37,728 bases of DNA, taken from assembly GCA_041694815.1 (NCBI GenBank), contig JBGFSC010000003.1, positions 1 to 37,728 of the forward strand, given 5' to 3'. The position numbers and the translations under genes are program-made. Of this stretch, positions 1-37,728 are shown in pieces. The DNA comes from Elusimicrobiota bacterium. GTDB lineage: Bacteria > Elusimicrobiota > Elusimicrobia > UBA1565 > JACRDR01. The notes under the pieces were generated by a model, which was not told the DNA's origin, ran no database searches, and saw nothing but the letters and a program-made list of their open reading frames with translations. Within the stretch, counting starts at the first letter, position 1. Every line of letters begins with the position of its first letter.

Positions 1-258
1 ACCGGGCAGCGTTGACGCTAATATCGCTAATTTCCCTCCCGTGCTTTTAGATCACTATCCCTTCGACTTTAGCCTGCTTCAGCGTTCGTTAGCTGGTAAC
101 GATGTGCCCGACGTCCTCAGGCCACAGCCGTATATAAAAAAGCCATTTATTTACGACAAATCCTTCATGACGGGGTGGTATCTTATTCTTGAAGGCCTTG
201 GACCCGGCAATGGCGTTGACGGGGCCGATCGCAGTCGCGGTCGGTCCCGTCTGCCATC

Positions 259-372
259 GGTGCCAGGCATCCACTTTCTCCACTTTGTTGAAATTCTCGA
301 GAAAGTTAAGAAAGTGGAGAAAGTGGATGCCTGGCACCAAAATGAGAAAGTGGATGCCTGGCACCAAAATGA
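259..372. repeat. Perfect 28-bp inverted repeat plus 27-bp tandem duplication (REP-like element)
   Basis: GGTGCCAGGCATCCACTTTCTCCACTTT (259-286) is the exact reverse complement of 311-338, with a 24-nt loop. GAGAAAGTGGATGCCTGGCACCAAAAT occurs in tandem at 317-343 and 344-370. Confidence 0.9.
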
Positions 373-378
373 TAAAAT
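370..378 (+). promoter_or_regulatory. Extended -10 promoter for tRNA-Leu
   Basis: TGATAAAAT (TGn + TAAAAT) ends 8 nt before the tRNA 5' end. Confidence 0.5.
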
Positions 379-386
379 GGTCTGAC

Positions 387-470
387 GCCGGCGTGGCGGA
401 ACTGGCAGACGCGCGAGACTCAAAATCTCGTGTCCTTAGGGACGTGTGGGTTCGATTCCCTCCGCCGGCA
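387..470 (+). tRNA. tRNA-Leu (anticodon CAA), CCA not encoded
   Basis: Acceptor stem GCCGGCG/CGCCGGC, D-loop GG, anticodon arm CGAGA-CTCAAAA-TCTCG, long variable arm, GGTTCGATTCC T-arm, discriminator A. Confidence 0.97.
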
Positions 471-496
471 AACCCTTCTCCTTCCGCTTCTACCCC

Positions 497-525
497 TTGA
501 CAAGCGGAATTTCGGACCTTATTCT
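497..525 (+). promoter_or_regulatory. sigma70-type promoter
   Basis: TTGACA (497-502), 17-nt spacer, TATTCT (520-525), upstream of the ATG at 544. Confidence 0.7.
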
Positions 526-543
526 AGAGGTCGGAACGTGTTC

Positions 544-1326
544 ATGAAAGCCACCAAAATTCTCACCCTGTCGTTTCTCGGCCTGATTGCCTGCGTGACA
601 GCGCGTGCCAATGAGCCTAGATTTCGTCTCATCGATATGTCGAGAAGTTCCGGCCTGAGCTGCCGATGCCAGGACGCCAACGGTTCGACCGGATATAACG
701 AGGTTGGGTTGGAAGTGGCGCTGCGCGTGAGCGGTGAATGCGCTAATTTGGAAGGTATCAATCTCGAGGGACAAAGCCTTCGAGGGGTCGATCTGCGGGG
801 TGCGAATTTAAAGAACGCGAATTTAAGGGCGGCCGATTTGCAGCGGGCGCAGCTTTCCTGCGCCGTGCTCGAAGGCGCCGATCTTCGCCGGGCGGATCTA
901 AGGGAAGCCGACTTGGCCGGCGCCTCGCTTCAAAAATCGGCGATGTTCGGCCGCAGCGCCGATCTTCGGGAAGCGAGACTGCAAGGGGCGGACTTAACCT
1001 ACGCGACCTTGCATGACGCGCAGTTGCAGCACGCCGACCTTCGCAACGCTTCGCTCTACGGGGTTCAAATGCATAAGGCCTCCCTATCGGATGCCCGTTT
1101 GAATAACGCGAATCTCGGCGGGGCTGATCTGCGCGGATCGAGCCTGAGTCGGGCGAATCTCGAAGGAGCCAATATCTCCGGCGCCGACCTTAACTGGACC
1201 TTCATGGATGGGATAAAACTTAAAGGCGCCATTCATAACGAGGGCGCCAAGGGCGGAACCGTATTCCCTTTCTATTTTAAGCTGGACCTGCGCAATAACG
1301 TGGATATGACGCCGCTTGGCCGTTAA
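544..1326 (+). CDS. Secreted pentapeptide-repeat protein
   Basis: Signal peptide MKATKILTLSFLGLIACVTARA, then a long run of A(D/N)LXX repeats. Start moved from 430 (inside the tRNA) to ATG 544. Confidence 0.9.
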   Translation: MKATKILTLSFLGLIACVTARANEPRFRLIDMSRSSGLSCRCQDANGSTGYNEVGLEVALRVSGECANLEGINLEGQSLRGVDLRGANLKNANLRAADLQRAQLSCAVLEGADLRRADLREADLAGASLQKSAMFGRSADLREARLQGADLTYATLHDAQLQHADLRNASLYGVQMHKASLSDARLNNANLGGADLRGSSLSRANLEGANISGADLNWTFMDGIKLKGAIHNEGAKGGTVFPFYFKLDLRNNVDMTPLGR

Positions 1327-1344
1327 TCCAGAATTCCCGTTTTT

Positions 1345-2241
1345 CTACTGAGCAGGCTGCGAAGGCGAAGGGGGCTTGGGCAGTCCAACCCGGGCGGTCT
1401 GCCCCTTCTTCTGGAAATCCTGCAGGGAAATTTGCCCACGGCGAGAGAACTCCCATTCCACGAAATATTTCTTCCCCTGCGCGGGGAGCTCCTTCAGGAA
1501 AAGCCAGGCCGGAAAGGGAATGTCGTAGGTCTCGGAGGCGGGCCAGAGCAGCTCCTGCTCCATCACCGTGGAATCGATCCTATTCTCGATATCCCGCTTG
1601 AGCCGGAGCTTGATCGCCGTGATCTCCCCCTTGTAGGGAGTCGCCCATTTGTCTTTGAGCACGAACCTAAGGCCGCCGATCGAGGCGTCGGGAGCAAAAG
1701 ATTCCACGTAGATGCCCGAGGCATCCGGAGCCGTGGCGATCTTGCGGAGGATGGGCAGTTCGAAGATGAAGGAGCCCTTGGAGCCGCGCAGGCGGGGCCG
1801 GCCGTACTCATGGCTGGCCGCAAGAACCCGCAGGCTCAGGTCGGTTGACTGGAGGCAGACGCTGAACACGTCCTTTTCCCACGGCTGCGGTTTGCGCGGG
1901 CCCTTGAATTCCACGATGACGTTGCGCGTTTCGGTGCGCAGCAGCTCGTCCTCGCAAACGTTCTGACCTTCCACCTTGCGGCAGACCTGCCTATACAAGG
2001 GGCTCGACAAGGTCACCGGCTGGGAGGCCTTGCCGTCGGTCGGGGCGAAGTGCACGACGGCGCAGTCGCGCATGGCCTTCACCGCGCTCGCGCTGGCGAT
2101 GGGGGCGTCGGGCACGGCGCTGGCGCGGATCTCGCCGGAGTCCGGCAGAGGCACTCCCTGGTCAAAGGGAAGATCGGCCGGCTCTGAACTCCACGCGGAT
2201 GGGCCGAGCAGCAACGCGGCCAGGATAAAGGTCGCTTTCAT
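1345..2241 (-). CDS. Secreted hypothetical protein
   Basis: 298-aa ORF, signal peptide MKATFILAALLLGPSAWS, AGGAGG Shine-Dalgarno at 2248-2253, TGcTATAGT -10 at 2274-2282. Confidence 0.8.
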   Translation of the reverse strand: MKATFILAALLLGPSAWSSEPADLPFDQGVPLPDSGEIRASAVPDAPIASASAVKAMRDCAVVHFAPTDGKASQPVTLSSPLYRQVCRKVEGQNVCEDELLRTETRNVIVEFKGPRKPQPWEKDVFSVCLQSTDLSLRVLAASHEYGRPRLRGSKGSFIFELPILRKIATAPDASGIYVESFAPDASIGGLRFVLKDKWATPYKGEITAIKLRLKRDIENRIDSTVMEQELLWPASETYDIPFPAWLFLKELPAQGKKYFVEWEFSRRGQISLQDFQKKGQTARVGLPKPPSPSQPAQ

Positions 2242-2316
2242 GACGCACCTCCTTGCGAAAGATCGAGGGGCCTACTATAGCATACGGGCATCCCGCGTTT
2301 CTATAATGAAAGGTCC

Positions 2317-3639
2317 ATGCACCGTTTTAGGCTCGCTTCGCTCGCGGTACTCTTACTGGCGGTTCCAGCGCGTCCCGAGCCTTTTGGCTACGGCCGGCAT
2401 TTTCCGAACGGCGAGGCGGCCGTGGCGTATCTCTATGGCTCCGAGGGCACCTGGCGGGCGGTTCCCCCTGGTGGGCTCGAGCATCGCTTCGAATATTACG
2501 AGCATTTCGCCAGCTCCGGGTATCCCGCCGACGCGGCGGCGCTCATCGCCTACGCGGACGGCTCCCGTTTGACGACGGCCAGGGACGCCAACGGATATCT
2601 TCTCCGCGCGCCCGGCGGCTACGCCTTTCACGAGCACAACGGGCGGGGCGTCGGCGGCGGGGTCCGGGAGAAGCCGTTCACGCAGTTCTGGTTCGACGAT
2701 AATTGGCTGGCCCGCATCATGGCCCAGGCGTACGCCCGGCCGGAACCCTCGGGGCTATACGAACCCGAGGGTCCGGTGCGCTGGAAGATACTCCGGGGCG
2801 ACGCCAGCTCCGGCCCGCCATCGGGGGGCGAGGCCTTCGACCTGCTCGCCCTCGACGGGCTTTTTTTGCTGAGCGCCCGGGACTTCGCCGGCGCCTTGGA
2901 GAAATGGCAGGCCCTTTTGGCCAAGAGCGAATATTTCTACGATGAGGAAAATCAGCGCTACGCCTACCCGGCCGTTTCCGAAAGCTACCATTTGGGATTA
3001 TGGAAAATCTTGACCGAGAACTTGATCGAGTTCGGCGAGGCGCTGCCCGAGGAGACCGAGGCGGCATTGCTCCAGCACGCGCTGTCCTTGCGTTCGCAGA
3101 TATTGTCACTCCAGGAAAACGCGGGTTCCGAGAAATATGGTTGGCGTACCGGGATCCATGATCCCGGGACCCTGATCAACACGGAATCGACCGCCGTCAA
3201 CGCCTTGGCCCTCGGGGCCAACGCCTTGGAGGTTTTCGAGGCCGATTCTCCGCCGCTGCGCCAGGGCAAGGGCTTCTTCGCCCGTCCCCACCATGTCCTC
3301 TCCGCCGTTAAGGACCTTTCCCCGAGGGGCCTGATGCTTTACGGTCCGGGATGGGAGCGCCCTCCGGGCCAATACCGGATCGATTTTCTACTGCGTTCGA
3401 GCGCCCCCCAGGGGAGGATTGCCCGGCTGGAGGCCTACGATCCCGCCGAACGCAAGGTGCTGGCAACCAAGACCCTATCGGCACGGCACTTGAAGCAGGA
3501 CAATCGCTGGAGCCGCGTCACGCTCGCCGTATCCCTGCGCTCGCGCAAGGGGCTGGAATTCCGCGTGCATTGGCTCGGCGGCTCGAACCTCGACGTCGCC
3601 TGCGTGCGCGTCCGGGGCGTTCCCTCGACGAGACATTAA
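2317..3639 (+). CDS. Secreted hypothetical protein, possible C-terminal beta-sandwich (carbohydrate-binding-like) domain
   Basis: 440-aa ORF with signal peptide; TATAAT at 2302-2307; the C-terminal LYGP...PGQYRIDFLL...LEFRV pattern suggests a beta-sandwich. Confidence 0.75.
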   Translation: MHRFRLASLAVLLLAVPARPEPFGYGRHFPNGEAAVAYLYGSEGTWRAVPPGGLEHRFEYYEHFASSGYPADAAALIAYADGSRLTTARDANGYLLRAPGGYAFHEHNGRGVGGGVREKPFTQFWFDDNWLARIMAQAYARPEPSGLYEPEGPVRWKILRGDASSGPPSGGEAFDLLALDGLFLLSARDFAGALEKWQALLAKSEYFYDEENQRYAYPAVSESYHLGLWKILTENLIEFGEALPEETEAALLQHALSLRSQILSLQENAGSEKYGWRTGIHDPGTLINTESTAVNALALGANALEVFEADSPPLRQGKGFFARPHHVLSAVKDLSPRGLMLYGPGWERPPGQYRIDFLLRSSAPQGRIARLEAYDPAERKVLATKTLSARHLKQDNRWSRVTLAVSLRSRKGLEFRVHWLGGSNLDVACVRVRGVPSTRH

Positions 3640-3652
3640 CAATTTTGTAACA
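3636..3652 (+). promoter_or_regulatory. Possible OmpR/PhoB-family direct-repeat box
   Basis: TTAACA-ATTTT-GTAACA (11-bp period) upstream of the sigma gene. Confidence 0.3.
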
Positions 3653-3730
3653 GCCTCGCGCTTTAATAGATAGCGGAGCTTTTCGGGAAACCCAAATCCC
3701 TGCTGCCGTTCGAAGCTCCAGGAGACATTC

Positions 3731-5113
3731 ATGAAATCAGACGTGTCCATGGATCCCATCGCCGTTACCGAGGAAAGCCCCCGCGAATACGCGGGACACA
3801 ACGATCCCACCAATTCCATCTCCGCGTATATGGCGGAGATCGGCAAGGTTCCCCTGCTCAAGCGGGAAGAGGAAATCGCCCTTTCCCGCAGCGTGCGCGA
3901 GAAGGCCCTCCGTCTCCGGGAGCTCGTGCTCCAATCCCCCCTGACCGCCCGCGAGATCCAGAATTGGGAAAGCCTTCTGGAGATCGACGAAATGACGCCC
4001 AAGGAGCTCATGCCCCGGGGGCGGAGGACGAGCTGGGAGCTGGGAGGCATGCGGCGGCGGATGAAGGCCGCGGCCCGCTTCATCGCGAAGGCCGAGCGCG
4101 AGACCCTCGCGCTCAAGAAGCGCCTTAAGACCGCGCGCTTTCCCATGCGCGTGGAGGAGGCGATCCGGCGCCGGCAAAAGGAAGTGCTGGCCCGCATCGT
4201 GAGGCTCGAGCTCAACCAGGACAAGGTCCAGCGGCTCACCAACAAGATCAAGGGCCTCGCCAACGCGCTGCGCCAGGTCCGCGTCTCGGGCGATCAAAAA
4301 CGCCTCTCCCGCCTGGCCCAGTCGCTGCCTGTGACGCCCGGCGAGCTTCTCGAACTCGACGAGCGCATTCGGGCGCTGGAGGAAAGCCTGCTCCAGGACA
4401 AGCTCAAGCTCATCCGGGCGAACCTGCGCCTGGTCGTGTCCATCGCCAAGAAGCACGCCGGGCGGAACATGGAGCTATCCGACCTGATCCAAGAAGGCGG
4501 CCTCGGGCTCATGCGCGTCGCCGACAAGTTCGATTTCGGCCGGGGCTGCAAGTTCTCGACGTACGCCTCCTGGTGGATCCGCCAGTCCATCTCGCGCGCC
4601 ATCGCCGATCAGGAGCGCACGATCCGGATTCCCGTGCACATCCGCGAGCGCATCGCCAAGATCCGCAAGGTGGCGCGCCGCTACGAGGGCGAGCATGGCC
4701 GTCCACCCTCGATCGAGGAATACGCGCGGCGCCTGCGCCTGCCGGCGGCCAAGATCCGAAAGGCCCTCGAGACGATGCAGGAGCCCGTGTCGCTGGCGGT
4801 CAACGGGGGCGCCGACGAGGAGGACAACCAGCTCGAGCATTACCTCGAGGACAAGCAGTCCCCCGTCCCTTCCGACTCGGTCAACGTGCTCCTGCGCCGC
4901 GCGGAGCTGGGCAAGATGCTATCTACGCTCAGCGAGCGGGAGGCCGAGGTGCTCAAGCTGCGCTTCGGCATCGAGACGGACCGCCCCCATACGCTCGAGG
5001 AATTGGGTCGGCTCTACAACATCACCCGCGAGCGGGTGCGGCAGATCGAATCCAAGGCGATCGGGAAGCTGCGTTCCTCGCCGGAGAATGGGTCGTTGAA
5101 GGATTACTTGTAA
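3731..5113 (+). CDS. RpoD-like sigma70 factor lacking region 1.1
   Basis: Region 1.2 ([16 protein letters not shown]), region 2 ([32 protein letters not shown]), region 4 (TLEELG...TRERVRQIE); AGGAG Shine-Dalgarno. Confidence 0.93.
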
Positions 5114-5123
5114 AACGGCAGCT

Positions 5124-5240
5124 TTTACGCGCTCCTGTAGCGTTGCTTGGCGCCTGCGGCGCCAAGCTCGGAATACTCGCGAGAAACCTCGAGCTTCGTC
5201 GCGCGAAGCGCGACGAAGTCACGCGCCCGAGGCGCGTAAA
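5124..5240. repeat. Multi-hairpin intergenic element with 9-bp terminal inverted repeats
   Basis: TTTACGCGC (5124-5132) pairs with GCGCGTAAA (5232-5240). Perfect hairpins at 5145-5167 (10 bp), 5194-5218 (11 bp) and 5221-5237 (7 bp), all with 3-nt loops. Confidence 0.75.
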
Positions 5241-5261
5241 CATCCATTCCCAAGCTAGACG

Positions 5262-5615
5262 TTACTCAAGCACCAACAGCTGCCCCCCCAAATGCGCCGG
5301 GTGCATGTGGCAGTAGCTCCTGAAGAGCCCGGCCTTGTTGGCGGTGAACTCGACGACTTTCTGGTTGTCCTTTTCGGCGTTGTTGACCGCGACCTTGACG
5401 GAAAACTCGTCGATGGCGAAGCCGTGCACCCCGGAAGGGGCGTTGTTGATGAGGGTCAGCTTGACCCGCTCTCCCTTCTTGGCGATGATCGTCGCCGGGA
5501 CCCAGATCTTCGTGCCGCGGAATTCGATGTTGACTATCTTGATCTCGCGCGTAGCGGCGCCGGCCGCCTGTGGCAGCAGCGCGAGCGCCAGCAGCATCCA
5601 TAGGCTCTTTTTCAT
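5262..5615 (-). CDS. Periplasmic cupredoxin, nitrosocyanin-like
   Basis: Signal peptide; cupredoxin motifs KKGERVKLTL, HGFAID, FTANKAGLF, YCHMHPAH; GGGAGG Shine-Dalgarno before ATG 5615. Confidence 0.85.
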   Translation of the reverse strand: MKKSLWMLLALALLPQAAGAATREIKIVNIEFRGTKIWVPATIIAKKGERVKLTLINNAPSGVHGFAIDEFSVKVAVNNAEKDNQKVVEFTANKAGLFRSYCHMHPAHLGGQLLVLE

Positions 5616-5666
5616 GAGGCCTCCCGTTGAAATGAGTGCGGCGCATTTTAGTATATTGGGGGCGCC

Positions 5667-5972
5667 GTGGCTCGATGGGAAAAGATTTGCCCTTTGGGCG
5701 AGGTGCCCCCCGGCGGGCGCAAGCTGCTGCAACAGGGCCTCTGGGATGTCCTGATCGTCAACGCCGGCGGACGCGTCTTCGCCGTTTCCGCCGAATGCCC
5801 CCATCTCGGCGTGAGCCTGCATGACGGAGAGGTGACGGGGAGCATCCTCCGCTGCAACGGGCACGGCTATAAGCTGGATTTGTCCAACGGGCGCTGCTTG
5901 AGCGAGGCGGGCCTCTCCCTCGCGACGTTCCCGACCGAGATCCGCGAGGGGTGGATCTGGATCGAGATTTAA
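5667..5972 (+). CDS. Rieske [2Fe-2S] ferredoxin
   Basis: CPH...CNGH Rieske ligand boxes in a 101-aa protein. Confidence 0.92.
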   Translation: MARWEKICPLGEVPPGGRKLLQQGLWDVLIVNAGGRVFAVSAECPHLGVSLHDGEVTGSILRCNGHGYKLDLSNGRCLSEAGLSLATFPTEIREGWIWIEI

Positions 5973-6223
5973 GCGCCCGTCTTGCCGACAGGAACTCGCA
6001 GCACGCGCTTGTTGCCGCGGGGAACCTGGAGCGTCCAAGCACCCCCGACATACACGGGGATTACGGGCACGTTTCCTTTGGCCAATCGCTTCCCCCAGGA
6101 TTTGAGGAGGGAGGAGGCCGGCAATGTGGGATCAGTTTTACGGTCCATAAAGAGTCCTGCGTTGAGCATAACCCCCGCCGTCAAAATCCGCCTGAGTCTT
6201 TCGGGCAATTCGAGCGCCCTCAA
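5969..6223 (-). CDS. Small hypothetical protein
   Basis: 84-aa ORF filling the gap downstream of the flippase; TTG start; no recognisable motif. Confidence 0.35.
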   Translation of the reverse strand: MRALELPERLRRILTAGVMLNAGLFMDRKTDPTLPASSLLKSWGKRLAKGNVPVIPVYVGGAWTLQVPRGNKRVLRVPVGKTGA

Positions 6224-6243
6224 GGCCTAGCAAAAAATTGGGA

Positions 6244-7716
6244 CTAAGGGCCCGGCTTGTTGAAGAGCCTCCGTCGGAGGGCGTCGCGCTCCTCCGGAGT
6301 GAAGAATCGCGTCGCCGCCAGCAGAGCACAGAAAACGACGATCCCGGCGGCGCGCACGCCGAGCCACATAGGCCCGGATAGGCGGCCGCCCAGCGTCCAG
6401 AGCGTCAGTGCGACCGCGAGAAAGACCCCCGTCGCATGCAGCAGGCGGCGGTATTCGTAGGGCACCGGATAGAACCGTCGGCCCAACTCGAAGAGGAGCC
6501 CTGCCATCGCGGCATAGGCGGCCAGGGTCGCCGCGGCCGCGCCCATGATTCCGAAAGCCGGAATCAACATGAAGTTGAGGCCGACGTTGACCAGCGCGCC
6601 GAGCCCCGTCGCGTAGAGGAGCAGCTCGCTCCGCTTGGAGATCATCACCTGCGCCATGAAGTTGATGTAGAGTCCGTTGAAAAAGTAGGCGGCTAGCACC
6701 ACGGGGACGATCGCGAGTCCGGGCCAATAGGCGGCCCCGATGATCGGCCGCCCCAGGACGGTCAAGCGCGCCAGATCCCCGATGAATAGGCTCAGGACAA
6801 GCAGCAGAAGCAGGCCCGCGAGGGTGAAATAGGTCAATACGCGCGCAAACAGGCGCGGCGCCTCGGGCCGGGCGGCGCGTTCCAGGAAGAAGGGCCTCCA
6901 AGCGGCGTCGAACATGTTGACGGCCAGGGCCATGAAGATGCCGAGCCGATAATTGGCCTGGTAGATTCCCACCGTCGCCTCATCCGTCAAACGTAGAAGG
7001 ATCGGCCGGTCGATAACCTGCACGGCCATGGAGGCGAGTCCGGCGGGCACGTAGGGCCAGGAGAAGGCGAGCATGCGGCGCGCCAGCGCCGCCGTCGCGT
7101 GGGCGCGGAATTGGGAGGCGAGCACGGGAGAAAGCAGCAGCAGCGCCGCCGCCGAGGCCAGGGCGGAGGCCCAAAACACCCCGGCGACTCCCCAGCGCCA
7201 TTTCCAAAGTAAGAGAATATTTAGCGCGAGGTTGACGGCAATATGGGCCGTCTTGACGCCCACGTAGTACCAGGCTCGGTGAGACAGCCGCAGATGCGCG
7301 AAGGGGACGACGGCCAGAGCGTCGAGGGAGAGAATGGCCGCCCAGACGCGTACGAGCCCGCCCACCTCGCCGAGCCCCAGGGCGCGGGCGATGGGATCGG
7401 AAAGGGCCCAAAGGGCGCAGGAGCCCAATGCCGAGCTGCCGGCCAAAAGCAGCAGCGGGGTCGAGAACATGTCCTTAGGGTCGTCTGCTGCCTCGGGAGA
7501 AGAGGCGAAGCGTAGGTAGGCCTGGTCCATGCCGTATTGGTAAAGGATATTCAGAAAGGCGATATAGGCGAAGCCCGTCGCCACGATTCCGTATTCTTGG
7601 GGGGCCAGCAGATGCGTGTAGAGCGGGACGAGGAGGAAGTTAAGGATCCGGCTGAGCACGGTGGAAACGCCGTAGACCGCCGTCTCGCGGCCGAGCCTTC
7701 CGATCTCGCCGAGCAT
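6244..7716 (-). CDS. Oligosaccharide flippase (Wzx/MOP superfamily)
   Basis: Multiple TM helices; typical N-terminus (ETAVYG...FLLVPLYTHLL.P.EYG) and IDR...VGIY motif; likely start ATG 7716. Confidence 0.9.
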   Translation of the reverse strand: MLGEIGRLGRETAVYGVSTVLSRILNFLLVPLYTHLLAPQEYGIVATGFAYIAFLNILYQYGMDQAYLRFASSPEAADDPKDMFSTPLLLLAGSSALGSCALWALSDPIARALGLGEVGGLVRVWAAILSLDALAVVPFAHLRLSHRAWYYVGVKTAHIAVNLALNILLLWKWRWGVAGVFWASALASAAALLLLSPVLASQFRAHATAALARRMLAFSWPYVPAGLASMAVQVIDRPILLRLTDEATVGIYQANYRLGIFMALAVNMFDAAWRPFFLERAARPEAPRLFARVLTYFTLAGLLLLLVLSLFIGDLARLTVLGRPIIGAAYWPGLAIVPVVLAAYFFNGLYINFMAQVMISKRSELLLYATGLGALVNVGLNFMLIPAFGIMGAAAATLAAYAAMAGLLFELGRRFYPVPYEYRRLLHATGVFLAVALTLWTLGGRLSGPMWLGVRAAGIVVFCALLAATRFFTPEERDALRRRLFNKPGP

Positions 7717-7743
7717 CGCTGCTTTATAGCAAATCGCCACACA

Positions 7744-7772
7744 TTGACAAATCTAGACGGCGCTGTTATCTT
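7744..7772 (+). promoter_or_regulatory. sigma70 promoter, probably leaderless
   Basis: TTGACA (7744-7749), N17, TATCTT (7767-7772) with upstream TG, then 7 nt to ATG 7780. Confidence 0.75.
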
Positions 7773-7779
7773 TATATAG

Positions 7780-8733
7780 ATGTCCGACGACGCCTTATCG
7801 CCCGCCCTGAATACCCCCATCGGCCTGTCCTCCCCATGGTGGCGTTTTTTCCCCGCGGAGGACGCGGAGCGAAGCGAGCTGCTGCGGCTTTCGGCCCCCT
7901 ACCGCACCTCCGTGCAATTGCGCCGCTTGTCCAACGCCCCCCGGCAGACAGGAGAGCCATTCGAATTCGCCGTCCTGGGCGACGTGGAGCCGGGCCGCTT
8001 TTGGATCTGGCGCAAACTTTTCGGGGTGCCGGGCGTCTTCGAGCGCCAGCTGCGGCTGCTGCAATCCCACTCCATCGATTTTTCCATCCAATTGGGCGAT
8101 ATGGTGAGCCGCGGGATAGTAAAGAATTACCTGCGCTTCTTCCGGCAACTCGAAGGCGTCGGCGTCGAAAAGCCTTATTTGACGGTGATCGGCAATCATG
8201 ACCGGCACAACCCGCATCACCGCTCGAACGCTCACCTCTATACGACCGCTTTCGGGAAGACCAATTATTCCTTTGAGCGCGGGGGCCTGCGCTTCGTCGT
8301 TCTCGACACCAGCGCGCACGGCCTGACCCGCAGGCAATTGGCCTGGCTCGACCATGTGCTCGATACCCCATTGAGCACGATCGTATTCACTCATATTCCC
8401 CCGGCCTGCCTGCGCCGTTGGACCGATTTCGGACGCTCCAAGGGGATCGGGGGGTTCAAGCGCGGCGCCGTCGAGTTCGCGGAGATCGTCTCGCGCCGCA
8501 AGGTTTCGCGCGTCTATCTGGGCCATATCCACGCCTTCGGGGTGCAGGATTACATGGGAGTGCGTTACGTGCTCACCGGAGGCGGCGGCTCGCCCCTGTT
8601 CCCTTCCGCCGTGGAGGACCGCTTCCACCATTACATCGTCGTCAAGGTCGCGCCGGGAGGGCTCAAGGAGCGGGTGCACGGGCTCGACGGCCGCGATTTC
8701 GAGATACCCGAAGGGCGGGTCCTCATACACTAG
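7780..8733 (+). CDS. Metallophosphoesterase (calcineurin-like)
   Basis: Motifs LGD, LGDMV, GNHD, THIP, GHIH, TGGGG. Confidence 0.92.
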   Translation: MSDDALSPALNTPIGLSSPWWRFFPAEDAERSELLRLSAPYRTSVQLRRLSNAPRQTGEPFEFAVLGDVEPGRFWIWRKLFGVPGVFERQLRLLQSHSIDFSIQLGDMVSRGIVKNYLRFFRQLEGVGVEKPYLTVIGNHDRHNPHHRSNAHLYTTAFGKTNYSFERGGLRFVVLDTSAHGLTRRQLAWLDHVLDTPLSTIVFTHIPPACLRRWTDFGRSKGIGGFKRGAVEFAEIVSRRKVSRVYLGHIHAFGVQDYMGVRYVLTGGGGSPLFPSAVEDRFHHYIVVKVAPGGLKERVHGLDGRDFEIPEGRVLIH

Positions 8734-9930
8734 TTGTCCGGTCCTCCGCTGCGCCGGCTCCTGCTGTCTGCGTGCTTAGGCCTGGCGGCCTCAGACGCCT
8801 CGGCCGCTCGGCTATTGCGAGGCCCCTATCTCGAAGGCGTCGGCGCGGGTTCCCTCTTCATCTGCTGGAGGACCGATATTCCGGCGCGCGGCTTTCTCGA
8901 GATCGAAGGCGGCGGCGCGCGCAGGTCCTTCGCCGCCGATGCGGCCAGGCAGCAATGCGTCGAGGTGGAGGGATTGAGTCCCGCGACGCCGCACCGCTAC
9001 CGAATCGCCACGCAGGACGCGTGGCAGAAGAAGCCTGTCTGGAGTCGCTGGCACCGCTTTGATCCCGTGGAGAGCCCCGGCGCGGGCCTGCTGCGCTTCG
9101 CGGTGCTGGCGGACGCCGGCTGGGGCGAGAAGGAGCAGTGGGCCGTCGCCCGCCGTTTGGCCGTCGAGGCTCCACCCTTCCTGCTTTTTGCCGGAGATGT
9201 CACCTACCCTTCGGGGGCCGACCAGGAATACGACGACGGCTATTTCCGGCCCTATGGGGAGCTTCTAAGCCGCATGCCAGTCTACATCGCCGTCGGCAAC
9301 CACGACTACGGCAATTACCGGCTGCTGCGGGGAGCGGGGGCCGAATGGATTCGGGACAATTTCTTCCTGATCCATCGCCTGCCCCGCCAGCACCCTCCCG
9401 CGAGCAGCGGGCGCACCTACTACTCCTTCGACCGCGGGCCGGCGCATTTCGTCGTGCTCGACAGCAATCGGGTGTTGCCGGTCGCCGCCGCGCCTCCCCT
9501 TCATCCCGGGAGCCCGCAATGGCGCTGGCTGGAGGAGGACCTGGCTGGCTCCAAGGCCTTGTGGAAATTCGTGCTGATGCACGTGCCCGTCTATTCCAGC
9601 GGCCAGCACCGGTCCATGGACGCCCTGGCCCGGTGGCTGGCGCCCTTGTTCGAACGCCACGGGGTGGACGTCGTCTTCCAAGGCCATGACCACGATTACG
9701 AGAGGACATTCCCGATCGTCGGCGGCCGGCGTTCCGAGAAGGGGCCCGTGTACGTTACCGCGGGGATCGGCGGGGCGCCGCTGAGGGGGCGTTACCGGGT
9801 GCGGCCTTGGTCGGCCGCGTTCGCGAGCCGCCACGGCTTTGTGGATGTCACCATTAAAGCGAGGACGCTTACGCTGCGCGGGGTCGCGACGGACGGGGAA
9901 GTTTTCGATCGCTGGGAGACGTCCAAGTGA
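8734..9930 (+). CDS. Secreted purple-acid-phosphatase-like metallophosphoesterase
   Basis: Signal peptide, FN3-like N-domain (RGPYL...GLSPATPHRYR), motifs ADAG, GDVTY, GNHD, HVPVY, GHDHDYER. Confidence 0.9.
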   Translation: MSGPPLRRLLLSACLGLAASDASAARLLRGPYLEGVGAGSLFICWRTDIPARGFLEIEGGGARRSFAADAARQQCVEVEGLSPATPHRYRIATQDAWQKKPVWSRWHRFDPVESPGAGLLRFAVLADAGWGEKEQWAVARRLAVEAPPFLLFAGDVTYPSGADQEYDDGYFRPYGELLSRMPVYIAVGNHDYGNYRLLRGAGAEWIRDNFFLIHRLPRQHPPASSGRTYYSFDRGPAHFVVLDSNRVLPVAAAPPLHPGSPQWRWLEEDLAGSKALWKFVLMHVPVYSSGQHRSMDALARWLAPLFERHGVDVVFQGHDHDYERTFPIVGGRRSEKGPVYVTAGIGGAPLRGRYRVRPWSAAFASRHGFVDVTIKARTLTLRGVATDGEVFDRWETSK

Positions 9931-10951
9931 CTCGGGCCCCGGCGCGCCGGTAATCCCCTTGGGGCTGCCCGCACCCCAAAAGGCAGTCGCTGTCCAAATC
10001 TACCCAGTCGAAGGCGCCCGTGCCGCAGGCCATATGCACGCTCATCGAGAGCCCCCGCGCGCTTTCCTGCATGCAGCCGATCATAAGCCGCTTTTTGGCG
10101 GCCCTAGCCAGCGCGATGATCTCGAGGCTGCCCTCCACGCCCGTCTTGGCGATCTTGACGTTGAGTGCGTCGGCCGCGCCGGCCTCAAGCACGCGCAAGG
10201 CCTCCTGCGGCGTTCTCGCGCTCTCGTCGGCCGCGATCGGCACCGGCGAGGCCTTGCATAGCTCGGTCATGCCGGAGAGATCCTCTCGAGGAAGCGGTTG
10301 CTCGAAAAGGCGGACCGGTAGCCGGGCCTTGAGGCAGCGCTCGAGCAGCCGCAAGGAGGAGGACAGGGAGAACGCCTGATTGCCGTCTAGGATGAGGCTG
10401 CTGGCGCCGGACTCGGCGGCGGCGCGGATCCTCGGAAAGTCATCCGCCTTTCCTGTCACCTTGACCTTGAGCGTGCGAAAGCCCGCGCGGAGCGCCTCAA
10501 GGGCGCGCCGCCCGCTCTCCTCCGGAGACCAGGCCGAGATTGTCAGATCGGTCTCGATGCTAGCTAAGGCCCCGCCGAACCATTGGGCCGCAGAAAGGGA
10601 GAAGGCCCGCATCCAGGCCTCCAGGAGGGCACACTCGAAGGCGGCGGCGATCGGGGGCTCATGCCCGAAGCGCTCCCACGCCTCTTGAGAAAGGCGGCGC
10701 CAACGGCGCACGTCGCGTCCGACCGCCCGCCGGCCCAGGGAGGCCAGGCGGCGCGCGACGCGCCGGGGGCTCAAGCGGGCCAGCACCACCGAGCTCGACG
10801 CCTCCCCCCATCCCTCGGCTCCGCCGGCCAGGCGCAGCCTCAGGCAGGCGTTCTCGGCGAGTTCCTTGCGGCCCAACGCGGTGATGAACGGCGCCTTAAG
10901 AGGGATGGAAACGACTTGCAGCTCGGCGCCCGTGATGAGGAATGGATTCAC
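9869..10951 (-). CDS. Dipeptide epimerase (enolase superfamily, muconate-lactonising subgroup)
   Basis: KVK catalytic motif, metal ligands DGN / EQP / DES, second Lys in NVKIAK, GCM.E and DLD motifs. Confidence 0.88.
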   Translation of the reverse strand: MNPFLITGAELQVVSIPLKAPFITALGRKELAENACLRLRLAGGAEGWGEASSSVVLARLSPRRVARRLASLGRRAVGRDVRRWRRLSQEAWERFGHEPPIAAAFECALLEAWMRAFSLSAAQWFGGALASIETDLTISAWSPEESGRRALEALRAGFRTLKVKVTGKADDFPRIRAAAESGASSLILDGNQAFSLSSSLRLLERCLKARLPVRLFEQPLPREDLSGMTELCKASPVPIAADESARTPQEALRVLEAGAADALNVKIAKTGVEGSLEIIALARAAKKRLMIGCMQESARGLSMSVHMACGTGAFDWVDLDSDCLLGCGQPQGDYRRAGARVTWTSPSDRKLPRPSRPRAA

Positions 10952-10977
10952 CGCGGAAAATATACTACATATCTTCT

Positions 10978-12045
10978 ATGCTCCGAGCCCTGCTCTTGAG
11001 CGCAGCGCTGGCGTCCGCCGGCGCCGATGAGGTCAAGCTCGACGGGATCGACGTCTACGGCTCAAGCCGCTTGAGCTCCGCCGAGGCGATCCAGCGCTAC
11101 GGCAAGGAGATCGACGGCTACATCCGCCTCAAAAACCGCAAGACCAAGGCCGCCGAGCGTTCCGCCAAGGAACTCAAGGCGCGTATTGAAGCCAAGATCA
11201 AGAACGATTGGAAGTTATTCTGGGTGCAGCTTTCCCCCATGGATTACTACGTCGAGGGCGCCCACAAGGCCTTCGTCACCATCGACGCGGTCGAGGCCAG
11301 GGACAAGGAGCTGCGTTGGGGCTTCCGTAAGGCTCCGGCTCAGAGCTTTCCCGATCCGGGCGGCCTTCTGGCCGCTTGGAACGAGTACATGGATCTGGGA
11401 TGGTCCTTGCTGCGCAAGGGGCATATCAGCGTCAACCACGACGCCTGTCTCGCGGTCTTCTGCCAATGGGGCACGCAGACTCCGGAGTTGCGGGCCTTCG
11501 AGGAGAGATTCATCGCCCAGGCGCCCCAGCATAAAGAGGCCTTGCTCAAGATTATGCTCTCCGATCGCGAGACGTCCAAACGCTCGGCGGCGGTTTATCT
11601 CTTGTCTTACCTCAAGGATCCCAATGAAAGCTCGAAGCTGATCGTCGAGGCGCTCAAGGACCCCGAGGTGGACGTGCGCTCGGCGGCCCTGCGGGTCTAC
11701 GCGGATCTGGCCGTCTATCACCGAGGCGTATTCCTACCCACCTTCCAGATCATCGCCGCGCTGGATTTTCCGGCCGTCGACGACCGCAATAAGGCCCTAG
11801 CGGTAGTCGCCGGGTTGGCCAACGATTCGGTGTACCGGAATTTCCTCATCCAAAAGGCCGCCCCGCAGATGCTAGCGCTTCTGCAGCAGTCCCAGCCGGT
11901 GGTGCAGGACACGGCCTATGCCGCTCTTGGCATCCTTTCCAAGGAAGGCTTTGACCGCAAGGATATCGAATCCTGGAGGCAGTGGATCGAGCGCAGCCAG
12001 AAGCAGGAAAATGCTGCATCCTCGGCGGATAAGGCCTCAGAATAG
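10978..12045 (+). CDS. Secreted HEAT-repeat protein
   Basis: Signal peptide MLRALLLSAALASAGA from ATG 10978; HEAT-like LKDPEVDVRSAAL repeats. Confidence 0.8.
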   Translation: MLRALLLSAALASAGADEVKLDGIDVYGSSRLSSAEAIQRYGKEIDGYIRLKNRKTKAAERSAKELKARIEAKIKNDWKLFWVQLSPMDYYVEGAHKAFVTIDAVEARDKELRWGFRKAPAQSFPDPGGLLAAWNEYMDLGWSLLRKGHISVNHDACLAVFCQWGTQTPELRAFEERFIAQAPQHKEALLKIMLSDRETSKRSAAVYLLSYLKDPNESSKLIVEALKDPEVDVRSAALRVYADLAVYHRGVFLPTFQIIAALDFPAVDDRNKALAVVAGLANDSVYRNFLIQKAAPQMLALLQQSQPVVQDTAYAALGILSKEGFDRKDIESWRQWIERSQKQENAASSADKASE

Positions 12046-12072
12046 CCATTTAAGGGCTGGAGCAAAGCGGTT

Positions 12073-12144
12073 TGTCCCCGAGAGGAATCGAACCTCTATC
12101 ACCGACTTAGAAGGTCGGGGCTCTATCCATTGAGCTACGGGGAC
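12073..12144 (-). tRNA. tRNA-Arg (anticodon UCU), CCA not encoded
   Basis: Minus strand reads GTCCCCGTAGCTCAATGGATAGAGCCCCGACCTTCTAAGTCGGTGATAGAGGTTCGATTCCTCTCGGGGACA; full cloverleaf. Confidence 0.97.
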
Positions 12145-12154
12145 GAAAAGTGGA

Positions 12155-12415
12155 TCAGGAGTTCCCTTTCTCGTGGGTGGGATTTCCAGCCAAAAGGCCC
12201 GGAACACTGATATCTTCGTCCAAATTGTCCCAATGGATACCCAGGCCTCCTCCGCTTAACTCGAATTTTTTTCTTTGTGAGGAAGTCGCCTTTAGGAGCT
12301 TCGGAAAATAGGAGAGGGGCGTGGCAAGTTTTCGCCCATCCTGCAGAAGAACCCACAAGGATTCTTCATCGAACCACACCTTGGCAGCCCTTGCCTCAGT
12401 CGTTAAAGTATTCAT
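12155..12415 (-). CDS. DUF2442-like protein (putative antitoxin)
   Basis: L.DGR....PL..FP.L......QR.......G.GIHW..LDEDISV pattern. Confidence 0.85.
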   Translation of the reverse strand: MNTLTTEARAAKVWFDEESLWVLLQDGRKLATPLSYFPKLLKATSSQRKKFELSGGGLGIHWDNLDEDISVPGLLAGNPTHEKGNS

Positions 12416-12641
12416 TCCATTTCCTCCGGATCAAATCCGCTTTTTCCTCCACAATCCGCTCCAAATCGTTTAGTTCTCTCGATGACATCGCCCATGAAGA
12501 GGCAAGGCGAATTTCAGGCTCAAGCCAGAATTTGGCAAGGCGTTCACCTTTTCGAACGTGAATATGGCAGGGTTCTTGAGGATTCCCCTCATTCGAAAAG
12601 AAGAAAAACTTGTAGCCATTCCACTCAAAGACTTTCGGCAT
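12396..12641 (-). CDS. DUF4160-like protein (putative toxin)
   Basis: MP......GYKFFFFSNE...EP.HIHV......AKFWL pattern; overlaps the partner gene by 20 bp. Confidence 0.85.
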   Translation of the reverse strand: MPKVFEWNGYKFFFFSNEGNPQEPCHIHVRKGERLAKFWLEPEIRLASSWAMSSRELNDLERIVEEKADLIRRKWNEYFND

Positions 12642-12802
12642 TTTTCAGTATAACGCCACGATCCCTGATCGTCAAGAAGGGAATTGTATTTAATTTTCAC
12701 GCATGTATTCTTCCGCGTAGCGTTGCGAAACTTCAAGACCTACGTCGCGAGGGCCCCGATCTGGCTGCCGAGCATGTCGATCTGGCGCCCTAAGTCGGAT
12801 CT

Positions 12803-13618
12803 TTAAAAGAACGTCGCTAGGAAGGCGTTGAGCCGACGGAATAAGCTAAACAGCGCGCCGTGATACTCAGCCGGCTTCGGGTAGACCACCACGGGCCGGC
12901 TCTGGTCCTCGCGCGCGATGGGAAGCGTGAAGCGGAAGGTCGCACCGACGCCCTTCCAGCTTTCGGCCCAGATCCGCCCGCCCTGCAGCTCGACCATGGC
13001 CTTGGCCAGGGTCAAGCCCAGCCCCGTGCCCTCGGAGGCCTTGACCCCCGCGGCGGACTGCTCGAAGCAATGGAAGATGCGCGAAAGATCCTCGGGGGCG
13101 ATGCCGCAGCCGGTGTCCTTGACCGAGAATACGACGGTGCCTTCGTGCTCGCCCGAGCCCAGCGCGGTCGAGAGCTCGATCTTCCCCCCGGCGGGCGTGA
13201 ATTTGATCGCGTTGGAGACCAGGTTGACGAGCACCTGCAGGGTCCGTTTCGAGTCGGCCTGCACGCGCGGCATGGGGGCCTGGCCGCGCAGGCGCACGAG
13301 GCGGATGCCCTTGGAGATCGCCCAGGCCTGAAGGCTGCCCCAGGCTTCCTGGAGCAGCAGGCGGCAATCGGTCGGCTCCGCCCGCAGCCGCATCTTGCCG
13401 GCCTGTATCTTCGAAAAATCGAGTATGTCGTTGATGAGCCCGGCCAGCCGGTTGGCGTTCTTGACCGCCAGATCCAGCACCTGCTTCTCGTCGCGGGAGA
13501 GGCGGTCCTGCAATTGCTCCTGCAGCAGGCCCAGGGCGGAACGCACGGAGGTCAGCGGCGCGCGCAGCTCATGAGTCATGTAGGAGGCGGTCTGCTGCTC
13601 TTGGGGCGATAAGGCCAT
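12803..13618 (-). CDS. Histidine kinase (HisKA + HATPase) with no sensor domain
   Basis: H-box THELRAPL at about residue 15, N-box NLVSNAIKFT, G1 DTGCGI, G2 GTGLGL. Confidence 0.92.
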   Translation of the reverse strand: MALSPQEQQTASYMTHELRAPLTSVRSALGLLQEQLQDRLSRDEKQVLDLAVKNANRLAGLINDILDFSKIQAGKMRLRAEPTDCRLLLQEAWGSLQAWAISKGIRLVRLRGQAPMPRVQADSKRTLQVLVNLVSNAIKFTPAGGKIELSTALGSGEHEGTVVFSVKDTGCGIAPEDLSRIFHCFEQSAAGVKASEGTGLGLTLAKAMVELQGGRIWAESWKGVGATFRFTLPIAREDQSRPVVVYPKPAEYHGALFSLFRRLNAFLATFF

Positions 13619-13712
13619 ATGGACCAGGGTAGCCCCAGCCCCGTTAAGCCTCTATTACGGGCGTGTGAAGTAGTTGTTACGCGGAATAAGCGAATTGTTA
13701 TAATGCGTTTCG

Positions 13713-15344
13713 ATGAACAGCCGGCCCTCCGTTCCTATACCCGTCAACGAGCCACTATTGGGGTATGCCCCCGGAAGCCCCGAGAAAAAGGCCCTCAAGG
13801 CCCGTTTGAGGGAGATGAAGACCCGCGAAGTCGACATCCCTCTCTATATCGGAGGCAAGGAGGTCCGGACGGGCAAGACCCAGGAATGCCGGCCTCCCCA
13901 CGAGCACTCCCACCGCCTGGGACGCTTCCATTTGGCAGGCTCCAAGGAGGTGTCGGCGGCGATCGCGGCCGCGCTCAAGGCGCGCCGGGAATGGGCCGCC
14001 ACCCCGCCGCAGGCCCGCGCCGCGATCTTCCTTAAGGCGGCGGAGCTTTTAGCCAACGACTGGCGCTGGACGCTCAACGCCGCCACCATGCTCTGCCAAA
14101 GCAAGAACGTCCATCAGGCCGAGATCGACTCCGCGGCCGAGCTCATCGATTTCTACCGCTTCAACGTTCATTTCGCGGAGAAGATCTACGAGCAGCAGCC
14201 GCTCTCCTCGCGGGGCACGTGGAACTACGTCGAGCAGCGCCCCTTGGAGGGCTTCGTCTTCGCCGTGACGCCGTTCAACTTCACGTCCATCGCGGGCAAT
14301 CTTCCCACCGCGCCCGCGATCATGGGCAATACGGTAGTCTGGAAACCGGCCTCGAGCACGGTGTACACCGCCCATTTCCTCATGCAGCTGTGGAAGGCCG
14401 CTGGGCTGCCGGACGGGGTCATCAACATGGTGGCCGGGCCGGGCGGTTCCGTGGGGAACATGGTCGTCGAGCACCCGGATTTCGCGGGAATTCATTTCAC
14501 GGGATCGACCGGCGTCTTCCACGACGTTTGGAAGCGGGTGGCCGCCAACATCGACCGCTATAGGGGATATCCGCGCTTGGTCGGCGAAACGGGCGGCAAG
14601 GACTTCATTTTCGCTCATGCTAGCGCCGATCTCGATGCTCTGGCGACGGCCCTGGTGCGAGGCGCCTTCGAGTATCAAGGGCAGAAATGCTCGGCCGCCT
14701 CGCGGGCCTATGTCCCGGATTCGATGTGGCCCAAGCTCCGCAAGAGGCTCGCCGACGAGCTGGCGACCGTCCGCATGGGCTCGCCCGAGGATTTCCGAAA
14801 TTTCTTCAACGCCGTCATCGACCGCCCGGCCTTCGAGCGCATCAAGGGATACATCGACCATTGCCGGCGCGGCAAGGCCGAGAGCAGGATACTCATCGGC
14901 GGCAAATGCGACGATTCGAAGGGCTACTTCATCGAGCCGACCGTCGTGCAGGCCAAGAAGCCCGACGCCAGGACGATGTGCGAGGAGGTGTTCGGGCCGC
15001 TCCTGACGGTTTACGTTTATCCGGAGGCCCGCTACGAGGATACCTTGAAGCTTTGCGACCGGACCTCCCCCTACGCGCTTACTGGCGCCGTGTTCGCGAC
15101 CGAACGAAAGGCGATTCTTTCCGCCTCTCAAATTCTGGTGAACGCCGCCGGCAATTTTTATGTCAATGACAAGCCGACCGGGGCGGTGGTGGGGCAGCAG
15201 CCCTTCGGAGGCGCGAGGGCCTCGGGGACCAACGACAAGGCGGGCAGCCTCATCAACCTGCTCCGTTGGGTCTCCCCCCGAACCGTGAAGGAAAATTTCG
15301 ACCCGCCGAAGGACTACCGCTACCCGTTTTTGGCCGAGGCCTGA
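13713..15344 (+). CDS. pruA: L-glutamate gamma-semialdehyde (P5C) dehydrogenase
   Basis: NEP...YAPGSPE N-terminus, PFNFTSI, GETGGKDF, EYQGQKCSA, NDKPTGAVVGQQPFGG; TGTTATAAT 8 nt before the ATG. Confidence 0.93.
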   Translation: MNSRPSVPIPVNEPLLGYAPGSPEKKALKARLREMKTREVDIPLYIGGKEVRTGKTQECRPPHEHSHRLGRFHLAGSKEVSAAIAAALKARREWAATPPQARAAIFLKAAELLANDWRWTLNAATMLCQSKNVHQAEIDSAAELIDFYRFNVHFAEKIYEQQPLSSRGTWNYVEQRPLEGFVFAVTPFNFTSIAGNLPTAPAIMGNTVVWKPASSTVYTAHFLMQLWKAAGLPDGVINMVAGPGGSVGNMVVEHPDFAGIHFTGSTGVFHDVWKRVAANIDRYRGYPRLVGETGGKDFIFAHASADLDALATALVRGAFEYQGQKCSAASRAYVPDSMWPKLRKRLADELATVRMGSPEDFRNFFNAVIDRPAFERIKGYIDHCRRGKAESRILIGGKCDDSKGYFIEPTVVQAKKPDARTMCEEVFGPLLTVYVYPEARYEDTLKLCDRTSPYALTGAVFATERKAILSASQILVNAAGNFYVNDKPTGAVVGQQPFGGARASGTNDKAGSLINLLRWVSPRTVKENFDPPKDYRYPFLAEA

Positions 15345-16246
15345 TAGGCCGCCTCCGCGGCCCATTCCACGTTCTTGAAGCGCCTGTGCAGCCACAGCCA
15401 TTGCTCCGGCCGTTGCCGGATCCATTCCTCCACCTTGGATGCGAGGATCTGCGTGCTTGCGGCGGGATCTTCCTTAACGGCCGGGTCCAATCGCAGCTCC
15501 GGTTCGATGACGACGTGAATTAGCCCGACACCGTCCCGGTAGCTGCTGACGGGCAATATGGCCGCCCCCGTGCGCTGCGCGAGGGGACCGAGCGCCGAGA
15601 GCGTATGCACCGGCGCCCCGAAAAATTTCACGGCGACGCCGGCCGGAGGCGGCGCGTACTGGTCGACGACGAAGCCCACGGACTCGCCCTTTCGCAACGC
15701 CTTCAGGATGATAGGCAAGGTCCGCGGGTCGTAGGCTTCGCGGATATTGAGTTCGGCGCGGGCGGACTCTAGTTTTTTCCGGAACCATTCGGGTTTGTTG
15801 CGACGGGTCACCATGGTCAAGGACATGGAGTTGCCGGCCGCCGCGATCATTTCCCAGTTGCCGAGATGCGAGCTGGCAAATAGCACTCCCTTGCCCCGAT
15901 CGTGGGCCGATTTCCAATTCTCGAAGCCGTGGAGGCGCATGATGCTCAGCGCATAGCGGCGGTAATGTCCCCGCATCGGCGAGAAGAGATGCATCAGCTC
16001 GAAGACCAGGATCCCGTAATGCTCGTAATTGCGCTCCAGCAGGTCCCGCCAGCCCTTCTCGCCGAGTTCCGGCAGGCATCGCCGGATATTGTCGTAGGCG
16101 ATGCGGCGGCGCCTTCCGTCGACGCTGAGCAGGAGGCGCCCCAGACGCGGGCCCGCCCATAGTTCGAAGCGGCGGGGCAGCGCTGTGGCCGCGGCGCCGA
16201 CGGCGAACAACAGGACCCGCAAGAACCCGGAAAGCAGCGGATTCAT
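15320..16246 (-). CDS. Lipid A late acyltransferase (LpxL/HtrB family)
   Basis: HLGNWE motif, DQ...FFG, PEQWLWLHRRFK C-terminus; start ATG 16246 preceded by TGGTATAAT. Confidence 0.9.
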   Translation of the reverse strand: MNPLLSGFLRVLLFAVGAAATALPRRFELWAGPRLGRLLLSVDGRRRRIAYDNIRRCLPELGEKGWRDLLERNYEHYGILVFELMHLFSPMRGHYRRYALSIMRLHGFENWKSAHDRGKGVLFASSHLGNWEMIAAAGNSMSLTMVTRRNKPEWFRKKLESARAELNIREAYDPRTLPIILKALRKGESVGFVVDQYAPPPAGVAVKFFGAPVHTLSALGPLAQRTGAAILPVSSYRDGVGLIHVVIEPELRLDPAVKEDPAASTQILASKVEEWIRQRPEQWLWLHRRFKNVEWAAEAAYQASAKNG

Positions 16247-16311
16247 GGGGAAAATTATACCAATGTCGCGAGGTTGCGCGCGCGCGGAACCCATGCTAGA
16301 CTTAGTTACCA

Positions 16312-16677
16312 GTGGCAAAGACTGTGCTGGTAGTCGACGACGACACGGAGATCGCCGATTTCGCGACGCTGGCCCTTCGGTCGGCGGGATACCGTGTCCT
16401 GACGGCTTTCGACGGCGAGCAGGCCCTGCGCATGGCCCGCAGCGAGAAGCCCGATCTCGTGCTGTTGGACCTGGCCATGCCCCGGATGCACGGCTACGAG
16501 GTCTGCCAGGCCTTGCGGGCCGACCAGGCCCTTTCCAGGGTCAAGATCATCATCGCCTCGGGCAAGAGTTATCCGATCGATATCCAAAACGCGAAAAAGG
16601 CCGGAGCCGACGAGTACATAGTCAAGCCGTACGGGCTGCAGCAGATCATCGAATCCGTCGGGAAGGCCCTGGCGTGA
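16312..16677 (+). CDS. Single-domain response regulator (REC)
   Basis: VVDDD, LLDLAMP, KP motifs; TTGCGC-N17-TAGACT upstream. Confidence 0.93.
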   Translation: MAKTVLVVDDDTEIADFATLALRSAGYRVLTAFDGEQALRMARSEKPDLVLLDLAMPRMHGYEVCQALRADQALSRVKIIIASGKSYPIDIQNAKKAGADEYIVKPYGLQQIIESVGKALA

Positions 16678-17537
16678 CGTTGAGGGTCCGCTTTTGGGGT
16701 ACGCGGGGGTCCATCCCGACGCCGAGCGAGAAGACCCGCCGCTACGGCGGCAACACCTCCTGCGTCGAGCTCCGTTACGGCGATGCCCTTGTCATCTGCG
16801 ACGCCGGCAGCGGCATCCGCGGGCTCGGGACCGCCTTGGCGCTGGAATCCAACGGCGGGCCGATCGAAGGGGACCTTTTCATCACCCATACGCATTGGGA
16901 CCATATACAGGGCTTTCCCTTCTTCATGCCGGCCTACAAGCCGGGCAACCATTTCCGAATCCATAGCGGCCGAGGCATCAGCGGCAGCTTCGAGAAGATA
17001 TTCCGGGGCCAGATGGATCCCGACTATTTCCCGGTGGCCTTAGGCGATATGGCGGCCCGCATCGAGTTTCGGGAAGTCGGCGGCCCCGTGCGCAGCGGGC
17101 CCTTCCAGGTGCAGAGCACCTTCAGCAACCATCCGGGCATTGATCTGGCCTACCGATTCACCGTCGACGGCCGGAGCGTGACCTACCTCACCGATCATGA
17201 GACCTACCAGGCGATGAACCCCTTGACCGAGTTCGCGGCCAAACAGGACCGCCTGATCGCCGATTTCTGCCGCGGCAGCGACCTGCTGATCTGCGACGCG
17301 CAGTATACCGACGAGGACTATAAGGTCAAGAAGGGCTGGGGGCACAGCCGCTACCGCGATACGGTGGCGCTGGGCGTCGCTGCGGGGGTCAAGCGCCTCG
17401 CGCTCTTCCATCACGACCCTTGGCACGACGACGACGCGCTCGACGCCATAGGCGCAGACGCCAGGCGGATCGCGGGGGAGTCCGGCTCTTCGATGGATTG
17501 TTTCGTCGCCATGGAAGGGCAGGTCGTTGAAATTTGA
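16674..17537 (+). CDS. MBL-fold metallo-hydrolase (RNase Z / phosphodiesterase-like)
   Basis: FWGTRGSIP, YGGNTSC, THTHWDH, DAQY, WGHS, FHHDP; GTGA overlap with the REC gene. Confidence 0.9.
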   Translation: MTLRVRFWGTRGSIPTPSEKTRRYGGNTSCVELRYGDALVICDAGSGIRGLGTALALESNGGPIEGDLFITHTHWDHIQGFPFFMPAYKPGNHFRIHSGRGISGSFEKIFRGQMDPDYFPVALGDMAARIEFREVGGPVRSGPFQVQSTFSNHPGIDLAYRFTVDGRSVTYLTDHETYQAMNPLTEFAAKQDRLIADFCRGSDLLICDAQYTDEDYKVKKGWGHSRYRDTVALGVAAGVKRLALFHHDPWHDDDALDAIGADARRIAGESGSSMDCFVAMEGQVVEI

Positions 17538-17538
17538 T

Positions 17539-17564
17539 GGAACTTTTCGCAGGCTGATTCGTAC
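17539..17564 (+). promoter_or_regulatory. ECF-sigma-type (autoregulatory) promoter
   Basis: GGAAC (17539-17543), 16 nt, CGTAC (17560-17564), directly upstream of the ECF sigma ATG. Confidence 0.55.
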
Positions 17565-17574
17565 TAGTGGCTGG

Positions 17575-18117
17575 ATGGATACCTCTTCCGCGCTGGAACG
17601 CCTAGTCCGCGATTACGGCGAAAGGGCCTTCCAGTTCGCCTACCGCCTGACGGGGAACATCGATCAGGCCAAGGAGGTGGTCCAAGAAACCTATTATCGG
17701 GTTCTCAAGAACTGGGATAAATACGATTCCTCACAGCCCCTTGAAAACTGGTTTTTCTCTATTCTAAGGCATGTGTTCCTGGACTGCGTCAGGAGTTGCG
17801 AGCATTCCAGGTTTCTCTCCTTGGACGCGGCCACCGAAGAGTCGGAGGAATCCGCCCTCGATGCTCTCGCGGACGATCGCGACGAGCGCATCCTTGACGC
17901 GCTGGAGCGCCAAGAGAGCGCGCAGGCGGTCAAGCGGGCCTTGGGGCGTTTGACGGTCGAGCATAGGGCCGTTCTGACGCTTTGCGACCTGGAATCGATG
18001 CCCTACGATCAGATCGCCGCGGTGATCGGCTGCCCCATAGGGACGGTCCGCTCCCGGGTCAATCGCGCCCGTTCGGCGTTGCGGGCGCTGCTGCTGCGGG
18101 GGGCCGAGGTTCGATGA
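17575..18117 (+). CDS. ECF sigma factor (RpoE-like)
   Basis: Region 2 (AYRLTGN...A.EVVQE, W.FSI) and region 4.2 (Y.QIA.VIGCPIGTVRSRVNRAR). Confidence 0.92.
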   Translation: MDTSSALERLVRDYGERAFQFAYRLTGNIDQAKEVVQETYYRVLKNWDKYDSSQPLENWFFSILRHVFLDCVRSCEHSRFLSLDAATEESEESALDALADDRDERILDALERQESAQAVKRALGRLTVEHRAVLTLCDLESMPYDQIAAVIGCPIGTVRSRVNRARSALRALLLRGAEVR

Positions 18118-18605
18118 AGGCATGCCTTGAAAAAGAGCTCTTGTCCGCCTATATCGATCGGGAGGCGACTCCGGCGGAGGAGCGCCGCGTGCAGCTGCAT
18201 TTGGCTGACTGCGAGGGATGCCGCCGCGCCTTAAGGCTTTTGGGGCGGCTCAAGGTGGCGGTTCGAAGCCAGCCCGTTCCCCCCTTGCCGGCGGATCTGC
18301 GGGCCAGCCTGGAGGGCATGGCGGTTTCCGTCCGAAAGCCCACCGGATGGCGGGCTTTTTGGGAATTTGCGCTCGTCCTTCCGGGGCGGCGCATGAGCTA
18401 CGCGGCCGCCGCGGCGCTTGCCGGGGCGTTGTGCGTCCTGGCCTGGCGTCAGCGGTCCGCCACGGTGATCCCGGTGGAGGTGATCCTGGCGGCTCACAAC
18501 CAATACGCGCTGACCATGCCCTTGGCGGCGCGCGAGAAGATCATGTCCGATCTACCGATCCAGATCAGTTACGGCGGCGGAGAGGAAGGCGAGCGTGTTT
18601 ATTAA
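18114..18605 (+). CDS. Zinc-binding anti-sigma factor (zf-HC2) with TM helix
   Basis: LSAYID...HLADCEGC (HxxxCxxC), one TM segment, ATGA overlap with the sigma gene. Confidence 0.9.
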   Translation: MKACLEKELLSAYIDREATPAEERRVQLHLADCEGCRRALRLLGRLKVAVRSQPVPPLPADLRASLEGMAVSVRKPTGWRAFWEFALVLPGRRMSYAAAAALAGALCVLAWRQRSATVIPVEVILAAHNQYALTMPLAAREKIMSDLPIQISYGGGEEGERVY

Positions 18606-19605
18606 GCACTGTTTCCCGCTGCTGGCTTGGACGATCGCGGGCGGCGTCACGGCGGCGCCGGACCCCATCGAAATCCTAAGGCGCAGCATCGCGCTCCCCT
18701 CGGTGGCGTATTCGGGCGAGGTCTCGGTGCTGACCTGGTTCGGCTCGAAAACCCGGGCTAGGGAGCTCCTAGTCTATTTTTCGCCCCCGGGCCGTTTCCG
18801 TCGCGAGATTGTCGACCAGTCGGGTTATCTGGACCAACTGATCGTGTCCGACGATAAGACCGAATGGTTCTACGACCGCGCCCGCCGAACGGCGTGGAAG
18901 GGAGCGCCGGCGGACGCGGATTATAAAATCCTGGGCCCCGAGGAGGAGTATGATCTTCTCTCCGAAAACTACGTCCCGCGGCTGACGGGATCGGAGACGA
19001 TCGCGGGCTTTCCTTGCTGGAAGATAGAGATCGTCGCTCTCAAGGGCGGCCGTCCGCTGAGGCAGTTATGGGTGGAGAAGCGCCACGGCATTATCCTGCA
19101 GAGCAAGGCGTATCAGCCGGACGGTTCCCTCGCTTCGACCATGCGCTTCCTGCGCGCCGATATCCCGGCGGCCCTCGATGAGTCGCTCTTCAGATTCCAG
19201 CCTCCGCTCGGCTCGAGGGTGGTGACCAGCCGGCTCAAGCCGGGGTACTTGGAGCTCGAGGATGCCAGGGTCGCCAGTGGGATAGCGCCGCGCCATCCGT
19301 CATGGCTTCCCGCAGGCTACGTCTTCGAAAGCCTCAACGTCCTGCCCTATCAAGGCGCGACCTTGCTGCATTACCGGTATTCGGACGGCATCGACGCCGT
19401 CTCCTTGTTCCAATGCCCCCGTTCCACGCGGCTGAATTTCGGGGATCTTCCTAAGGAAAACACCAAGATCGGCTCCCGAGCCGCCTCGCTCTCCTTCGGC
19501 CCCGACGGGAAGATATTGGAATGGCCCAGCGGGGGCCAGCGCTTCATCCTGGTCGGCAATCTGCCGCTGGAGCTTCTCCGTACGGTAGCCGAATCGGTCC
19601 AATGA
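18595..19605 (+). CDS. MucB/RseB-like periplasmic regulator (LolA-like fold)
   Basis: Signal peptide, PGRFRRE / G.ETIAG / LWVE / F.F.PP and PSWLPAGY...YSDG...VSLF motifs; follows the sigma and anti-sigma genes. Confidence 0.8.
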   Translation: MFIKHCFPLLAWTIAGGVTAAPDPIEILRRSIALPSVAYSGEVSVLTWFGSKTRARELLVYFSPPGRFRREIVDQSGYLDQLIVSDDKTEWFYDRARRTAWKGAPADADYKILGPEEEYDLLSENYVPRLTGSETIAGFPCWKIEIVALKGGRPLRQLWVEKRHGIILQSKAYQPDGSLASTMRFLRADIPAALDESLFRFQPPLGSRVVTSRLKPGYLELEDARVASGIAPRHPSWLPAGYVFESLNVLPYQGATLLHYRYSDGIDAVSLFQCPRSTRLNFGDLPKENTKIGSRAASLSFGPDGKILEWPSGGQRFILVGNLPLELLRTVAESVQ

Positions 19606-19943
19606 GCGCGTTCTGGACGTCGCTTTTCTTGGCTTTTCCGTTGCAGGCGGCCCCCGAGAAGGCGCCTGCGCTTTCGACATCGACGCATCAGGTCCAGATC
19701 AACGCCGATCCGTCCTTCATCGACGCCCTTAGGGGCTTAATCCAGGAGGATCAGCGCCGCGTGATGAAGGCCCGCCAGGCCCTTAAAAGGGCTCGTTCGA
19801 AGGGCAAGCCCGATGCCATCCAGCGCGCCCACGACGCCTGGATGGACGCGAAGGCCAAGCTGCGCGCCGACCGTGAGTCGCTGCGCCTGTCCATCGAAGC
19901 GCGCGAGAAAGAGCTGGAAAATAAGGCGCGCCGAAGGCGATGA
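19602..19943 (+). CDS. Small secreted coiled-coil protein
   Basis: ATGA overlap with the upstream gene, signal-like N-terminus, charged helical C-terminus. Confidence 0.7.
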   Translation: MSAFWTSLFLAFPLQAAPEKAPALSTSTHQVQINADPSFIDALRGLIQEDQRRVMKARQALKRARSKGKPDAIQRAHDAWMDAKAKLRADRESLRLSIEAREKELENKARRRR

Positions 19944-20770
19944 GTGCGCGATCGGTGGCCGTTCTTGCGCTAGCCCTCGTGGGCTGCGGCGGGGAGCTTT
20001 CCTTTAAGAGCGGCTTGTTCCTTGAGAGAAGCGGTCGCTACGGCCCGGCGTTGCGTGCCTTCGAATCCTTCTCGAGAAACAATCCGGGGCATCCCCGCTT
20101 GGCGGAATCCTTGGTGCGCTCCGCGCGCATTTACTTGTACGCCTTCGACCGTTGCCCGGAAGCGCTCCCCTTGCTCGAGCGCGCGGCCAGGCTGAGCCCC
20201 GCGATGGAGCCGTGGAGTTCCGCGGCGCGCAGGCTCCTGCTCGATTGCCCGGACTATTTCCCCCTGCGTGACGGCATGCGCTGGATGTACGTGGACTCGC
20301 AAAGTGGCGGGCGCAACATGCGCCTGGAGCTTCAAGCCAGCGTTTCCACGGGGTCCGCGGGCGCGCGCATCGACGGGGCGTATTATGCCGGCAAACGGCG
20401 TTTCCAGGAATTCCGCCGCCGTTACGACAAGTCTGATTGGAGCGTCTGGGAAAAGGAGGGCGGAAGCCGCCTTCCGATACTGAAGTACCCCTATGCGGCC
20501 GGTTATTCCTGGAAAGGCCGCCAGGCGAACGCGACGGTCGAATTTAGGATCGTATCCGACCGGGAAACGGTCAATGTGTTGGCGGGTACATTCGCGAATT
20601 GCCTCAAGGTACGCCAGCGGATCGCCGGCAGTCCCGCATGGAAGTACGACTATTTCGCGCCGGGGGTCGGGCGAATCAAAACCACCGTCGGAGGTTCCGG
20701 ATTCGAGGAGCCCAATACGGAGCTCAAATCCTACCACGCCCCCGATCCATCCAGGCTGCTGACCCCCTAG
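19940..20770 (+). CDS. Lipoprotein with TPR-like N-domain and beta-rich C-domain
   Basis: Lipobox LVGC; helical region, then YFPL..G..W.Y and ETV.V.AG.F..CLKV...FAPGVG motifs. Confidence 0.75.
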   Translation: MSARSVAVLALALVGCGGELSFKSGLFLERSGRYGPALRAFESFSRNNPGHPRLAESLVRSARIYLYAFDRCPEALPLLERAARLSPAMEPWSSAARRLLLDCPDYFPLRDGMRWMYVDSQSGGRNMRLELQASVSTGSAGARIDGAYYAGKRRFQEFRRRYDKSDWSVWEKEGGSRLPILKYPYAAGYSWKGRQANATVEFRIVSDRETVNVLAGTFANCLKVRQRIAGSPAWKYDYFAPGVGRIKTTVGGSGFEEPNTELKSYHAPDPSRLLTP

Positions 20771-20803
20771 GCTCCGTCCAATGTGGTAGAATCATCCGCG
20801 CAC

Positions 20804-21388
20804 ATGGATAGCCTGCGCCTGGTCGCACTCGATCGTCGGCGGCTGCAAGATTTCGAGCACTTATTGTCCGGAAGGGAATTCAACGGCTGCTATTGCGCGC
20901 GATGGACCACGCCCAGCGAGCTATGGCAGGAGCGTTGCCGCACTCGCCCGCACGAGAATTTGGAGCACAGCTCCGGCAGGGTGCGCGCGGGCCAGTCGTT
21001 GGGCTATCTAGTCGTCCGGGAATCGGATGGGGCCGTCGTCGCGTGGACGGGAGCAGGTCCGAAGACCTCGTTTTCCCTCCTTAAAACGGAACCGGGAAGC
21101 CGCAAGGGGGAATGGAGTGCCGATATCTGGTGCGTAGCCTGCCTGGCCGTGGGTCGTTCTTTCCGAAGCCTCGGCTACGCCGCCGAGGTGGTCCGATTGC
21201 TAGTCGAGGCCGCGCGCGAGGCCGGCGCGCGCTCGATCGAAGCCTATCCCATCGAGCCGGGGTCGGGGGACTGCGCTTATCGGGGAGAACGTGCGCTCTA
21301 TGAAAGGCTGGGCTTCTCCGTGGCCGATACCGACAGGGAAGACTCCAGGACCGCCTTGCGGATGGAAAAGGCCCTTTCCGGCGGCTGA
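20804..21388 (+). CDS. GNAT-family N-acetyltransferase
   Basis: GCYC, FRSLGYA (motif A), IEAYP, LYERLGF. Confidence 0.85.
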   Translation: MDSLRLVALDRRRLQDFEHLLSGREFNGCYCARWTTPSELWQERCRTRPHENLEHSSGRVRAGQSLGYLVVRESDGAVVAWTGAGPKTSFSLLKTEPGSRKGEWSADIWCVACLAVGRSFRSLGYAAEVVRLLVEAAREAGARSIEAYPIEPGSGDCAYRGERALYERLGFSVADTDREDSRTALRMEKALSGG

Positions 21389-21401
21389 TGAGCGCAGCGG
21401 C

Positions 21402-22337
21402 TTACGAAAGGACGGCCTCGTGCTCGGCGAGGAATCGTTCGGCCTCGAGCGCGGCCATGCAGCCGCTGCCGGCGGCCGTGACCGCCTGGCGGTAAAGGGA
21501 ATCCATGACGTCTCCGGCCGCGAAAACGCCCTCCACGGAAGTGCGCGTCCTGCCGTCCGTCTTGACGTACCCGTTCTCCTGTAGCTCCAATTGCCCCTGC
21601 ACCAGGGCGGTGCTCGGCGTATGGCCGATGGCCACGAACAGCCCGTCGGCCTTGTGCTCGGCGGCTTCTCCGGTCTTTACGTTGCGGATTCGCACGCCCT
21701 CGACGGTCTCGCGGCCGACGATATCATCGATGACGCTGTCCCACAGGAAGGCGACCTTGGGGTTTTTGCGGATTCTTTCCTGCATGATTTTCGAGGCGCG
21801 CAGCGCGTCCCGGCGATGGACGAGCGTGACCGAGGAGGCGAACTTCGTCAGGAAAAGGGCCTCCTCGACCGCCGTGTCCCCCCCACCAACGACGAAGACG
21901 CGCTTGCCCTTAAAGAAAAAAGCGTCGCAGGTGGCGCAAGCCGATACTCCCCGGCCCATCAGCCGTTTTTCCGATTCGAGCCCCAGCCATTTCGCCTTGG
22001 CCCCCGTCGCCAGGATGACGCTCTCCGCCAAGGCTCGCTGGCCTTCCGTGGTCTCGACGGCGAACGGCCTCTTGGAGAGGTCGAGCTTCGAGACGTCCTC
22101 GGCGATGATGCGCACGCCCAGGCGCTGGCATTGCTTCTGCATGCGCTCCATGAGCTCCGGGCCCAGGATGGGCTCGGCGAAGCCCGGGAAATTCTCCACG
22201 TCCGAGGTGATCATCAATTGACCGCCCATGCTGACTCCGCCGAAAAGCAGCGGATTGAGATTGGCGCGTGCGGCGTAGATGGCCGCCGTGTAGCCGGCCG
22301 ATCCCGAGCCGATGATGACGATTTTTTCCGTGGGCAT
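21402..22337 (-). CDS. trxB: Thioredoxin-disulfide reductase
   Basis: GSGSAG FAD motif, CATC redox centre, GGGDTA NADPH motif, HRRD, AAGD...QAVTA; start ATG 22337. Confidence 0.97.
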   Translation of the reverse strand: MPTEKIVIIGSGSAGYTAAIYAARANLNPLLFGGVSMGGQLMITSDVENFPGFAEPILGPELMERMQKQCQRLGVRIIAEDVSKLDLSKRPFAVETTEGQRALAESVILATGAKAKWLGLESEKRLMGRGVSACATCDAFFFKGKRVFVVGGGDTAVEEALFLTKFASSVTLVHRRDALRASKIMQERIRKNPKVAFLWDSVIDDIVGRETVEGVRIRNVKTGEAAEHKADGLFVAIGHTPSTALVQGQLELQENGYVKTDGRTRTSVEGVFAAGDVMDSLYRQAVTAAGSGCMAALEAERFLAEHEAVLS

Positions 22338-22407
22338 GCGGCCATTATATGATATTGACTGTTCGTAGAGGGACGCATCGACAGGATCCGTGCCGTGCAG
22401 GGAGACG

Positions 22408-22785
22408 ATGGGATTGACCGACCGAATCTGGATCAAGGGAATCTCCTGCCGCGCCCGGCTCGGCGTTCCCGATTGGGAGCGCAAGCGCCCGCAAGAGATA
22501 TCCATCGACGTCGGCCTCGAGCTGGACCTTGCCGCGTCCGGCCGAAGCGACGATTTCAGGGATACGGCCGACTATTGGGCGGTTGAGAAAAGGGTCCGCG
22601 AGGTCGCCGAAGGCGCCCCGTTCCGTCTGGTCGAACGGCTCGCCGAACTCGCCGCCCGGGCGGCCCTCGAGGCGGATTCCCGCGTCCAAGGGGTTTTCGT
22701 GGCGGTGCATAAGAGGCCCGCGTCGATGCCGAAGACCCTAGAAGTCGTCGTCGAGATCACTCGGCGCAGACGGCGGCCGAGGTAG
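22408..22785 (+). CDS. folB: Dihydroneopterin aldolase
   Basis: D.I.I.G.....GV...ER...Q...ID, DD...T.DY, L.E.LA, V.V.K motifs; GGAG Shine-Dalgarno. Confidence 0.9.
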   Translation: MGLTDRIWIKGISCRARLGVPDWERKRPQEISIDVGLELDLAASGRSDDFRDTADYWAVEKRVREVAEGAPFRLVERLAELAARAALEADSRVQGVFVAVHKRPASMPKTLEVVVEITRRRRRPR

Positions 22786-23161
22786 GGGTTTCCCAGAGCT
22801 TGACCGAGGCGACGGGCAGCTTCTGTCCCTTGGCGTAGCGGAAAACGTGGCGGGCGATGTTCTCCGCCGTGGGATTTCCTTCCAGCGTCACCAGCGGCTG
22901 CCCGTGCTTCTTCAAATCGGGGATAAGCGGATCCTTGGCGTTTAGGATGAGCTTATGATCGAGCTCCGCGTCGACCCAGCGTTGTAGGCGCCGCTTGATT
23001 TCCACGAAATCCATCACCATGCCGAGCCGGTCGAGCCCGCGCGACTCGATCGTGACCTCCAATGAACCGTTATGCCCGTGCAGGTCGCGGCATTTGCCCT
23101 CGTAATCCAGCAGGCGGTGCCCGTAGCAAAAGCCGATGAGCTTGGTGACCGAGTATCTCAC
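22757..23161 (-). CDS. queD: 6-carboxy-5,6,7,8-tetrahydropterin synthase (PTPS-I type)
   Basis: HRL...KCRDLHGHN (Cx3HGH), GMVMDF, LDH, NPTAENIA. Confidence 0.88.
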   Translation of the reverse strand: MRYSVTKLIGFCYGHRLLDYEGKCRDLHGHNGSLEVTIESRGLDRLGMVMDFVEIKRRLQRWVDAELDHKLILNAKDPLIPDLKKHGQPLVTLEGNPTAENIARHVFRYAKGQKLPVASVKLWETPTSAAVCAE

Positions 23162-23895
23162 GCGATGAGTCTCCCCCCGTCCACCGCGAGGGCCGCGCCG
23201 GTGATGAAGTCCGAGCTCTCGATCAGAAAAACGACGGCATTGGCCACGTCCTCCGGGCTGCCCAGTCGGCGCAGCGGGGTCGCCTTTTCAACGGCGCGCC
23301 GAAAGCCTGGAGTGCTGCCTTCGGGCAGGAGAACGGGGCCCGGCAGAACCGCGTTGACCTGTACCTGGGGTGCCAAGGCCTTGGCGAGTAGGGTATTGAG
23401 GCAGAGCAGTCCCGCCTTCGAGACGCAGTACGGCGTGTACTCGACGTAGGGGCGCTGTCCCGCCCAATCGGCGATATTGATGATCTTACCCTCCCCGGCC
23501 CGCTTCATCCGAACTCCCAGGGCCTGCGATAAAAGAAACGGCGCGCGCAGGTTGACGGCCATGTCCTTGTCCCAATGGGCCGCGTCGATGTGGCCCAGCT
23601 CGCGCCTCTCGTAGATGGAAGCGCTATTGACTAGCACGGAGACGGTCTCGAAACGGCGCAGGACGGCATCGGCCAGGCCGCGGGTCTGTCGGGCGCTGCC
23701 CAGGTCGGCGGAGAACACGGCGCTATCTATGCCGAAGCGCCGATGGAGTTCTTGGGAAAGCTGCCGGGCCTCGGTGCGGGAGCTGCGGCAATGGATGGCG
23801 ATATTGGCGCCGCGCCGCGCGAGCGCGACGGCAATCGCGCGACCGACGCGCACGGCGGCCCCGGTGACGAGCGCGTTCTTGCCTTGTAAACGCAT
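23158..23895 (-). CDS. SDR oxidoreductase, pteridine reductase (PTR1/FolM-like)
   Basis: TGAAVRVG (Arg-containing variant typical of pteridine reductases), NSAS, IAD, YCVSK, VNAVLPG. Confidence 0.8.
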   Translation of the reverse strand: MRLQGKNALVTGAAVRVGRAIAVALARRGANIAIHCRSSRTEARQLSQELHRRFGIDSAVFSADLGSARQTRGLADAVLRRFETVSVLVNSASIYERRELGHIDAAHWDKDMAVNLRAPFLLSQALGVRMKRAGEGKIINIADWAGQRPYVEYTPYCVSKAGLLCLNTLLAKALAPQVQVNAVLPGPVLLPEGSTPGFRRAVEKATPLRRLGSPEDVANAVVFLIESSDFITGAALAVDGGRLIA

Positions 23896-23920
23896 TCCGG
23901 AGATTATAGCATGCGTGTGG

Positions 23921-24571
23921 ATGAAGGGGTCGGTCGCGGTCCTCTGCAGCGGCGGACTCGACAGCGCCGTGCTCCTGGCGTGGTGCGCTCGCCGCTACCG
24001 CGGCGTCGTCCCGCTTTTCATCGAGTCGGGATTCCGTTGGGAACGGGCGGAGAGGCTCGGCCTGGAGCGTTTTCTCTCTAGCGCGCGTCTGGCCGGCGTC
24101 AAAGCCCCGATCCGCTTGTCCTCGGATAACCGCGACGTGGTCCGCCGCCGATGGGTACTGCCGGGCGGACCCGTCCCCGGCAGGCTCTCCGCCTGCCCGG
24201 CGGTCTATATTCCCGGAAGGAACTTGCTGCTGTTGTCGAAGGCCGCCGTCTACTGCGCCGAGTCCGGCGTCCACGACATCGCCTTGGGGGTGCTGCGCGG
24301 AAATCCATTCGGCGACAGCACACGAGCCTTCCTTCGCGCCTTCGAGAAAGCAGCCTCCCTGGCCTTGGGCTGGCGCCTGCGCGTGCACGCGCCCTTTAGG
24401 CGATCGAGCAAGGCGTCGGTGATCCGCACCGGCGCCGGCTTGCCGCTTGAGGAGACGTTTTCCTGCATCGCCCCGCGCGGCCGACTGCATTGCGGGCGCT
24501 GTGCCAAGTGCTACGAGAGGCAGCAGGGTTTTAAGAGGGCAGGGGTAACGGACGCGACTCGCTATGCCTAA
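23921..24571 (+). CDS. queC: QueC-like PP-loop ATPase (7-cyano-7-deazaguanine synthase family)
   Basis: SGGLDS, YIPGRN, zinc motif SC-x8-CGRCAKC; start ATG 23921. Confidence 0.8.
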   Translation: MKGSVAVLCSGGLDSAVLLAWCARRYRGVVPLFIESGFRWERAERLGLERFLSSARLAGVKAPIRLSSDNRDVVRRRWVLPGGPVPGRLSACPAVYIPGRNLLLLSKAAVYCAESGVHDIALGVLRGNPFGDSTRAFLRAFEKAASLALGWRLRVHAPFRRSSKASVIRTGAGLPLEETFSCIAPRGRLHCGRCAKCYERQQGFKRAGVTDATRYA

Positions 24572-25754
24572 AATGGAATCTGTCCTCGTCGTTGATGACG
24601 ACCTCGATCAGCTTGGATTCATCGCGGGGCTGCTCGAGCGCAACGGATTCGACGTGCGTCGAGCCAGTTCCGGCTCGGAGGCGGTCCTTCTTCTGGAGAA
24701 AACGCGATTCGATCTGGTGGTAACGGATCTCGTCATGCAGGGCGTCCCGGGCCTGGAGGTCATCCGCAGTGCGGCGGAGAGGGATCCGGAAGCGATCTGC
24801 ATCGCCATGACCGCTCACGGTTCCTTGGACTCCGCGATAGACGCCCTGATGTTGGGGGCCTACAGCTATCTCCTTAAGCCCTGCAACGAGCGCATGCTGA
24901 TGCATTGTGTCCAGAGAGGCCTAGAAAAACAGCGGCTGACGAAGCAGCTGCGCGAGCTCAACCGCGAGCTCAATTCCCGCGTGCAGGAGGCCACCCAGGA
25001 ACTCGTCGAGTTAAACCGCAGGATGCTCACCGAGATGGCCAGCCTTAAGGAGGTAGACGAACTCAAAACCTCCTTCCTCAACCATGTCTCCCATGATCTG
25101 GTCAATCCCATCACTTCCATCCGCGGTTATTTGGATTACCTGCTCCAAGCGAAGGAGCCGTCGTACACGATTTCCGAGGAGGCCAGGGGGCTGTTGGCCA
25201 ATATCAAGAAGGCGGCCACCCATATGGAGTATTTGATTGGTCAGCTGTTGGAGGCCGCGCGGTTGAGCTCCGGCACCATGAAATTGCAGCGGCAGCGCTT
25301 CTCGATCAAGGATCTCGCCCTGGAGTCCTTGACCCTGCTCCGCCCGCAGGCCGACGCCGGAGAGATAAGGCTGGAGATGAGATTTAAGGGCCTCGAATCC
25401 GACGGCGTATGCGGCGACCGGGGACGGCTATTGCAGGTGCTTAGCAATCTCTTGGGCAACGCTTGCAAATTCACCCCCAAAGGCGGGAGGGTCGTCCTTG
25501 AAGTGGAGAAATCCAATGCGCTCGTTCGCTTCACGGTCGAGGATACCGGCCCTGGGATCGCGCCGCAGCATCATGCGCGTATCTTCGACCGGTTTTATCA
25601 GGTCGAAACCGGGCTGAGCCGGCCTTTCAAAGGCCTGGGATTGGGGCTGCGTATCGCCAAGGACTTGGTCGAACTGCACCAAGGGCGGATTTGGGTTGAG
25701 AGCGAGCTGGGCAAGGGCAGTCGTTTCCACGTCGAGATCCCATCGGAGTCCTGA
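24564..25754 (+). CDS. Hybrid REC-HisKA-HATPase histidine kinase
   Basis: N-terminal REC (VVDDD, TDLVM, KP), coiled coil, [29 protein letters not shown]. Confidence 0.93.
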
Positions 25755-25796
25755 ATCCTTGAGTCGGAATTTGCGTGGCGCGCCAAGCGCGGGGAT

Positions 25797-27158
25797 TTAG
25801 CCCGACTGAGTTCTCCAGTAGCGCTGTCCCGCCTCGGGAAGGGTATAGACGGGATCGTAGTACACGTAGGTGCGCGTCAACGCCTCGGGGTCTGAGGCCT
25901 CGATTCCCGTGCGGTAATTCTTGGTCCAGTAGGAAATCCCTTTCTGCCGGTCGTATTCCTTGATCTGATGCACCCAGCGCTTGCCGACGAAAGGCACGTC
26001 CACCGTAACCCGCGGGGTGGCGAAGCCCGGCAGATACCCCATGATGTCGTTTTGCAGCTGCTGGGACTCGTGGATCGCCAGGCGCCAATGCTCCGAGTTC
26101 GGGATCATGTCGCAGGCGTAGAAATAATAGGGCATGATCTTGGCGCAGTCGAGCAGCGTGAAGCAGAGCTCCAATAAATCCTTCGCGGTGGCGTTGACTC
26201 CGCGCAGGAGCACGCCTTGATTGCGGACGTCGCGAAAGCCCATGTCCAGCAGCTTTTGCACCGCGGTGGCCACCAGAGGGGTCAATTGCCGCGCGTTGTT
26301 GACATGCGTGTGCACCGCGATGTCGACACCTTTCTGGCGAGCCTTTTTGGCCAGTCGTTCTAGGCCCGTCAGGACCTCGTCTTGGAGAAAATGCTGGGGA
26401 AGGCCCATCAAGGCCTTGGAGGCCAGCCGTATGTCGCGGATATTCGGGATGTCCATGAGCGCCGACACGAAGGACTCCAGGTGTCCGATCGGCAGATTCG
26501 CCACGTCCCCTCCCGAGACGACGACGTCGCGCACTGAGGGGGTTTTTCGCAGATAATCCAGGATCTGGGCGTAGCGCTCCTTGGGCTGTATCGAGAAGCG
26601 CTGCTTTTCGACCTGGGGGACATCGTTGCCGACCAAGTCCATCCGCGTGCAATGCCCGCAGTACTGGGGACAGGTCTGAAGCAGTTCGGCTAGGACCTTG
26701 GTGGGATAGCGATGGGTCAGGCCTTCGACGGCCCACATATCCGCCTCGTGTAGGCTGTCGCGGGCCGCCTTGGGATGATTGGGCCATTCTGGGTGGCGGT
26801 CGGAGAAGGCCGGCAGCATGTATCTGCGGATCGGGTCGGAGCGCAGATCGCGCTCGTCCATGGTGTTGAGCATTTGCGGGGGAAGCAGGATGGACATCGT
26901 CGCCCGCTCTTTTTGATCCCGCTCGATATCCGCCGCAAGCTCGTCGGGAAGGTGTGGACCAAAAACTACTTTTAATTCCTTGAGATTTTTAGCCGAATGC
27001 TGGCGCTGCCAAAGGGCGCTTTCCCATTCTTTCTTGGAAACGCCTTTATAGCCGGGCAAACGGGTCCAATCCGGCTCGACGAAAGGCCGTTCGAGAGGAT
27101 ACTTAAACGGCTGGGGAGCGGGGCGGGCCTTCGGGACCCGCTTCGTAGGCACGGCCAT
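25797..27158 (-). CDS. kamA: KamA-family radical SAM aminomutase (lysine 2,3-aminomutase-like)
   Basis: [17 protein letters not shown] (CxxxCxxC), [24 protein letters not shown], putative PLP lysine in DVPFVGK. Confidence 0.85.
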
Positions 27159-27203
27159 GCCACGATTCTATCAAAAGTGGCGACGTTCGGATATCCCAAG
27201 CGG

Positions 27204-28478
27204 CTAGGTGGAAAACGTCGTAGTGCGCTTGAGGATAAAACCGACAGCCAAAAGCACCAGTGCCCAAAACACCGGGGCCCAGCCGCCCTGCGCCCCGAGC
27301 CAGAGGGTGGCCAGCGTGCCGGCGATCGGGATAAGCAGGCCGCCGGGAAGAACGAACGACCCTTGGGGGGCGGGGCCGCGCCGCAGCAGGGGTATGGCGA
27401 GGCAGGTGGCGATATACTGGGCGCAGACCACCACGTTGCTAAAATCCACGAGCCGGTTGAAATCGAGCAGAAGGGCCATGAGCAGGGCCACGCTGCTGTT
27501 GGCCAGCACCGCCCGGTACGGCGTATTGAAGCGGGGATGAGATTCGGCCAAGGCAGGGAACAGTTGCCGGTGCTCCGCCAGCGCCACCAGGTAGCGCGGG
27601 CCGCCCAGCGCGCAGCCGGAATTGAACCCAATGGTGGAAAATACCGCTCCCAAGGCGATCGCCGCGGCGCCCCACGGTCCCAGGAAGGCGGCAGCGGCAT
27701 CCGCCAATGGACGCGGAGACTCCGCCAGCCCGGGGTAGACAGAGAGGGCGACGAGCTGGATCATCATATAGAACAGCGTCGCGAAGATCAGCGAGCCCAC
27801 CACCGCCAGCGGGATATTCCTTTGCGGGCGATCCGTCTCCCCCGCAGGCACCGGGACCACTTCGAAGCCCTGATAGGCGAAATAGGCGAGAAAGCAAGCC
27901 GATCCCCAGGCGGGCGCCTGCGCCGGCTCGATCCGGAAGGCGTCGAGATTCAAGTAAGGCAGGCCCAAAAGCACGAAGATCGAAAGCGGCAGCAGCTTGG
28001 AGAAGGTGAAGAAATCCGAGGCCCAGGCGCCCAGTTTGACGCCGCGATAGTTCAAGATAGCCAAGCCGGAGATGACTACCGCGGCCGTGGCCTTGGTGCC
28101 GAAGGTTCCCGCCAAAGCCGGGTTAAAATAGCCCAGATAGGACGCCACGGCGTTGGCCACCGCCGACCAGGCGAACACGTTCGAGGCCCAGCACATCCAG
28201 CCGATGGCAAAGCCCGTCGTTTCCCCGAAGGCCTCCCGCGCGTACAGATACGGCCCCCCCGCGCGGTCGAAGCGCGAGGAAGCCTCGGCGAAGCAAAGCC
28301 CGACAGCCAGAAGCATAAGCCCCGTCAGGCCGAAGGCGAGGATCGAATGGCCCCCCAGAAAGCCGGCCAAACGGCCCGGAAACAAGAAAATGCTCGAGCC
28401 GACGATGGCGTTGATTCCCAGGCAGGTGACGTCGAAGAGCGTCAGCGGACGGGCGAGCGCTCCCGGCGCCCTATTCAC
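27204..28478 (-). CDS. APC-family amino acid permease
   Basis: GINAIVGSSIF, FAE.SS.F...GGPY.Y, FAYQGFE, HPRFNTP; about 12 TM helices; GTG 28478 overlaps the upstream stop (TTG 28481 is an alternative start). Confidence 0.92.
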   Translation of the reverse strand: MNRAPGALARPLTLFDVTCLGINAIVGSSIFLFPGRLAGFLGGHSILAFGLTGLMLLAVGLCFAEASSRFDRAGGPYLYAREAFGETTGFAIGWMCWASNVFAWSAVANAVASYLGYFNPALAGTFGTKATAAVVISGLAILNYRGVKLGAWASDFFTFSKLLPLSIFVLLGLPYLNLDAFRIEPAQAPAWGSACFLAYFAYQGFEVVPVPAGETDRPQRNIPLAVVGSLIFATLFYMMIQLVALSVYPGLAESPRPLADAAAAFLGPWGAAAIALGAVFSTIGFNSGCALGGPRYLVALAEHRQLFPALAESHPRFNTPYRAVLANSSVALLMALLLDFNRLVDFSNVVVCAQYIATCLAIPLLRRGPAPQGSFVLPGGLLIPIAGTLATLWLGAQGGWAPVFWALVLLAVGFILKRTTTFST

Positions 28479-29784
28479 CAAGCTCGGTAAGGCACTCGTC
28501 GAGGATTTCGAGGCCGGCGTCGGCGTCGTATTCGGTCAAAACGAGGGGTGGCGCGACGCGGATGACGGATTTGCCGCAGGAGAGCAGCAGCAACCCCTTG
28601 GAGAAGGCCTTCTGCTCGAGCTCGCTGACCCAGTCGGCGGGCTCCTTGCTCTTTCGATCCTTGACGAATTCGACGCCGATCATGAGCCCGACGCCCCGTA
28701 CGTCGCCGATGGAGCGGTGTTTCTCCTGGAGCCTCCGCAGGCCTTTGAGCAGCCGCTCGCCGACCCTGGCGGCGTTCTGCATGAGCCCCCCCTCGACCGC
28801 GTCGAGCGTGGCCAGGGCGGCCGCGCAGCAAACCGGGTTTCCCCCGAAGGTGGTGCCGTGCGAACCGCGGGGCCAAGTCATGAGCTCCTCGCGCGCGATG
28901 ATGGCGCCGATCGGCATGCCCGAGCCCAGGCCCTTGGCGGTCAACAGCACGTCCGGCTCCACGCCGAAATGCTCGGCCGCCCACATCTTGCCCGTGCGGC
29001 CTACCCCGCTCTGTATCTCATCGAAGACGAGGACGATCCCATGCTCGCTGCAGATCCGCCTCCAGGCCTTGAGGAACTCGGGGCCCGGCAGCACGTAGCC
29101 TCCCTCCCCCTGGATCGGCTCGAGAATTACGGCGGCCACCTCGCTCGCAGAGACCGTGGAGGCGAAGAGTTCGTCGATGCTCTTGGGATCGAAGGGCCGG
29201 CGATAGGGATCGTCGAAGGGCAGATGGATCACGCCAGGCAACAGGGGCCCGAATCCCGCGCGGTACTTCACCTTGCTGGCCGAAAGGCTCATGGCGGCGT
29301 AGCTGCGCCCATGGAAGGCGCCCTGGAAGGCGATCAAGTACGGCCGCTTGGTGTGGAAACGCGCGAGCTTCACCGCGCCCTCGACCGCCTCGGTGCCCGA
29401 GTTGGTCAGAAATACCCGTTTCTTCGACTTCCCAGGCGCCGAGCTCGCCAGGCGTTCGCAAAGCCGCGACATGCCCTCGTAATAGAAGTCGGTTCCGCAG
29501 ATATGGAGAAATTTCCCGGCCGCCTCCTGGATTGCGGCCACCACCTTGGGATGATTATAGCCGGTGGAGGAAACTGCGATTCCCGCCATCCAATCGATGT
29601 AGCGGTTGCCATCGACGTCTTCCACCATTGCCCCCTCGCCGCGCGAAGCGACGAGGGGATACTCCTTGATATAGGACGGCGAGCTCCATTTGCGGTCGAG
29701 CTCGATGATCTTACGGGCCTTCGGGCCGGGGGGCGGCGTCACGATGCGTGGGTAGGAGGCGGCCGCCGTCTTGACCGGGCTCAT
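28471..29784 (-). CDS. Class III aminotransferase, GabT/acetylornithine-type
   Basis: SGTEAVE, FHGR, EPIQGEGG, FDEIQSGVGRTG, AKG (PLP Lys), GTTFGGNP; ATG 29784 overlaps the ALDH stop (ATGA). Confidence 0.92.
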   Translation of the reverse strand: MSPVKTAAASYPRIVTPPPGPKARKIIELDRKWSSPSYIKEYPLVASRGEGAMVEDVDGNRYIDWMAGIAVSSTGYNHPKVVAAIQEAAGKFLHICGTDFYYEGMSRLCERLASSAPGKSKKRVFLTNSGTEAVEGAVKLARFHTKRPYLIAFQGAFHGRSYAAMSLSASKVKYRAGFGPLLPGVIHLPFDDPYRRPFDPKSIDELFASTVSASEVAAVILEPIQGEGGYVLPGPEFLKAWRRICSEHGIVLVFDEIQSGVGRTGKMWAAEHFGVEPDVLLTAKGLGSGMPIGAIIAREELMTWPRGSHGTTFGGNPVCCAAALATLDAVEGGLMQNAARVGERLLKGLRRLQEKHRSIGDVRGVGLMIGVEFVKDRKSKEPADWVSELEQKAFSKGLLLLSCGKSVIRVAPPLVLTEYDADAGLEILDECLTELGE

Positions 29785-31358
29785 TCCATCACCGTGCGGC
29801 TCTGCTCCCGCATGAATTGCGCGACGTAGTAGGGCCCGCAGCCGCCCTTGCCCGTCGACCCCGAGCCCTTCCATCCCGTGAAGGACTGCACGCCGGGCCA
29901 AGCGCCCGTGGTGGCTCCGCTGCGCCGGTTGGCGTAGCACACGCCGGCCTCGACCTCATCGAAGAATCGCTCGATCTCCTCCTTCTTGGCGCTGAAGATG
30001 CCAGCGGTCAGGCCGTACTCGGCCTTATTGCTCTCCTCGATGGCCTCATCGAGGCCCGAGACGACGCCGACGGAGAGCAAGGGCACGAACAGTTCGCGGC
30101 GGAACAATTCATGCTCCAGCGGGAGCTTGGCGACGGTCGGCGCGACGAAATTGCCTTTTTGCAGGGCGCCTTCGCTGAGCCTATGCCCGCCCAGGAGTAT
30201 CTCCCCGCCCTTTTTGGCGCTGGCCGCCGCCTCCTCGAAGGTGCGTACGGCCTTGGCGTTGATCACCGGGCCGAAGAAGACGTCGCGCTGCGTCGGATCG
30301 CCAATCTTAAGCGCCCTGGTTCTTTCCAGGAGCTTTTTGAGGAAGGTCTCCGAAACCCGGCCGTCGACGTAGACCCGCGAGCAGGCGGAGCATTTCTGCC
30401 CTTGCAGGCCGAAGGCGGACTTGACGATTCCCTCCGCCGCCATGTCGAGATCGGCAGACTCGGTCACGATCGCAGGATTCTTGCCTCCCAGCTCCATGAG
30501 CGTGGGCTTGGGCCAGTCGCGGGAGAATTCCTTGGCCATGCGCATGCCCACTTCCTTGGAGCCGGTGAAAACGATGCCGTCGACCTTGGGATGGCGCCAG
30601 AGGGCGTCGCCGATCGCCGATCCCGTGCCGGAGACATAGTTGAACAAGCCGGCCGGCAATCCGGCGTCCCGGTAGCATTCGTAGAGCTTAAGTCCCGTCC
30701 AAGGCGTATCTTGCGCGGGCTTATAGACCACCGCGTTGCCGGCGATGAGCGCCGCCGAGGACATCCCGGTGGAAAGCGCCATAGGGAAATTGAACGGGGC
30801 GATGCAGGCGAAGACGCCGTAGGGGCGCAACACCGAAGCCGTTTTCTCATTAGGCTGGAGTTTTCCGAGCGGCCTCACATAGCCGTCGGCGTCCTCCATC
30901 TGCTGGCAGTAATAGTCGATGAGATCGGCTGACTCCTCGGCGTCGCCCATGGCCTCCATCCGGCTCTTGCCTACCTCCAGGCTCATCACGGCTCCAATCT
31001 CGAATTTTCGCTCGCGGATGAGCTCCGCCGCGCGGCGCAGGACCTTCAAGCGCTCGCGCCATGGGGTCCGGCCCCACGCCTTCTGCGCCGAGCAGGCGGC
31101 CAATATGGCTTCGTTGACATGATCGGCCGTGGCCGCGGCGAAACGGCCCAACAGGGAGCCGTCGATCGGAGAGCTGTCGTTGATGGGGGCGCAGGAAGAT
31201 TTTACCGGCTTATCGGCGATGAAGAGCGGGTGCTCTACTCCGGTCTGCGAGCGGACCTTGGCCAACGCCTCGTCGAAGAGGCGGTGAAACTCCGAGAGGT
31301 CCGCCGCGGCGGAGGTATAGGTGATCTTGAACTGCTTGGCGGGGGATGCGGTGGTCAT
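29781..31358 (-). CDS. Aldehyde dehydrogenase, P5C-dehydrogenase (RocA-like) branch
   Basis: PFNFP, FTGS, ELGGKN, GQKCSACSR, ELF.P, YGLTAG, TGAWPGVQSF.GWK.SG. Confidence 0.9.
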   Translation of the reverse strand: MTTASPAKQFKITYTSAAADLSEFHRLFDEALAKVRSQTGVEHPLFIADKPVKSSCAPINDSSPIDGSLLGRFAAATADHVNEAILAACSAQKAWGRTPWRERLKVLRRAAELIRERKFEIGAVMSLEVGKSRMEAMGDAEESADLIDYYCQQMEDADGYVRPLGKLQPNEKTASVLRPYGVFACIAPFNFPMALSTGMSSAALIAGNAVVYKPAQDTPWTGLKLYECYRDAGLPAGLFNYVSGTGSAIGDALWRHPKVDGIVFTGSKEVGMRMAKEFSRDWPKPTLMELGGKNPAIVTESADLDMAAEGIVKSAFGLQGQKCSACSRVYVDGRVSETFLKKLLERTRALKIGDPTQRDVFFGPVINAKAVRTFEEAAASAKKGGEILLGGHRLSEGALQKGNFVAPTVAKLPLEHELFRRELFVPLLSVGVVSGLDEAIEESNKAEYGLTAGIFSAKKEEIERFFDEVEAGVCYANRRSGATTGAWPGVQSFTGWKGSGSTGKGGCGPYYVAQFMREQSRTVME

Positions 31359-31365
31359 GGTGTCA

Positions 31366-32718
31366 TTATAGCTTCGTGGAAATATCTTTCATAGCGGCTT
31401 CTAGGGCCCTGGAGAAACGGACAACGATCTCATCCATTTCGCGCTCGGAAATGATGAAGGGAGGCGCGATCATCAGGATGTCCCCCCGCCCGTCCACATG
31501 GCCGACGTTCGGCCAAAGCACGAGGCCCTCCTCGATCGCCGCCTCGGCCACGCGTTCGGCCAGCTTGGCCGCGCGGGCAAAAGGTTCCTTGCTCGTTTTA
31601 TCCTGGACCAATTCCACGCCGGCCAGCATGCCGAGCCCGCGCACATCGCCGACGATCGGCAACTCCTTGAGCCGGGCAAGCCGCGAATGCAAGGCCCGGC
31701 CCATGAGCCGCGCGCGGTCGATGAGGGCGTGCTTGTTGAGGTATCGCACGGCCGCAAGGCCGGCGGCGCAGATAAGCGGAGTGTGGGAAAAGGTCTGGGC
31801 ATGCATGAGCCCGCCCGAGCCCTTGGCCAGGGCGTCTAGGATCCGCTGGGGCGCAGCGATAGCCGAAAGCGGCGCATAGCCCCCGCTGATGCCTTTGCCG
31901 AAGGTAATGAGGTCCGGCACGACGCCGTAGGGCTCCATCGCCGACCAGGTCCCCGTCCGTCCCGCCCCGCTGAGCACCTCGTCGGCGATAAATAGGACCT
32001 CATGCCGGTCGCAGATATCCCGTATGCGCCGGTAATAATCCTTGCGGGGCACCGAAGCGCCCGTAGAGGAGCCTCCCACCGGCTCGGCGATGAAGGCGGC
32101 CACGGTCGATGGACCCTCGCGCCGGATGGCCTCCTCCAGAGCGGAGCCGGAGCAGGCGGGGCAATCCTTCCCCTCGCCCCCGCAGGCGCAGCGGTAGGCG
32201 TCTGGGGCGGGGATGCTGGCCACCGGCACGAGCCAATCTTGGAAAAGAGCCTTGTATTGAGGGCGTCCGGAGACGGAAAGCGCCAGCAACGTGTTGCCGT
32301 GATATCCAGGGCTGCGGGCGATGATCTTGCGTTTGGAGGGCTTACCCAATTCGACCCAATACTGTCTTGCGAGCTTGAGCGCGGCCTCGACGGCCTCCGA
32401 ACCGCTGCTCAAAAAGTAGATTTTCTTGAGATCCCCGGGGCAAAGCCGCGCGATCTCGGCGGCCAGCGCCTCGGCCGGCTCGTTGGTGAAGGCGGTGCCG
32501 TTGACGTAGGCGATCTTGGACGCCTGCTCGCCGATGGCGCGGGCGATCTCGACGACCCCGTGCCCGCAGTTGGCCACGAAGGCCCCGCCGCAGGCGTCAA
32601 GATAGCGCTTTCCCTGTTCATCGATAAGCCAACAGCCCTCGCCGCGGACGATCTTGGGAAAAGACTTGTTGAGTTTACGGTAGAAAACCGGGGTTTCGGG
32701 ATAGCGCGGCGCGCCCAC
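31366..32718 (-). CDS. Class III aminotransferase, YodT/BioA-like branch
   Basis: YLDACGGA...GHG, SGSEAVEAALKLARQYW, YHGNT, AEPVGG, ADEV..G.GRTG, GKG (PLP Lys), HAQTF. Confidence 0.9.
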   Translation of the reverse strand: MGAPRYPETPVFYRKLNKSFPKIVRGEGCWLIDEQGKRYLDACGGAFVANCGHGVVEIARAIGEQASKIAYVNGTAFTNEPAEALAAEIARLCPGDLKKIYFLSSGSEAVEAALKLARQYWVELGKPSKRKIIARSPGYHGNTLLALSVSGRPQYKALFQDWLVPVASIPAPDAYRCACGGEGKDCPACSGSALEEAIRREGPSTVAAFIAEPVGGSSTGASVPRKDYYRRIRDICDRHEVLFIADEVLSGAGRTGTWSAMEPYGVVPDLITFGKGISGGYAPLSAIAAPQRILDALAKGSGGLMHAQTFSHTPLICAAGLAAVRYLNKHALIDRARLMGRALHSRLARLKELPIVGDVRGLGMLAGVELVQDKTSKEPFARAAKLAERVAEAAIEEGLVLWPNVGHVDGRGDILMIAPPFIISEREMDEIVVRFSRALEAAMKDISTKL

Positions 32719-32739
32719 CCGGCGATTATAATATTTTGG

Positions 32740-33960
32740 CTATTCGCCCTGCTTGGCTGTCTTTTCCATCGTCAGCCAGCGGTTGGTACCCGCGAATTTC
32801 TGATGCATGCGGGTCAGTGGTTCCGCCTGGGCGGCGCTGGTCTCGGCGATCTGCAGGTCCGCCAAGGCCTCCAGGCCTTGGGTCTTAAACGAGCGGAAAT
32901 ATTGCTCCAGGGCCATTCCCGCCGAGCGGAAGGCCAGAAGGGTCGAGAACTGCAAGGCGTAGCCCATCTGGCCCAGCTGCGCGTTGGTCAGTAGGGCCCC
33001 CTCCTTCTTGGCTTGCCCCCAGTGCAGCGACGGCGACAGGTTGAATCCCAGCATCTGCTCGGGATAGTATTTGTGGACTCCTTCCGCGAAGGCCTGCGGC
33101 CCGTCGGGCTTGGTATCGTTGAATTCGGCCCAAATTACATCGACGCCCAGCGAGGCCGCCTCCAGCGCCCGCTCTATGGCCTGCTCGACGCTTCCTTCCG
33201 GGCCTCCGGGCACCGAGCCATCGACCGCGTCGGTGCGGGCGATGATGACGATCGGGACATTGGTGGCCTGCGCGGCGGCCTTGACCGAGATGAGCTTCTC
33301 GATCCACTTGTGCGTGGGCACTAGCACCTTCGAACGCTTGGCCCCATGGTGGGAGATGATATGCCCGCAGGTGCGCTCGGCGGGGTCCTGGTCCTCGAGA
33401 TGCACCCCCGCCGCTCCGGCGCGGATGAGCTCGCGGGTCAGCGTGAAGGCCTGCGTGGGCCCCCCAAAGCCCGCCTCGATGTCGGCGAAGATGGGCGGCA
33501 CGTTGAGTATCTCGCCGCCGGTGTCGTAGAAATGCGTGTCGCGCGTGCCCTCGATGCCGCGGTTGAGCTCGCGGACCAATTCGACCATCGCGTGGGAGGG
33601 ATAGATTCCGATATCGGGATACATGTTATGGGCGACGGCCAATTGCCAGCCGCTGGCATAGATCGCCTCGAAGCCGAGCCTCGTTAAGATCGAGGCGGTC
33701 AGGGCATCGTAAGCCCCGGCGGTATGCAAGTAGGATTTCTCCGGAGCGCTCTGGCGCTGGGCGAAATGTTCCTTGAGGAGCGTGCGGAGCTTCCCGGCGC
33801 CGGGGACGCTTTCGGGCGGGGCATAGAGCTTGCGGACCTGCTCCTCGGGATAGCGCCAGCTTTTCCTTCCGTTGGAGGAGACCGTTTGGCAGGCGACGCT
33901 GCCCGCCACCGTCGTCGGCGCGGCCGCCTTCGCGTTTTTGGATCCGTTTTTGGCGCGCAT
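32740..33960 (-). CDS. aceA: Isocitrate lyase (variant active-site loop)
   Basis: SGWQ, YPD..YP, ADIEAGFGG, HLEDQ...RTCGH, ARTDA, NLSPS, HQ.FAG; starts 1 nt after the malate synthase stop. Confidence 0.82.
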   Translation of the reverse strand: MRAKNGSKNAKAAAPTTVAGSVACQTVSSNGRKSWRYPEEQVRKLYAPPESVPGAGKLRTLLKEHFAQRQSAPEKSYLHTAGAYDALTASILTRLGFEAIYASGWQLAVAHNMYPDIGIYPSHAMVELVRELNRGIEGTRDTHFYDTGGEILNVPPIFADIEAGFGGPTQAFTLTRELIRAGAAGVHLEDQDPAERTCGHIISHHGAKRSKVLVPTHKWIEKLISVKAAAQATNVPIVIIARTDAVDGSVPGGPEGSVEQAIERALEAASLGVDVIWAEFNDTKPDGPQAFAEGVHKYYPEQMLGFNLSPSLHWGQAKKEGALLTNAQLGQMGYALQFSTLLAFRSAGMALEQYFRSFKTQGLEALADLQIAETSAAQAEPLTRMHQKFAGTNRWLTMEKTAKQGE

Positions 33961-33961
33961 A

Positions 33962-35527
33962 TTAGAATTCCCCCCGCAGGATCAACTCTTGCGAGCGTTG
34001 TCGAGCCTGCAAGTACCGTTCCTTGGCCTGGCCGGCGATCTTTCCGCCATCCAGGATTTTGCCCAGCTCCTCATCGAAAAGTTTAGTGAGCAGATCCCCG
34101 TCGATCCTGAGTCCCTCCTCGACGCGCACGCGGTGCCGGAGCCGCTGGGACAGCATCAGGCGGTAGATGCGGTCGGTGGCGAGGTCCTCCATGAAGCCTC
34201 CGATGAGCTGTCCGTTCACGTCGTATCCCGGGATCAGCCGCGCCCCGAGCCCGCCCAGCACGCCGAAGCGGTATTCGATGACGGTGCGCACCGCGTCGCG
34301 GGTCCCCGCGAGGGTGATCCGCCCACCCTCCGGTTTTGGAGTCAGGTCGGGCTGCGACGGCCGGTCGGGATGCGTCACGGACAATTGGTTCGGCCTGGGG
34401 AATTGGGCGACGGCTATTTCCTGCTGGTCGGGATGCCCGGTCCAGGCGCCGTCGAAGCCGATCGAGGCCTCGTTGAGCTTGTCCACCTTGAGCCTCTCCA
34501 GGGCGCGGCGGTTGACCTCCGGATTCTTGCGGTCCGGGAAGAGGGCCGTCATGCCCCCGATGGCCAGCGCGCCGCGCCGGTGGCAGGCGTCGACGATCCG
34601 ATAGCGGAGGTTCTGGAAGAAGGCGATGTCGTGCGGGATGCTGTTGCGGTCCGGGAGTATCCAGCCTGGGTCGGCGAGCTTGTAGTGGATCAGGCTGGCC
34701 ATGTAATCCCATCGACCGAGATTGAGGCCGATGACGTGGCGCTTGGCGGCGAAGAGGATCTCCTCGAGCTGGGTCGCTGCGGGCAGCGACTCGATGAGGA
34801 ACATGATCTTCGTCGTGCCCGCGGGAATCCGGCAGCTCTTCTCCATGGCCGCGAGCAGGTCGCTCCACCAGCCGGCTTCCTCGGCCGACTCGATCTTCGG
34901 GATGTAAAAGCAGAGTTTGGCCTGGGCCGACGGGTCCTGGGCGGCGGCGCGACGGCGCTCGCGCGTCTGATAGAAGACGACGGCGAGATCGAAAATCGAG
35001 GCGCTCACGCTCTTGCCGTCGAAAGCGCGGCTCTCCTCGAGGTGGAGGCCGCGCGGCCGGTAATAGATAACCTGGCGGCTGGGCTTGGGCTTAAGCTGGG
35101 CGCCGGTTTCCGGATGGACGGCGCGCAAGGTCCCCAAGATGGCGAGGACGGTGTTTTGCTGCGCGGCGCGGACGTTCTCCCAATCCGTGGTGATGGAATC
35201 CTCACCGTCGGGCATGCAGCCCGGCGCGCCGCTATTGAGCATGCCGACGAGCAGCTTCGCGTTGTCCGCCGGACCGGTGATCTGGTTGCGCTGGTCCAAG
35301 GCCCAGTCCGGCAGCGCGATGCGCCAGTCGCCCTTGCGCGCCTCGGAGTCCCGAAGCGGCTGCGGCGATCGTCCGCGGTGGGCGGCGGCCAATACCTGGG
35401 CCCGCTTTTTGAGCATGATCTGTCGTGGTGGCTCGAAATGGCGATCCAGCGGGGCGAAGAAATCCGCGAAGCCCTCGGGCAGGGCTAGGGAGGCCTCGGG
35501 CGCGGGTCCGACGGATATTTTAGTCAT
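33962..35527 (-). CDS. aceB: Malate synthase A
   Basis: ITGP, DGEDS, RPRGLHL, YIPKIES, LIE, LNLGRWDY, AIGGM, GFDGAW..HP, MEDLAT. Confidence 0.93.
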   Translation of the reverse strand: MTKISVGPAPEASLALPEGFADFFAPLDRHFEPPRQIMLKKRAQVLAAAHRGRSPQPLRDSEARKGDWRIALPDWALDQRNQITGPADNAKLLVGMLNSGAPGCMPDGEDSITTDWENVRAAQQNTVLAILGTLRAVHPETGAQLKPKPSRQVIYYRPRGLHLEESRAFDGKSVSASIFDLAVVFYQTRERRRAAAQDPSAQAKLCFYIPKIESAEEAGWWSDLLAAMEKSCRIPAGTTKIMFLIESLPAATQLEEILFAAKRHVIGLNLGRWDYMASLIHYKLADPGWILPDRNSIPHDIAFFQNLRYRIVDACHRRGALAIGGMTALFPDRKNPEVNRRALERLKVDKLNEASIGFDGAWTGHPDQQEIAVAQFPRPNQLSVTHPDRPSQPDLTPKPEGGRITLAGTRDAVRTVIEYRFGVLGGLGARLIPGYDVNGQLIGGFMEDLATDRIYRLMLSQRLRHRVRVEEGLRIDGDLLTKLFDEELGKILDGGKIAGQAKERYLQARQRSQELILRGEF

Positions 35528-35544
35528 GCGGGCTCTTGGTCGTG

Positions 35545-35573
35545 GTTGTACTATAGTGGCCCTTTCCTGTCAA
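35545..35573 (-). promoter_or_regulatory. Possible sigma70 promoter for aceBA
   Basis: Minus strand TTGACA (35573-35568), N17, TACAAC (imperfect -10). Confidence 0.4.
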
Positions 35574-35605
35574 TAAAAAACATGTAACGTGGGAGCGTCG
35601 GCGGT

Positions 35606-36184
35606 TTAACGGTGGAAAAAATGACGGCGCGAAAATAGCCGAAAGGCCATGACGACGAGCAGGAAGGAAACGGCCACGAAGGGGACCCACATGTTTTGCA
35701 GGGCGTTTTCCTGCGTCGCCGTGCGGCTACCGACCGCCGATCGGAGGGTCTCGTCCGGCTCCACGATGGACGGGGCCCGGCTGGTCGCGACCCGCGGCGG
35801 GGAAATATCCCGCGGGGAAGCGAAAGCGATTGCTCCGCCCGGCGCCAGGATGCGGTCCCCCTTGGAAGTAGAGACGGTCACGAAGCCCGAGAATACCTGG
35901 ATTTGTGGCTGGCCATCGCGGGTGAGGGCGACAGAAACCGAATCGCCTTCAGAGAGGGTGATGGTGGAAAGGCCATTGCGGAGCACCGCCGAACCGGAGA
36001 GCATCGATACTCTCGAGCCGGGAAAAATCGGATGCGGCAAGAAGGCTCCCGAGACCAAGCCCTTCACGCCGAAAGAATCCTTGATCTCGATCTGACCGCT
36101 GAGTCCTACGAGCTGGGAGGCCGGACGCGGGTTGGCCGCCAATAAAAAGGAATAACAGAAAAGGAGAATGCTGAGAAGGGGCAT
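35606..36184 (-). CDS. Exported, membrane-anchored hypothetical protein, FecR-like beta domain possible
   Basis: Signal peptide, beta-rich middle (V..G.V.V...LAPG), C-terminal TM helix; TGcTATAAT and AGGAGG upstream. Confidence 0.7.
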   Translation of the reverse strand: MPLLSILLFCYSFLLAANPRPASQLVGLSGQIEIKDSFGVKGLVSGAFLPHPIFPGSRVSMLSGSAVLRNGLSTITLSEGDSVSVALTRDGQPQIQVFSGFVTVSTSKGDRILAPGGAIAFASPRDISPPRVATSRAPSIVEPDETLRSAVGSRTATQENALQNMWVPFVAVSFLLVVMAFRLFSRRHFFHR

Positions 36185-36226
36185 AAGGCCTCCTACCTTT
36201 ATTATAGCAGGCGAAAGGCGGAGCGT

Positions 36227-36856
36227 TTAATCGCTAATCCAGCGACGGAAAAAGGACTGCTCCACGGCCTTCGAGACGTCGGAAAGGTCGGGCTCCTGCC
36301 CCAGGAGCTCGGCCATCGAGGCCATTTGAGATGGCTCTAGCCCGCATGGGAAGAGGCCACGCAGCGCCGAGAGGTCCGTGCGAACGTTGAGGGCGAATCC
36401 GTGGTAGGCGACCCAACGCCTTACCGAGACGCCTATCGACGCGATTTTCCTTCCCCTTGACCATACGCCGGTGAAGCCCTTGACGCGTTCCGCCTCGAGA
36501 CCGAATCGGCCGACGGCGTCGATGAGTCCGTCTTCCAAGAGCCGTAGATAGGCCCCTACGGTCAGGCCCCTGTTTTTTAAGTCGACGATGGGATAGCCCA
36601 CGAGCTGCCCCGGCCCGTGGTAGGTGACGTCGCCTCCGCGCTCGACGTGGAAAACGGGGTAGGGCGTCTGCCGCAGGCTGTGGGGGCTAAACCCCCGCCC
36701 GCAGGTGACGACTGGCGGATGCTCGGCGAGCAGCAGCGTGTCCTCGATCTCCCCGCGGGCGCGCGCCTCCGCGAGGCGGCGTTGGAGCTCCAAGGCCTCG
36801 GCGTAGTCGACGGCGCCCAGGCGGCGGACCTCCAGCGCGCACGGCGCCCGCCTCAT
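36227..36856 (-). CDS. lipB: Octanoyltransferase
   Basis: EHPPV.T.GR, RGGDVTYHGPGQ, KIASIG, HGFALN, PCG. Confidence 0.96.
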   Translation of the reverse strand: MRRAPCALEVRRLGAVDYAEALELQRRLAEARARGEIEDTLLLAEHPPVVTCGRGFSPHSLRQTPYPVFHVERGGDVTYHGPGQLVGYPIVDLKNRGLTVGAYLRLLEDGLIDAVGRFGLEAERVKGFTGVWSRGRKIASIGVSVRRWVAYHGFALNVRTDLSALRGLFPCGLEPSQMASMAELLGQEPDLSDVSKAVEQSFFRRWISD

Positions 36857-37728
36857 CGGAGCAGGGTGCGGGGATTCTCGAGATGCTTGATGATGGTGTT
36901 GAGGAATTGCGCGGCTTCGGCCCCGTCGATGACGCGATGGTCGAAGGAGAGAACGAGGTTACCCATCTGCCGCGCCACCATGGTCCCGTCGCGCACGACG
37001 GCGCGCGGCTGCACCTTCATGACCCCCAAGATGGCCACCTCCGGGAAATTGACGATGGGGGTGGCGAACAGGCCTCCGATGGGACCGATGTTCGTCACGG
37101 TGAAGGTTCCACCTTGGATATCGGAAGGCTCCACCTTGTTGGACCGGGCCTTTTCCGCGAGGGCACTCAATTCGGCGGCCAGCGCCCAGAGGTCCTTCTT
37201 CTCGGCCTCCTTGATCACGGGAACCACCAGGCCCTGGGGTGCGGCGGTGGCCACTCCCAGGTTGTGGCGGCGCTTGACGATCAGCGCGCCGCCCTCCTCG
37301 TCCAAGGAGGAATTGAAATTAGGGAATTCGGACAAGGCCTCGCTCGTCGCCTTGAGGATGAACGGCATGAAGGTGAGCTTGAGGCCGCGTTTTTCCGCGT
37401 CCGGCCGCAACTCCTCGCGGAGTTGGACCAAGGCGGTGAAATCAGCCTCGTCCATATGCGTGACCTGCGCCACCAAACGATGGCTTTGAGCCATCTTCTC
37501 CGCGGTGCGCCGGCGAACGCCGATGAAGGGGAGTCGTTCCTCGGTCGCCGCGGCGGCGGAAGGCCTCGCGGCGCCCGCCGCCTTGCGCACGTCGTCCTCG
37601 GTGATGCGCCCTCCCGGCCCGGTGCCCGGAAGGCCGGCCAAGTCCACGCGCAGTTCCGCGGCCAGCCGGCGCACCGAGGGAAGGGCGGCCGCCGCCCCCG
37701 AGGCGGGCGAGGCCGCTCGCGTCGGAGC
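36853..37728 (-). CDS. 2-oxoacid dehydrogenase E2 dihydrolipoamide acyltransferase (5'-truncated by the window edge)
   Basis: E3-binding domain (ALPSVRRLA...GTGPGGRITEDDV), GGTFTVTNIG, catalytic FDHRVIDG; frame open to the window end. Confidence 0.93.
   Translation of the reverse strand, partial: APTRAASPASGAAAALPSVRRLAAELRVDLAGLPGTGPGGRITEDDVRKAAGAARPSAAAATEERLPFIGVRRRTAEKMAQSHRLVAQVTHMDEADFTALVQLREELRPDAEKRGLKLTFMPFILKATSEALSEFPNFNSSLDEEGGALIVKRRHNLGVATAAPQGLVVPVIKEAEKKDLWALAAELSALAEKARSNKVEPSDIQGGTFTVTNIGPIGGLFATPIVNFPEVAILGVMKVQPRAVVRDGTMVARQMGNLVLSFDHRVIDGAEAAQFLNTIIKHLENPRTLLR

Follow-up and report, generated by a model that had tools for sequence, protein, structure and literature searches.

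A gene cluster of a soil-type Elusimicrobiota bacterium for a probable, undescribed route of lysine breakdown, with an enzyme set shared by several unrelated phyla

The gene content of a cluster in a soil-type Elusimicrobiota bacterium points to lysine breakdown as its probable role, along an undescribed route: literature searches turned up no account of it. Several unrelated phyla share the enzyme set. We propose, at slightly under an even chance, that a KamA-like enzyme, a permease, two aminotransferases (ATg and ATy) and an aldehyde dehydrogenase (ALDH) form the front part of a lysine catabolism that is free of B12 enzymes and passes through beta-lysine and 3-aminoadipate. The permease would import lysine (or beta-lysine) and the KamA-family enzyme would move the 2-amino group to C3, converting lysine to beta-lysine. 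ATg would then take the 6-amino group off beta-lysine; the product, 3-amino-6-oxohexanoate, would cyclise to a homologue of P5C and be oxidised to 3-aminoadipate by the P5CDH-like ALDH. Removal of the beta-amino group by ATy would give 3-oxoadipate, or 3-oxoadipyl-CoA if CoA transfer precedes, and a CoA-transferase and then a thiolase would yield succinyl-CoA and acetyl-CoA. We infer the order of the steps and every substrate; the gene families, the KamA active-site residues and the recurrent linkage are observations.

The window analysed is a 37,728-nucleotide stretch of contig JBGFSC010000003.1. Its ORF listing contained seven co-oriented minus-strand ORFs in 25797..35527, in the order malate-synthase-like, isocitrate-lyase-like, ATy, ALDH, ATg, APC permease and divergent KamA-family radical-SAM protein, and the coordinates bear out the gaps of less than 50 bp and the overlaps between ALDH, ATg and permease that the initial annotation described. 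The intergenic gaps were 1 nt (malate-synthase-like/isocitrate-lyase-like), 21 nt (isocitrate-lyase-like/ATy), 7 nt (ATy/ALDH) and 45 nt (permease/KamA), and ATg overlapped the permease gene by 11 nt. The ALDH/ATg overlap was 160 nt with the longest ATg ORF (to 29940) and would be 4 nt with the ATG at 29784, the probable start of ATg as the family models begin there. KamDE, Kdd, Kce, AblB and EpmA had been reported as not adjacent to kamA, and with Pfam and NCBIfam profiles this holds across the window. Upstream, the co-oriented run goes on with an unassigned 192-aa ORF, lipB and an E2 acyltransferase.

The proposed lysine 2,3-aminomutase (25797..27158, minus strand, 453 aa) is a divergent member of the KamA family of radical-SAM/PLP 2,3-aminomutases, belongs to what we term clade 1 and is the single KamA-family gene in the genome. 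It scored 179 bits on NCBIfam TIGR03820 and 174.5 bits on TIGR00238 (cut-off 199.2), both sub-cut-off; clade 1 fell under every NCBIfam cut-off, that of the TIGR00238 family model included, and Pfam gave nothing for the protein at E<=0.001. Against PDB 2A5H it scored 150.6 bits and kept CxxxCxxC and the equivalents of Arg134, Asp293, Asp330 and Lys337. Clade 1 relatives occurred in several phyla at 65-81% identity. The three Cys, the Arg and both Asp were kept in 114/114 KamA-family sequences from the fetched loci, and likewise in a Planctomycetota KamA of a different clade aligned directly to 2A5H, so that, by alignment, lysine-type active-site residues are retained in both clades. Asp293 and Asp330 presumably have roles in binding the lysine side chain; in glutamate 2,3-aminomutase both are replaced. 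For B. subtilis LAM, PMC9850924 reports that replacement of the second Asp (D331G) makes alanine the substrate in place of lysine. These residues bear on a different order of steps, in which ATg as a lysine 6-aminotransferase and ALDH as an aminoadipate-semialdehyde dehydrogenase make 2-aminoadipate, KamA converts this to 3-aminoadipate, and ATy, CoA-transferase and thiolase follow. L-Lysine is indeed accepted by PH1423-type aminotransferases in a table of PMC9986279, but an acidic substrate should disfavour both of the retained Asp residues, which fit a cationic side chain, and ALDH scored 413 bits on the NCBIfam P5CDH model vs 281 on that for piperideine-6-carboxylate dehydrogenase; we regard this order as very unlikely.

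The remaining enzymes point to ornithine- and lysine-type chemistry. ATg (28471..29784, minus strand), the putative 6-aminotransferase for beta-lysine, is a class-III enzyme of the Aminotran_3 family that exceeded the cut-off of NCBIfam PRK05769 (588.9 bits, cut-off 552); the Pfam Aminotran_3 scores of the two aminotransferases were 323 and 432 bits. The best PDB match of ATg was 7VNO, with 397.8 bits vs 326 for GABA aminotransferases, and by these scores its nearest known enzyme type is an Orn/Lys omega-aminotransferase rather than a GABA aminotransferase, in agreement with the omega-aminotransferase function assigned to it at first. PH1423 is listed as an Orn/Lys delta-aminotransferase in a table of PMC9986279. 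ALDH (29781..31358, minus strand), the proposed 3-amino-6-oxohexanoate dehydrogenase, matched Pfam Aldedh with 454 bits and fell under the cut-off of NCBIfam PRK03137 (413 bits, cut-off 648). Its best seven PDB matches were all P5CDH or PutA, and P5CDH outscored succinate-semialdehyde dehydrogenase as its match both in PDB (306 vs 227 bits) and NCBIfam (413 vs 303). The early description of ALDH as P5CDH-like was sound, and the protein is an extra paralogue, the true P5CDH of the genome being encoded separately in the window (13830-15203; TIGR01236 681.6 bits, cut-off 613.6). An Orn/Lys aminotransferase and a P5CDH-like ALDH also fit ordinary ornithine or lysine catabolism.

ATy (31366..32718, minus strand) belongs to the omega-/beta-amino-acid (YodT-like) group of class-III aminotransferases and is the proposed beta-transaminase of 3-aminoadipate or its CoA ester. 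It scored 470 bits on NCBIfam PRK07483 (cut-off 485), 457.7 bits on PRK06917 (cut-off 535), a model which we take to be built on B. subtilis YodT, and 294.9 bits against PDB 3I4J; in the PDB comparison it was also akin to putrescine and polyamine:pyruvate transaminases. The resemblance to YodT seen by eye in the initial annotation is thus real but remains under the NCBIfam cut-off. The permease (27204..28481, minus strand), proposed for substrate uptake, is of the APC family (Pfam AA_permease_2 152.8 bits; NCBIfam TIGR00909 231 bits, sub-cut-off), and a 57% identical orthologue occupies the same position in another Elusimicrobiota locus (L087).

Searches of the 97.8%-complete genome found no Kce, no KamD, no AblB/YodP-type acetyltransferase and no EpmA. 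The CoA-transferase and thiolase that had been noted as missing from the window were found in related clusters and, unlinked to the cluster, in this genome (contigs C8 and C35): a 3-oxoacid CoA-transferase A/B pair (pcaI_scoA/pcaJ_scoB family) was above cut-off and a thiolase had 3-oxoadipyl-CoA thiolase as its best match (556 bits, cut-off 605). These unlinked enzymes may instead belong to the general metabolism of ketone bodies or fatty acids. The same gene set would also suffice for a GABA-yielding route resembling that of Pseudomonas B4 without acetylation, in which ATy acts on beta-lysine, CoA-transferase and thiolase give acetyl-CoA and 4-aminobutyryl-CoA and then GABA, and ATg and ALDH are GABA aminotransferase and succinate-semialdehyde dehydrogenase. 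The nearness of ATy to PRK06917 would fit this, as would the M20 peptidase-family and acetyltransferase-like genes at one Gemmatimonadota locus (L066). However, the scores of ATg and ALDH given above, the AblB/YodP-type acetyltransferase not found in the genome and the succinate-semialdehyde-dehydrogenase-like ALDH encoded elsewhere (contig C44) all argue against it, and on chemical grounds free 3-oxo-6-aminohexanoate should cyclise and decarboxylate; such a route seems very unlikely.

In other genomes the conserved unit consists of ATy, ALDH, ATg and both subunits of a CoA-transferase, and a thiolase often joins it. Among 80 loci retrieved with ALDH as the query (Elusimicrobiota, Gemmatimonadota, Myxococcota, Planctomycetota, Eremiobacterota, Bdellovibrionota, Chloroflexota and others), ATg was present at 55, ATy at 45, another class-III aminotransferase (AT2) at 4 more, the CoA-transferase pair at 40 and a thiolase at 14; ATy lay directly upstream of ALDH at 45, and 28 carried the full set of ALDH, ATg, ATy or AT2 and CoA-transferase. 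A KamA-family gene was linked to this module in four phyla. Clade 1 was next to or near it at six Gemmatimonadota, two Actinomycetota and six Elusimicrobiota loci, and at four Planctomycetota loci a KamA of the other clade (33-35% identical) was part of one co-oriented operon of transporter, ALDH, ATg, AT2, CoA-transferase A, KamA and CoA-transferase B, followed in 3/4 by a thiolase. The synteny of kamA with the aminotransferase and ALDH genes is found elsewhere too, and the linkage exceeds chance: in each of four phyla a KamA-family gene accompanies these enzymes. The same roles were filled by unrelated proteins according to lineage, with two KamA clades, ATy or AT2, and a CoA-transferase of glutaconate type (most module loci) or PcaIJ/ScoAB type.

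The linkage is facultative, each partner often being found without the other nearby. A hand tally in the taxonomic order of this bacterium placed both KamA and ALDH in 74/101 genomes and on one contig, 2.8-29.5 kb apart, in 26 of these 74; KamA occurred without an ALDH orthologue in 11 genomes (4/4 in genus g82) and the reverse in 8. One Myxococcaceae and one Acidoferrales genome had clade 1 and no close ALDH orthologue. All five module-bearing genomes of other phyla that were checked had a KamA-family gene with lysine-type residues, and in a Bdellovibrionota sample a KamA-family gene was present in 11/11 ALDH-bearing genomes vs 69/110 others (p=0.008, uncorrected for kinship).

Another possibility, which we consider unlikely, is that KamA and the module have no connection, the module serving to break down ornithine, lysine, a diamine or some omega-amino acid (e.g. 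cadaverine via 5-aminovalerate and glutarate to glutaryl-CoA) and the adjacent KamA-family gene having a task of its own, for instance the supply of beta-lysine for some other use. In the DNA fetched, where many loci were short contigs, no KamA gene was in reach at 70/80 ALDH-query loci and no module gene at 72/80 KamA-query loci, as this would predict; ATy has the kinship to putrescine and polyamine:pyruvate transaminases noted above, and the nearest match of the Elusimicrobiota-type CoA-transferase is glutaconate CoA-transferase 1POI, for which glutarate is presumably a substrate too. Several Elusimicrobiota loci also have genes for an acyl-CoA dehydrogenase and a 3-hydroxybutyryl-CoA dehydrogenase next to kamA, but the acyl-CoA dehydrogenase matched acryloyl-CoA reductase best (443 bits), and the sole glutaryl-CoA dehydrogenase model among its matches gave 279 bits (cut-off 470). 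Also against an unrelated module are the two KamA clades linked to it in four phyla, and the Planctomycetota operon, in which the genes for the two CoA-transferase subunits flank kamA, the CoA-transferase is of the 3-oxoacid type and glutaryl-CoA dehydrogenase is absent. Furthermore, ALDH is P5CDH-like, not aminobutyraldehyde- or succinate-semialdehyde-dehydrogenase-like, in a genome with a separate true P5CDH.

Several known systems come close to the proposed beta-lysine route. Like the lysine fermentation of Clostridium and Fusobacterium (KamA, KamDE, Kdd, Kce, Kal), it would start with a KamA-family aminomutase and end in CoA esters, with CoA-transferase and thiolase; unlike it, KamDE and Kce were not found here, and an omega-aminotransferase and P5CDH-like ALDH take their place with no B12 enzyme, so that the chain would stay a C6 dicarboxylate (3-aminoadipate) and not be split via 3,5-diaminohexanoate. 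In the Kat variant of this fermentation, as presented in PMC3149608, a class-III aminotransferase removes the beta-amino group of a CoA ester. The omega-aminotransferase, P5CDH-type dehydrogenase and second transamination resemble ornithine catabolism by RocD/RocA-type enzymes, of which ATg and ALDH are relatives. That catabolism runs from ornithine through glutamate semialdehyde/P5C and glutamate to 2-oxoglutarate; here, however, ALDH does not reach the P5CDH cut-offs, a true P5CDH is present besides it, and the module adds a CoA-transferase, a thiolase and an aminotransferase of beta type, none of which ornithine catabolism needs. Beta-lysine is the beta-homologue of ornithine.

B. subtilis likewise unites KamA with YodT, a class-III aminotransferase, and with a pair of CoA-transferase subunits in one operon, which also encodes an acetyltransferase and a deacetylase; Pseudomonas B4 has an N6-acetyl-beta-lysine pathway that yields GABA. 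Unlike in these, no beta-lysine acetyltransferase was found here and the window is without a deacetylase, and the omega-aminotransferase/ALDH pair is not known to have a counterpart in the B. subtilis operon. A survey of B. subtilis lists the physiological role of KamA and the function of YodT as unknown (PMC6522883). The proposed last two steps are those at the end of the beta-ketoadipate pathway (PcaIJ, PcaF), and the Planctomycetota operons share the PcaIJ-type transferase family with it, although 3-oxoadipate would derive from an amino acid and not from aromatic ring cleavage, and most module loci have the glutaconate-type transferase instead.

The initial annotation placed the beta-lysine pathway beside the glyoxylate shunt. 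The pathway reading is supported in part, by the synteny, by the genome searches that found no Kce or KamD and by the CoA-transferase and thiolase found, but the malate-synthase/isocitrate-lyase pair adjoins the module in this genome only, and the aceB/aceA association is not conserved. The divergent isocitrate-lyase-family protein (32740..33960, minus strand, 406 aa) scored 145.7 bits on Pfam ICL and 217.5 on NCBIfam isocitrate lyase (under the cut-off of 562), and the divergent malate-synthase-A-like protein (33962..35527, minus strand, 521 aa) 198.4 bits on Pfam MS_TIM-barrel and 326.7 on TIGR01344 (under the cut-off of 594.5); each family has a single gene in the genome. Orthologues of the former are located elsewhere in relatives, with only 1/34 other genomes of the order that have one carrying it on the ALDH contig, 558 kb off, and in two relatives checked the malate-synthase-like part is fused in frame with the isocitrate-lyase-like part. 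Among clade 1 KamA genes, those of Myxococcota and some Bdellovibrionota are adjoined by a shorter second KamA paralogue, which hints at another role.

The seven minus-strand open reading frames that the initial annotation had described at 25797-35527 were recovered exactly so in the ORF listing of this 37.7-kb sequence, which is one entire contig of a 2.77 Mb genome with a completeness of 97.8%. A malate-synthase-A-like (MS-like) gene (33962-35527) is followed after 1 nt by an isocitrate-lyase-like (ICL-like) gene (32740-33960), after 21 nt by a class-III aminotransferase gene (ATy, 31366-32718) and after a further 7 nt by the gene of an aldehyde dehydrogenase closest to the P5C dehydrogenases (ALDH, 29781-31358). 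The next two junctions are overlaps, leading to a second class-III aminotransferase (ATg, 28471-29784) and an APC permease (27204-28481; TIGR00909, 231 against a cut-off of 556.8), and a last gap of 45 nt precedes the gene for a KamA-family protein (25797-27158). The ALDH/ATg overlap is 4 nt with the ATg start at the ATG at 29784, where the family-model alignments begin. Counts of sigma-70 promoters and intrinsic terminators over 25400-36400 lay inside the expectation from shuffling, and the scan was therefore uninformative.

We tentatively propose that bacteria of at least seven phyla possess an undescribed, B12-independent route of lysine breakdown, assembled from non-orthologous parts in different lineages. 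The KamA-like enzyme would convert lysine to beta-lysine (3,6-diaminohexanoate, the beta-homologue of ornithine); ATg and ALDH, as RocD/RocA-like recruits, would carry out an ornithine-type omega-transamination of beta-lysine and a P5CDH-type oxidation to 3-aminoadipate; ATy would act as a beta-transaminase yielding 3-oxoadipate or its CoA ester; and beta-ketoadipate-type steps would end in succinyl-CoA and acetyl-CoA. A beta-lysine pathway beside the glyoxylate shunt had been suggested in the initial annotation: the linkage within the pathway proved real and candidates for its missing steps were found, but the glyoxylate link was not conserved and the route stands as a candidate.

The KamA-like protein is the only KamA-family member encoded in the genome and matches the lysine 2,3-aminomutase structure 2A5H at 150.6 bits. 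It lies under all curated NCBIfam cut-offs (TIGR03820, 179.4 against 525.4; TIGR00238, 174.5 against 199.2) and matches no Pfam family at E<=0.001. As it falls below both equivalog and family cut-offs, it is best called a member of a divergent KamA-family clade and a predicted lysine 2,3-aminomutase; its names in Protein Atlas are automatic ones only, such as 'putative lysine 2,3-aminomutase'. The CxxxCxxC motif of the radical-SAM [4Fe-4S] cluster is kept (Cys163, Cys167 and Cys170, equivalent to Cys125, Cys129 and Cys132 of 2A5H), and these cysteines are conserved in 114 of 114 KamA relatives. By alignment, Arg172 corresponds to the carboxylate-binding Arg134, and Lys393 to the PLP-binding Lys337 in MAFFT alignments, one column off in the phmmer alignment; the glycine-rich PGGGGK loop of 2A5H is replaced by another loop with GK at its end. 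Asp350 and Asp387 correspond to Asp293 and Asp330 of 2A5H, which we take to hold the side-chain amino group of lysine. This pair, kept also in the second KamA clade found in Planctomycetota, speaks against a different order of steps, in which the aminomutase would act later, on 2-aminoadipate, and which is less supported than an initial conversion of lysine to beta-lysine. Changing the second Asp in the Bacillus subtilis enzyme (D331G) is described in an excerpt of PMC9850924 as shifting the substrate from lysine to alanine. Proteins 65-81% identical to the KamA-like one are encoded in MAGs that carry the labels Acidobacteria, Actinomycetota, Myxococcota, Gemmatimonadota and Elusimicrobia; this group (clade 1) is a distinct, strongly conserved KamA clade.

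The relatives of the other enzymes fit the proposed substrates. ATg passes the PRK05769 cut-off (588.9 against 552), and its nearest solved structure is 7VNO (397.8 bits), presumably Pyrococcus horikoshii PH1423, followed by alanine/serine racemase (338.8) and GABA aminotransferases (about 326). A table in PMC9986279 gives PH1423 as an ornithine delta-aminotransferase with L- and D-ornithine and lysine as substrates. Each of the seven best solved relatives of ALDH, at 299-307 bits, is a P5C dehydrogenase or PutA, ahead of betaine-aldehyde dehydrogenase (270 bits) and succinate-semialdehyde dehydrogenase (227), though it fails the curated P5CDH cut-offs (PRK03137, 413.4 against 648; TIGR01237, 390.7 against 659.65). 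That ALDH is simply the genome's own P5CDH was considered and rejected: the true P5C (glutamate-semialdehyde) dehydrogenase lies 15 kb from the cluster at 13830-15203 on the plus strand (TIGR01236, 681.6 against 613.6) and a monofunctional proline dehydrogenase is encoded on another contig (C16), so that ALDH is an extra, divergent paralogue. Structure matches place ATy among the omega-/beta-amino-acid aminotransferases. The likeness to YodT noted earlier stands in so far as ATy comes near PRK06917 (457.7), which we take to be the B. subtilis YodT-type model; it does not extend to membership, the cut-off being 535. Since ATy also falls just short of PRK07483 (470.1 against 485), it is probably a subgroup related to the YodT type, a near miss of both models. 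Class-III aminotransferases can serve as beta-transaminases, CoA esters included, as set out for Kat of a lysine fermentation variant in a section of PMC3149608.

No known KamA partner had been noted beside the gene, and a search of the genome agreed. Kce (PF05853) had no match, with a positive control in Deinococcus radiodurans; AblB (TIGR03827) had none, with a control positive in 6 genomes, 2 of them above the cut-off; and EpmA/GenX (TIGR00462) reached at best 210 bits against a cut-off of 286.9, in a 546-aa frame away from kamA. KamD of lysine 5,6-aminomutase (PF09043) likewise gave no match in the genome, a weaker result in that 0 of 14 control genomes were positive. Because none of Kce, KamD, AblB and EpmA was found in these searches, three known roles were dropped: clostridial lysine fermentation (KamA-KamDE-Kdd-Kce-Kal), AblA/AblB synthesis of the osmolyte N-acetyl-beta-lysine, and EF-P beta-lysylation by EpmB with EpmA. 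Another possibility is a GABA-yielding route in the style of the acetyl-beta-lysine pathway that Pseudomonas B4 reportedly has; it is disfavoured, both by the absence of the acetyltransferase AblB from the genome and by the affinities of ATg and ALDH, which are of the ornithine/lysine aminotransferase and P5CDH types. For the route through 3-aminoadipate, the CoA-transferase and thiolase that the initial annotation had found lacking are indeed outside this contig; both exist elsewhere in the genome, unlinked to it, but the thiolase scores under its cut-offs. A 3-oxoacid CoA-transferase A/B pair at C8:775-2123 exceeds both cut-offs (289.7 against 128.5 for A, 310.5 against 243.55 for B) with models that are family level and include ScoAB, and a thiolase on contig C35 (L168:7946-9343) best matches PRK09050, 3-oxoadipyl-CoA thiolase (556 against 605; TIGR02430, 538.9 against 597). 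These enzymes could also serve general metabolism.

Neighbourhoods of homologous genes, scored by tblastn with the proteins of this contig, show which genes travel together. The KamA query gave 595 confirmed stretches, of which the best 80 were kept. Greedy ORF clustering of these neighbourhoods yielded no universal neighbour, antisense ORFs of high-GC DNA being confounding. ATg and/or ALDH lay near KamA in 8 of the 80, six from Gemmatimonadota (L060, L066, L069, L073, L078, L080) and two from Actinomycetota (L010, L058), and five of the 8 held the full set of KamA, ALDH, ATg, ATy and the CoA-transferase pair; within the DNA fetched, none of the other 72 showed genes of this set. The ALDH side is the informative direction. 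Among the best 80 of 572 confirmed ALDH loci, ATg follows ALDH in at least 55, ATy precedes it in at least 45 (another class-III aminotransferase, AT2, takes its place in 4 more), a two-subunit CoA-transferase is present in at least 40 and a thiolase in at least 14, and the complete set of ALDH, ATg, ATy or AT2 and CoA-transferase in at least 28; these are lower bounds because several loci sit on contigs of a few kb. From these counts, the conserved unit is ATy-ALDH-ATg-CoA-transferase(alpha, beta), and record titles place it in Elusimicrobiota, Gemmatimonadota, Polyangiaceae and other Myxococcota, Planctomycetota, Eremiobacterota, Bdellovibrionota and a Chloroflexia MAG. A KamA-family gene accompanies it in 10 of the 80 loci: in six from Elusimicrobiota it belongs to clade 1 and lies 3-9 kb downstream of ATg, and in four from Planctomycetota it belongs to the other clade, 33-35% identical to the KamA described here. 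Synteny of KamA with the module, first read from a single contig, was in this way found in Elusimicrobiota, Gemmatimonadota and Actinomycetota, and in Planctomycetota with the second clade.

In the Planctomycetota loci L108 and L139 one co-oriented run encodes a sodium:solute symporter, ALDH, ATg, AT2, CoA-transferase A, KamA, CoA-transferase B and thiolase; tblastn recovered the same run in L109 and L134, with the symporter checked in L108 and L139 only and the thiolase not detected in L109. CoA-transferase A belongs to the pcaI_scoA family (233.5 against 128.5) and B to the pcaJ_scoB family (248.5 against 243.55), and the C8 subunits are 49-52% identical to them. With a score of 247 against 199 this KamA exceeds the family cut-off; its match to 2A5H reaches 230 bits, and the equivalents of Asp293, Asp330 and Lys337 are retained. 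An aminomutase gene between the genes of two 3-oxoacid CoA-transferase subunits is hard to explain by chance. The same roles are filled by different proteins in different lineages: two KamA clades, ATy or AT2 as second aminotransferase, and a CoA-transferase of PcaIJ/ScoAB type or one nearest to glutaconate CoA-transferase 1POI.

Small-genome families without the gene dominate the phylum-wide sample (gene in 4 of 151 genomes), and the order of the source genome was therefore used instead. Among its 101 genomes a hand tally gave clade 1 in 85 and an ALDH orthologue in 82: both in 74, KamA alone in 11, ALDH alone in 8 and neither in 8 (Fisher p=0.002, with related genomes being non-independent and many incomplete). 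KamA and ALDH lie on one contig in 26 of the 74 genomes with both, at distances of 2.8-29.5 kb, the source genome being one of these and among the tightest; in the others they lie on different contigs, some large enough for true separation. In one genus of the order, g82, KamA is present in 4 of 4 genomes and ALDH in 0 of 4, and clade 1 occurs with no close ALDH orthologue in one genome of Myxococcaceae and one of Acidoferrales. A KamA-family gene with lysine-type residues is present in each of five module-bearing genomes checked (Polyangiaceae, Planctomycetales, Eremiobacterota, Bdellovibrionales and Chloroflexia), and among 121 Bdellovibrionota genomes the 11 with an ALDH orthologue all fall within the 80 with a KamA-family gene (p=0.008, ignoring kinship and genome size). 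A facultative linkage of this kind could mean that the module breaks down ornithine, lysine or a diamine and that KamA is an unrelated neighbour; this is less supported than the beta-lysine route, given the recurrence of KamA with the module in four phyla, the operon with 3-oxoacid CoA-transferase and thiolase, and a nearby acyl-CoA dehydrogenase in Elusimicrobiota whose best match is acryloyl-CoA reductase and not the glutaryl-CoA dehydrogenase model. Overall, we infer each substrate, and the comparative data favour the beta-lysine route over these alternatives, with a confidence that falls a little short of even.

Lysine catabolism is among the most varied of amino-acid pathways and, to our knowledge, many genomes have no recognised lysine-catabolic route. 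A literature search, covering little of the subscription journals and none of the older Barker-laboratory papers, found no published account of a lysine/3-aminoadipate/3-oxoadipate route. If true, the proposal would add a new lysine route, account for stand-alone KamA-type genes in genomes without KamDE, AblB or EpmA, and give functions to a conserved, unnamed aminotransferase-ALDH-aminotransferase-CoA-transferase operon of phyla from soil and freshwater; a further gain would be enzymes for beta-amino and dicarboxylic C6 acids (3-aminoadipate, 3-oxoadipate) of relevance to adipate-type chemistry.

The glyoxylate-shunt genes, which had been read as part of the beta-lysine cluster, are joined to it locally. 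ICL-like orthologues occur in 35 of the 101 genomes of the order, and in only 1 of the 34 other genomes does the gene share a contig with ALDH, 558 kb away. Different ICL-family genes adjoin the module in two Elusimicrobia loci, L087 and L111, the latter with an MS-like gene, and for this reason a loose functional tie of the module to acetyl-CoA assimilation is possible. Both proteins pass Pfam domain cut-offs and miss the curated AceB and AceA ones (MS-like, 326.7 against 594.5; ICL-like, 217.5 against 562); as the genome encodes no further member of either family, a role in the glyoxylate shunt stays likely. The ICL-like protein reads R-T-C-G-H at the site where canonical isocitrate lyases have K-K-C-G-H. 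The two frames (32740-35527) are split by a TAA stop plus one base. In 22 of 35 close matches from the order the ICL-like part lies within an open frame of 880-1,021 aa, and in the two relatives checked (L185, L186) the MS-like and ICL-like parts share one frame, 15 nt and about 105 nt apart; these long frames suggest a fused MS-ICL protein in most relatives.

Several other features of these loci were noted. In nine Elusimicrobiota loci (L008, L040, L042, L088, L089, L094, L099, L116, L117) the acyl-CoA dehydrogenase forms a conserved pair with a 3-hydroxybutyryl-CoA dehydrogenase near the module; where the fetched DNA includes kamA, the pair lies upstream of that gene on the other strand, directly beside it in 5 of 6 loci, and the source genome has no close orthologue of its dehydrogenase. 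In the Actinomycetota loci (L010, 6779-9866; L058, 749-3836) kamA has upstream of it, in divergent orientation, genes for an AsnC/Lrp regulator and two GCS2-family carboxylate-amine ligases, and ATy is followed by a HAD hydrolase gene; the KamA-family gene of the Eremiobacterota genome likewise comes after an AsnC regulator. In Myxococcota and some Bdellovibrionota a second, shorter KamA paralogue, with 30-37% identity to one or other of the two KamA queries, adjoins clade 1; the Bdellovibrionota paralogues are about 340 aa long and lie on the opposite strand. Such pairs were seen on the same strand in L036, L041, L045-L048, L051, L053, L054, L056, L057, L061, L063 and L077, on opposite strands in L015, L028, L030 and L076, and in genomes G352, G358 and G364, which suggests a two-aminomutase system. 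Around the cluster itself, an ORF of 192 aa that separates lipB from the MS-like gene (35606-36184, minus strand) has no Pfam or NCBIfam match. A QueC-domain protein (23615-24571, plus strand; QueC model 74 against 150) has an N-terminal extension of about 100 residues, and its gene overlaps the start of a response-regulator/histidine-kinase hybrid gene (24564-25754, plus strand) that converges on kamA.
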